From Auanema rhodensis (taxonomy: Eukaryota; Animalia; Nematoda): DNA of 64,000 nucleotides. The notes beneath the pieces were generated by a model. It did no database searches. It was not told where the DNA came from and saw nothing but the letters and a program-made list of their open reading frames with translations. The stretch covers positions 23,374,001-23,438,000 of the forward strand of contig OZ059900.1 of NCBI GenBank assembly GCA_964057225.1, in the 5' to 3' direction. Each line of letters starts with the position of its first letter. Positions within the stretch are counted from its first letter, which is position 1. The position numbers and the translations under genes were made by a program. Below, piece after piece: positions 1-64,000 of this stretch.

Positions 1-158
1 AGCTCAAAATTGTTCGTACAACGTCTAGTTCCACTTTCACGACAAAAAAAACAGGGGTTAGAAAATTAAGGAAATTAGCATATTCTGAGGGCACGCCCCT
101 TATGGCTAATATTGATTAAATCGATTTTTGTTCATATGAGTCGTCAAATGCAACGAAT

Positions 159-201
159 TTCAGCGTGTTACATACTAAAATGAAGCATTTTACATGCTGA
201 A
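159..201. other. Nested inverted repeat (potential hairpin or cruciform) in the consensus monomer; coordinates given for monomer 1
   Basis: The sequence reads TTCAGCGTG-ttacatac-TAAAATG-aag-CATTTTA-CATGCTGAA. It has a perfect 7-bp inner stem with a 3-nt loop and a 9-bp outer stem with one mismatch and an 8-nt bulge. Confidence 0.75.
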
Positions 202-3200
202 CACTAGAAAAATACAAAAACACAGTATTTCCCATGAGAAATATTTTATTATGCTGGAAAACCAGTTTTTGGAAATTTCGCTGTAAACAAGGCTTTGACT
301 TACGATTTCATGTGTTCAAACTCATGCAATGTCAATGAAACCTAGCTCAAAATTGTTCGTACAACGTCTAGTTCCACTTTCACGACAAAAAAAACAGGGG
401 TTAGAAAATTAAGGAAATTAGCATATTCTGAGGGCACGCCCCTTATGGCTAATATTGATTAAATCGATTTTTGTTCATATGAGTCGTCAAATGCAACGAA
501 TTTCAGCGTGTTACATACTAAAATGAAGCATTTTACATGCTGAACACTAGAAAAATACAAAAACACAGTATTTCCCATGAGAAATATTTTATTATGCTGG
601 AAAACCAGTTTTTGGAAATTTCGCTGTAAACAAGGTTTTGACTTACGATTTCATGTGTTCAAACTCATGCAATGTCAATGAAACCTAGCTCAAAATTGTT
701 CGTACAACGTCTAGTTCTACTTTCACGACAAAAAAACAGGGGTTAGAAAATTAAGGAAATTAGCATATTCTGAGGGCACGCCCCTTATGGCTAATATTGA
801 TTAAATCGATTTTTGTTCATATGAGTCGTCAAATGCAACGAATTTCAGCGTGTTACATACTAAAATGAAGCATTTTACATGCTGAACACTAGAAAAATAC
901 AAAAACACAGTATTTCCCACGAGAAATATTTTATTATGCTGGAAAACCAGTTTTTGGAAATTTCGCTGTAAACAAGGTTTTGACTTACGATTTCATGTGT
1001 TCAAACTCATGCAATGTCAATGAAACCTAGCTCAAAATTGTTCGTACATCGTCTAGTTCCACTTTCACGACAAAAAAACAGGGGTTAGAAAATTAAGGAA
1101 ATTAGCATATTCTGAGGGCACGCCCCTTATGGCTAATATTGATTAAATCGATTTTTGTTCATATGAGTCGTCAAATGCAACGAATTTCAGCGTGTTACAT
1201 ACTAAAATGAAGCATTTTACATGCTGAACACTAGAAAAATACAAAAACACAGTATTTCCCACGAGAAATATTTTATTATGCTGGAAAACCAGTTTTTGGA
1301 AATTTCGCTGTAAACAAGGTTTTGACTTACGATTTCATGTGTTCAAACTCATGCAATGTCAATGAAACCTAGCTCAAAATTGTTCGTACAACGTCTAGTT
1401 CCACTTTCACGACAAAAAAACAGGGGTTAGAAAATTAAGGAAATTAGCATATTCTGAGGGCACGCCCCTTATGGCTAATATTGATTAAATCGATTTTTGT
1501 TCATATGAGTCGTCAAATGCAACGAATTTCAGCGTGTTACATACTAAAATGAAGCATTTTACATGCTGAACACTAGAAAAATACAAAAACACAGTATTTC
1601 CCATGAGAAATATTTTATTATGCTGGAAAACCAGTTTTTGGAAATTTCGCTGTAAACAAGGCTTTGACTTACGATTTCATGTGTTCAAACTCATGCAATG
1701 TCAATGAAACCTAGCTCAAAATTGTTCGTACAACGTCTAGTTCCACTTTCACGACAAAAAAAACAGGGGTTAGAAAATTAAGGGAATTAGCATATTCTGA
1801 GGGCACGCCCCTTATGGCTAATATTGATTAAATCGATTTTTGTTCATATGAGTCGTCAAATGCAACGAATTTCAGCGTGTTACATACTAAAATGAAGCAT
1901 TTTACATGCTGAACACCAGAAAAATACAAAAACACAGTATTTCCCATGAGAAATATTTTATTATGCTGGAAAACCAGTTTTTGGAAATTTCGCTGTAAAC
2001 AAGGCTTTGACTTACGATTTCATGTGTTCAAACTCATGCAATGTCAATGAAACCTAGCTCAAAATTGTTCGTACAACGTCTAGTTCCACTTTCACGACAA
2101 AAAAAACAGGGGTTAGAAAATTAAGGAAATTAGCATATTCTGAGGGCACGCCCCTTATGGCTAATATTGATTAAATCGATTTTTGTTCATATGAGTCGTC
2201 AAATGCAACGAATTTCAGCGTGTTACATACTAAAATGAAGCATTTTACATGCTGAACACTAGAAAAATACAAAAACACAGTATTTCCCATGAGAAATATT
2301 TTATTATGCTGGAAAACCAGTTTTTGGAAATTTCGCTGTAAACAAGGTTTTGACTTACGATTTCATGTGTTCAAACTCATGCAATGTCAATGAAACCTAG
2401 CTCAAAACTGTTCGTACAACGTCTAGTTCCACTTTCACGACAAAAAAACAGGGGTTAGAAAATTAAGGAAATTAGCATATTCTGAGGGCACGCCCCTTAT
2501 GGCTAATATTGATTAAATCGATTTTTGTTCATATGAGTCGTCAAATGCAACGAATTTCAGCGTGTTACATACTAAAATGAAGCATTTTACATGCTGAACA
2601 CTAGAAAAATACAAAAACACAGTATTTCCCATGAGAAATATTTTATTATGCTGGAAAACCAGTTTTTGGAAATTTCGCTGTAAACAAGGTTTTGACTTAC
2701 GATTTCATGTGTTCAAACTCATGCAATGTCAATGAAACCTAGCTCAAAATTGTTCGTACAACGTCTAGTTCCACTTTCACGACAAAAAAACAGGGGTTAG
2801 AAAATTAAGGAAATTAGCATATTCTGAGGGCACGCCCCTTATGGCTAATATTGATTAAATCGATTTTTGTTCATATGAGTCGTCAAATGCAACGAATTTC
2901 AGCGTGTTACATACTAAAATGAAGCATTTTACATGCTGAACACTAGAAAAATACAAAAACACAGTATTTCCCACGAGAAATATTTTATTATGCTGGAAAA
3001 CCAGTTTTTGGAAATTTCGCTGTAAACAAGGTTTTGACTTACGATTTCATGTGTTCAAACTCATGCAATGTCAATGAAACCTAGCTCAAAATTGTTCGTA
3101 CATCGTCTAGTTCCACTTTCACGACAAAAAAACAGGGGTTAGAAAATTAAGGAAATTAGCATATTCTGAGGGCACGCCCCTTATGGCTAATATTGATTAA

Positions 3201-3424
3201 ATCGATTTTTGTTCATATGAGTCGTCAAATGCAACGAATTTCAGCGTGTTACATACTAAAATGAAGCATTTTACATGCTGAACACCAGAAAAATACAAAA
3301 ACACAGTATTTCCCATGAGAAATATTTTATTATGCTGGAAAACCAGTTTTTGGAAATTTCGCTGTAAACAAGGCTTTGACTTACGATTTCATGTGTTCAA
3401 ACTCATGCAATGTCAATGAAACCT

Positions 3425-6400
3425 AGCTCAAAATTGTTCGTACAACGTCTAGTTCCACTTTCACGACAAAAAAAACAGGGGTTAGAAAATTAAGGAAATT
3501 AGCATATTCTGAGGGCACGCCCCTTATGGCTAATATTGATTAAATCGATTTTTGTTCATATGAGTCGTCAAATGCAACGAATTTCAGCGTGTTACATACT
3601 AAAATGAAGCATTTTACATGCTGAACACTAGAAAAATACAAAAACACAGTATTTCCCATGAGAAATATTTTATTATGCTGGAAAACCAGTTTTTGGAAAT
3701 TTCGCTGTAAACAAGGTTTTGACTTACGATTTCATGTGTTCAAACTCATGCAATGTCAATGAAACCTAGCTCAAAACTGTTCGTACAACGTCTAGTTCCA
3801 CTTTCACGACAAAAAAACAGGGGTTAGAAAATTAAGGAAATTAGCATATTCTGAGGGCACGCCCCTTATGGCTAATATTGATTAAATCGATTTTTGTTCA
3901 TATGAGTCGTCAAATGCAACGAATTTCAGCGTGTTACATACTAAAATGAAGCATTTTACATGCTGAACACTAGAAAAATACAAAAACACAGTATTTCCCA
4001 TGAGAAATATTTTATTATGCTGGAAAACCAGTTTTTGGAAATTTCGCTGTAAACAAGGTTTTGACTTACGATTTCATGTGTTCAAACTCATGCAATGTCA
4101 ATGAAACCTAGCTCAAAATTGTTCGTACAACGTCTAGTTCCACTTTCACGACAAAAAAACAGGGGTTAGAAAATTAAGGAAATTAGCATATTCTGAGGGC
4201 ACGCCCCTTATGGCTAATATTGATTAAATCGATTTTTGTTCATATGAGTCGTCAAATGCAACGAATTTCAGCGTGTTACATACTAAAATGAAGCATTTTA
4301 CATGCTGAACACTAGAAAAATACAAAAACACAGTATTTCCCACGAGAAATATTTTATTATGCTGGAAAACCAGTTTTTGGAAATTTCGCTGTAAACAAGG
4401 TTTTGACTTACGATTTCATGTGTTCAAACTCATGCAATGTCAATGAAACCTAGCTCAAAATTGTTCGTACAACGTCTAGTTCCACTTTCACGACAAAAAA
4501 ACAGGGGTTAGAAAATTAAGGAAATTAGCATATTCTGAGGGCACGCCCCTTATCGCTAATATTGATTAAATCGATTTTTGTTCATATGAGTCGTCAAATG
4601 CAACGAATTTCAGCGTGTTACATACTAAAATGAAGCATTTTACATGCTGAACACTAGAAAAATACAAAAACACAGTATTTCCCACGAGAAATATTTTATT
4701 ATGCTGGAAAACCAGTTTTTGGAAATTTCGCTGTAAACAAGGTTTTGACTTACGATTTCATGTGTTCAAACTCATGCAATGTCAATGAAACCTAGCTCAA
4801 AATTGTTCGTACAACGTCTAGTTCCACTTTCACGACAAAAAAACAGGGGTTAGAAAATTAAGGAAATTAGCATATTCTGAGGGCACGCCCCTTATGGCTA
4901 ATATTGATTAAATCGATTTTTGTTCATATGAGTCGTCAAATGCAACGAATTTCAGCGTGTTACATACTAAAATGAAGCATTTTACATGCTGAACACTAGA
5001 AAAATACAAAAACACAGTATTTCCCACGAGAAATATTTTATTATGCTGGAAAACCAGTTTTTGGAAATTTCGCTGTAAACAAGGTTTTGACTTACGATTT
5101 CATGTGTTCAAACTCATGCAATGTCAATGAAACCTAGCTCAAAATTGTTCGTACAACGTCTAGTTCCACTTTCACGACAAAAAAACAGGGGTTAGAAAAT
5201 TAAGGAAATTAGCATATTCTGAGGGCACGCCCCTTATGGCTAATATTGATTAAATCGATTTTTGTTCATATGAGTCGTCAAATGCAACGAATTTCAGCGT
5301 GTTACATACTAAAATGAAGCATTTTACATGCTGAACACCAGAAAAATACAAAAACACAGTATTTCCCATGAGAAATATTTTATTATGCTGGAAAACCAGT
5401 TTTTGGAAATTTCGCTGTAAACAAGGCTTTGACTTACGATTTCATGTGTTCAAACTCATGCAATGTCAATGAAACCTAGCTCAAAATTGTTCGTACAACG
5501 TCTAGTTCCACTTTCACGACAAAAAAAACAGGGGTTAGAAAATTAAGGAAATTAGCATATTCTGAGGGCACGCCCCTTATGGCTAATATTGATTAAATCG
5601 ATTTTTGTTCATATGAGTCGTCAAATGCAACGAATTTCAGCGTGTTACATACTAAAATGAAGCATTTTACATGCTGAACACCAGAAAAATACAAAAACAC
5701 AGTATTTCCCATGAGAAATATTTTATTATGCTGGAAAACCAGTTTTTGGAAATTTCGCTGTAAACAAGGCTTTGACTTACGATTTCATGTGTTCAAACTC
5801 ATGCAATGTCAATGAAACCTAGCTCAAAATTGTTCGTACAACGTCTAGTTCCACTTTCACGACAAAAAAAACAGGGGTTAGAAAATTAAGGAAATTAGCA
5901 TATTCTGAGGGCACGCCCCTTATGGCTAATATTGATTAAATCGATTTTTGTTCATATGAGTCGTCAAATGCAACGAATTTCAGCGTGTTACATACTAAAA
6001 TGAAGCATTTTACATGCTGAACACTAGAAAAATACAAAAACACAGTATTTCCCATGAGAAATATTTTATTATGCTGGAAAACCAGTTTTTGGAAATTTCG
6101 CTGTAAACAAGGTTTTGACTTACGATTTCATGTGTTCAAACTCATGCAATGTCAATGAAACCTAGCTCAAAACTGTTCGTACAACGTCTAGTTCCACTTT
6201 CACGACAAAAAAACAGGGGTTAGAAAATTAAGGAAATTAGCATATTCTGAGGGCACGCCCCTTATGGCTAATATTGATTAAATCGATTTTTGTTCATATG
6301 AGTCGTCAAATGCAACGAATTTCAGCGTGTTACATACTAAAATGAAGCATTTTACATGCTGAACACTAGAAAAATACAAAAACACAGTATTTCCCATGAG

Positions 6401-9400
6401 AAATATTTTATTATGCTGGAAAACCAGTTTTTGGAAATTTCGCTGTAAACAAGGTTTTGACTTACGATTTCATGTGTTCAAACTCATGCAATGTCAATGA
6501 AACCTAGCTCAAAATTGTTCGTACAACGTCTAGTTCCACTTTCACGACAAAAAAACAGGGGTTAGAAAATTAAGGAAATTAGCATATTCTGAGGGCACGC
6601 CCCTTATGGCTAATATTGATTAAATCGATTTTTGTTCATATGAGTCGTCAAATGCAACGAATTTCAGCGTGTTACATACTAAAATGAAGCATTTTACATG
6701 CTGAACACTAGAAAAATACAAAAACACAGTATTTCCCACGAGAAATATTTTATTATGCTGGAAAACCAGTTTTTGGAAATTTCGCTGTAAACAAGGTTTT
6801 GACTTACGATTTCATGTGTTCAAACTCATGCAATGTCAATGAAACCTAGCTCAAAATTGTTCGTACAACGTCTAGTTCCACTTTCACGACAAAAAAACAG
6901 GGGTTAGAAAATTAAGGAAATTAGCATATTCTGAGGGCACGCCCCTTATCGCTAATATTGATTAAATCGATTTTTGTTCATATGAGTCGTCAAATGCAAC
7001 GAATTTCAGCGTGTTACATACTAAAATGAAGCATTTTACATGCTGAACACTAGAAAAATACAAAAACACAGTATTTCCCACGAGAAATATTTTATTATGC
7101 TGGAAAACCAGTTTTTGGAAATTTCGCTGTAAACAAGGTTTTGACTTACGATTTCATGTGTTCAAACTCATGCAATGTCAATGAAACCTAGCTCAAAATT
7201 GTTCGTACAACGTCTAGTTCCACTTTCACGACAAAAAAACAGGGGTTAGAAAATTAAGGAAATTAGCATATTCTGAGGGCACGCCCCTTATGGCTAATAT
7301 TGATTAAATCGATTTTTGTTCATATGAGTCGTCAAATGCAACGAATTTCAGCGTGTTACATACTAAAATGAAGCATTTTACATGCTGAACACCAGAAAAA
7401 TACAAAAACACAGTATTTCCCATGAGAAATATTTTATTATGCTGGAAAACCAGTTTTTGGAAATTTCGCTGTAAACAAGGTTTTGACTTACGATTTCATG
7501 TGTTCAAACTCATGCAATGTCAATGAAACCTAGCTCAAAATTGTTCGTACAACGTCTAGTTCCACTTTCACGACAAAAAAAACAGGGGTTAGAAAATTAA
7601 GGAAATTAGCATATTCTGAGGGCACGCCCCTTATGGCTAATATTGATTAAATCGATTTTTGTTCATATGAGTCGTCAAATGCAACGAATTTCAGCGTGTT
7701 ACATACTAAAATGAAGCATTTTACATGCTGAACACCAGAAAAATACAAAAACACAGTATTTCCCATGAGAAATATTTTATTATGCTGGAAAACCAGTTTT
7801 TGGAAATTTCGCTGTAAACAAGGCTTTGACTTACGATTTCATGTGTTCAAACTCATGCAATGTCAATGAAACCTAGCTCAAAATTGTTCGTACAACGTCT
7901 AGTTCCACTTTCACGACAAAAAAAACAGGGGTTAGAAAATTAAGGAAATTAGCATATTCTGAGGGCACGCCCCTTATGGCTAATATTGATTAAATCGATT
8001 TTTGTTCATATGAGTCGTCAAATGCAACGAATTTCAGCGTGTTACATACTAAAATGAAGCATTTTACATGCTGAACACTAGAAAAATACAAAAACACAGT
8101 ATTTCCCATGAGAAATATTTTATTATGCTGGAAAACCAGTTTTTGGAAATTTCGCTGTAAACAAGGTTTTGACTTACGATTTCATGTGTTCAAACTCATG
8201 CAATGTCAATGAAACCTAGCTCAAAACTGTTCGTACAACGTCTAGTTCCACTTTCACGACAAAAAAACAGGGGTTAGAAAATTAAGGAAATTAGCATATT
8301 CTGAGGGCACGCCCCTTATGGCTAATATTGATTAAATCGATTTTTGTTCATATGAGTCGTCAAATGCAACGAATTTCAGCGTGTTACATACTAAAATGAA
8401 GCATTTTACATGCTGAACACTAGAAAAATACAAAAACACAGTATTTCCCATGAGAAATATTTTATTATGCTGGAAAACCAGTTTTTGGAAATTTCGCTGT
8501 AAACAAGGTTTTGACTTACGATTTCATGTGTTCAAACTCATGCAATGTCAATGAAACCTAGCTCAAAATTGTTCGTACAACGTCTAGTTCCACTTTCACG
8601 ACAAAAAAACAGGGGTTAGAAAATTAAGGAAATTAGCATATTCTGAGGGCACGCCCCTTATGGCTAATATTGATTAAATCGATTTTTGTTCATATGAGTC
8701 GTCAAATGCAACGAATTTCAGCGTGTTACATACTAAAATGAAGCATTTTACATGCTGAACACTAGAAAAATACAAAAACACAGTATTTCCCACGAGAAAT
8801 ATTTTATTATGCTGGAAAACCAGTTTTTGGAAATTTCGCTGTAAACAAGGTTTTGACTTACGATTTCATGTGTTCAAACTCATGCAATGTCAATGAAACC
8901 TAGCTCAAAATTGTTCGTACAACGTCTAGTTCCACTTTCACGACAAAAAAACAGGGGTTAGAAAATTAAGGAAATTAGCATATTCTGAGGGCACGCCCCT
9001 TATCGCTAATATTGATTAAATCGATTTTTGTTCATATGAGTCGTCAAATGCAACGAATTTCAGCGTGTTACATACTAAAATGAAGCATTTTACATGCTGA
9101 ACACTAGAAAAATACAAAAACACAGTATTTCCCACGAGAAATATTTTATTATGCTGGAAAACCAGTTTTTGGAAATTTCGCTGTAAACAAGGTTTTGACT
9201 TACGATTTCATGTGTTCAAACTCATGCAATGTCAATGAAACCTAGCTCAAAATTGTTCGTACAACGTCTAGTTCCACTTTCACGACAAAAAAACAGGGGT
9301 TAGAAAATTAAGGAAATTAGCATATTCTGAGGGCACGCCCCTTATGGCTAATATTGATTAAATCGATTTTTGTTCATATGAGTCGTCAAATGCAACGAAT

Positions 9401-9585
9401 TTCAGCGTGTTACATACTAAAATGAAGCATTTTACATGCTGAACACCAGAAAAATACAAAAACACAGTATTTCCCATGAGAAATATTTTATTATGCTGGA
9501 AAACCAGTTTTTGGAAATTTCGCTGTAAACAAGGTTTTGACTTACGATTTCATGTGTTCAAACTCTTGCAATGTCAATGAAACCT
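3425..9585 (+). repeat. Imperfect 6-7-mer higher-order repeat, about 3 copies
   Basis: The marker TTATCGCT (G>C) is at 4554, 6950 and 9004 (spacings 2396 and 2054). Each occurrence is preceded by the same monomer order: A8, AAAACTG, CCCACG. Confidence 0.85.
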
Positions 9586-10269
9586 AGCTCAAAATTGTTC
9601 GTACAACGTCTAGTTCCACTTTCACGACAAAAAAACAGGGGTTAGAAAATTAAGGAAATTAGCATATTCTGAGGGCACGCCCCTTATGGCTAATATTGAT
9701 TAAATCGATTTTTGTTCATATGAGTCGTCAAATGCAACGAATTTCAGCGTGTTACATACTAAAATGAAGCATTTTACATGCTGAACACTAGAAAAATACA
9801 AAAACACTGTATTTCCCATGAGAAATATTTTATTATGCTGGAAAACCAGTTTTTGGAAATTTCGCTGTAAACAAGGTTTTGACTTACGATTTCATGTGTT
9901 CAAACTCATGCAATGTCAATGAAACCTAGCTCAAAATTGTTCGTACAACGTCTAGTTCCACTTTCACGACAAAAAAACAGGGGTTAGAAAATTAAGGAAA
10001 TTAGCATATTCTGAGGGCACGCCCCTTATGGCTAATATTGATTAAATCGATTTTTGTTCATATGAGTCGTCAAATGCAACGAATTTCAGCGTGTTACATA
10101 CTAAAATGAAGCATTTTACATGCTGAACACCAGAAAAATACAAAAACACAGTATTTCCCATGAGAAATATTTTATTATGCTGGAAAACCAGTTTTTGGAA
10201 ATTTCGCTGTAAACAAGGCTTTGACTTACGATTTCATGTGTTCAAACTCATGCAATGTCAATGAAACCT

Positions 10270-13200
10270 AGCTCAAAATTGTTCGTACAACGTCTAGTTC
10301 CACTTTCACGACAAAAAAAACAGGGGTTAGAAAATTAAGGAAATTAGCATATTCTGAGGGCACGCCCCTTATGGCTAATATTGATTAAATCGATTTTTGT
10401 TCATATGAGTCGTCAAATGCAACGAATTTCAGCGTGTTACATACTAAAATGAAGCATTTTACATGCTGAACACTAGAAAAATACAAAAACACAGTATTTC
10501 CCATGAGAAATATTTTATTATGCTGGAAAACCAGTTTTTGGAAATTTCGCTGTAAACAAGGTTTTGACTTACGATTTCATGTGTTCAAACTCATGCAATG
10601 TCAATGAAACCTAGCTCAAAACTGTTCGTACAACGTCTAGTTCCACTTTCACGACAAAAAAACAGGGGTTAGAAAATTAAGGAAATTAGCATATTCTGAG
10701 GGCACGCCCCTTATGGCTAATATTGATTAAATCGATTTTTGTTCATATGAGTCGTCAAATGCAACGAATTTCAGCGTGTTACATACTTAAATGAAGCATT
10801 TTACATGCTGAACACTAGAAAAATACAAAAACACTGTATTTCCCATGAGAAATATTTTATTATGCTGGAAAACCAGTTTTTGGAAATTTCGCTGTAAACA
10901 AGGTTTTGACTTACGATTTCATGTGTTCAAACTCATGCAATGTCAATGAAACCTAGCTCAAAATTGTTCGTACAACGTCTAGTTCCACTTTCACGACAAA
11001 AAAACAGGGGTTAGAAAATAAAGGAAATTAGCATATTCTGAGGGCACGCCCCTTATGGCTAATATTGATTAAATCGATTTTTGTTCATATGAGTCGTCAA
11101 ATGCAACGAATTTCAGCGTGTTACATACTAAAATGAAGCATTTTACATGCTGAACACTAGAAAAATACAAAAACACAGTATTTCCCATGAGAAATATTTT
11201 ATTATGCTGGAAAACCAGTTTTTGGAAATTTCGCTGTAAACAAGGTTTTGACTTACGATTTCATGTGTTCAAACTCATGCAATGTCAATGAAACCTAGCT
11301 CAAAATTGTTCGTACAACGTCTAGTTCCACTTTCACGACAAAAAAACAGGGGTTAGAAAATTAAGGAAATTAGCATATTCAGAGGGCACGCCCCTTATGG
11401 CTAATATTGATTAAATCGATTTTTGTTCATATGAGTCGTCAAATGCAACGAATTTCAGCGTGTTACATACTAAAATGAAGCAATTCACATGCTGAACACC
11501 AGAAAAATACAAAAACACAGTATTTCCCATGAGAAATATTTTATTATGCTGGAAAACCAGTTTTTGGAAATTTCGCTGTAAACAAGGCTTTGACTTACGA
11601 TTTCATGTGTTCAAACTCATGCAATGTCAATGAAACCTAGCTCAAAATTGTTCGTACAACGTCTAGTTCCACTTTCACGACAAAAAAAACAGGGGTTAGA
11701 AAATTAAGGAAATTAGCATATTCTGAGGGCACGCCCCTTATGGCTAATATTGATTAAATCGATTTTTGTTCATATGAGTCGTCAAATGCAACGAATTTCA
11801 GCGTGTTACATACTAAAATGAAGCATTTTACATGCTGAACACTAGAAAAATACAAAAACACAGTATTTCCCATGAGAAATATTTTATTATGCTGGAAAAC
11901 CAGTTTTTGGAAATTTCGCTGTAAACAAGGTTTTGACTTACGATTTCATGTGTTCAAACTCATGCAATGTCAATGAAACCTAGCTCAAAACTGTTCGTAC
12001 AACGTCTAGTTCCACTTTCACGACAAAAAAACAGGGGTTAGAAAATTAAGGAAATTAGCATATTCTGAGGGCACGCCCCTTATGGCTAATATTGATTAAA
12101 TCGATTTTTGTTCATATGAGTCGTCAAATGCAACGAATTTCAGCGTGTTACATACTTAAATGAAGCATTTTACATGCTGAACACTAGAAAAATACAAAAA
12201 CACTGTATTTCCCATGAGAAATATTTTATTATGCTGGAAAACCAGTTTTTGGAAATTTCGCTGTAAACAAGGTTTTGACTTACGATTTCATGTGTTCAAA
12301 CTCATGCAATGTCAATGAAACCTAGCTCAAAATTGTTCGTACAACGTCTAGTTCCACTTTCACGACAAAAAAACAGGGGTTAGAAAATAAAGGAAATTAG
12401 CATATTCTGAGGGCACGCCCCTTATGGCTAATATTGATTAAATCGATTTTTGTTCATATGAGTCGTCAAATGCAACGAATTTCAGCGTGTTACATACTAA
12501 AATGAAGCATTTTACATGCTGAACACTAGAAAAATACAAAAACACAGTATTTCCCATGAGAAATATTTTATTATGCTGGAAAACCAGTTTTTGGAAATTT
12601 CGCTGTAAACAAGGTTTTGACTTACGATTTCATGTGTTCAAACTCATGCAATGTCAATGAAACCTAGCTCAAAATTGTTCGTACAACGTCTAGTTCCACT
12701 TTCACGACAAAAAAACAGGGGTTAGAAAATTAAGGAAATTAGCATATTCAGAGGGCACGCCCCTTATGGCTAATATTGATTAAATCGATTTTTGTTCATA
12801 TGAGTCGTCAAATGCAACGAATTTCAGCGTGTTACATACTAAAATGAAGCATTTTACATGCTGAACACCAGAAAAATACAAAAACACAGTATTTCCCATG
12901 AGAAATATTTTATTATGCTGGAAAACCAGTTTTTGGAAATTTCGCTGTAAACAAGGCTTTGACTTACGATTTCATGTGTTCAAACTCATGCAATGTCAAT
13001 GAAACCTAGCTCAAAACTGTTCGTACAACGTCTAGTTCCACTTTCACGACAAAAAAACAGGGGTTAGAAAATTAAGGAAATTAGCATATTCAGAGGGCAC
13101 GCCCCTTATGGCTAATATTGATTAAATCGATTTTTGTTCATATGAGTAGTCAAATGCAACGAATTTCAGCGTGTTACATACTAAAATGAAGCATTTTACA

Positions 13201-14375
13201 TGCTGAACACTAGAAAAATACAAAAACACAGTATTTCCCATGAGAAATATTTTATTATGCTGGAAAACCAGTTTTTGGAAATTTCGCTGTAAACAAGGTT
13301 TTGACTTACGATTTCATGTGTTCAAACTCATGCAATGTCAATGAAACCTAGCTCAAAACTGTTCGTACAACGTCTAGTTCCACTTTCACGACAAAAAAAC
13401 AGGGGTTAGAAAATTAAGGAAATTAGCATATTCTGAGGGCACGCCCCTTATGGCTAATATTGATTAAATCGATTTTTGTTCATATGAGTCGTCAAATGCA
13501 ACGAATTTCAGCGTGTTACATACTTAAATGAAGCATTTTACATGCTGAACACTAGAAAAATACAAAAACACTGTATTTCCCATGAGAAATATTTTATTAT
13601 GCTGGAAAACCAGTTTTTGGAAATTTCGCTGTAAACAAGGTTTTGACTTACGATTTCATGTGTTCAAACTCATGCAATGTCAATGAAACCTAGCTCAAAA
13701 TTGTTCGTACAACGTCTAGTTCCACTTTCACGACAAAAAAACAGGGGTTAGAAAATAAAGGAAATTAGCATATTCTGAGGGCACGCCCCTTATGGCTAAT
13801 ATTGATTAAATCGATTTTTGTTCATATGAGTCGTCAAATGCAACGAATTTCAGCGTGTTACATACTAAAATGAAGCATTTTACATGCTGAACACTAGAAA
13901 AATACAAAAACACAGTATTTCCCATGAGAAATATTTTATTATGCTGGAAAACCAGTTTTTGGAAATTTCGCTGTAAACAAGGTTTTGACTTACGATTTCA
14001 TGTGTTCAAACTCATGCAATGTCAATGAAACCTAGCTCAAAATTGTTCGTACAACGTCTAGTTCCACTTTCACGACAAAAAAACAGGGGTTAGAAAATTA
14101 AGGAAATTAGCATATTCAGAGGGCACGCCCCTTATGGCTAATATTGATTAAATCGATTTTTGTTCATATGAGTCGTCAAATGCAACGAATTTCAGCGTGT
14201 TACATACTAAAATGAAGCATTTTACATGCTGAACACTAGAAAAATACAAAAACACAGTATTTCCCACGAGAAATATTTTATTATGCTGGAAAACCAGTTT
14301 TTGGAAATTTCGCTGTAAACAAGGTTTTGACTTACGATTTCATGTGTTCAAACTCATGCAATGTCAATGAAACCT
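10270..14375 (+). repeat. 4-mer higher-order repeat, 3 copies
   Basis: The marker AAAATAAAGG is at 11020, 12389 and 13757 (spacings 1369 and 1368). ATACTTAAA, ACACTGT and TTCAGAGG recur with the same period. Confidence 0.9.
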
Positions 14376-17300
14376 AGCTCAAAATTGTTCGTACAACGTC
14401 TAGTTCCACTTTCACGACAAAAAAACAGGGGTTAGAAAATTAAGGAAATTAGCATATTCTGAGGGCACGCCCCTTATGGCTAATATTGATTAAATCGATT
14501 TTTGTTCATATGAGTCGTCAAATGCAACGAATTTCAGCGTGTTACATACTAAAATGAAGCATTTTACATGCTGAACACTAGAAAATTACAAAAACACAGT
14601 ATTTCCCATGAGAAATATTTTATTATGCTGGAAAACCAGTTTTTGGAAATTTCGCTGTAAACAAGGTTTTGACTTACGATTTCATGTGTTCAAACTCATG
14701 CAATGTCAATGAAACCTAGCTCAAAATTGTTCGTACAACGTCTAGTTCCACTTTCACGACAAAAAAACAGGGGTTAGAAAATTAAGGAAATTAGCATATT
14801 CTGAGGGCACGCCCCTTATGGCTAATATTGATTAAATCGATTTTTGTTCATATGAGTCGTCAAATGCAACGAATTTCAGCGTGTTACATACTAAAATGAA
14901 GCATTTTACATGCTGAACACTAGAAAAATACAAAAACACAGTATTTCCCATGAGAAATATTTTATTATGCTGGAAAACCAGTTTTTGGAAATTTCGCTGT
15001 AAACAAGGTTTTGACTTACGATTTCATGTGTTCAAACTCATGCAATGTCAATGAAACCTAGCTCAAAACTGTTCGTACAACGTCTTGTTCCACTTTCACG
15101 ACAAAAAAACAGGGGTTAGAAAATTAAGGAAATTAGCATATTCTGAGGGCACGCCCCTTATGGCTAATATTGATTAAATCGATTTTTGTTCATATGAGTC
15201 GTCAAATGCAACGAATTTCAGCGTGTTACATACTAAAATGAAGCATTTTACATGCTGAACACTAGAAAAATACAAAAACACAGTATTTCCCATGAGAAAT
15301 ATTTTATTATGCTGGAAAACCAGTTTTTGGAAATTTCGCTGTAAACAAGGTTTTGACTTACGATTTCATGTGTTCAAACTCATGCAATGTCAATGAAACC
15401 TAGCTCAAAATTGTTCGTACAACGTCTAGTTCCACTTTCACGACAAAAAAACAGGGGTTAGAAAATTAAGGAAATTAGCATATTCTGAGGGCACGCCCCT
15501 TATGGCTAATATTGATTAAATCGATTTTTGTTCATATGAGTCGTCAAATGCAACGAATTTCAGCGTGTTACATACTAAAATGAAGCATTTTACATGCTGA
15601 ACACTAGAAAAATACAAAAACACAGTATTTCCCATGAGAAATATTTTATTATGCTGGAAAACCAGTTTTTGGAAATTTCGCTGTAAACAAGGTTTTGACT
15701 TACGATTTCATGTGTTCAAACTCATGCAATGTCAATGAAACCTAGCTCAAAATTGTTCGTACAACGTCTAGTTCCACTTTCACGACAAAAAAACAGGGGT
15801 TAGAAAATTAAGGAAATTAGCATATTCTGAGGGCACGCCCCTTATGGCTAATATTGATTAAATCGATTTTTGTTCATATGAGTCGTCAAATGCAACGAAT
15901 TTCAGCGTGTTACATACTAAAATGAAGCATTTTACATGCTGAACACTAGAAAAATACAAAAACACAGTATTTCCCATGAGAAATATTTTATTATGCTGGA
16001 AAACCAGTTTTTGGAAATTTCGCTGTAAACAAGGTTTTGACTTACGATTTCATGTGTTCAAACTCATGCAATGTCAATGAAACCTAGCTCAAAATTGTTC
16101 GTACAACGTCTAGTTCCACTTTCACGACAAAAAAACAGGGGTTAGAAAATTAAGGAAATTAGCATATTCTGAGGGCACGCCCCTTATGGCTAATATTGAT
16201 TAAATCGATTTTTGTTCATATGAGTCGTCAAATGCAACGAATTTCAGCGTGTTACATACTAAAATGAAGCATTTTACATGCTGAACACTAGAAAAATACA
16301 AAAACACAGTATTTCCCACGAGAAATATTTTATTATGCTGGAAAACCAGTTTTTGGAAATTTCGCTGTAAACAAGGTTTTGACTTACGATTTCATGTGTT
16401 CAAACTCATGCAATGTCAATGAAACCTAGCTCAAAATTGTTCGTACAACGTCTAGTTCGACTTTCACGACAAAAAAACAGGGGTTAGAAAATTAAGGAAA
16501 TTAGCATATTCTGAGGGCACGCCTCTTATGGCTAATATTGATTAAATCGATTTTTGTTCATATGAGTCGTCAAATGCAACGAATTTCAGCGTGTTACATA
16601 CTAAAATGAAACATTTTACATGCTGAACACTAGAAAAATACAAAAACACAGTATTTCCCACGAGAAATATTTTATTATGCTGGAAAACCAGTTTTTGGAA
16701 ATTTCGCTGTAAACAAGGTTTTGACTTACGATTTCATGTGTTCAAACTCATGCAATGTCAATGAAACCTAGCTCAAAATTGTTCGTACAACGTGTAGTTC
16801 CACTTTCACGACAAAAAAACAGGGGTTAGAAAATTAAGGAAATTAGCATATTCTGAGGGCACGCCCCTTATGGCTAATATTGATTAAATCGATTTTTGTT
16901 CATATGAGTCGTCAAATGCAACGAATTTCAGCGTGTTACATACTAAAATGAAGCATTTTACATGCTGAACACTAGAAAAATACAAAAACACAGTATTTCC
17001 CATGAGAAATATTTTATTATGCTGGAAAACCAGTTTTTGGAAATTTCGCTGTAAACAAGGTTTTGACTTACGATTTCATGTGTTCAAACTCATGCAATGT
17101 CAATGAAACCTAGCTCAAAACTGTTCGTACAACGTCTAGTTCCACTTTCACGACAAAAAAACAGGGGTTAGAAAATTAAGGAAATTAGCATATTCTGAGG
17201 GCACGCCCCTTATGGCTAATATTGATTAAATCGATTTTTGTTCATATGAGTCGTCAAATGCAACGAATTTCAGCGTGTTACATACTAAAATGAAGCATTT

Positions 17301-20300
17301 TACATGCTGAACACTAGAAAAATACAAAAACACAGTATTTCCCATGAGAAATATTTTATTATGCTGGAAAACCAGTTTTTGGAAATTTCGCTGTAAACAA
17401 GGTTTTGACTTACGATTTCATGTGTTCAAACTCATGCAATGTCAATGAAACCTAGCTCAAAATTGTTCGTACAACGTCTAGTTCCACTTTCACGACAAAA
17501 AAACAGGGGTTAGAAAATTAAGGAAATTAGCATATTCTGAGGGCACGCCCCTTATGGCTAATATTGATTAAATCGATTTTTGTTCATATGAGTCGTCAAA
17601 TGCAACGAATTTCAGCGTGTTACATACTAAAATGAAGCATTTTACATGCTGAACACTAGAAAAATACAAAAACACAGTATTTCCCATGAGAAATATTTTA
17701 TTATGCTGGAAAACCAGTTTTTGGAAATTTCGCTGTAAACAAGGTTTTGACTTACGATTTCATGTGTTCAAACTCATGCAATGTCAATGAAACCTAGCTC
17801 AAAATTGTTCGTACAACGTCTAGTTCCACTTTCACGACAAAAAAACAGGGGTTAGAAAATTAAGGAAATTAGCATATTCTGAGGGCACGCCCCTTATGGC
17901 TAATATTGATTAAATCGATTTTTGTTCATATGAGTCGTCAAATGCAACGAATTTCAGCGTGTTACATACTAAAATGAAGCATTTTACATGCTGAACACTA
18001 GAAAAATACAAAAACACAGTATTTCCCATGAGAAATATTTTATTATGCTGGAAAACCAGTTTTTGGAAATTTCGCTGTAAACAAGGTTTTGACTTACGAT
18101 TTCATGTGTTCAAACTCATGCAATGTCAATGAAACCTAGCTCAAAATTGTTCGTACAACGTCTAGTTCCACTTTCACGACAAAAAAACAGGGGTTAGAAA
18201 ATTAAGGAAATTAGCATATTCTGAGGGCACGCCCCTTATGGCTAATATTGATTAAATCGATTTTTGTTCATATGAGTCGTCAAATGCAACGAATTTCAGC
18301 GTGTTACATACTAAAATGAAGCATTTTACATGCTGAACACTAGAAAAATATAAAAACACAGTATTTCCCATGAGAAATATTTTATTATGCTGGAAAACCA
18401 GTTTTTGGAAATTTCGCTGTAAACAAGGTTTTGACTTACGATTTCATGTGTTCAAACTCATGCAATGTCAATGAAACCTAGCTCAAAATTGTTCGTACAA
18501 TGTCTAGTTCCACTTTCACGACAAAAAAACAGGGGTTAGAAAATTAAGGAAATTAGCATATTCTGAGGGCACGCCCCTTATGGCTAATATTGATTAAATC
18601 GATTTTTGTTCATATGAGTCGTCAAATGCAACGAATTTCAGCGTGTTACATACTAAAATGAAGCATTTTACATGCTGAACACTAGAAAAATACAAAAACA
18701 CAGTATTTCCCATGAGAAATATTTTATTATGCTGGAAAACCAGTTTTTGGAAATTTCGCTGTAAACAAGGTTTTGACTTACGATTTCATGTGTTCAAACT
18801 CATGCAATGTCAATGAAACCTAGCTCAAAATTGTTCGTACAACGTCTAGTTCCACTTTCACGACAAAAAAACAGGGGTTAGAAAATTAAGGAAATTAGCA
18901 TATTCTGAGGGCACGCCCCTTATGGCTAATATTGATTAAATCGATTTTTGTTCATATGAGTCGTCAAATGCAACGAATTTCAGCGTGTTACATACTAAAA
19001 TGAAGCATTTTACATGCTGAACACTAGAAAAATACAAAAACACAGTATTTCCCACGAGAAATATTTTATTATGCTGGAAAACCAGTTTTTGGAAATTTCG
19101 CTGTAAACAAGGTTTTGACTTACGATTTCATGTGTTCAAACTCATGCAATGTCAATGAAACCTAGCTCAAAATTGTTCGTACAACGTCTAGTTCGACTTT
19201 CACGACAAAAAAACAGGGGTTAGAAAATTAAGGAAATAAGCATATTCTGAGGGCACGCCTCTTATGGCTAATATTGATTAAATCGATTTTTGTTCATATG
19301 AGTCGTCAAATGCAACGAATTTCAGCGTGTTACATACTAAAATGAAACATTTTACATGCTGAACACTAGAAAAATACAAAAACACAGTATTTCCCACGAG
19401 AAATATTTTATTATGCTGGAAAACCAGTTTTTGGAAATTTCGCTGTAAACAAGGTTTTGACTTACGATTTCATGTGTTCAAACTCATGCAATGTCAATGA
19501 AACCTAGTTCAAAATTGTTCGTACAACGTCTAGTTCCACTTTCACAACAAAAAAACAGGGGTTAGAAAATTAAGGAAATTAGCATATTCTGAGGGCACGC
19601 CCCTTATGGCTAATATTGATTAAATCGATTTTTGTTCATATGAGTCGTCAAATGTAACGAATTTCAGCGTGTTACATACTAAAATGAAGCATTTTACATG
19701 GTGAACACTAGAAAAATACAAAAATACAGTATTTCCCATGAGAAAGATTTTATTATGCTGGAAAACCAGTTTTTGGAAATTTCGCTGTAAACAAGGTTTT
19801 GACTTACGATTTCATGTGTTCAAACTCATGCAATGTCAATGAAACCTAGCTCAAAATTGTTCGTACAACGTCTAGTTCCACTTTCACGACAAAAAAACAG
19901 GGGTTAGAAAATTAAGGAAATTAGCATATTCTGAGGGCACGCCCCTTATGGCTAATATTGATTAAATCGATTTTTGTTCATATGAGTCGTCAAATGCAAC
20001 GAATTTCAGCGTGTTACATACTAAAATGAAGCATTTTACATGCTGAACACTAGAAAAATACAAAAACACAGTATTTCCCATGAGAAATATTTTATTATGC
20101 TGGAAAACCAGTTTTTGGAAATTTCGCTGTAAACAAGGTTTTGACTTACGATTTCATGTGTTCAAACTCATGCAATGTCAATGAAACCTAGCTCAAAATT
20201 GTTCGTACAACGTCTAGTTCCACTTTCACGACAAAAAAACAGGGGTTAGAAAATTAAGGAAATTAGCATATTCTGAGGGCACGCCCCTTATGGCTAATAT

Positions 20301-23300
20301 TGATTAAATCGATTTTTGTTCATATGAGTCGTCAAATGCAACGAATTTCAGCGTGTTACATACTAAAATGAAGCATTTTACATGCTGAACACTAGAAAAA
20401 TACAAAAACACAGTATTTCCCACGAGAAATATTTTATTATGCTGGAAAACCAGTTTTTGGAAATTTCGCTGTAAACAAGGTTTTGACTTACGATTTCATG
20501 TGTTCAAACTCATGCAATGTCAATGAAACCTAGCTCAAAATTGTTCGTACAACGTCTAGTTCGACTTTCACGACAAAAAAACAGGGGTTAGAAAATTAAG
20601 GAAATTAGCATATTCTGAGGGCACGCCTCTTATGGCTAATATTGATTAAATCGATTTTTGTTCATATGAGTCGTCAAATGCAACGAATTTCAGCGTGTTA
20701 CATACTAAAATGAAGCATTTTACATGCTGAACACTAGAAAAATACAAAAACACAGTATTTCCCATGAGAAATATTTTATTATGCTGGAAAACCAGTTTTT
20801 GGAAATTTCGCTGTAAACAAGGTTTTGACTTACGATTTCATGTGTTCAAACTCATGCAATGTCAATGAAACCTAGCTCAAAATTGTTCGTACAACGTCTA
20901 GTTCCACTTTCACGACAAAAAAACAGGGGTTAGAAAATTAAGGAAATTAGCATATTCTGAGGGCACGCCCCTTATGGCTAATATTGATTAAATCGATTTT
21001 TGTTCATATGAGTCGTCAAATGCAAAGAATTTCAGCGTGTTACATACTAAAATGAAACATTTTACATGCTGAACACTAGAAAAATACAAAAACACAGTAT
21101 TTCCCATGAGAAATATTTTATTATGCTGGAAAACCAGTTTTTGGAAATTTCGCTGTAAACAAGGTTTTGACTTACGATTTCATGTGTTCAAACTCATGCA
21201 ATGTCAATGAAACCTAGCTCAAAATTGTTCGTACAACGTCTAGTTCCACTTTCACGACAAAAAAACAGGGGTTAGAAAATTAAGGAAATTAGCATATTCT
21301 GAGGGCACGCCTCTTATGGCTAATATTGATTAAATCGATTTTTGTTCATATGAGTCGTCAAATGCAACGAATTTCAGCGTGTTACATACTAAAATGAAGC
21401 ATTTTACATGCTGAACACTAGAAAAATACAAAAACACAGTATTTCCCATGAGAAATATTTTATTATGCTGGAAAACCAGTTTTTGGAAATTTCGCTGTAA
21501 ACAAGGTTTTGACTTACGATTTCATGTGTTCAAACTCATGCAATGTCAATGAAACCTAGCTCAAAATTGTTCGTACAACGTCTAGTTCGACTTTCACGAC
21601 AAAAAAACAGGGGTTAGAAAATTAAGGAAATTAGCATATTCTGAGGGCACGCCCCTTATGGCTAATATTGATTAAATCGATTTTTGTTCATATGAGTCGT
21701 CAAATGCAAAGAATTTCAGCGTGTTACATACTAAAATAAAACATTTTACATGCTGAACACTAGAAAAATACAAAAACACAGTATTTCCCACGAGAAATAT
21801 TTTATTATGCTGGAAAACCAGTTTTTGGAAATTTCGCTGTAAACAAGGTTTTGACTTACGATTTCATGTGTTCAAACTCATGCAATGTCAATAAAACCTA
21901 GCTCAAAATTGTTCGTACAACGTGTAGTTCCACTTTCACGACAAAAAAACAGGGGTTAGAAAATTAAGGAACTTAGCATATTCTGAGGGCACGCCCCTTA
22001 TGGCTAATATTGATTAAATCGATTTTTGTTCATATGAGTCGTCAAATGCAACGAATTTCAGCGTGTTACATACTAAAATGAAGCATTTTACATGCTGAAC
22101 ACTAGAAAAATACAAAAACACAGTATTTCCCATGAGAAATATTTTATTATGCTGGAAAACCAGTTTTTGGAAATTTCGCTTTAAACAAGGTTTTGACTTA
22201 CGATTTCATGTGTTCAAACTCATGCAATGTCAATGAAACCTAGCTCAAAATTGTTCGTACAACGTCTAGTTCCACTTTCACGACAAAAAAACAGGGGTTA
22301 GAAAATTAGGGAAATTAGCATATTCTGAGGGCACGCCCCTTATGGCTAATATTGATTAAATCGATTTTTGTTCATATGAGTCGTCAAATGCAACGAATTT
22401 TAGCGTGTTACATACTAAAATGAAGCATTTTACATGCTGAACACTAGAAAAATACAAAAACACAGTATTTCCCATGAGAAATATTTTATTATGCTGGAAA
22501 ACCAGTTTTTGGAAATTTCGCTGTAAACAAGGTTTTGACTTACGATTTCATGTGTTCAAACTCATGCAATGTCAATGAAACCTAGCTCAAAATTGTTCGT
22601 ACAACGTCTAGTTCCACTTTCACGACAAAAAAACAGGGGTTAGAAAATTAAGGAAATTAGCATATTCTGAGGGCACGCCCCTTATGGCTAATATTGATTA
22701 AATCGATTTTTGTTCATATGAGTCGTCAAATGCAGCGAATTTCAGCTTGTTACATACTAAAATGAAACATTTTACATGCTGAACACTAGAAAAATACAAA
22801 AACACAGTATTTCCCATGAGAAATATTTTATTATGCTGGAAAACCAGTTTTTGGAAATTTCGCTGTAAACAAGGTTTTGACTTACGATTTCATGTGTTCA
22901 AACTCATGCAATGTCAACGAAACCTAGCTCAAAATTGTTCGTACAACGTCTAGTTCCACTTTCACGACAAAAAAACAGGGGTTAGAAAATTAGGGAAATT
23001 AGCATATTCTGAGGGCACGCCCCTTATGGCTAATATTGATTAAATCGATTTTTGTTCATATGAGTCGTCAAATGCAACGAATTTTAGCGTGTTACATACT
23101 AAAATGAAGCATTTTACATGTTGAACACTAGAAAAATACAAAAACACAGTATTTCCCATGAGAAATATTTTATTATGCTGGAAAACCAGTTTTTGGAAAT
23201 TTCGCTGTAAACAAGGTTTTGACTTACGATTTCATGTGTTCAAACTCATGCAATGTCAATGAAACCTAGCTCAAAATTGTTCGTACAACGTCTAGTTCCA

Positions 23301-25370
23301 CTTTCACGACAAAAAAACAGGGGTTAGAAAATTAAGGAAATTAGCATATTCTGAGGGCACGCCCCTTATGGCTAATATTGATTAAATCGATTTTTGTTCA
23401 TATGAGTCGTCAAATGCAACGAATTTCAGCGTGTTACATACTAAAATGAAGCATTTTACATGCTGAACACTAGAAAAATACAAAAACACAGTATTTCCCA
23501 TGAGAAATATTTTATTATGCTGGAAAACCAGTTTTTGGAAATTTCGCAGTAAACAAGGTTTTGACTTACGATTTCATGTGTTCAAACTCATGCAATGTCA
23601 ATGAAACCTAGCTCAAAATTGTTCGTACAACGTCTAGTTCCACTTTCACGACAAAAAAACAGGGGTTAGAAAATTAAGGAAATTAGCATATTCTGAGGGC
23701 ACGCCCCTTATGGCTAATATTGATTAAATCGATTTTTGTTCATATGAGTCGTCAAATGCAACGAATTTCAGCGTGTTACATACTAAAATGAAGCATTTTA
23801 CATGCTGAACACTGGAAAAATACAAAAACACAGTATTTCCCATGAGAAATATTTTATTATGCTGGAAAACCAGTTTTTGGAAATTTCGCTGTAAACAAGG
23901 TTTTGACTTACGATTTCATGTGTTCAAACTCATGCAATGTCAACGAAACCTAGCTCAAAATTGTTCGTACAACGTCTAGTTCCACTTTCACGACAAAAAA
24001 ACAGGGGTTAGAAAATTAAGGAAATTAGCATATTCTGAGGGCACGCCCCTTATGGCTAATATTGATTAAATCGATTTTTGTTCATATGAGTCGTCAAATG
24101 CAACGAATTTCAGCGTGTTACATACTAAAATGAAGCATTTTACATGCTGAACACTGGAAAAATACAAAAACACAGTATTTCCCATGAGAAATATTTTATT
24201 ATGCTGGAAAACCAGTTTTTGGAAATTTCGCTGTAAACAAGGTTTTGACTTACGATTTCATGTGTTCAAACTCATGCAATGTCAACGAAACCTAGCTCAA
24301 AATTGTTCGTACAACGTCTAGTTCTACTTTCACGACAAAAAAACAGGGGTTAGAAAATTAAGGAAATTAGCATATTCTGAGGGCACGCCCCTTAAGGCTA
24401 ATATTGATTAAATCGATTTTTGTTCATATGAGTCGTCAAATGCAACGAATTTCAGCGTGTTACATACTAAAATGAAGCATTTTACATGCTGAACACTAGA
24501 AAAATACAAAAACACAGTATTTCCCATGAGAAATATTTTATTATGCTGGAAAACCAGTTTTTGGAAATTTCGCTGTAAACAAGGTTTTGACTTACGATTT
24601 CATGTGTTCAAACTCATGCAATGTCAATGAAACCTAGCTTAAAATTGTTCGTACAACGTCTAGTTCCACTTTCACGACAAAAAAACAGGGGTTAGAAAAT
24701 TAAGGAAATTAGCATATTCTGAGGGCACGCCCCTTATGGCTAATATTGATTAAATCGACTTTTGTTCATATGAGTCGTCAAATGCAACGAATTTCAGCGT
24801 GTTACATACTAAAATGAAGCATTTTACATGCTGAACACTGAAAAAATACAAAAACACAGTATTTCCCATGAGAAATATTTTATTATGCTGGAAAACCAGT
24901 TTTTGGAAATTTCGCTGTAAACAAGGTTTTGACTTACGATTTCATGTGTTCAAACTCATGCAATGTCAACGAAACCTAGCTCAAAATTGTTCGTACAACG
25001 TCTAGTTCCACTTTCACGACAAAAAAACAGGGGTTAGAAAATTAAGGAAATTAGCATATTCTGAGGGCACGCCCCTTATGGCTAATATTGATTAAATCGA
25101 TTTTTGTTCATATGAGTCGTCAAATGCAACGAATTTCAGCGTGTTACATACTAAAATGAAGCATTTTACATGCTGAACACTAGAAAAATACAAAAACACA
25201 GTATTTCCCACGAGAAATATTTTATTATGCTGGAAAACCAGTTTTTGGAAATTTCGCTGTAAACAAGGTTTTGACTTACGATTTCATGTGTTCAAACTCA
25301 TGCAATGTCAATGAAACCTAGCTCAAAATTGTTCGTACAACGTCTAGTTCCACTTTCACGACAAAAAAAC

Positions 25371-25426
25371 AGGGGTTAGGGGCGTGCCCTCAGAATATGC
25401 TAATTTCCTTAATTTTCTAACCCCTG
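25371..25426. other. Inversion (strand-switch) junction of the satellite array
   Basis: Forward ...ACAAAAAAACAGGGGTTAG joins directly to reverse AGGGGCGTGCCCTCAGAATATG.... The AG at 25378-25379 is shared by both orientations and no foreign sequence is inserted. Confidence 0.98.
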
Positions 25427-26443
25427 TTTTTTTGTCGTGAAAGTGGAACTAGACGTTGTACGAACAATTTTGAGCTAGGTTTCGTTGACATTGCATGAGT
25501 TTGAACACATGAAATCGTAAGTCAAAACCTTGTTTACAGCGAAATTTCCAAAAACTGGTTTTCCAGCATAATAAAATATTTCTCATGGGAAATACTGTGT
25601 TTTTGTATTTTTTCAGTGTTCAGCATGTAAAATGCTTCATTTTAGTATGTAACACGCTGAAATTCGTTGCATTTGACGACTCATATGAACAAAAGTCGAT
25701 TTAATCAATATTAGCCATAAGGGGCGTGCCCTCAGAATATGCTAATTTCCTTAATTTTCTAACCCCTGTTTTTTTGTCGTGAAAGTGGAACTAGACGTTG
25801 TACGAACAATTTTAAGCTAGGTTTCATTGACATTGCATGAGTTTGAACACATGAAATCGTAAGTCAAAACCTTGTTTACAGCGAAATTTCCAAAAACTGG
25901 TTTTCCAGCATAATAAAATATTTCTCATGGGAAATACTGTGTTTTTGTATTTTTCTAGTGTTCAGCATGTAAAATGCTTCATTTTAGTATGTAACACGCT
26001 GAAATTCGTTGCATTTGACGACTCATATGAACAAAAATCGATTTAATCAATATTAGCCTTAAGGGGCGTGCCCTCAGAATATGCTAATTTCCTTAATTTT
26101 CTAACCCCTGTTTTTTTGTCGTGAAAGTGGAACTAGACGTTGTACGAACAATTTTGAGCTAGGTTTCATTGACATTGCATGAGTTTGAACACATGAAATC
26201 GTAAGTCAAAACCTTGTTTACAGCGAAATTTCCAAAAACTGGTTTTCCAGCATAATAAAATATTTCTCATGGGAAATACTGTGTTTTTGTATTTTTCTAG
26301 TGTTCAGCATGTAAAATGCTTCATTTTAGTATGTAACAAGCTGAAATTCGCTGCATTTGACGACTCATATGAACAAAAATCGATTTAATCAATATTAGCC
26401 ATAAGGGGCGTGCCCTCAGAATATGCTAATTTCCTTAATTTTC

Positions 26444-26475
26444 TAACCCCTGTTTTTTTTAACCCCTGTTTTTTT
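26444..26475 (-). repeat. 16-bp tandem duplication inside a monomer (TAACCCCTGTTTTTTT x2), giving a 358-bp monomer
   Basis: Units lie at 26444-26459 and 26460-26475; the monomer spacing 26161 to 26519 is 358 bp. Confidence 0.97.
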
Positions 26476-29195
26476 GTCGTGAAAGTGGAACTAGACGTTG
26501 TACGAACAATTTTGAACTAGGTTTCATTAACATTGCATGAGTTTGAACACATGAAATCGTAAGTCAAAACCTTGTTTACAGCGAAATTTCCAAAAACTGG
26601 TTTTCCAGCATAATAAAATATTTCTCATGGGAAATACTGTGTTTTTGTATTTTTCTAGTGTTCAGCATGTAAAATGCTTCATTTTAGTATGTAACACGCT
26701 GAAATTCGTTGCATTTGACGACTCATATGAACAAAAATCGATTTAATCAATATTAGCCATAAGGGGCGTGCCCTCAGAATATGCTAATTTCCTTAATTTT
26801 CTAACCCCTGTTTTTTTGTCGTGAAAGTGGAACTAGACGTTGTACGAACAATTTTGAGCTAGGTTTCATTGACATTGCATGAGTTTGAACACATGAAATC
26901 GTAAGTCAAAACCTTGTTTACAGCGAAATTTCCAAAAACTGGTTTTCCAGCATAATAAAATATTTCTCGTGGGAAATACTGTGTTTTTGTATTTTTCTAG
27001 TGTTCAGCATGTAAAATGCTTCATTTTAGTATGTAACACGCTGAAATTCGTTGCATTTGACGACTCATATGAACAAAAATCGATTTAATCAATATTAGCC
27101 ATAAGGGGCGTGCCCTCAGAATATGCTAATTTCCTTAATTTTCTAACCCCTGTTTTTTTGTCGTGAAAGTGGAACTAGACGTTGTACGAACAATTTTGAG
27201 CTAGGTTTCATTGACATTGCATGAGTTTGAACACATGAAATCGTAAGTCAAAACCTTGTTCACAGCGAAATTTCCTAAAACTGGTTTTCCAGCATAATAA
27301 AATATTTCTCGTGGGAAATACTGTGTTTTTGTATTTTTCTAGTGTTCAGCATGTAAAATGCTTCATTTTAGTATGTAACACGCTGAAATTCGTTGCATTT
27401 GACGACTCATATGAACAAAAATCGATTTAATCAATATTAGCCATAAGGGGCGTGCCCTCAGAATATGCTAATTTCCTTAATTTTCTAACCCCTGTTTTTT
27501 TGTCGTGAAAGTGGAACTAGACGTTGTACGAACAATTTTGAACTAGGTTTCATTGACATTGCATGAGTTTGAACACATGAAATCGTAAGTCAAAACCTTG
27601 TTTACAGCGAAATTTCCTAAAACTGGTTTTCCAGCATAATAAAATATTTCTAATGGGAAATACTGTGTTTTTGTATTTTTCTAGTGTTCAGCATGTAAAA
27701 TGCTTCATTTTAGTATGTAACACGCTGAAATTCGTTGCATTTGACGACTCATATGAACAAAAATCGATTTAATCAATATTAGCCATAAGGGGCGTGCCCT
27801 CAGAATATGCTAATTTCCTTAATTTTCTAACCCCTGTTTTTTTGTCGTGAAAGTGGAACTGGACGTTGTACGAACAATTTTGAGCTAGGTTTCATTGACA
27901 TTGCATGAGTTTGAACACATGAAATCGTAAGTCAAAACCTTGTTTACAGCGAAATTTCCAAAAACTGGTTTTCCAGCATAATAAAATATTTCTCGTGGGA
28001 AATACTGTGTTTTTGTATTTTTCTAGTGTTCAGCATGTAAAATGCTTCATTTTAGTATGTAACACGCTGAAATTCGTTGCATTTGACGACTCATATGAAC
28101 AAAAATCGATTTAATCAATATTAGCCATAAGGGGCGTGCCCTCAGAATATGCTAATTTCCTTAATTTTCTAACCCCTGTTTTTTTGTCGTGAAAGTGGAA
28201 CTAGACGTTGTACGAACAATTTTGAACTAGGTTTCATTGACATTGCATGAGTTTGAACACATGAAATCGTAAGTCAAAACCTTGTTCACAGCGAAATTTC
28301 CTAAAACTGGTTTTCCAGCATAATAAAATATTTCTCGTGGGAAATACTGTGTTTTTGTATTTTTCTAGTGTTCAGCATGTAAAATGCTTCATTTTAGTAT
28401 GTAACACGCTGAAATTCGTTGCATTTGACGACTCATATGAACAAAAATCGATTTAATCAATATTAGCCATAAGGGGCGTGCCCTCAGAATATGCTAATTT
28501 CCTTAATTTTCTAACCCCTGTTTTTTTGTCGTGAAAGTGGAACTAGACGTTGTACGAACAATTTTGAACTAGGTTTCATTGACATTGCATGAGTTTGAAC
28601 ACATGAAATCGTAAGTCAAAACCTTGTTTACAGCGAAATTTCCTAAAACTGGTTTTCCAGCATAATAAAATATTTCTCATGGGAAATACTGTGTTTTTGT
28701 ATTTTTCTAGTGTTCAGCATGTAAAATGCTTCATTTTAGTATGTAACACGCTGAAATTCGTTGCATTTGACGACTCATATGAACAAAAATCGATTTAATC
28801 AATATTAGCCATAAGGGGCGTGCCCTCAGAATATGCTAATTTCCTTAATTTTCTAACCCCTGTTTTTTTGTCGTGAAAGTGGAACTAGACGTTGTACGAA
28901 CAATTTTGAGCTAGGTTTCGTTGACATTGCATGAGTTTGAACACATGAAATCGTAAGTCAAAACCTTGTTTACAGCGAAATTTCCAAAAACTGGTTTTCC
29001 AGCATAATAAAATATTTCTCATGGGAAATACTGTGTTTTTGTATTTTTCTAGTGTTCAGCATGTAAAATGCTTCATTTTAGTATGTAACAAGCTGAAATT
29101 CGCTGCATTTGACGACTCATATGAACAAAAATCGATTTAATCAATATTAGCCATAAGGGGCGTGCCCTCAGAATATGCTAATTTCCTTAATTTTC

Positions 29196-29227
29196 TAACC
29201 CCTGTTTTTTTTAACCCCTGTTTTTTT
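29196..29227 (-). repeat. Second copy of the same 16-bp intra-monomer duplication
   Basis: Units lie at 29196-29211 and 29212-29227, 2752 bp (8x342+16) from the first copy, with the same linked SNPs (AACAAGCTG, TTCGCTGCA). Confidence 0.97.
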
Positions 29228-32200
29228 GTCGTGAAAGTGGAACTAGACGTTGTACGAACAATTTTGAACTAGGTTTCATTGACATTGCATGAGTTTGAAC
29301 ACATGAAATCGTAAGTCAAAACCTTGTTTACAGCGAAATTTCCAAAAACTGGTTTTCCAGCATAATAAAATATTTCTCGTGGGAAATACTGTGTTTTTGT
29401 ATTTTTCTAGTGTTCAGCATGTAAAATGCTTCATTTTAGTATGTAACACGCTGAAATTCGTTGCATTTGACGACTCATATGAACAAAAATCGATTTAATC
29501 AATATTAGCCATAAGGGGCGTGCCCTCAGAATATGCTAATTTCCTTAATTTTCTAACCCCTGTTTTTTTGTCGTGAAAGTGGAACTAGACGTTGTACGAA
29601 CAATTTTGAGCTAGGTTTCATTGACATTGCATGAGTTTGAACACATGAAATCGTAAGTCAAAACCTTGTTCACAGCGAAATTTCCTAAAACTGGTTTTCC
29701 AGCATAATAAAATATTTCTCGTGGGAAATACTGTGTTTTTGTATTTTTCTAGTGTTCAGCATGTAAAATGCTTCATTTTAGTATGTAACACGCTGAAATT
29801 CGTTGCATTTGACGACTCATATGAACAAAAATCGATTTAATCAATATTAGCCATAAGGGGCGTGCCCTCAGAATATGCTAATTTCCTTAATTTTCTAACC
29901 CCTGTTTTTTTGTCGTGAAAGTGGAACTAGACGTTGTACGAACAATTTTGAACTAGGTTTCATTGACATTGCATGAGTTTGAACACATGAAATCGTAAGT
30001 CAAAACCTTGTTTACAGCGAAATTTCCTAAAACTGGTTTTCCAGCATAATAAAATATTTCTAAAGGGAAATACTGTGTTTTTGTATTTTTCTAGTGTTCA
30101 GCATGTAAAATGCTTCATTTTAGTATGTAACACGCTGAAATTCGTTGCATTTGACGACTCATATGAACAAAAATCGATTTAATCAATATTAGCCATAAGG
30201 GGCGTGCCCTCAGAATATGCTAATTTCCTTAATTTTCTAACCCCTGTTTTTTTGTCGTGAAAGTGGAACTAGACGTTGTACGAACAATTTTGAGCTAGGT
30301 TTCATTGACATTGCATGAGTTTGAACACATGAAATCGTAAGTCAAAACCTTGTTTACAGCGAAATTTCCAAAAACTGGTTTTCCAGCATAATAAAATATT
30401 TCTCGTGGGAAATACTGTGTTTTTGTATTTTTCTAGTGTTCAGCATGTAAAATGCTTCATTTTAGTATGTAACACGCTGAAATTCGTTGCATTTGACGAC
30501 TCATATGAACAAAAATCGATTTAATCAATATTAGCCATAAGGGGCGTGCCCTCAGAATATGCTAATTTCCTTAATTTTCTAACCCCTGTTTTTTTGTCGT
30601 GATAGTGGAACTAGACGTTGTACGAACAATTTTGAACTAGGTTTCATTGACATTGCATGAGTTTGAACACATGAAATCGTAAGTCAAAACCTTGTTCACA
30701 GCGAAATTTCCTAAAACTGGTTTTCCAGCATAATAAAATATTTCTCGTGGGAAATACTGTGTTTTTGTATTTTTCTAGTGTTCAGCATGTAAAATGCTTC
30801 ATTTTAGTATGTAACACGCTGAAATTCGTTGCATTTGACGACTCATATGAACAAAAATCGATTTAATCAATATTAGCCATAAGGGGCGTGCCCTCAGAAT
30901 ATGCTAATTTCCTTAATTTTCTAACCCCTGTTTTTTTGTCGTGAAAGTGGAACTAGACGTTGTACGAACAATTTTGAACTAGGTTTCATTGACATTGCAT
31001 GAGTTTGAACACATGAAATCGTAAGTCAAAACCTTGTTTACAGCGAAATTTCCTAAAACTGGTTTTCCAGCATAATAAAATATTTCTCGTGGGAAATACT
31101 GTGTTTTTGTATTTTTCTAGTGTTCAGCATGTAAAATGCTTCATTTTAGTATGTAACACGCTGAAATTCGTTGCATTTGACGACTCATATGAACAAAAAT
31201 CGATTTAATCAATATTAGCCATAAGGGGCGTGCCCTCAGAATATGCTAATTTCCTTAATTTTCTAACCCCTGTTTTTTTGTCGTGAAAGTGGAACTAGAC
31301 GTTGTACGAACAATTTTGAACTAGGTTTCATTGACATTGCATGAGTTTGAACACATGAAATCGTAAGTCAAAACCTTGTTCACAGCGAAATTTCCAAAAA
31401 CTGGTTTTCCAGCATAATAAAATATTTCTAATGGGAAATACTGTGTTTTTGTTTTTTTCTAGTGTTCAGCATGTAAAATGCTTCATTTTAGTATGTAACA
31501 CGCTGAAATTCGTTGCATTTGACGACTCATATGAACAAAAATCGATTTAATCAATATTAGCCATAAGGGGCGTGCCCTCAGAATATGCTAATTTCCTTAA
31601 TTTTCTAACCCCTGTTTTTTTGTCGTGAAAGTGGAACTAGACGTTGTACGAACAATTTTGAACTAGGTTTCATTGACATTGCATGAGTTTGAACACATGA
31701 AATCGTAAGTCAAAACCTTGTTTACAGCGAAATTTCCAAAAACTGGTTTTCCAGCATAATAAAATATTTCTCATGGGAAATACTGTGTTTTTGTATTTTT
31801 CTAGTGTTCAGCATGTAAAATGCTTCATTTTAGTATGTAACACGCTGAAATTCGTTGCATTTGACGACTCATATGAACAAAAATCGATTTAATCAATATT
31901 AGCCATAAGGGGCGTGCCCTCAGAATATGCTAATTTCCTTAATTTTCTAACCCCTGTTTTTTTGTCGTGAAAGTGGAACTAGACGTTGTACGAACAATTT
32001 TGAGCTAAGTTTCATTGACATTGCATGAGTTTGAACACATGAAATCGTAAGTCAAAACCTTGTTTACAGCGAAATTTCCAAAAACTGGTTTTCCTGCATA
32101 ATAAAATATTTCTCGTGGGAAATACTGTGTTTTTGTATTTTTCTAGTGTTCAGCATGTAAAATGCTTCATTTTAGTATGTAACACGCTGGAATTCGTTGC

Positions 32201-33359
32201 ATTTGACGACTCATATGAACAAAAATCGATTTAATCAATATTAGCCATAAGGGGCGTGCCCTCAGAATATGCTAATTTCCTTAATTTTCTAACCCCTGTT
32301 TTTTTGTCGTGAAAGTGGAACTAGACGTTGTACGAACAATTTTGAACTAGGTTTCATTGACATTGCATGAGTTTGAACACATGAAATCGTAAGTCAAAAC
32401 CTTGTTTACAGCGAAATTTCCAAAAACTGGTTTTCCAGCATAATAAAATATTTCTCATGGGAAATACTGTGTTTTTGTATTTTTCTAGTGTTCAGCATGT
32501 AAAATGCTTCATTTTAGTATGTAACACGCTGAAATTCGTTGCATTTGACGACTCATATGAACAAAAATCGATTTAATCAATATTAGCCATAAGGGGCGTG
32601 CCCTCAGAATATGCTAATTTCCTTAATTTTCTAACCCCTGTTTTTTTGTCGTGAAAGTGGAACTAGACGTTGTACGAACAATTTTAAGCTAGGTTTCATT
32701 GACATTGCATGAGTTTGAACACATGAAATCGTAAGTCAAAACCTTGTTTACAGCGAAATTTCCAAAAACTGGTTTTCCTGCATAATAAATCATTTCTCGT
32801 GGGAAATACTGTGTTTTTGTCTTTTTCTAGTGTTCAGCATGTAAAATGCTTCATTTTAGTATGTAACACGCTGGAATTCGTTGCATTTGACGACTCATAT
32901 GAACAAAAATCGATTTAATCAATATTAGCCATAAGGGGCGTGCCCTCAGAATATGCTAATTTCCTTAATTTTCTAACCCCTGTTTTTTTGTCGTGAAAGT
33001 GGAACTAGACGTTGTACGAACAATTTTGAACTAGGTTTCATTGACATTGCATGAGTTTGAACACATGAAATCGTAAGTCAAAACCTTGTTTACAGCGAAA
33101 TTTCCAAAAACTGGTTTTCCAGCATAATAAAATATTTCTAATGGGAAATACTGTGTTTTTGTATTTTTCTAGTGTTCAGCATGTAAAATGCTTCATTTTA
33201 GTATGTAACACGCTGAAATTCGTTGCATTTGACGACTCATATGAACAAAAATCGATTTAATCAATATTAGCCATAAGGGGCGTGCCCTCAGAATATGCTA
33301 ATTTCCTTAATTTTCTAACCCCTGTTTTTTTGTCGTGAAAGTGGAACTAGACGTTGTAC

Positions 33360-36300
33360 GAACAATTTTAAACTAGGTTTCATTGACATTGCATGAGTTT
33401 GAACACATGAAATCGTAAGTCAAAACCTTGTTTACAGCGAAATTTCCAAAAACTGATTTTCCAGCATAATAAAATATTTCTCATGGGAAATACTGTGTTT
33501 TTGTGTTTTTCTAGTGTTCAGCATGTAAAATGCTTTATTTTAGTATGTAACACGCTGGAATTCGTTGCATTTGACGACTTATATGAACAAAAATCGATTT
33601 AATCAATATTAGCCATAAGGGGCGTGCCCTCAGAATATGCTAATTTCCTTAATTTTCTAACCCCTGTTTTTTTGTCGTGAAAGTGGAACTAGACGTTGTA
33701 CGAACAATTTTGAACTAGGTTTCATTGACATTGCATGAGTTTGAACACATGAAATCGTAAGTCAAAACCTTGTTTACAGCGAAATTTCCAAAAACTGGTT
33801 TTCCAGCATAATAAAATATTTCTAATGGGAAATACTGTGTTTTTGTATTTTTCTAGTGTTCAGCATGTAAAATGCTTCATTTTAGTATGTAACACGCTGA
33901 AATTCGTTGCATTTGACGACTCATATGAACAAAAATCGATTTAATCAATATTAGCCATAAGGGGCGTGCCCTCAGAATATGCTAATTTCCTTAATTTTCT
34001 AACCCCTGTTTTTTTGTCGTGAAAGTGGAACTAGACGTTGTACGAACAATTTTGAACTAGGTTTCATTGACATTGCATGAGTTTGAACACATGAAATCGT
34101 AAGTCAAAACCTTGTTTACAGCGAAATTTCCAAAAACTGATTTTCCAGCATAATAAAATATTTCTCATGGGAAATACTGTGTTTTTGTGTTTTTCTAGTG
34201 TTCAGCATATAAAATGCTTCATTTTAGTATGTAACACGCTGAAATTCGTTGCATTTGACGACTCATATGAACAAAAATCGATTTAATCAATATTAGCCAT
34301 AAGGGGCGTGCCCTCAGAATATGCTAATTTCCTTAATTTTCTAACCCCTGTTTTTTTGTCGTGAAAGTGGAACTAGACGTTGTACGAACAATTTTGAGCT
34401 AGGTTTCATTGACATTGCATGAGTTTGAACACATGAAATCGTAAGTCAAAACCTTGTTTACAGCGAAATTTCCAAAAACTGGTTTTCCAGCATAATAAAA
34501 TATTTCTCATGGGAAATACTGTGTTTTTGTATTTTTCTAGTGTTCAGCATGTAAAATGCTTCATTTTAGTATGTAACACGCTGAAATTCGTTGCATTTGA
34601 CGACTCATATGAACAAAAATCGATTTAATCAATATTAGCCATAAGGGGCGTGCCCTCAGAATATGCTAATTTCCCTAATTTTCTAACCCCTGTTTTTTTG
34701 TCGTGAAAGTGGAACTAGACGTTGTACGAACAATTTTGAGCTAGGTTTCATTGACATTGCATGAGTTTGAACACATGAAATCGTAAGTCAAAACCTTGTT
34801 TACAGCGAAATTTCCAAAAACTGGTTTTCCAGCATAATGAAATATTTCTCATGGGAAATACTGTGTTTTTGTATTTTTCTAGTGTTCAGCATGTAAAATG
34901 CTTCATTTTAGTATGTAACACGCTGAAATTCGTTGCATTTGACGACTCATATGAACAAAAATCGATTTAATCAATATTAGCCATAAGGGGCGTGCCCTCA
35001 GAATATGCTAATTTCCTTAATTTTCTAACCCCTGTTTTTTTGTCGTGAAAGTGGAACTAGACGTTGTACGAACAATTTTAAACTAGGTTTCATTGACATT
35101 GCATGAGTTTGAACACATGAAATCGTAAGTCAAAACCTTGTTTACAGCGAAATTTCCAAAAACTGATTTTCCAGCATAATAAAATATTTCTCATGGGAAA
35201 TACTGTGTTTTTGTGTTTTTCTAGTGTTCAGCATGTAAAATGCTTTATTTTAGTATGTAACACGCTGGAATTCGTTGCATTTGACGACTTATATGAACAA
35301 AAATCGATTTAATCAATATTAGCCATAAGGGGCGTGCCCTCAGAATATGCTAATTTCCTTAATTTTCTAACCCCTGTTTTTTTGTCGTGAAAGTGGAACT
35401 AGACGTTGTACGAACAATTTTGAACTAGGTTTCATTGACATTGCATGAGTTTGAACACATGAAATCGTAAGTCAAAACCTTGTTTACAGCGAAATTTCCA
35501 AAAACTGGTTTTCCAGCATAATAAAATATTTCTAATGGGAAATACTGTGTTTTTGTATTTTTCTAGTGTTCAGCATGTAAAATGCTTCATTTTAGTATGT
35601 AACACGCTGAAATTCGTTGCATTTGACGACTCATATGAACAAAAATCGATTTAATCAATATTAGCCATAAGGGGCGTGCCCTCAGAATATGCTAATTTCC
35701 TTAATTTTCTAACCCCTGTTTTTTTGTCGTGAAAGTGGAACTAGACGTTGTACGAACAATTTTGAACTAGGTTTCATTGACATTGCATGAGTTTGAACAC
35801 ATGAAATCGTAAGTCAAAACCTTGTTTACAGCGAAATTTCCAAAAACTGATTTTCCAGCATAATAAAATATTTCTCATGGGAAATACTGTGTTTTTGTGT
35901 TTTTCTAGTGTTCAGCATATAAAATGCTTCATTTTAGTATGTAACACGCTGAAATTCGTTGCATTTGACGACTCATATGAACAAAAATCGATTTAATCAA
36001 TATTAGCCATAAGGGGCGTGCCCTCAGAATATGCTAATTTCCTTAATTTTCTAACCCCTGTTTTTTTGTCGTGAAAGTGGAACTAGACGTTGTACGAACA
36101 ATTTTGAGCTAGGTTTCATTGACATTGCATGAGTTTGAACACATGAAATCGTAAGTCAAAACCTTGTTTACAGCGAAATTTCCAAAAACTGGTTTTCCAG
36201 CATAATAAAATATTTCTCATGGGAAATACTGTGTTTTTGTATTTTTCTAGTGTTCAGCATGTAAAATGCTTCATTTTAGTATGTAACACGCTGAAATTCG

Positions 36301-36780
36301 TTGCATTTGACGACTCATATGAACAAAAATCGATTTAATCAATATTAGCCATAAGGGGCGTGCCCTCAGAATATGCTAATTTCCCTAATTTTCTAACCCC
36401 TGTTTTTTTGTCGTGAAAGTGGAACTAGACGTTGTACGAACAATTTTGAGCTAGGTTTCATTGACATTGCATGAGTTTGAACACATGAAATCGTAAGTCA
36501 AAACCTTGTTTACAGCGAAATTTCCAAAAACTGGTTTTCCAGCATAATGAAATATTTCTCATGGGAAATACTGTGTTTTTGTATTTTTCTAGTGTTCAGC
36601 ATGTAAAATGCTTCATTTTAGTATGTAACACGCTGAAATTCGTTGCATTTGACGACTCATATGAACAAAAATCGATTTAATCAATATTAGCCATAAGGGG
36701 CGTGCCCTCAGAATATGCTAATTTCCTTAATTTTCTAACCCCTGTTTTTTTGTTGTGAAAGTGGAACTAGACGTTGTACG
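33360..36780 (-). repeat. 5-mer block duplication (1710-bp period)
   Basis: Paired private variants are 1710 bp apart: 33370/35080, 33580/35290, 34209/35919, 34675/36385 and 34839/36549. Confidence 0.92.
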
Positions 36781-38162
36781 AACAATTTTGAACTAGGTTT
36801 CATTGACATTGCATGAGTTTGAACACATGAAATCGTAAGTCAAAACCTTGTTTACAGCGAAATTTCCAAAAACTGGTTTTCCAGCATAATAAAATATTTC
36901 TCATGGGAAATACTGTGTTTTTGTATTTTTCTAGTGTTCAGCATGTAAAATGCTGCATTTTAGTATGTAACACGCTGAAATTCGTTGCATTTGACGACTC
37001 ATATGAACAAAAATCGATTTAATCAATATTAGCCATAAGGGGCGTGCCCTCAGAATATGCTAATTTCCTTAATTTTCTAATCCCTGTTTTTTTGTCGTGA
37101 AAGTGGAACTAGACGTTGTACGAACAATTTTGAGCTAGGTTTCATTGACATTGCATGAGTTTGAACACATGAAATCATAAGTCAAAACCTTGTTTACAGC
37201 GAAATTTCCAAAAACTGGTTTTCCAGCATAATAAAATATTTCTCATAAAAAATACTGTGTTTTTGTATTTTTCTAGGGTTCAGCATGTAAAATGCTTCAT
37301 TTTAGTATGTAACACGCTGAAATTCGTTGCATTTGACGACTCATATGAACAAAAATCGATTTAATCAATATTAGCCATAAGGGGCGTGCCCTCAGAATAT
37401 GCTAATTTCCTTAATTTTCTAACCCCTGTTTTTTTGTCGTGAAAGTGGAACTAGACATTGTACGAACAATTTTGAACTAGGTTTTATTGACATTGCATGA
37501 GTTTGAACACATGAAATCGTAAGTCAAAACCTTGTTTACAGCGAAATTTCCAAAAACTGGTTTTCCAGCATAATAAAATATTTCTAATGGGAAATACTGT
37601 GTTTTTGTATTTTTCTAGTGTTCAGCATGTAAAATGCTTCATTTTAGTATGTAACACGCTGAAATTCGTTGCATTTGACGACTCATATGAACAAAAATCG
37701 ATTTAATCAATATTAGCCATAAGGGGCGTGCCCTCAGAATATGCTAATTTCCTTAATTTTCTAACCCCTGTTTTTTTGTCGTGAAAGTGGAACTAGACGT
37801 TGTACGAACAATTTTGAACTAGGTTTCATTGACATTGCATGAGTTTGAACACATGAAATCGTAAGTCAAAACCTTGTTTACAGCGAAATTTCCAAAAACT
37901 GGTTTTCCAGCATAATAAAATATTTCTCATGGGAAATACTGTGTTTTTGTATTTTTCTAGTGTTCAGCATGTAAAATGTTTCATTTTAGTATGTAACACG
38001 CTGAAATTCGTTGCATTTGACGACTCATATGAACAAAAATCGATTTAATCAATATTAGCCATAAGGGGCGTGCCCTCAGAATATGCTAATTTCCTTAATT
38101 TTCTAACCCCTGTTTTTTTGTCGTGAAAGTGGAACTAGACGTTGTACGAACAATTTTGAGCT

Positions 38163-41100
38163 AGGTTTCATTGACATTGCATGAGTTTGAACACATGAAA
38201 TCGTAAGTCAAAACCTTGTTTACAGCGAAATTTCCAAAAACTGGTTTTCCAGCATAATAAAATATTTCTCGTGGGAAATACTGTGTTTTTGTATTTTTCT
38301 AGTGTTCAGCATGTAAAATGCTTCATTTTAGTATGTAACACGCTGAAATTCGTTGCATTTGACGACTCATATGAACAAAAATCGATTTAATCAATATTAG
38401 CCATAAGGGGCGTGCTCTCAGAATATGCTAATTTCCTTAATTTTCTAACCCCTGTTTTTTTGTCGTGAAAGTGGAACTAGACGTTGTACGAACAATTTTG
38501 AACTAGGTTTCATTGACATTGCATGAGTTTGAACACATGAAATCGTAAGTCAAAACCTTGTTTACAGCGAAATTTCCAAAAACTGGTTTTCCAGCATAAT
38601 AAAATATTTCTCGTGGGAAATACTGTGTTTTTGTATTTTTCTAGTGTTCAGCATGTAAAATGCTTCATTTTAGTATGTAACACGCTGAAATTCGTTGCAT
38701 TTGACGACTCATATGAACAAAAATCGATTTAATCAATATTAGCCATAAGGGGCGTGCCCTCAGAATATGCTAATTTCCTTAATTTTCTAACCCCTGTTTT
38801 TTTGTCGTGAAAGTGGAACTAGACGTTGTACGAACAATTTTGAGCTAGGTTTCATTGACATTGCATGAGTTTGAACACATGAAATCGTAAGTCAAAACCT
38901 TGTTTACAGCGAAATTTCCAAAAACTGGTTTTCCAGCATAATAAAATATTTCTCGTGGGAAATACTGTGTTTTTGTATTTTTCTAGTGTTCAGCATGTAA
39001 AATGCATCATTTTAGTATGTAACACGCTGAAATTCGTTGCATTTGACGACTCATATGAACAAAAATCGATTTAATCAATATTAGCCATAAGGGGCGTGCC
39101 CTCAGAATATGCTAATTTCCTTAATTTTCTAACCCCTGTTTTTTTGTCGTGAAAGTGGAACTAGACGTTGTACGAACAATTTTGAACTAGGTTTCATTGA
39201 CATTGCATGAGTTTGAACACATGAAATCGTAAGTCAAAACCTTGTTTACAGCGAAATTTCCTAAAACTGGTTTTCCAGCATAATAAAATATTTCTAATGG
39301 GAAATACTGTGTTTTTGTATTTTTCTAGTGTTCAGCATGTAAAATGCTTCATTTTAGTATGTAACACGCTGAAATTCGTTGCATTTGACGACTCATATGA
39401 ACAAAAATCGATTTAATCAATATTAGCCATAAGGGGCGTGCCCTCAGAATATGCTAATTTCCTTAATTTTCTAACCCCTGTTTTTTTGTCGTGAAAGTGG
39501 AACTAGACGTTGTACGAACAATTTTGAGCTAGGTTTCATTGACATTGCATGAGTTTGAACACATGAAATCGTAAGTCAAAACCTTGTTTACAGCGAAATT
39601 TCCAAAAACTGGTTTTCCAGCATAATAAAATATTTCTCGTGGGAAATACTGTGTTTTTGTATTTTTCTAGTGTTCAGCATGTGAAATGCTTCATTTTAGT
39701 ATGTAACACGCTGAAATTCGTTGCATTTGACGACTCATATGAACAAAAATCGATTTAATCAATATTAGCCATAAGGGGCGTGCCCTCAGAATATGCTAAT
39801 TTCCTTAATTTTCTAACCCCTGTTTTTTTGTCGTGAAAGTGGAACTAGACGTTGTACGAACAATTTTGAACTAGGTTTCATTGACATTGCATGAGTTTGA
39901 ACACATGAAATCGTAAGTCAAAACCTTGTTTACAGCGAAATTTCCAAAAACTGGTTTTCCAGCATAATAAAATATTTCTAATGGGAAATACTGTGTTTTT
40001 GTATTTTTCTAGTGTTCAGCATGTAAAATGATTCATTTTAGTATGTAACACGCTGAAATTCGTTGCATTTGACGACTCATATGAACAAAAATCGATTTAA
40101 TCAATATTCGCCATAAGGGGCGTGCCCTCAGAATATGCTAATTTCCTTAATTTTCTAACCCCTGTTTTTTTGTCGTGAAAGTGGAACTAGACGTTGTACG
40201 AACAATTTTGAACTAGGTTTCATTGACATTGCATGAGTTTGAACACATGAAATCGTAAGTCAAAACCTTGTTTACAGCGAAATTTCCAAAAACTGGTTTT
40301 CCAGCATAATAAAATATTTCTCATGGGAAATACTGTGTTTTTGTATTTTTCTAGTGTTCAGCATGTAAAATGCTTCATTTTAGTATGTAACACGCTGAAA
40401 TTCGTTGCATTTGACGACTCATATGAACAAAAATCGATTTAATCAATATTAGCCATAAGGGGCGTGCCCTCAGAATATGCTAATTTCCTTAATTTTCTAA
40501 CCCCTGTTTTTTTGTCGTGAAAGTGGAACTAGACGTTGTACGAACAATTTTGAGCTAGGTTTCATTGACATTGCATGAGTTTGAACACATGAAATCGTAA
40601 GTCAAAACCTTGTTTACAGCGAAATTTCCAAAAACTGGTTTTCCAGCATAATAAAATATTTCTCGTGGGAAATACTGTGTTTTTGTATTTTTCTAGTGTT
40701 CAGCATGTAAAATGCTTCATTTTAGTATGTAACACGCTGAAATTCGTTGCATTTGACGACTCATATGAACAAAAATCGATTTAATCAATATTAGCCATAA
40801 GGGGCGTGCTCTCAGAATATGCTAATTTCCTTAATTTTCTAACCCCTGTTTTTTTGTCGTGAAAGTGGAACTAGACGTTGTACGAACAATTTTGAACTAG
40901 GTTTCATTGACATTGCATGAGTTTGAACACATGAAATCGTAAGTCAAAACCTTGTTTACAGCGAAATTTCCAAAAACTGGTTTTCCAGCATAATAAAATA
41001 TTTCTCGTGGGAAATACTGTGTTTTTGTATTTTTCTAGTGTTCAGCATGTAAAATGCTTCATTTTAGTATGTAACACGCTGAAATTCGTTGCATTTGACG

Positions 41101-42950
41101 ACTCATATGAACAAAAATCGATTTAATCAATATTAGCCATAAGGGGCGTGCCCTCAGAATATGCTAATTTCCTTAATTTTCTAACCCCTGTTTTTTTGTC
41201 GTGAAAGTGGAACTAGACGTTGTACGAACAATTTTGAGCTAGGTTTCATTGACATTGCATGAGTTTGAACACATGAAATCGTAAGTCAAAACCTTGTTTA
41301 CAGCGAAATTTCCAAAAACTGGTTTTCCAGCATAATAAAATATTTCTCGTGGGAAATACTGTGTTTTTGTATTTTTCTAGTGTTCAGCATGTAAAATGCA
41401 TCATTTTAGTATGTAACACGCTGAAATTCGTTGCATTTGACGACTCATATGAACAAAAATCGATTTAATCAATATTAGCCATAAGGGGCGTGCCCTCAGA
41501 ATATGCTAATTTCCTTAATTTTCTAACCCCTGTTTTTTTGTCGTGAAAGTGGAACTAGACGTTGTACGAACAATTTTGAACTAGGTTTCATTGACATTGC
41601 ATGAGTTTGAACACATGAAATCGTAAGTCAAAACCTTGTTTACAGCGAAATTTCCTAAAACTGGTTTTCCAGCATAATAAAATATTTCTAATGGGAAATA
41701 CTGTGTTTTTGTATTTTTCTAGTGTTCAGCATGTAAAATGCTTCATTTTAGTATGTAACACGCTGAAATTCGTTGCATTTGACGACTCATATGAACAAAA
41801 ATCGATTTAATCAATATTAGCCATAAGGGGCGTGCCCTCAGAATATGCTAATTTCCTTAATTTTCTAACCCCTGTTTTTTTGTCGTGAAAGTGGAACTAG
41901 ACGTTGTACGAACAATTTTGAGCTAGGTTTCATTGACATTGCATGAGTTTGAACACATGAAATCGTAAGTCAAAACCTTGTTTACAGCGAAATTTCCAAA
42001 AACTGGTTTTCCAGCATAATAAAATATTTCTCGTGGGAAATACTGTGTTTTTGTATTTTTCTAGTGTTCAGCATGTGAAATGCTTCATTTTAGTATGTAA
42101 CACGCTGAAATTCGTTGCATTTGACGACTCATATGAACAAAAATCGATTTAATCAATATTAGCCATAAGGGGCGTGCCCTCAGAATATGCTAATTTCCTT
42201 AATTTTCTAACCCCTGTTTTTTTGTCGTGAAAGTGGAACTAGACGTTGTACGAACAATTTTGAACTAGGTTTCATTGACATTGCATGAGTTTGAACACAT
42301 GAAATCGTAAGTCAAAACCTTGTTTACAGCGAAATTTCCAAAAACTGGTTTTCCAGCATAATAAAATATTTCTAATGGGAAATACTGTGTTTTTGTATTT
42401 TTCTAGTGTTCAGCATGTAAAATGATTCATTTTAGTATGTAACACGCTGAAATTCGTTGCATTTGACGACTCATATGAACAAAAATCGATTTAATCAATA
42501 TTCGCCATAAGGGGCGTGCCCTCAGAATATGCTAATTTCCTTAATTTTCTAACCCCTGTTTTTTTGTCGTGAAAGTGGAACTAGACGTTGTACGAACAAT
42601 TTTGAACTAGGTTTCATTGACATTGCATGAGTTTGAACACATGAAATCGTAAGTCAAAACCTTGTTTACAGCGAAATTTCCAAAAACTGGTTTTCCAGCA
42701 TAATAAAATATTTCTCATGGGAAATACTGTGTTTTTGTATTTTTCTAGTGTTCAGCATGTAAAATGCTTCATTTTAGTATGTAACACGCTGAAATTCGTT
42801 GCATTTGACGACTCATATGAACAAAAATCGATTTAATCAATATTAGCCATAAGGGGCGTGCCCTCAGAATATGCTAATTTCCTTAATTTTCTAACCCCTG
42901 TTTTTTTGTCGTGAAAGTGGAACTAGACGTTGTACGAACAATTTTGAGCT
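38163..42950 (-). repeat. 7-mer block duplication (2394-bp period)
   Basis: Paired private variants are 2394 bp apart: 38416/40810, 39006/41400, 39683/42077, 40031/42425 and 40109/42503. Confidence 0.93.
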
Positions 42951-45900
42951 AGGTTTCATTGACATTGCATGAGTTTGAACACATGAAATCGTAAGTCAAA
43001 ACCTTGTTTACAGCGAAATTTCCAAAAACTGGTTTTCCTGCATAATAAAATATTTCTCGTGGGAAATACTGTGTTTTTGTACTTTTCTAGTGTTCAGCAT
43101 GTAAAATGCTTCATTTTAGTATGTAACACGCTGGAATTCGTTGCATTTGACGACTCATATGAACAAAAATCGATTTAATCAATATTAGCCATAAGGGGCG
43201 TGCCCTCAGAATATGCTAATTTCCTTAATTTTCTAACCCCTGTTTTTTTGTCGTGAAAGTGGAACTAGACGTTGTACGAACAATTTTGAACTAGGTTTCA
43301 TTGACATTGCATGAGTTTGAACACATGAAATCGTAAGTCAAAACCTTGTTTACAGCGAAATTTCCAAAAACTGGTTTTCCAGCATAATAAAATATTTCTA
43401 ATGGGAAATACTGTGTTTTTGTATTTTTCTAGTGTTCAGCATGTAAAATGCTTCATTTTAGTATGTAACACGCTGAAATTCGTTGCATTTGACGACTCAT
43501 ATGAACAAAAATCGATTTAATCAATATTAGCCATAAGGGGCGTGCCCTCAGAATATGCTAATTTCCTTAATTTTCTAACCCCTGTTTTTTTGTCGTGAAA
43601 GTGGAACTAGACGTTGTACGAACAATTTTGAGCTAGGTTTCATTGACATTGCATGAGTTTGAACACATGAAATCGTAAGTCAAAACCTTGTTTACAGCGA
43701 AATTTCCAAAAACTGGTTTTCCAGCATAATAAAATATTTCTCGTGGGAAATACTGTGTTTTTGTATTTTTCTAGTGTTCAGCATGTAAAATGCTTCATTT
43801 TAGTATGTAACACGCTGAAATTCGTTGCATTTGACGACTCATATGAACAAAAATCGATTTAATCAATATTAGCCATAAGGGGCGTGCCCTCAGAATATGC
43901 TAATTTCCTTAATTTTCTAACCCCTGTTTTTTTGTCGTGAAAGTGGAACTAGACGTTGTACGAACAATTTTGAGCTAGGTTTCATTGACATTGCATGAGT
44001 TTGAACACATGAAATCGTAAGTCAAAACCTTGTTTACAGCGAAATTTCCTAAAACTGGTTTTCCAGCATAATAAAATATTTCTAATGGGAAATACTGTGT
44101 TTTTGTATTTTTCTAGTGTTCAGCATGTAAAATGCTTCATTTTAGTATGTAACACGCTGAAATTCGTTGCATTTGACGACTCATATGAACAAAAATCGAT
44201 TTAATCAATATTCGCCATAAGGGGCGTGCCCTCAGAATATGCTAATTTCCTTAATTTTCTAACCCCTGTTTTTTTGTCGTGAAAGTGGAACTAGACGTTG
44301 TACGAACAATTTTGAACTAGGTTTCATTGACATTGCATGAGTTTGAACACATGAAATCGTAAGTCAAAACCTTGTTTACAGCGAAATTTCCAAAAACTGG
44401 TTTTCCAGCATAATAAAATATTTCTCATGGGAAATACTGTGTTTTTGTATTTTTCTAGTGTTCAGCATGTAAAATGCTTCATTTTAGTATGTAACACGCT
44501 GAAATTCGTTGCATTTGACGACTCATATGAACAAAAATCGATTTAATCAATATTAGCCATAAGGGGCGTGCCCTCAGAATATGCTAATTTCCTTAATTTT
44601 CTAACCCCTGTTTTTTTGTCGTGAAAGTGGAACTAGACGTTGTACGAACAATTTTGAGCTAGGTTTCATTGACATTGCATGAGTTTGAACACATGAAATC
44701 GTAAGTCAAAACCTTGTTTACAGCGAAATTTCCAAAAACTGGTTTTCCTGCATAATAAAATATTTCTCGTGGGAAATACTGTGTTTTTGTATTTTTCTAG
44801 TGTTCAGCATGTAAAATGCTTCATTTTAGTATGTAACACGCTGGAATTCGTTGCATTTGACGACTCATATGAACAAAAATCGATTTAATCAATATTAGCC
44901 ATAAGGGGCGTGCCCTCAGAATATGCTAATTTCCTTAATTTTCTAACCCCTGTTTTTTTGTCGTGAAAGTGGAACTAGACGTTGTACGAACAATTTTGAA
45001 CTAGGTTTCATTGACATTGCATGAGTTTGAACACATGAAATCGTAAGTCAAAACCTTGTTTACAGCGAAATTTCCAAAAACTGGTTTTCCAGCATAATAA
45101 AATATTTCTAATGGGAAATACTGTGTTTTTGTATTTTTCTAGTGTTCAGCATGTAAAATGCTTCATTTTAGTATGTAACACGCTGAAATTCGTTGCATTT
45201 GACGACTCATATGAACAAAAATCGATTTAATCAATATTCGCCATAAGGGGCGTGCCCTCAGAATATGCTAATTTCCTTAATTTTCTAACCCCTGTTTTTT
45301 TGTCGTGAAAGTGGAACTAGACGTTGTACGAACAATTTTGAACTAGGTTTCATTGACATTGCATGAGTTTGAACACATGAAATCGTAAGTCAAAACCTTG
45401 TTTACAGCGAAATTTCCAAAAACTGGTTTTCCAGCATAATAAAATATTTCTCATGGGAAATACTGTGTTTTTGTATTTTTCTAGTGTTCAGCATGTAAAA
45501 TGCTTCATTTTAGTATGTAACACGCTGAAATTCGTTGCATTTGACGACTCATATGAACAAAAATCGATTTAATCAATATTAGCCATAAGGGGCGTGCCCT
45601 CAGAATATGCTAATTTCCTTAATTTTCTAACCCCTGTTTTTTTGTCGTGAAAGTGGAACTAGACGTTGTACGAACAATTTTGAGCTAGGTTTCATTGACA
45701 TTGCATGAGTTTGAACACATGAAATCGTAAGTCAAAACCTTGTTTACAGCGAAATTTCCAAAAACTGGTTTTCCTGCATAATAAAATATTTCTCGTGGGA
45801 AATACTGTGTTTTTGTATTTTTCTAGTGTTCAGCATGTAAAATGCTTCATTTTAGTATGTAACACGCTGGAATTCGTTGCATTTGACGACTCATATGAAC

Positions 45901-48419
45901 AAAAATCGATTTAATCAATATTAGCCATAAGGGGCGTGCCCTCAGAATATGCTAATTTCCTTAATTTTCTAACCCCTGTTTTTTTGTCGTGAAAGTGGAA
46001 CTAGACGTTGTACGAACAATTTTGAACTAGGTTTCATTGACATTGCATGAGTTTGAACACATGAAATCGTAAGTCAAAACCTTGTTTACAGCGAAATTTC
46101 CAAAAACTGGTTTTCCAGCATAATAAAATATTTCTAATGGGAAATACTGTGTTTTTGTATTTTTCTAGTGTTCAGCATGTAAAATGCTTCATTTTAGTAT
46201 GTAACACGCTGAAATTCGTTGCATTTGACGACTCATATGAACAAAAATCGATTTAATCAATATTAGCCATAAGGGGCGTGCCCTCAGAATATGCTAATTT
46301 CCTTAATTTTCTAACCCCTGTTTTTTTGTCGTGAAAGTGGAACTAGACGTTGTACGAACAATTTTGAACTAGGTTTCATTGACATTGCATGAGTTTGAAC
46401 ACATGAAATCGTAAGTCAAAACCTTGTTTACAGCGAAATTTCCAAAAACTGGTTTTCCAGCATAATAAAATATTTCTCATGGGAAATACTGTGTTTTTGT
46501 ATTTTTCTAGTGTTCAGCATGTAAAATGCTTCATTTTAGTATGTAACACGCTGAAATTCGTTGCATTTGACGACTCATATGAACAAAAATCGATTTAATC
46601 AATATTAGCCATAAGGGGCGTGCCCTCAGAATACGCTAATTTCCCTAATTTTCTAACCCCTGTTTTTTTGTCGTGAAAGTGGAACTAGACGTTGTACGAA
46701 CAATTTTGAGCTAGGTTTCATTGACATTGCATGAGTTTGAACACATGAAATCGTAAGTCAAAACCTTGTTTACAGCGAAATTTCCAAAAACTGGTTTTCC
46801 AGCATAATAAAATATTTCTCATGGGAAATACTGTGTTTTTGTATTTTTCTAGTGTTCAGCATGTAAAATGCTTCATTTTAGTATGTAACACGCTGAAATT
46901 CGTTGCATTTGACGACTCATATGAACAAAAATCGATTTAATCAATATTAGCCATAAGGGGCGTGCCCTCAGAATATGCTAATTTCCTTAATTTTCTAACC
47001 CCTGTTTTTTTGTCGTGAAAGTGGAACTAGACGTTGTACGAACAATTTTGAGCTAGGTTTCATTGACATTGCATGAGTTTGAACACATGAAATCGTAAGT
47101 CAAAACCTTGTTTACAGCGAAATTTCCAAAAACTGGTTTTCCAGCATAATAAAATATTTCTCGTGGGAAATACTGTGTTTTTGTATTTTTCTAGTGTTCA
47201 GCATGTAAAATGCTTCATTTTAGTATGTAACACGCTGAAATTCGTTGCATTTGACGACTCATATGAACAAAAATCGATTTAATCAATATTAGCCATAAGG
47301 GGCGTGCCCTCAGAATATGCTAATTTCCTTAATTTTCTAACCCCTGTTTTTTTGTCGTGAAAGTGGAACTAGACGTTGTACGAACAATTTTGAACTAGGT
47401 TTCATTGACATTGCATGAGTTTGAACACATGAAATCGTAAGTCAAAACCTTGTTTACAGCGAAATTTCCAAAAACTGGTTTTCCAGCATAATAAAATATT
47501 TCTAATGGGAAATACTGTGTTTTTGTATTTTTCTAGTGTTCAGCATGTAAAATGCTTCATTTAAGTATGTAACACGCTGAAATTCGTTGCATTTGACGAC
47601 TCATATGAACAAAAATCGATTTAATCAATATTAGCCATAAGGGGCGTGCCCTCAGAATATGCTAATTTCCTTAATTTTCTAACCCCTGTTTTTTTGTCGT
47701 GAAAGTGGAACTAGACGTTGTACGAACAAATTTGAGCTAGGTTTCATTGACATTGCGTGAGTTTGAACACATGAAATCGTAAGTCAAAACCTTGTTTACA
47801 GCGAAATTTCCAAAAACTGGTTTTCCAGCATAATAAAATATTTCTCGTGGGAAATACTGTGTTTTTGTATTTTTCTAGTGTTCAGCATGTAAAATGCTTC
47901 ATTTTAGTATGTAACACGCTGAAATTCGTTGCATTTGACGACTCATATGAACAAAAATCGATTTAATCAATATTAGCCATAAGGGGCGTGCCCTCAGAAT
48001 ATGCTAATTTCCTTAATTTTCTAACCCCTGTTTTTTTGTCGTGAAAGTGGAACTAGACGTTGTACGAACAATTTTGAACTAGGTTTCATTGACATTGCAT
48101 GAGTTTGAACACATGAAATCGTAAGTCAAAACCTTGTTTACAGCGAAATTTCCAAAAACTGGTTTTCCAGCATAATAAAATATTTCTAATGGGAAATACT
48201 GTGTTTTTGTATTTTTCTAGTGTTTAGCATGTAAAATGCTTCATTTTAGTATGTAACACGCTGAAATTCGTTGCATTTGACGACTCATATGAACAAAAAT
48301 CGATTTAATCAATATTAGCCATAAGGGGCGTGCCCTCAGAATATGCTAATTTCCTTAATTTTCTAACCCCTGTTTTTTTGTCGTGAAAGTGGAACTAGAC
48401 GTTGTACGAACAATTTTGA

Positions 48420-51400
48420 GCTAGGTTTCATTGACATTGCATGAGTTTGAACACATGAAATCGTAAGTCAAAACCTTGTTTACAGCGAAATTTCCAAAAA
48501 CTGGTTTTCCAGCATAATAAAATATTTCTCGTGGGAAATACTGTGTTTTTGTATTTTTCTAGTGTTCAGCATGTAAAATGCTTCATTTTAGTATGTAACA
48601 CGCTGAAATTCGTTGCATTTGACGACTCATATGAACAAAAATCGATTTAATCAATATTAACCATAAGGGGCGTGCCCTCAGAATATGCTAATTTCCTTAA
48701 TTTTCTAACCCCTGTTTTTTTGTCGTGAAAGTGGAACTAGACGTTGTACGAACAATTTTGAACTAGGTTTCATTGACATTGCATGAGTTTGAACACATGA
48801 AATCGTAAGTCAAAACCTTGTTTACAGCGAAATTTCCAAAAACTGATTTTCCAGCATAATAAAATATTTCTCATGGGAAATACTGTGTTTTTGTATTTTT
48901 CTAGTGTTCAGCATGTAAAATGCTTCATTTTAGTATGTAACACGCTGAAATTTGTTGCATTTGACGACTCATATGAACAAAAATCGATTTAATCAATATT
49001 AGCCATAAGGGGCGTGCCCTCAGAATATGCTAATTTCCTTAATTTTCTAACCCCTGTTTTTTTGTCGTGAAAGTGGAACTAGACGTTGTACGAACAATTT
49101 TGAACTAGGTTTCCTTGACATTGCATGAGTTTGAACACATGAAATCGTAAGTCAAAACCTTGTTTACAGCGAAATTTCCAAAAACTGGTTTTCCAGCATA
49201 ATAAAATATTTCTCATGGGAAATACTGTGTTTTTGTATTTTTCTAGTGTTCAGCATGTAAAATGCTTCATTTTAGTATGTAACACGCTGAAATTCGTTGC
49301 ATTTGACGACTCATATGAACAAAAATCGATTTAATCAATATTAACCATAAGGGGCGTGCCCTCAGAATATGCTAATTTCCTTAATTTTCTAACCCCTGTT
49401 TTTTTGTCGTGAAAGTGGAACTAGACGTTGTACGAACAATTTTGAACTAGGTTTCATTGACATTGCATGAGTTTGAACACATGAAATCGTAAGTCAAAAC
49501 CTTGTTTACAGCGAAATTTCCAAAAACTGATTTTCCAGCATAATAAAATATTTCTCATGGGAAATACTGTGTTTTTGTATTTTTCTAGTGTTCAGCATGT
49601 AAAATGCTTCATTTTAGTATGTAACACGCTGAAATTCGTTGCATTTGACGACTCATATGAACAAAAATCGATTTAATCAATATTAGCCATAAGGGGCGTG
49701 CCCTCAGAATATGCTAATTTCCTTAATTTTCTAACCCCTGTTTTTTTGTCGTGAAAGTGGAACTAGACGTTGTACGAACAATTTTGAGCTAGGTTTCATT
49801 GACATTGCATGAGTTTGAACACATGAAATCGTAAGTCAAAACCTTGTTTACAGCGAAATTTCCAAAAACTGGTTTTCCAGCATAATAAAATATTTCTCAT
49901 GGGAAATACTGTGTTTTTGTATTTTTCTAGTGTTCAGCATGTAAAATGCTTCATTTTAGTATGTAACACGCTGAAATTCGTTGCATTTGACGACTCATAT
50001 GAACAAAAATCGATTTAATCAATATTAGCCATAAGGGGCGTGCCCTCAGAATATGCTAATTTCCTTAATTTTCTAACCCCTGTTTTTTTGTCGTGAAAGT
50101 GGAACTAGACGTTGTACGAACATATTTGAGCTAGGTTTCATTGACATTGCATGAGTTTGAACACATGAAATCGTAAGTCAAAACCTTGTTTACAGCGAAA
50201 TTTCCAAAAACTGGTTTTCCAGCATAATAAAATATTTCTCGTGGGAAATACTGTGTTTTTGTATTTTTCTAGTGTTCAGCATGTAAAATGCTTCATTTTA
50301 GTATGTAACACGCTGAAATTCGTTGCATTTGACGACTCATATGAACAAAAATCGATTTAATCAATATTAACCATAAGGGGCGTGCCCTCAGAATATGCTA
50401 ATTTCCTTAATTTTCTAACCCCTGTTTTTTTGTCGTGAAAGTGGAACTAGACGTTGTACGAACAATTTTGAACTAGGTTTCATTGACATTGCATGAGTTT
50501 GAACACATGAAATCGTAAGTCAAAACCTTGTTTACAGCGAAATTTCCAAAAACTGATTTTCCAGCATAATAAAATATTTCTCATGGGAAATACTGTGTTT
50601 TTGTATTTTTCTAGTGTTCAGCATGTAAAATGCTTCATTTTAGTATGTAACACGCTGAAATTCGTTGCATTTGACGACTCATATGAACAAAAATCGATTT
50701 AATCAATATTAGCCATAAGGGGCGTGCCCTCAGAATATGCTAATTTCCTTAATTTTCTAACCCCTGTTTTTTTGTCGTGAAAGTGGAACTAGACGTTGTA
50801 CGAACAATTTTGAGCTAGGTTTCATTGACATTGCATGAGTTTGAACACATGAAATCGTAAGTCAAAACCTTGTTTACAGCGAAATTTCCAAAAACTGGTT
50901 TTCCAGCATAATAAAATATTTCTCATGGGAAATACTGTGTTTTTGTATTTTTCTAGTGTTCAGCATGTAAAATGCTTCATTTTAGTATGTAACACGCTGA
51001 AATTCGTTGCATTTGACGACTCATATGAACAAAAATCGATTTAATCAATATTAGCCATAAGGGGCGTGCCCTCAGAATATGCTAATTTCCTTAATTTTCT
51101 AACCCCTGTTTTTTTGTCGTGAAAGTGGAACTAGACGTTGTACGAACATATTTGAGCTAGGTTTCATTGACATTGCATGAGTTTGAACACATGAAATCGT
51201 AAGTCAAAACCTTGTTTACAGCGAAATTTCCAAAAACTGGTTTTCCAGCATAATAAAATATTTCTCGTGGGAAATACTGTGTTTTTGTATTTTTCTAGTG
51301 TTCAGCATGTAAAATGCTTCATTTTAGTATGTAACACGCTGAAATTCGTTGCATTTGACGACTCATATGAACAAAAATCGATTTAATCAATATTAACCAT

Positions 51401-53900
51401 AAGGGGCGTGCCCTCAGAATATGCTAATTTCCTTAATTTTCTAACCCCTGTTTTTTTGTCGTGAAAGTGGAACTAGACGTTGTACGAACAATTTTGAACT
51501 AGGTTTCATTGACATTGCATGAGTTTGAACACATGAAATCGTAAGTCAAAACCTTGTTTACAGCGAAATTTCCAAAAACTGATTTTCCAGCATAATAAAA
51601 TATTTCTCATGGGAAATACTGTGTTTTTGTATTTTTCTAGTGTTCAGCATGTAAAATGCTTCATTTTAGTATGTAACACGCTGAAATTTGTTGCATTTGA
51701 CGACTCATATGAACAAAAATCGATTTAATCAATATTAGCCATAAGGGGCGTGCCCTCAGAATATGCTAATTTCCTTAATTTTCTAACCCCTGTTTTTTTG
51801 TCGTGAAAGTGGAACTAGACGTTGTACGAACAATTTTGAACTAGGTTTCATTGACATTGCATGAGTTTGAACACATGAAATCGTAAGTCAAAACCTTGTT
51901 TACAGCGAAATTTCCAAAAACTGGTTTTCCAGCATAATAAAATATTTCTCATGGGAAATACTGTGTTTTTGTATTTTTCTAGTGTTCAGCATGTAAAATG
52001 CTTCATTTTAGTATGTAACACGCTGAAATTCGTTGCATTTGACGACTCATATGAACAAAAATCGATTTAATCAATATTAGCCATAAGGGGCGTGCCCTCA
52101 GAATATGCTAATTTCCTTAATTTTCTAACCCCTGTTTTTTTGTCGTGAAAGTGGAACTAGACGTTGTACGAACATATTTGAGCTAGGTTTCATTGACATT
52201 GCATGAGTTTGAACACATGAAATCGTAAGTCAAAACCTTGTTTACAGCGAAATTTCCAAAAACTGGTTTTCCAGCATAATAAAATATTTCTTGTGGGAAA
52301 TACTGTGTTTTTGTATTTTTCTAGTGTTCAGCATGTAAAATGCTTCATTTTAGTATGTAACACGCTGAAATTCGTTGCATTTGACGACTCATATGAACAA
52401 AAATCGATTTAATCAATATTAACCATAAGGGGCGTGCCCTCAGAATATGCTAATTTCCTTAATTTTCTAACCCCTGTTTTTTTGTCGTGAAAGTGGAACT
52501 AGACGTTGTACGAACAATTTTGAACTAGGTTTCATTGACATTGCATGAGTTTGAACACATGAAATCGTAAGTCAAAACCTTGTTTACAGCGAAATTTCCA
52601 AAAACTGATTTTCCAGCATAATAAAATATTTCTCATGGGAAATACTGTGTTTTTGTATTTTTCTAGTGTTCAGCATGTAAAATGCTTCATTTTAGTATGT
52701 AACACGCTGAAATTTGTTGCATTTGACGACTCATATGAACAAAAATCGATTTAATCAATATTAGCCATAAGGGGCGTGCCCTCAGAATATGCTAATTTCC
52801 TTAATTTTCTAACCCCTGTTTTTTTGTCGTGAAAGTGGAACTAGACGTTGTACGAACAATTTTGAACTAGGTTTCATTGACATTGCATGAGTTTGAACAC
52901 ATGAAATCGTAAGTCAAAACCTTGTTTACAGCGAAATTTCCAAAAACTGGTTTTCCAGCATAATAAAATATTTCTCATGGGAAGTACTGTGTTTTTGTAT
53001 TTTTCTAGTGTTCAGCATGTAAAATGCTTCATTTTAGTATGTAACACGCTGAAATTCGTAGCATTTGACGACTCATATGAACAAAAATCGATTTAATCAA
53101 TATTAGCCATAAGGGGCGTGCCCTCAGAATATGCTAATTTCCTTAATTTTCTAACCCCTGTTTTTTTGTCGTGAAAGTGGAACTAGACGTTGTACGAACA
53201 ATTTTGAGCTAGGTTTCATTGACATTGCATGAGTTTGAACACATGAAATCGTAAGTCAAAACCTTGTTTACAGCGAAATTTCCAAAAACTGGTTTTCCAG
53301 CATAATAAAATATTTCTCGTGGGAAATACTGTGTTTTTGTATTTTTCTAGTGTTCAGCATGTAAAATGCTTCATTTTAGTATGTAACACGCTGAAATTCG
53401 TTGCATTTGACGACTCATATGAACAAAAATCGATTTAATCAATATTAACCATAAGGGGCGTGCCCTCAGAATATGCTAATTTCCTTAATTTTCTAACCCC
53501 TGTTTTTTTGTCGTGAAAGTGGAACTAGACGTTGTACGAACAATTTTGAACTAGGTTTCATTGACATTGCATGAGTTTGAACACATGAAATCGTAAGTCA
53601 AAACCTTGTTTACAGCGAAATTTCCAAAAACTGATTTTCCAGCATAATAAAATATTTCTCATGGGAAATACTGTGTTTTTGTATTTTTCTAGTGTTCAGC
53701 ATGTAAAATGCTTCATTTTAGTATGTAACACGCTGAAATTCGTTGCATTTGACGACTCATATGAACAAAAATCGATTTAATCAATATTAGCCATAAGGGG
53801 CGTGCCCTCAGAATATGCTAATTTCCTTAATTTTCTAACCCCTGTTTTTTTGTCGTGAAAGTGGAACTAGACGTTGTACGAACAATTTTGAGCTAGGTTT
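48420..53900 (-). repeat. 3-mer higher-order repeat (1026-bp period), about 5 copies
   Basis: The marker TATTAACC is at 48660, 49344, 50370, 51396, 52422 and 53448. AACTGATTTT is at 48846, 49530, 50556, 51582, 52608 and 53634. AACATATTTG is near 50123, 51149 and 52175. Confidence 0.92.
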
Positions 53901-54099
53901 CATTGACATTGCATGAGTTTGAACACATGAAATCGTAAGTCAAAACCTTGTTTACAGCGAAATTTCCAAAAACTGGTTTTCCAGCATAATAAAATATTTC
54001 TCATGGGAAATACTGTGTTTTTGTCTTTTTCTAGTGTTCAGCATGTAAAATGCTTCATTTTAGTATGTAACACGCTGAAATTCGTTGCATTTGACGACT

Positions 54100-57000
54100 C
54101 ATATGAACAAAAATCGATTTAATCAATATTAGCCATAAGGGGCGTGCCCTCAGAATATGCTAATTTCCCTAATTTTCTAACCCCTGTTTTTTTGTCGTGA
54201 AAGTGGAACTAGACGTTGTACGAACAATTTTGAGCTAGGTTTCATTGACATTGCATGAGTTTGAACACATGAAATCGTAAGTCAAAACCTTGTTTACAGC
54301 GAAATTTCCAAAAACTGGTTTTCCAGCCTAATAAAATATTTCTCATGGGAAATACTGTGTTTTTGTATTTTTCTAGTGTTCAGCATGTAAAATGCTTCAT
54401 TTTAGTATGTAACACGCTGAAATTCGTTGCATTTGACGACTCATATGAACAAAAATCGATTTAATCAATATTAGCCATAAGGGGCGTGCCCTCAGAATAT
54501 GCTAATTTCCTTAATTTTCTAACCCCTGTTTTTTTGTCGTGAAAGTGGAACTAGACGTTGTACGAACAATTTTGAGCTAGGTTTCATTGACATTGCATGA
54601 GTTTGAACACATGAAATCGTAAGTCAAAACCTTGTTTACAGCGAAATTTCCAAAAACTGGTTTTCCAGCATAATAAAATATTTCTCATGGGAAATACTGT
54701 GTTTTTGTATTTTTCTAGTGTTCAGCATGTAAAATGCTTCATTTTAGTATGTAACACGCTGAAATTCGTTGCATTTGACGACTCATATGAACAAAAATCG
54801 ATTTAATCAATATTAGCCATAAGGGGCGTGCCCTCAGAATATGCTAATTTCCTTAATTTTCTAACCCCTGTTTTTTTGTCGTGAAAGTGAAACTAGACGT
54901 TGTACGAACAATTTTGAGCTAGGTTTCATTGACATTGCATGAGTTTGAACACATGAAATCGTAAGTCAAAACCTTGTTTACAGCGAAATTTCCAAAAACT
55001 GGTTTTCCAGCATAATAAAATATTTCTCATGGGAAATACTGTGTTTTTGTACTTTTCTAGTGTTCAGCATGTAAAATGCTTCATTTTAGTATGTAACACG
55101 CTGAAATTCGTTGCATTTGACGACTCATATGAACAAAAATCGATTTAATCAATATTAGCCATAAGGGGCGTGCCCTCAGAATATGCTAATTTCCTTAATT
55201 TTCTAACCCCTGTTTTTTTTGTCGTGAAAGTGGAACTAGACGTTGTACGAACAATTTTGAGCTAGGTTTCATTGACATTGCATGAGTTTGAACACATGAA
55301 ATCGTAAGTCAAAACCTTGTTTACAGCGAAATTTCCAAAAACTGGTTTTCCAGCATAATAAAATATTTCTCGTGGGAAATACTGTGTTTTTGTATTTTTC
55401 TAGTGTTCAGCATGTAAAATGCTTCATTTTAGTATGTAACACGCTGAAATTCGTTGCATTTGACGACTCATATGAACAAAAATCGATTTAATCAATATTA
55501 GCCATAAGGGGCGTGCCCTCAGAATATGCTAATTTCCTTAATTTTCTAACCCCTGTTTTTTTGTCGTGAAAGTGGAACTAGACGTTGTACGAACAATTTT
55601 GAGCTAGGTTTCATTGACATTGCATGAGTTTGAACACATGAAATCGTAAGTCAAAACCTTGTTTACAGCGAAATTTCCAAAAACTGGTTTTCCAGCATAA
55701 TAAAATATTTCTCGTGGGAAATACTGTGTTTTTGTATTTTTCTAGTGTTCAGCATGTAAAATGCTTCATTTTAGTATGTAACACGCTGAAATTCGTTGCA
55801 TTTGACGACTCATATGAACAAAAATCGATTTAATCAATATTAGCCATAAGGGGCGTGCCCTCAGAATATGCTAATTTCCCTAATTTTCTAACCCCTGTTT
55901 TTTTGTCGTGAAAGTGGAACTAGACGTTGTACGAACAATTTTGAGCTAGGTTTCATTGACATTGCATGAGTTTGAACACATGAAATCGTAAGTCAAAACC
56001 TTGTTTACAGCGAAATTTCCAAAAACTGGTTTTCCAGCCTAATAAAATATTTCTCATGGGAAATACTGTGTTTTTGTATTTTTCTAGTGTTCAGCATGTA
56101 AAATGCTTCATTTTAGTATGTAACACGCTGAAATTCGTTGCATTTGACGACTCATATGAACAAAAATCGATTTAATCAATATTAGCCATAAGGGGCGTGC
56201 CCTCAGAATATGCTAATTTCCTTAATTTTCTAACCCCTGTTTTTTTGTCGTGAAAGTGGAACTAGACGTTGTACGAACAATTTTGAGCTAGGTTTCATTG
56301 ACATTGCATGAGTTTGAACACATGAAATCGTAAGTCAAAACCTTGTTTACAGCGAAATTTCCAAAAACTGGTTTTCCAGCATAATAAAATATTTCTCATG
56401 GGAAATACTGTGTTTTTGTATTTTTCTAGTGTTCAGCATGTAAAATGCTTCATTTTAGTATGTAACACGCTGAAATTCGTTGCATTTGACGACTCATATG
56501 AACAAAAATCGATTTAATCAATATTAGCCATAAGGGGCGTGCCCTCAGAATATGCTAATTTCCTTAATTTTCTAACCCCTGTTTTTTTGTCGTGAAAGTG
56601 GAACTAGACGTTGTACGAACAATTTTGAGCTAGGTTTCATTGACATTGCATGAGTTTGAACACATGAAATCGTAAGTCAAAACCTTGTTTACAGCGAAAT
56701 TTCCAAAAACTGGTTTTCCAGCATAATAAAATATTTCTCATGGGAAATACTGTGTTTTTGTACTTTTCTAGTGTTCAGCATGTAAAATGCTTCATTTTAG
56801 TATGTAACACGCTGAAATTCGTTGCATTTGACGACTCATATGAACAAAAATCGATTTAATCAATATTAGCCATAAGGGGCGTGCCCTCAGAATATGCTAA
56901 TTTCCTTAATTTTCTAACCCCTGTTTTTTTGTCGTGAAAGTGGAACTAGACGTTGTACGAACAATTTTGAGCTAGGTTTCATTGACATTGCATGAGTTTG

Positions 57001-57200
57001 AACACATGAAATCGTAAGTCAAAACCTTGTTTACAGCGAAATTTCCAAAAACTGGTTTTCCAGCATAATAAAATATTTCTCGTGGGAAATACTGTGTTTT
57101 TGTATTTTTCTAGTGTTCAGCATGTAAAATGCTTCATTTTAGTATGTAACACGCTGAAATTCGTTGCATTTGACGACTCATATGAACAAAAATCGATTTA
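54100..57200 (-). repeat. 5-mer block duplication (1711-bp period, includes one T8 monomer)
   Basis: Paired variants are at 54169/55880, 54328/56039 and 55052/56763; the T8 run is at 55213-55220. Confidence 0.85.
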
Positions 57201-58679
57201 ATCAATATTAGCCATAAGGGGCGTGCCCTCAGAATATGCTAATTTCCTTAATTTTCTAACCCCTGTTTTTTTGTCGTGAAAGTGGAACTAGACTTTGTAC
57301 GAACAATTTTGAGCTAGGTTTCATTTACATTGCATGAGTTTGAACACATGAAATCGTAAGTCAAAACCTTGTTTACAGCGAAATTTCCAAAAACTGGTTT
57401 TCCAGCATAATAAAATATTTCTCATGGGAAATACTGTGTTTTTGTATTTTTCTAGTGTTCAGCATGTAAAATGCTTCATTTTAGTATGTAACACGCTGAG
57501 ATTCGTTGCATTTGACGACTCATATGAACAAAAATCGATTTAATCAATATTAGCCATAAGGGGCGTGCCCTCAGAATATGCTAATTTCCTTAATTTTCTA
57601 ACCCCTGTTTTTTTGTCGTGAAAGTGGAACTAGACGTTGTACGAACAATTTTTAGCTAGGTTTCATTGACATTGCATGAGTTTGAACACATGAAATCGTA
57701 AGTCAAAACCTTGTTTACAGCGAAATTTCCAAAAACTGGTTTTCCAGCAGAATAAAATATTTCTCGTGGGAAATACTGTGTTTTTGTATTTTTCTAGTGT
57801 TCAGCATGTAAAATGCTTCATTTTAGTATGTAACACGCTGAAATTCGTTGCATTTGACGACTCATATGAACAAAAATCGATTTAATCAATATTAGCCATA
57901 AGGGGCGTGCCCTCAGAATATGCTAATTTCCTTAATTTTCTAACCCCTGTTTTTTTGTCGTGAAAGTGGAACTAGACGTTGTACGAACAATTTTTAGCTA
58001 GGTATCATTGACATTGCATGAGTTTGAACACATGAAATCGTAAGTCAAAACCTTGTTTACAGCGAAATTTCCAAAAACTGGTTTTCCAGCAGAATAAAAT
58101 ATTTCTCGTGGGAAATACTGTGTTTTTGTATTTTTCTAGTGTTCAGCATGTAAAATGCTTCATTTTAGTATGTAACACGCTGAAATTCGTTGCATTTGAC
58201 GACTCATATGAACAAAAATCGATTTAATCAATATTAGCCATAAGGGGCGTGCCCTCAGAATATGCTAATTTCCTTAATTTTCTAACCCCTGTTTTTTTGT
58301 CGTGAAAGTGGAACTAGACGTTGTACGAACAATTTTGAGCTAGGTTTCATTGACATTGCATGAGTTTGAACACATGAAATCGTAAGTCAAAACCTTGTTT
58401 ACAGCGAAATTTCCAAAAACTGGTTTTCCAGCATAATAAAATATTTCTCATGGGAAATACTGTGTTTTTGTATTTTTCTAGTGTTCAGCATGTAAAATGC
58501 TTCATTTTAGTATGTAACACGCTGAAATTCGTTGCATTTGACGACTCATATGAACAAAAATCGATTTAATCAATATTAGCCATAAGGGGCGTGCCCTCAG
58601 AATATGCTAATTTCCTTAATTTTCTAACCCCTGTTTTTTTGTCGTGAAAGTGGAACTAGACGTTGTACGAACAATTTTG

Positions 58680-61600
58680 AGCTAGGTTTCATTGACATTG
58701 CATGAGTTTGAACACATGAAATCGTAAGTCAAAACCTTGTTTACAGCGAAATTTCCAAAAACTGGTTTTCCAGCATAATAAAATATTTCTCATGGGAAAT
58801 ACTGTGTTTTTGTATTTTTCTAGTGTTCAGCATGTAAAATGCTTCATTTTAGTATGTAACACGCTGAAATTCGTTGCATTTGACGACTCATATGAACAAA
58901 AATCGATTTAATCAATATTAGCCATAAGGGGCGTGCCCTCAGAATATGCTAATTTCCTTAATTTTCTAACCCCTGTTTTTTTGTCGTGAAAGTGGAACTA
59001 GACGTTGTACGAACAATTTTGAGCTAGGTTTCATTGACATTGCATGAGTTTGAACACATGAAATCGTAAGTCAAAACCTTGTTTACAGCGAAATTTCCAA
59101 AAACTGGTTTTCCAGCATAATAAAATATTTCTCATGGGAAATACTGTGTTTTTGTATTTTTCTAGTGTTCAGCATGTAAAATGCTTCATTTTAGTATGTA
59201 ACACGCTGAAATTCGTTTGACGACTCATATGAACAAAAATCGATTTAATCAATATTAGCCATAAGGGGCGTGCCCTCAGAATATGCTAATTTCCTTAATT
59301 TTCTAACCCCTGTTTTTTTGTCGTGAAAGTGGAACTAGACGTTGTACGAACAATTTTTAGCTAGGTTTCATTGACATTGCATGAGTTTGAACACATGAAA
59401 TCGTAAGTCAAAACCTTGTTTACAGCGAAATTTCCAAAAACTGGTTTTCCAGCAGAATAAAATATTTCTCGTGGGAAATACTGTGTTTTTGTATTTTTCT
59501 AGTGTTCAGCATGTAAAATGCTTCATTTTAGTATGTAACACGCTGAAATTCGTTGCATTTGACGACTCATATGAACAAAAATCGATTTAATCAATATTAG
59601 CCATAAGGGGCGTGCCCTCAGAATATGCTAATTTCCTTAATTTTCTAACCCCTGTTTTTTTGTCGTGAAAGTGGAACTAGACGTTGTACGAACAATTTTG
59701 AGCTAGGTTTCATTGACATTGCATGAGTTTGAACACATGAAATCGTAAGTCAAAACCTTGTTTACAGCGAAATTTCCAAAAACTGGTTTTCCAGCATAAT
59801 AAAATATTTCTCATGGGAAATACTGTGTTTTTGTATTTTTCTAGTGTTCAGCATGTAAAATGCTTCATTTTAGTATGTAACACGCTGAAATTCGTTGCAT
59901 TTGACGACTCATATGAACAAAAATCGATTTAATCAATATTAGCCATAAGGGGCGTGCCCTCAGAATATGCTAATTTCCTTAATTTTCTAACCCCTGTTTT
60001 TTTGTCGTGAAAGTGGAACTAGACGTTGTACGAACAATTTTGAGCTAGGTTTCATTGACATTGCATGAGTTTGAACACATGAAATCGTAAGTCAAAACCT
60101 TGTTTACAGCGAAATTTCCAAAAACTGGTTTTCCAGCATAATAAAATATTTCTCATGGGAAATACTGTGTTTTTGTACTTTTCTAGTGTTCAGCATGTAA
60201 AATGCTTCATTTTAGTATGTAACACGCTGAAATTCGTTGCATTTGACGACTCATATGAACAAAAATCGATTTAATCAATATTAGCCATAAGGGGCGTGCC
60301 CTCAGAATATGCTAATTTCCTTAATTTTCTAACCCCTGTTTTTTTGTCGTGAAAGTGGAACTAGACTTTGTACGAACAATTTTGAGCTAGGTTTCATTTA
60401 CATTGCATGAGTTTGAACACATGAAATCGTAAGTCAAAACCTTGTTTACAGCGAAATTTCCAAAAACTGGTTTTCCAGCATAATAAAATATTTCTCATGG
60501 GAAATACTGTGTTTTTGTATTTTTCTAGTGTTCAGCATGTAAAATGCTTCATTTTAGTATGTAACACGCTGAAATTCGTTGCATTTGACGACTCATATGA
60601 ACAAAAATCGATTTAATCAATATTAGCCATAAGGGGCGTGCCCTCAGAATATGCTAATTTCCTTAATTTTCTAACCCCTGTTTTTTTGTCGTGAAAGTGG
60701 AACTAGACGTTGTACGAACAGTTTTGAGCTAGGTTTCATTGACATTGCATGAGTTTGAACACATGAAATCGTAAGTCAAAACCTTGTTTACAGCGAAATT
60801 TCCAAAAACTGGTTTTCCAGCATAATAAAATATTTCTCATGGGAAATACTGTGTTTTTGTATTTTTCTAGTGTTCAGCATGTAAAATGCTTCATTTTAGT
60901 ATGTAACACGCTGAAATTCGTTGCATTTGACGACTCATATGAACAAAAATCGATTTAATCAATATTAGCCATAAGGGGCGTGCCCTCAGAATATGCTAAT
61001 TTCCTTAATTTTCTAACCCCTGTTTTTTTGTCGTGAAAGTGGAACTAGACGTTGTACGAACAATTTTGAGCTAGGTTTCATTGACATTGCATGAGTTTGA
61101 ACACATGAAATCGTAAGTCAAAACCTTGTTTACAGCGAAATTTCCAAAAACTGGTTTTCCAGCATAATAAAATATTTCTCATGGGAAATACTGTGTTTTT
61201 GTATTTTTCTAGTGTTCAGCATGTAAAATGCTTCATTTTAGTATGTAACACGCTGAAATTCGTTTGACGACTCATATGAACAAAAATCGATTTAATCAAT
61301 ATTAGCCATAAGGGGCGTGCCCTCAGAATATGCTAATTTCCTTAATTTTCTAACCCCTGTTTTTTTGTCGTGAAAGTGGAACTAGACGTTGTACGAACAA
61401 TTTTTAGCTAGGTTTCATTGACATTGCATGAGTTTGAACACATGAAATCGTAAGTCAAAACCTTGTTTACAGCGAAATTTCCAAAAACTGGTTTTCCAGC
61501 AGAATAAAATATTTCTCGTGGGAAATACTGTGTTTTTGTATTTTTCTAGTGTTCAGCATGTAAAATGCTTCATTTTAGTATGTAACACGCTGAAATTCGT

Positions 61601-62780
61601 TGCATTTGACGACTCATATGAACAAAAATCGATTTAATCAATATTAGCCATAAGGGGCGTGCCCTCAGAATATGCTAATTTCCTTAATTTTCTAACCCCT
61701 GTTTTTTTGTCGTGAAAGTGGAACTAGACGTTGTACGAACAATTTTGAGCTAGGTTTCATTGACATTGCATGAGTTTGAACACATGAAATCGTAAGTCAA
61801 AACCTTGTTTACAGCGAAATTTCCAAAAACTGGTTTTCCAGCATAATAAAATATTTCTCATGGGAAATACTGTGTTTTTGTATTTTTCTAGTGTTCAGCA
61901 TGTAAAATGCTTCATTTTAGTATGTAACACGCTGAAATTCGTTGCATTTGACGACTCATATGAACAAAAATCGATTTAATCAATATTAGCCATAAGGGGC
62001 GTGCCCTCAGAATATGCTAATTTCCTTAATTTTCTAACCCCTGTTTTTTTGTCGTGAAAGTGGAACTAGACGTTGTACGAACAATTTTGAGCTAGGTTTC
62101 ATTGACATTGCATGAGTTTGAACACATGAAATCGTAAGTCAAAACCTTGTTTACAGCGAAATTTCCAAAAACTGGTTTTCCAGCATAATAAAATATTTCT
62201 CATGGGAAATACTGTGTTTTTGTACTTTTCTAGTGTTCAGCATGTAAAATGCTTCATTTTAGTATGTAACACGCTGAAATTCGTTGCATTTGACGACTCA
62301 TATGAACAAAAATCGATTTAATCAATATTAGCCATAAGGGGCGTGCCCTCAGAATATGCTAATTTCCTTAATTTTCTAACCCCTGTTTTTTTGTCGTGAA
62401 AGTGGAACTAGACTTTGTACGAACAATTTTGAGCTAGGTTTCATTTACATTGCATGAGTTTGAACACATGAAATCGTAAGTCAAAACCTTGTTTACAGCG
62501 AAATTTCCAAAAACTGGTTTTCCAGCATAATAAAATATTTCTCATGGGAAATACTGTGTTTTTGTATTTTTCTAGTGTTCAGCATGTAAAATGCTTCATT
62601 TTAGTATGTAACACGCTGAAATTCGTTGCATTTGACGACTCATATGAACAAAAATCGATTTAATCAATATTAGCCATAAGGGGCGTGCCCTCAGAATATG
62701 CTAATTTCCTTAATTTTCTAACCCCTGTTTTTTTGTCGTGAAAGTGGAACTAGACGTTGTACGAACAATTTTGAGCTAGG
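58680..62780 (-). repeat. 6-mer block duplication (2047-bp period) tagged by a 5-bp deletion
   Basis: ATTCGTTTGACG (consensus ATTCGTTGCATTTGACG) occurs at about 59214 and 61261. Linked variants are at 59455/61502 and 60367/62414, and 2047=6x342-5. Confidence 0.92.
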
Positions 62781-64000
62781 TTTCATTGACATTGCATGAG
62801 TTTGAACACATGAAATCGTAAGTCAAAACCTTGTTTACAGCGAAATTTCCAAAAACTGGTTTTCCAGCATAATAAAATATTTCTCGTGGGAAATACTGTG
62901 TTTTTGTATTTTTCTAGTGTTCAGCATGTAAAATGCTTCATTTTAGTATGTAACACGCTGAAATTCGTTGCATTTGACGACTCATATGAACAAAAATCGA
63001 TTTAATCAATATTAGCCATAAGGGGCGTGCCCTCAGAATATGCTAATTTCCTTAATTTTCTAACCCCTGTTTTTTTGTCGTGAAAGTGGAACTAGACTTT
63101 GTACGAACAATTTTGAGCTAGGTTTCATTTACATTGCATGAGTTTGAACACATGAAATCGTAAGTCAAAACCTTGTTTACAGCGAAATTTCCAAAAACTG
63201 GTTTTCCAGCATAATAAAATATTTCTCATGGGAAATACTGTGTTTTTGTATTTTTCTAGTGTTCAGCATGTAAAATGCTTCATTTTAGTATGTAACACGC
63301 TGAGATTCGTTGCATTTGACGACTCATATGAACAAAAATCGATTTAATCAATATTAGCCATAAGGGGCGTGCCCTCAGAATATGCTAATTTCCTTAATTT
63401 TCTAACCCCTGTTTTTTTGTCGTGAAAGTGGAACTAGACGTTGTACGAACAATTTTGAGCTAGGTTTCATTGACATTGCATGAGTTTGAACACATGAAAT
63501 CGTAAGTCAAAACCTTGTTTACAGCGAAATTTCCAAAAACTGGTTTTCCAGCATAATAAAATATTTCTCATGGGAAATACTGTGTTTTTGTATTTTTCTA
63601 GTGTTCAGCATGTAAAATGCTTCATTTTAGTATGTAACACGCTGAGATTCGTTGCATTTGACGACTCATATGAACAAAAATCGATTTAATCAATATTAGC
63701 CATAAGGGGCGTGCCCTCAGAATATGCTAATTTCCTTAATTTTCTAACCCCTGTTTTTTTGTCGTGAAAGTGGAACTAGACGTTGTACGAACAATTTTGA
63801 GCTAGGTTTCATTGACATTGCATGAGTTTGAACACATGAAATCGTAAGTCAAAACCTTGTTTACAGCGAAATTTCCAAAAACTGGTTTTCCAGCATAATA
63901 AAATATTTCTCATGGGAAATACTGTGTTTTTGTATTTTTCTAGTGTTCAGCATGTAAAATGCTTCATTTTAGTATGTAACACGCTGAAATTCGTTGCATT

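Follow-up and report, generated by a model that had tools for sequence, protein, structure and literature searches.

Many complete assemblies now show strand switches inside arrays of satellite or centromeric repeats, and because the flanks of such switches are uniform, their origin can rarely be read from them. Fold-back inversions, in which an end copies its own strand, also arise in breakage-fusion-bridge cycles, and large palindromes, for example those of sex chromosomes, undergo gene conversion from arm to arm.

Priming of a fold-back by microhomology is an established mechanism (PMC3907307, PMC11724301), known from constitutional inverted duplications in humans (PMC3907307) and from templated insertions of 5-34 bp at yeast breaks (PMC11724301). 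Inverted structures may also form during replication. In ODIRA (PMC10766183), which relies on short inverted repeats already present in the DNA, the growing strand changes template between the leading and lagging strands, an established process, and inverted triplications result; events of the MMBIR type, in which templates are switched iteratively, have been described as well (PMC11293582). Among satellites, those of Tribolium show macro-dyad symmetries, with subarrays in opposite orientation; at the inversion sites of T. madens diverged subunits are conserved in thousands of copies, and for one type of inversion the authors suggest ectopic recombination between similar subunits (PMC13081366).

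The Auanema rhodensis locus analysed here resembles several of these systems. It shares with the fold-back inverted duplications a pair of inverted arms drawn from one local sequence (749 nt with six shared rare variants), a single-copy spacer of 301 nt that is contiguous with the donor, one junction with microhomology in the range of zero to a few nucleotides, and flanks from which the polarity of donor and copy can be read. In contrast to the classical form, which extends to the chromosome end, the copied tract is much shorter, at ~0.7 kb, is followed in phase by the other array and is not paired with a terminal deletion. Since the mirror stops between 26059 and 26129 and the distal arm belongs to another lineage, the event is fold-back-like in its priming but not a classical inv-dup-del. 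Compared with the fold-back insertions at yeast breaks, on the other hand, the tract is far longer.

As in ODIRA and MMBIR, a nascent 3' end would have switched to the complementary strand a few hundred nucleotides away and then switched a second time, but only 2 nt of homology are found here and a triplication is not visible. Like the macro-dyads of Tribolium, the locus consists of two oppositely oriented multi-kb subarrays of a single satellite, one of at least 25 kb and the other of at least 38 kb, with the potential to form long hairpins or cruciforms; its switch site, by contrast, is a clean microhomology join beside a tract that was freshly mirrored, and the number 342, the unit length of our satellite, is absent from the Tribolium report (PMC13081366). 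Converted palindromes likewise have an identical stretch between inverted arms, beside the spacer, whereas here identity is limited to 0.75 kb and lies one monomer out of register, the remaining arms being of different lineages with distinct variant sets.

Results

Layout of the array

The window, by which we mean the whole 64-kb stretch of DNA that was analysed, is a single satellite array with a unit of 342 bp and a G+C content of ~34%. Tandem Repeats Finder (TRF) divides it into a forward array at 1-25379 and an array of the reverse-complemented 342-bp unit at 25378-64000, and both AT and GC skew change sign at the orientation switch (~25379), the only one in the window. The two subarrays measure 25.4 kb and 38.6 kb, each clipped by the window end. 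We split the array at the CAGGGGTTAG motif into 186 full monomers, divided between the arms as listed below, and numbered them so that L1 and R1 lie nearest the junction; variants were called from a MAFFT alignment of all 186 monomers in the window. The features to which the text refers are the following.

1..25379, plus strand: left part of the satellite array, 74 complete monomers of 342 bp, ending ...CAGGGGTTAG (TRF and monomer cutting)
24326..25076, plus strand: template (donor) arm, consisting of the last 18 nt of L4, L3, L2 and the first 47-49 nt of L1
25077..25377, plus strand: uncopied spacer ("loop") of 301 nt, comprising most of L1, in left-arm phase
25378..25379, no strand: microhomology AG, which closes GGGGTTAG and at the same time complements the CT at 25075-25076
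25380..64000, minus strand: right subarray, inverted, 112 full monomers and a 47-nt partial at the junction (TRF, change of skew sign, monomer cutting)
25380..26128, minus strand: copied arm, the reverse complement of 25074-24326, consisting of the 47-nt partial, R1, R2 and 18 nt of R3
26060..26128, no strand: zone within which the templated tract has its outer end, an in-phase join, with the CAGGGGTTAG motif at 26101-26110
26444..26475, minus strand: 16-bp tandem duplication (AAAAAAACAGGGGTTA twice) in R3, the first native right monomer (TRF)

The longest direct duplication without any difference inside the array is 2,665 nt, so an inverted copy without differences is compatible with the timescale of array turnover. 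In the literature, neither the unit length of 342 bp nor consensus fragments gave a relevant match. The junction hairpin had only a MIR173 match in Rfam, at 44.5 bits against a threshold of 70; this was judged spurious, and a ribozyme or structured RNA in the monomer was rejected.

An exact mirror one monomer out of register

The first-pass annotation had proposed that rare variants of the left arm reappear as complements in the right arm one monomer out of the symmetric register, leaving about 300 nt uncopied. For every possible mirror register, the left arm was reverse-complemented and set against the right arm. In the register in which paired positions sum to 50454, right-arm positions 25380-26128 match left-arm positions 25074-24326 with 0 mismatches over 749 nt (751 nt once the 2-nt AG/CT microhomology is counted), and the first mismatches fall at 26129 and 26168, then at 26298, 26339 and 26351. 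The symmetric register with sum 50796, which corresponds to a spacer of 37 nt, and the five further-back registers that cover this tract in full have 5-11 mismatches each over the same positions, mainly at 25484, 25613/4, 25695, 25814 and 26059; the symmetric one has 11 in its first 750 nt. The top-ranked inverted pair of the repeat finder has arms ending at 25076 and starting at 25378, again with 301 nt between them. All the mirror coordinates proposed earlier therefore hold, including the breaks at 26129 and 26168, as do the shift by one monomer and the uncopied spacer at 25077-25377. The mirror registers of this satellite are all ~99% alike, and by length the match does not stand out: it ranks 6th among the exact inverted matches, which reach 1,125 nt in runs of consensus monomers. 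For this reason our case is built on variant haplotypes and not on match length.

Phase is lost at one join alone, 25379/25380, and the 23-mer across it occurs once in the window. The right arm begins GGGCGTGCCC at 25380, the junction reading TTAG/GGGC, and the AG at 25378-25379 is complementary to the CT at 25075-25076, which gives a 2-nt microhomology at CCCCT, precisely where the start of the template had been placed. Telomere healing at GGGGTTAG was also considered; it was rejected, the next GGG being explained by the template and no run of repeats being present.

The last marker common to both arms is 26059/24395 and the first discordant one is 26129/24325, so the tract measures 680-749 nt, in good agreement with the 680-750 bp first suggested. 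Its outer end falls in the 69 nt of 26060-26128, which are marker-free and in phase. This outer boundary is sharp, since six features within one monomer distinguish L4 (170G, 300C, 339T) from R3 (16-bp insertion, 117G, 129T). At the other end, the junction-proximal 104 nt (25380-25483) carry no variant marker, so that the tract may begin farther in than the junction itself.

Shared variants and their rarity

The tract holds six mirrored variants, and the non-consensus pairs are 24395/26059, 24640/25814, 24759/25695, 24840-41/25614-13 and 24970/25484. When the monomers were arranged in a variant matrix, as had been suggested, L2 (24686-25027) proved identical to R1 (25768-25427), both having 89C, 170G, 171A and 300C, and L3 (24344-24685) to R2 (26110-25769), both having 67A and 312T. 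Three of these variants, 67A, 89C and 171A, occur in 2 of the 186 monomers each and are confined to the mirrored pairs; 170G is present in 4/186, 312T in 5/186 and 300C in 6/186. Among all 8,288 left/right pairs of monomers, L2=R1 and L3=R2 are the only identical ones with at least two non-consensus sites, and they are adjacent, in mirror order and touching the junction (permutation P ~9e-5). One variant counts against a fold-back reading: outside L3 and R2, 312T belongs to the right arm.

These variants are "private" within this window only. As read data we used short-read Logan contigs from runs under eight organism labels (A-H), of which X1 and X2 (organism A, one study), X4 (another study) and X9 (organism C) were compared with 24200-26300. 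The contigs are SNP-bubble pieces of ~60 nt whose depths are contig means, and since most of them fit several places, contig depth is not copy number. At position 25613, contigs with the T of the window (170G+171A) are found in X1, X4 and X9, beside a C variant (170G alone). At least the 170G+171A pair thus seems to be present in other samples and in another labelled organism, and the haplotypes of the tract may therefore be older or commoner genome-wide than they are in the window. For 25379/25380, no bridging piece was found among the 32 listed of ~33,700 contigs of ~60 nt, a result that neither supports nor refutes the junction. The runs do contain other inversion-type joints of the satellite, one from 24433 to 25390 (mean contig depth 16,625 in X1) and one, from 24380 to 25391, that is a spacerless palindrome, TTCTGAG/CTCAGAA; their occurrence in independent runs argues that orientation switches in this satellite are genuine in general. 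Scans of metagenomes with the junction 23-mer and with a 31-nt consensus piece gave 0 matches, the satellite not being in that collection.

Direction of copying and ancestry of the arms

The left neighbours of L2, namely L4 and L5, have its 170G+300C background too. This background is native to the left arm, with which the spacer is in phase. From R3 onward, by contrast, the right arm is native to its own side: a duplication within that arm is visible in the resemblance of R3 to R11 and of R6-R10 to R13-R17. Copying thus went from the left arm, the donor, to R1-R2, as the first-pass annotation had held; for the same reasons of phase and background, the right arm was rejected as donor.

Farther out, the two arms differ in their repertoire of variants. 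The 310T variant is found in 46 right monomers and in 1 on the left, and two others, 200T with 17 copies and 234A with 11, are confined to the right arm. Only the left arm has 169C and 257C; 317C and an additional A in column 358 of the alignment belong to it as well, apart from one right-arm copy of each. Consequently, the 38-kb inverted arm beyond 26129 was not copied from the left arm, and templating is limited to a patch of ~0.75 kb that joins two oppositely oriented arrays. It follows that one earlier claim, that the site records how a satellite inversion formed, does not stand, given the different variant set of the distal right arm; the record concerns the making or remaking of this junction and not the origin of the inverted array.

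The 16-bp duplication in R3 recurs in R11, at ~29196-29227, and its boundary after GGGGTTA is the same site in the monomer as the inversion break. R3 and R11 also have 117G+129T in common with L8, while 300C is found in L8 and R11.

Discussion

A possible mechanism

A microhomology-primed fold-back, followed by homology-guided capture by the inverted array, is in our view the best explanation of these observations, and we hold it with middling confidence. We infer that a break, or a stalled replication end, in the forward array would have left a 3' end ...CAGGGGTTAG, which would have paired by 2 nt (AG with CT) to its own strand 301 nt upstream. Extension over ~680-750 nt would then have copied L1(1-47), L2 and L3 as their reverse complement. 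The new strand, now in the opposite orientation, would have found full homology in an array already so oriented, either the other end of the break or another template, and would have been captured by it, with joining in monomer phase somewhere within 26060-26128. The product would be a templated patch of 0.75 kb between two oppositely oriented subarrays. This second join would be guided by homology and would leave no visible scar, because it lies inside a homogeneous satellite. A template switch within one replication fork would be an equivalent route to the same anatomy.

A different way of making inverted duplications is by staggered breaks, a model in which the two copies lie at opposite ends of the inverted segment. 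Here the copies are 301 nt apart, and the model was rejected.

Alternative explanations

One may also consider that the junction is older than the tract, and that arm-to-arm gene conversion, or a template switch driven by homology, took place at an existing satellite dyad. Because 25380-25483 is devoid of markers, the tract need not reach the junction, and conversion at an older junction would yield the same sequence; at least 576 nt of the right arm (25484-26059) would then have been overwritten from the left, one monomer out of register. Such shifted pairing would be easy between registers so alike, both ends of the tract would be invisible in-phase switches of the kind that is in any case found at its outer end, and template switching that homogenises the arms of inverted repeats is known (PMC8604942). 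Other rare variants common to the two arms (L8 with R3/R11; roughly collinear in mirror order, rho 0.70) hint at repeated exchange as well. Nevertheless, identity is perfect up to the junction itself, and over paired arms of at least 25 kb there is a single tract of this kind, which sits no more than 105 nt from the junction, a position that a fold-back predicts and conversion does not require, which makes conversion the less parsimonious of the two. It also leaves both the origin of the junction and its microhomology unexplained. We consider conversion unlikely, though it is a reading to be taken seriously.

The second alternative is technical. A chimeric fold-back molecule or read, produced by snap-back synthesis during library preparation or by a missed adapter, may have bridged contigs of opposite orientation, or near-identical satellite sequences may have been misjoined. 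The junction is, after all, unique in the window and had no bridging contig among the 32 listed; the mirrored part is short, the change to native right arm falls in the marker-free 69-nt zone, and no part of a genome is more prone to misassembly than its megabase satellite regions. A chimeric read, however, would be expected to mirror the left arm over its whole remaining length and to have its true overlaps with the left arm, and accurate long-read assemblers are unlikely to bridge contigs on an overlap of at most 750 nt at 99% identity. Furthermore, exact direct duplications of several kb are resolved in the window, which argues for good read support, and other inversion junctions of this satellite occur in independent short-read runs. 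An artefact thus appears improbable, and the assembly is presumably correct at this point.

According to a third alternative, the whole structure is an old fold-back palindrome whose arms diverged by local amplification and whose centre was repeatedly broken and re-copied in nested layers, R1-R2=L2-L3 being the youngest layer and the resemblance of R3/R11 to L8 marking an older one. L8 has 117G+129T (and 300C) in common with R3 and R11, 16 of 50 rare variants are present in both arms, and 11 of these 16 keep a carrier on both arms when the tract monomers are left out, in roughly mirror-collinear order (rho 0.70, p 0.018). These points are few and non-independent, however, and several of the sites could be recurrent mutations. 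The neighbours of L8 do not match those of R3/R11, and the proximal right arm (R4-R19) is dominated by variants that are absent from the left. Sharing between the arms is weakly compatible with older mirrored layers or with exchange that depends on distance, and an ancient palindrome strikes us as very unlikely. Finally, although inverted exact matches this long do occur between consensus monomers and the genome has further copies of some of the variants, the idea that common monomer variants coincide by chance on either side of the switch is effectively excluded within the window by two adjacent multi-variant haplotypes that stand in mirror order at the junction, three of whose variants are found nowhere else among the 186 monomers.

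Conclusions

The type of rearrangement described here is well known, its satellite setting is less documented, base-level records of it are scarce, and ours is a single example. What makes the locus useful is that rare variants act as natural barcodes, from which the register, spacer, microhomology, tract length and donor of one event can be read. A broader, speculative reading, which we think rather unlikely as things stand, is that the monomer has a fragile site at which microhomology-primed fold-back synthesis creates the orientation switches of this satellite and, time and again, recreates them; the site would lie around GGGGTTAG and the nearby GGGCACGCCC dyad. If this were true, macro-dyads would grow from their centres in nested mirrored layers, and there would be a general mechanism, readable from sequence, for a dyad architecture that has so far been reported as a peculiarity of Tribolium. 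If reads confirm the junction and other switches in this genome share its signature, fold-back during replication or repair, rather than ectopic recombination, would be implicated in the formation of satellite dyads, and there would also be a way to order such events in time.

Rare variants common to both arms

Sixteen of the 50 rare variants in the whole window (those with 2-7 copies) are present in both arms, i.e. on both sides of the junction at 25379/25380, and the main zones of this sharing are L4-L26 on the left and R3-R49 on the right, where 342-bp monomers are numbered outward from the junction. For the 11 of these variants that have a nearest carrier in each arm outside the tract (right 25380-26128, the exact reverse complement of left 25074-24326), positions are roughly mirror-collinear (Spearman 0.70, p 0.018, for positions that are non-independent). 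The rare pair 117G+129T (monomer position and non-consensus base) occurs in three monomers and nowhere else within the window:

22634-22975, left arm, L8
26111-26468, right arm, R3
28863-29220, right arm, R11

L8 and R11 also have 300C in common, and the monomers neighbouring L8 do not match those neighbouring R3 or R11. What L8 has in common with R3 and R11 suggests that sequence passed between the arms on one other, older occasion.

Breaks and orientation-switch joints

The right arm also carries two copies of a 16-bp tandem duplication (AAAAAAACAGGGGTTA x2):

26444-26475, right arm, in R3
about 29196-29227, right arm, in R11

Its edge lies after GGGGTTA, at most 1 nt from the position of the inversion break, which follows GGGGTTAG. 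This site may be break-prone, a reading for which there is a basis of two events only. Further orientation-switch joints of the satellite were found in independent short-read runs (24380/25391, 24433/25390 and others), with right-hand breaks about 10 nt from the window junction, at the opposite edge of the GGGCACGCCC dyad. One such joint is a palindrome without spacer, TTCTGAG|CTCAGAA; another had a depth of 16,625 in one sample versus 8 in a second, values that are contig means and not copy numbers.

Sequence features made by the junction

A match to the MIR173 precursor (Rfam) at 25341-25455 scored 44.5 bits, below the gathering score of 70, and was judged spurious. The junction forms a short hairpin whose loop is 37 nt long, and this hairpin gives rise to the match. 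The telomere-repeat-like string GGGGTTAGGGGC formed across the junction (25370-25383) is probably a coincidence, because the template accounts for the GGG.

Recent amplification and occurrence across samples

Exact direct duplications of several monomers were observed in both arms:

5428-9570, left arm, 2,084 nt, offset 2054
33141-36750, right arm, 1,903 nt, offset 1710
37980-43040, right arm, 2,665 nt, offset 2394

They indicate that local amplification has been very recent in left and right arms alike. Runs under eight organism labels (A-H) contain 28-95% of the 31-mers sampled from the whole window, and the satellite is therefore common, almost unaltered, to several taxa or sample types.

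Follow-up and report, generated by a model that had tools for sequence, protein, structure and literature searches.

An orientation switch in an X-terminal satellite array of Auanema rhodense, with an anatomy consistent with fold-back inverted duplication

Orientation switches have been seen in the satellite arrays of complete assemblies, among them human alpha-satellite and HSat, Arabidopsis CEN180 and the maize knobs. Inverted repeats of another sort are the palindromes P1 to P8 of the human Y chromosome and those of the human X, whose gene-bearing arms are more than 99.9% identical throughout, an identity that is kept by arm-to-arm gene conversion. FoSTeS/MMBIR DUP-TRP/INV-DUP events are explained by replication template switching.

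In human constitutional fold-back inverted duplications, the junction microhomology is 2 to 8 bp long, most commonly 2 bp, and the spacers in the published series measure 766 to 70,466 bp (Hermetz et al. 2014, PMC3907307). ODIRA, as outlined by Martin et al. 2024 (PMC10766183), is a replication template-switch model. The nematode Auanema rhodense throws away ~61% of its genome, according to the paper on its programmed elimination. Its published tandem-repeat monomers are 167 to 504 nt long, and one of them, XT-2, is known through a FISH probe as an X-terminal, germline-restricted repeat. Replication slippage is the main source of repeat accumulation in the published account, whose authors speculated on a role for X-specific repeats in the unusual segregation of the X.

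The window analysed here, a stretch of 64,000 bp from A. rhodense, is occupied from end to end by a single 342-bp satellite, the one repeat found by TRF. The published 27-nt XT-2 probe was found at 1 mismatch or less in 182 monomers, where the chance expectation is 0, and the monomer length falls inside the published range. Judged by these two properties of the sequence, probe match and monomer length, we identify the window satellite as XT-2. An earlier note on this DNA had offered a (peri)centromere landmark as one way to understand the region; that reading is unsupported because the satellite is XT-2, X-terminal and germline-restricted. The chromosomes of rhabditid nematodes are, moreover, holocentric, which likewise counts indirectly against a (peri)centromere.

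Literature searches with strings of the monomer sequence gave no match, nothing relevant was found in the literature on 342-bp satellites, and the satellites of Mesorhabditis (11, 65 and 23 nt) do not match the window monomer. We also considered whether the breakpoints were tied to SFE, the motif of programmed elimination, and rejected this on the strength of the published genome-wide scan. Only 15 strong SFE matches were reported there for the eliminated DNA, so that thousands of XT-2 monomers must be without one.

The array changes strand once. TRF counted 74.2 copies in 1-25379 and, as the reverse complement, another 112.9 in 25378-64000, and both AT skew and GC skew reverse sign in the 24-26 kb bin. 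With one monomer as the blastn query, plus-strand matches were confined to the first of these intervals and minus-strand matches to the second, the last plus match covering monomer positions 1-60 (25320-25379) and the first minus match positions 99-1 (25378-25476). All three methods agree with the earlier note on one orientation flip, and the blastn segmentation places it, as the note had, in mid-monomer; position 60 is joined to position 99 of the reverse complement. The blastn segmentation also agrees with its statement that the dinucleotide AG is common to both orientations at the joint and that zero bases are inserted, and the 37-nt spacer that it had placed next to the joint is correct at the consensus level, where it is flanked by a perfect stem of 67 bp. 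One monomer family thus changes strand at a single point, as in other orientation switches of satellite arrays. The 28 31-mers that start at 25350-25377 are unique in the window, whereas all other 31-mers of 25290-25470 occur at least 102 times, and they make up a unique marker set for assembly checks and strain comparison. Coordinates of the junction and of the features around it are collected in Table 1; monomers are numbered outward from the junction, L to the left and R to the right.

Table 1. Features of the orientation switch and its two arms, in window coordinates
Feature	Coordinates	Strand	Description	Basis
Left arm	1..25379	+	74 full 342/343-bp monomers (L74..L1) and the first 60 bp of L0 (25320-25379)	TRF, blastn segmentation
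Right arm	25378..64000	-	R0 positions 99..1 (25378-25476), 112 full monomers (R1..R112), one partial	TRF, blastn segmentation
AG microhomology, common to both orientations	25378..25379	.	On the fold-back reading would pair with CT 25075-25076	
Consensus-level spacer, 37 nt	25380..25416	.	Monomer positions 61-97, occurring once	
Hairpin-capable core	25313..25483	.	67-bp perfect stem (25313-25379 / 25417-25483), 37-nt loop	
Left copy of mirrored tract	24326..25076	+	Part of L3, all of L2, L1 positions 1-99	
Right inverted copy of mirrored tract	25378..26128	-	R0, R1, part of R2	
Variant-level loop (unduplicated spacer), 301 nt	25077..25377	+	L1 positions 100-342 and L0 positions 1-58; register 25076/25378	
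16-bp tandem duplication in monomer R3	26444..26475	-	Unit TAACCCCTGTTTTTTT; joint after GGGGTTA	

The stem of the hairpin-capable core meets its first mismatch at 25312/25484. Folded as single-stranded DNA, 25300-25496 reached -98.7 kcal/mol (z = -28.8). An Rfam scan of 24290-26520, judged by E-value, returned only sub-threshold matches and gave us no reason to regard the region as a hammerhead retrozyme, a ribozyme satellite or a member of any RNA family. The sub-threshold matches were to miRNA precursors and fell on the junction hairpin, a trivial result, since the junction forms a hairpin. No open reading frame of 60 aa or more was found around the junction.

Both arms run to the ends of the window and are therefore at least 25.4 kb long on the left and at least 38.6 kb on the right. 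Monomers from opposite arms differ on average at 3.97 sites per 342 bp, an identity of ~98.8%. Mirror partners in the consensus register (L_k and R_k) differ at 4.3 sites per 342 bp against this background of 3.97, which means that they are no closer than random pairs of monomers and rules out a true giant palindrome. The earlier description of near-identical inverted arms of at least 25 kb accordingly holds for the identity level of the satellite and fails for the register in which the arms had been paired. Its corollary, a near-perfect palindrome able to extrude a cruciform, was overstated: symmetry at the base level is limited to 67 bp around a 37-nt loop or to 751 bp around a 301-nt loop. 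The gene-converting palindromes of sex chromosomes are nearly identical in register along their full arms, whereas identity here ends after 751 bp. Giant near-perfect palindromes that are read from the consensus symmetry of a satellite will mostly not be palindromes base for base.

The arms have also diverged in content. Private rare variants number 43 in the right arm and 11 in the left, and a T at monomer column 2 is carried by 46/112 right-arm monomers against 1/74 on the left. Block duplications are seen in both. The 16-bp tandem duplication in R3 recurs at 29196-29227 in R11, and the presence of the same duplication in both monomers indicates that it was copied along with a block of 8 monomers. 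Its novel joint in R3 sits within the AG ambiguity of the inversion breakpoint.

The true mirror register lies one monomer away from the consensus register. Aligned in this way, 24326-25076 and 25378-26128 show 0 mismatches over 751 bp, as against 12 mismatches in the consensus register; beyond the tract, 5 mismatches occur in the next 309 bp. Six rare variants lie in the mirrored tract, 117A in L3 and 4T, 139C, 220G, 221A and 350C in L2. R1 is identical to L2 (0 differences), with 5 non-consensus bases in common, 2 of which are found nowhere else in the window, and 117A is common to R2 and L3 and otherwise unique. The two tracts are, by their private variants, true copies of each other; they enclose an unduplicated spacer of 301 nt, and the inverted copy is joined to it at a 2-bp inverted microhomology without insertion. 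This is the anatomy of a fold-back. Taken alone, a 2-bp microhomology is weak evidence.

Farther out, rare variants common to both arms are collinear in mirror order: L8 corresponds to R3/R11, L11 to R24/29/36, L17 to R33, L20 to R35, L41 to R42/49 and L35-43 to R65. With ~10 independent markers, and tested once the pattern had already been seen, this collinearity has a Spearman rho of 0.82 (p = 2e-4, n = 15), or 0.55 (p = 0.10) when only markers not touching L2, L3, R1 or R2 are used. Subject to the same two limits, the monotone-chain score was 66.9 as against 39.9 +/- 7.4 in 300 permutations, reached by 0/300, and without the junction tract it was 42.4 as against 28.9 +/- 4.7, reached by 2/300 (p ~0.007). 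Chains in reversed order, again without the tract, scored 15.8 to 27.3, and none of 110 shifts brought them above 27.3. As nulls we used random permutation and reversed order rather than circular shifts of the right arm, 41/109 of which reach the observed score; such shifts are uninformative as a null because they keep the order. R3 and R11 carry the 167G and 179T of L8, which are otherwise unique; their best alignment with L8 still leaves 3-4 differing sites.

On balance, we consider it probable that this is a real orientation switch in the XT-2 of the X chromosome, formed by a fold-back or template-switch inverted duplication and then scrambled. A broken or stalled nascent strand would have had its 3' end in ...CAGGGGTTAG at monomer position 60. 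The terminal AG of that end could have annealed to the CT at 25075-25076, ~300 nt behind it, either on its own complementary strand or on that of the sister. Extension from there would have copied the array backwards, over a length that we can only infer, and left a palindrome with a 301-nt unduplicated loop, which looks like 37 nt at the consensus level because all the monomers are alike. Both arms would afterwards have behaved as independent satellite arrays: blocks of 3-8 monomers would have been duplicated or deleted, private variants would have spread, and the base-for-base mirror would have been erased except for the 751 bp left intact beside the junction, with rare markers still in mirror order. 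The earlier note had suggested the scar of a fold-back type of event, and the 2-bp inverted microhomology, the 751-bp tract with its private variants, the 301-nt loop and the mirror order all support this. It had also mentioned breakage-fusion-bridge; the classical cycle is not a natural model here, because it needs a dicentric chromosome and the chromosomes of rhabditid nematodes are holocentric.

The mismatch rate rises abruptly, from 0 within the 751 bp to ~1.5% beyond them, and this also fits two other histories: synthesis over a short distance and then another template switch, or recent gene conversion between the arms. In the first case, a fold-back of only ~0.75 kb would have been followed by invasion, through homology, of an existing and oppositely oriented XT-2 array, and the right arm past 26128 would never have been copied from the left arm, its template being the sister, the homologue or a site elsewhere in the block. 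The sharp edge of the tract, where 751 bp free of mismatches give way to 309 bp with 5, is consistent with this, as is the wealth of private amplified variants in the right arm that are missing from the left. We nevertheless regard it as fairly unlikely, since it does not predict rare variants in mirror order beyond the tract, above all 167G and 179T in L8 and R3/R11.

Gene conversion would account for the same edge if the junction had arisen in another way, by a two-break inversion or by end joining, and the 751-bp tract had been converted later from arm to arm, as in the palindromes of sex chromosomes. The tract, at ~0.75 kb, has a typical length for conversion, its boundary is abrupt, and a register shift of one monomer would be easy for conversion between satellite arms. 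The order of the markers speaks against this history: a plain inversion predicts no order or a reversed one, whereas reversed chains scored 15.8-27.3 against 42.4 for mirror order, and a plain two-break inversion is disfavoured on that ground. The tract, moreover, starts exactly at the junction microhomology and runs uninterrupted from there. We judge an origin of this kind to be distinctly unlikely.

Inverted chimeras are a known artefact of long-read sequencing, and the junction could in principle stem from a HiFi read of chimeric or hairpin type, or from two oppositely oriented XT-2 arrays having been joined falsely in the assembly graph. The satellite is homogeneous and multi-megabase, and HiFi coverage was only ~29x in the published account. 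Sequencing runs were compared in the form of Logan contigs of ~60-85 nt; among the 32 contig pieces listed out of ~61,600, none crosses 25379|25380. Depth dips at the junction, as expected whether it is real or not. The Illumina run X1, which may come from the assembly strain, contained 14/14 sampled words of 25290-25470, where the junction 31-mers are the only non-generic ones, and eight other satellite-bearing runs contained 12/14, the identity of the words being unspecified in both cases. The X1 result weighs indirectly against an artefact, and three features of the assembled sequence do so too. A hairpin or missing-adapter read would be a perfect mirror over its full length, whereas here the symmetry ends at 751 bp and each arm has private variants of its own, which excludes a hairpin read. 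Contiguous sequence that is not mirrored also extends around the junction for at least 25 kb to one side and 38 kb to the other, and mirror-ordered rare variants are not expected from a false join to an unrelated array. An artefact is thus improbable.

That the inversion is a selected element serving chromosome behaviour, such as intrachromosomal X pairing or a kinetochore or pairing landmark, would suit the speculation about X-specific repeats in X segregation and is nonetheless very improbable, as the breakpoint is arbitrary and mid-monomer, the arms decay freely with no sequence sign of selection, no ORF or Rfam family is present and the soma eliminates the region; we saw no evidence for a function of the junction itself.

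If the switch did arise by fold-back, as we favour, such a structure may be tolerated thanks to the germline restriction of the region and to holocentric chromosomes. We put forward, as a tentative possibility, that fold-back template switching is a recurrent route of growth and reorganisation for the multi-megabase germline-restricted satellite blocks of A. rhodense. The XT-2 block might then be a patchwork of palindromes that differ in age and are decaying, tolerated through the lack of dicentric breakage in holocentrics and through somatic discard, and the A7-C-A-G4-TTA of the monomer, where the 16-bp duplication also ends, might be a preferred site of stalling or switching. If this is true, palindromic duplication joins the published replication slippage as a source of repeat accumulation. 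The base-level signature of the present switch in itself offers a mechanism, concrete and open to test, by which very large germline-only repeat blocks may in part have grown in a nematode that eliminates most of its genome. The junction also illustrates how quickly turnover by blocks wipes out a palindrome within a satellite.

The switch belongs to a known kind of rearrangement. Like the human fold-backs, it places direct and inverted copies side by side around a short unduplicated spacer, with no filler, and has a 2-bp inverted microhomology at the boundary of spacer and inverted copy. Unlike them, it has a spacer of 301 nt rather than 766 bp or more and lies in a holocentric host, inside a satellite whose arms pair at the consensus level in any register, which is why the apparent spacer shrinks to 37 nt; the window, satellite throughout, also gives no sign of a terminal deletion next to the duplication or of a dicentric intermediate. 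With ODIRA, in the outline of that model cited above, and with DUP-TRP/INV-DUP it would share a switch from the leading to the lagging strand at a short inverted homology, yielding an inverted copy confined to a segment with no need of a dicentric. Those models, so outlined, call for a further inverted junction and a triplicated segment. The 64 kb hold one switch and the right arm continues past the window, so that any second junction would lie outside it. The palindromes of the human Y (P1-P8) and X resemble the locus in their inverted arms, unique spacer and sex-chromosome location, and conversion may likewise lie behind the identical tract that adjoins the spacer; in XT-2, by contrast, the arms consist of non-coding satellite and stay identical in register for no more than 751 bp. 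In form the locus also resembles the switches in alpha-satellite, HSat, CEN180 and the maize knobs, where the same family flips strand at a single point in an otherwise homogeneous array. Those arrays are centromeric, pericentromeric or knob, whereas XT-2 is terminal, germline-restricted and programmatically eliminated. Satellite orientation switches are, moreover, usually reported as cartoons, whereas the XT-2 junction can be read at the base level and keeps the signature of its formation: the microhomology, the unduplicated loop, a mirrored tract with private variants and mirror-ordered markers beyond.

One satellite with a 342-bp unit (TRF) fills the whole window. When a single monomer was compared with the window by blastn, plus-strand matches were confined to positions 1-25379 and minus-strand matches to 25378-64000. 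From the strands and end positions of these matches we conclude that the window holds a single switch, lying within a monomer. The earlier note had described just such a flip, and blastn agrees with it, including the AG at 25378-25379 that both arms have in common with no filler. AT skew is about +0.075 before the 24-26 kb bin and about −0.07 after it, and in the same bin the sign of GC skew flips as well. The 37-nt spacer proposed at consensus level was recovered as the loop inside a perfect stem. As single-stranded DNA, 25300-25496 has a folding energy of −98.7 kcal/mol (z = −28.8). Rfam matches to the plant miRNA precursors MIR1509, MIR8007 and MIR173 at 25331-25467 (44 to 56 bits) lie under the gathering scores; we regard these matches as a trivial by-product of the long hairpin and do not count them as evidence for a miRNA. 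We numbered the monomers outward from the junction as L1-L74 (left arm) and R1-R112 (right arm).

Features of the satellite array and its junction
Feature	Position	Strand	Details
Left arm	1-25379	+	74.2 copies; TRF, 99% matches
Right arm	25378-64000	−	112.9 reverse-complement copies; TRF, 98% matches
Final + match	25320-25379	+	monomer positions 1-60; blastn
Initial − match	25378-25476	−	monomer positions 99-1; blastn
Consensus-level stem	25313-25379 / 25417-25483		67 bp, perfect; 37-nt loop
Loop of mirrored tract	25077-25377		301 nt
16-bp tandem duplication	26444-26475 (R3) and 29196-29227 (R11)		unit TAACCCCTGTTTTTTT
Inter-arm rare-variant pairs	L11 with R24/R29/R36; L17 with R33; L20 with R35; L41 with R42/R49; L35-43 with R65
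Right-arm block duplications	R3-R10/R11-R18; R6-R10/R13-R17; R24-R27/R29-R32; R38-R44/R45-R51; R68-R83 in threes; R99-R104/R105-R110
Left-arm 6-7-monomer periodicity	L44-L74

The FISH probe XT-2_488 ("X-elim"), whose sequence is printed in the Auanema rhodense preprint (10.64898/2026.08.27.747507), matches 182 monomers of the window at ≤1 mismatch (0 expected by chance), with minus-strand matches in the left arm and plus-strand matches in the right. XT-2 is one of two germline-restricted X-terminal tandem repeats, and somatic nuclei lose it from the 12-cell stage onward; this species has tandem-repeat units of 167-504 nt, and the left and right repeat blocks of the X differ (10.64898/2026.08.27.747507). 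A (peri)centromere landmark, one of the two readings first offered for the junction, is therefore unsupported. The word "inversion" does not occur in the preprint's main text, and "inverted", "orientation" and "palindrom" there refer to figure markers, read mapping and an elimination motif (10.64898/2026.08.27.747507), so the inverted XT-2 architecture is not described in that text.

Consensus 31-mers of the satellite (25290-25470) are present in public sequencing runs under at least five organism labels, from several studies of 2019-2024, with summed word depths of millions per bin. This spread and depth indicate that the satellite is very abundant and common to isolates or differently labelled close relatives. 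At about 25275, two contigs of one run (X4) join the satellite to about 140 nt of unrelated sequence, with a loose end starting AATAAGAAAAGACGGG; in another isolate or species, the array may end at this point or a mobile element may have inserted there. The T7 stretch at 25427 (A7 on a plus-oriented monomer) is commonly shortened by one base in 4/4 runs examined, which agrees with the 342/343-bp length polymorphism in the window, where 11 of the 74 left-arm monomers are 343 bp long. The right arm includes two 337-bp monomers.

The true mirror register at the junction is shifted by one monomer: it is L2 (24636-24977), and not L1, that R1 (25477-25818) matches at every base. R1 and L2 have five non-consensus bases in common, two of which (139C and 221A, by alignment column) are found nowhere else in the window, and 117A, otherwise unique, is common to R2 and L3. 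Read in this register, the 751 bp at 24326-25076 are complementary to 25378-26128 with no mismatches, as against 12 for the same span in the consensus register, and the junction AG pairs with CT at 25075-25076. The next 309 bp past this tract contain 5 mismatches.

Further out, 167G and 179T occur in R3, its duplicate R11 and otherwise only L8. The median positions of rare variants common to both arms are correlated (Spearman rho 0.82, p = 2e-4, n = 15). A monotone-chain score of these variants reached 66.9 in mirror order, versus 39.9 ± 7.4 for random orders (0/300 reached 66.9); without the junction tract it was 42.4 versus 28.9 ± 4.7 (2/300), and reversed order gave at most 27.3 across all 110 shifts. 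These figures come from few independent markers, tested after the pattern had been noticed, and a stricter 10-point Spearman test gave rho 0.55 (p = 0.10).

The satellite does lie on opposite strands either side of the junction, but the giant inverted arms envisaged in the earlier note do not form a base-for-base palindrome. Once the arms had been cut into 74 left and 112 right monomers and aligned, mean differences per monomer were 3.38 within the left arm, 3.97 within the right and 3.97 between arms; mirror partners of equal number differed by 4.3, no better than background. Each arm carries private variants that have been amplified: T at column 2 in 46/112 right versus 1/74 left monomers, C at columns 219 and 307 in 10 left and no right monomers, and T at column 250 in 17 right and no left monomers. 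Altogether 43 rare variants are private to the right arm, 11 to the left, and 16 are common to both. Local blocks of 3-8 monomers are duplicated in both arms (1-25319 and 25477-63803), neither of which has a higher-order repeat spanning the whole array. The right arm appears to have originated as a mirror copy of the left and to have been lengthened since then, about 1.5- to 2-fold, by local duplications, with each arm's own turnover overwriting both.

We consider it improbable that the junction is an artefact. The assembly (hifiasm, PacBio HiFi, inbred line) has about 29x coverage on repeat blocks (10.64898/2026.08.27.747507). Contiguous, non-mirrored sequence flanks the junction for at least 25 kb on one side and at least 38 kb on the other. 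Misassembly with an unrelated inverted array is disfavoured, because it would not predict mirror-ordered rare variants. A hairpin or missing-adapter long read was rejected, as it would mirror the full read length and the mirror here ends after 751 bp. Of the 31-mers in 25290-25470 (181 bp), the 28 that span the junction occur once each in the window, and all others at least 102 times. Of 14 sampled words from this stretch, run X1 has 14, three runs have 13 and eight have 12; the simplest reading is that two are junction words, both present in X1. This run is an Illumina library, judging by TruSeq adapter sequence in its loose ends, and may be from the same strain as the assembly. No contig bridging 25379|25380 was found among the 32 pieces listed of about 61,600.

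The 751-bp mirror, its loop and the 2-bp microhomology match a fold-back inverted duplication, judged from sequence anatomy. A 3' end at ...GGGGTTAG would have turned back about 300 nt, paired via 2 bp and been extended on the complementary strand. The perfect tract stops abruptly. This may mark an unequal-exchange breakpoint, because R3 pairs with L8, four monomers past the expected L4; a second template switch or a recent arm-to-arm conversion tract would explain it too. Of the scars first proposed, fold-back is supported and breakage-fusion-bridge is less plausible. Host chromosomes are holocentric and the X repeat blocks differ, and we therefore infer that an array-confined replication-based switch (ODIRA or MMBIR-like) explains the junction more plausibly than breakage-fusion-bridge cycles starting from a hairpin-capped chromosome end. 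A replication-based switch of this kind would have left a second junction beyond the window.

The 16-bp duplication, which makes R3 and R11 358-bp monomers 2752 bp apart, travelled with the 8-monomer block. Its novel joint directly follows GGGGTTA, the same site as the inversion's left breakpoint within a 2-bp ambiguity. The estimated chance of this coincidence is about 2%, which is at most a hint of a stalling, switching or slippage hotspot at A7-C-A-G4-TTA.

This analysis gave no evidence of a function for the junction. Satellite arrays that switch orientation are already known, as are fold-back inverted duplications; what is new is that the satellite is X-terminal and undergoes programmed elimination in a holocentric nematode, together with a resolved junction and evidence of decay in a consensus-level "giant palindrome". 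Repeat-block growth has been ascribed to replication slippage (10.64898/2026.08.27.747507); if strand switches recur in this genome, fold-back duplication would be a repeated contributor. Like human fold-back inverted duplications, this junction combines an unduplicated spacer with short inverted microhomology, which in the human cases is 2-8 bp and most often 2 bp, but its loop is shorter than the human spacers of at least 766 bp (PMC3907307).
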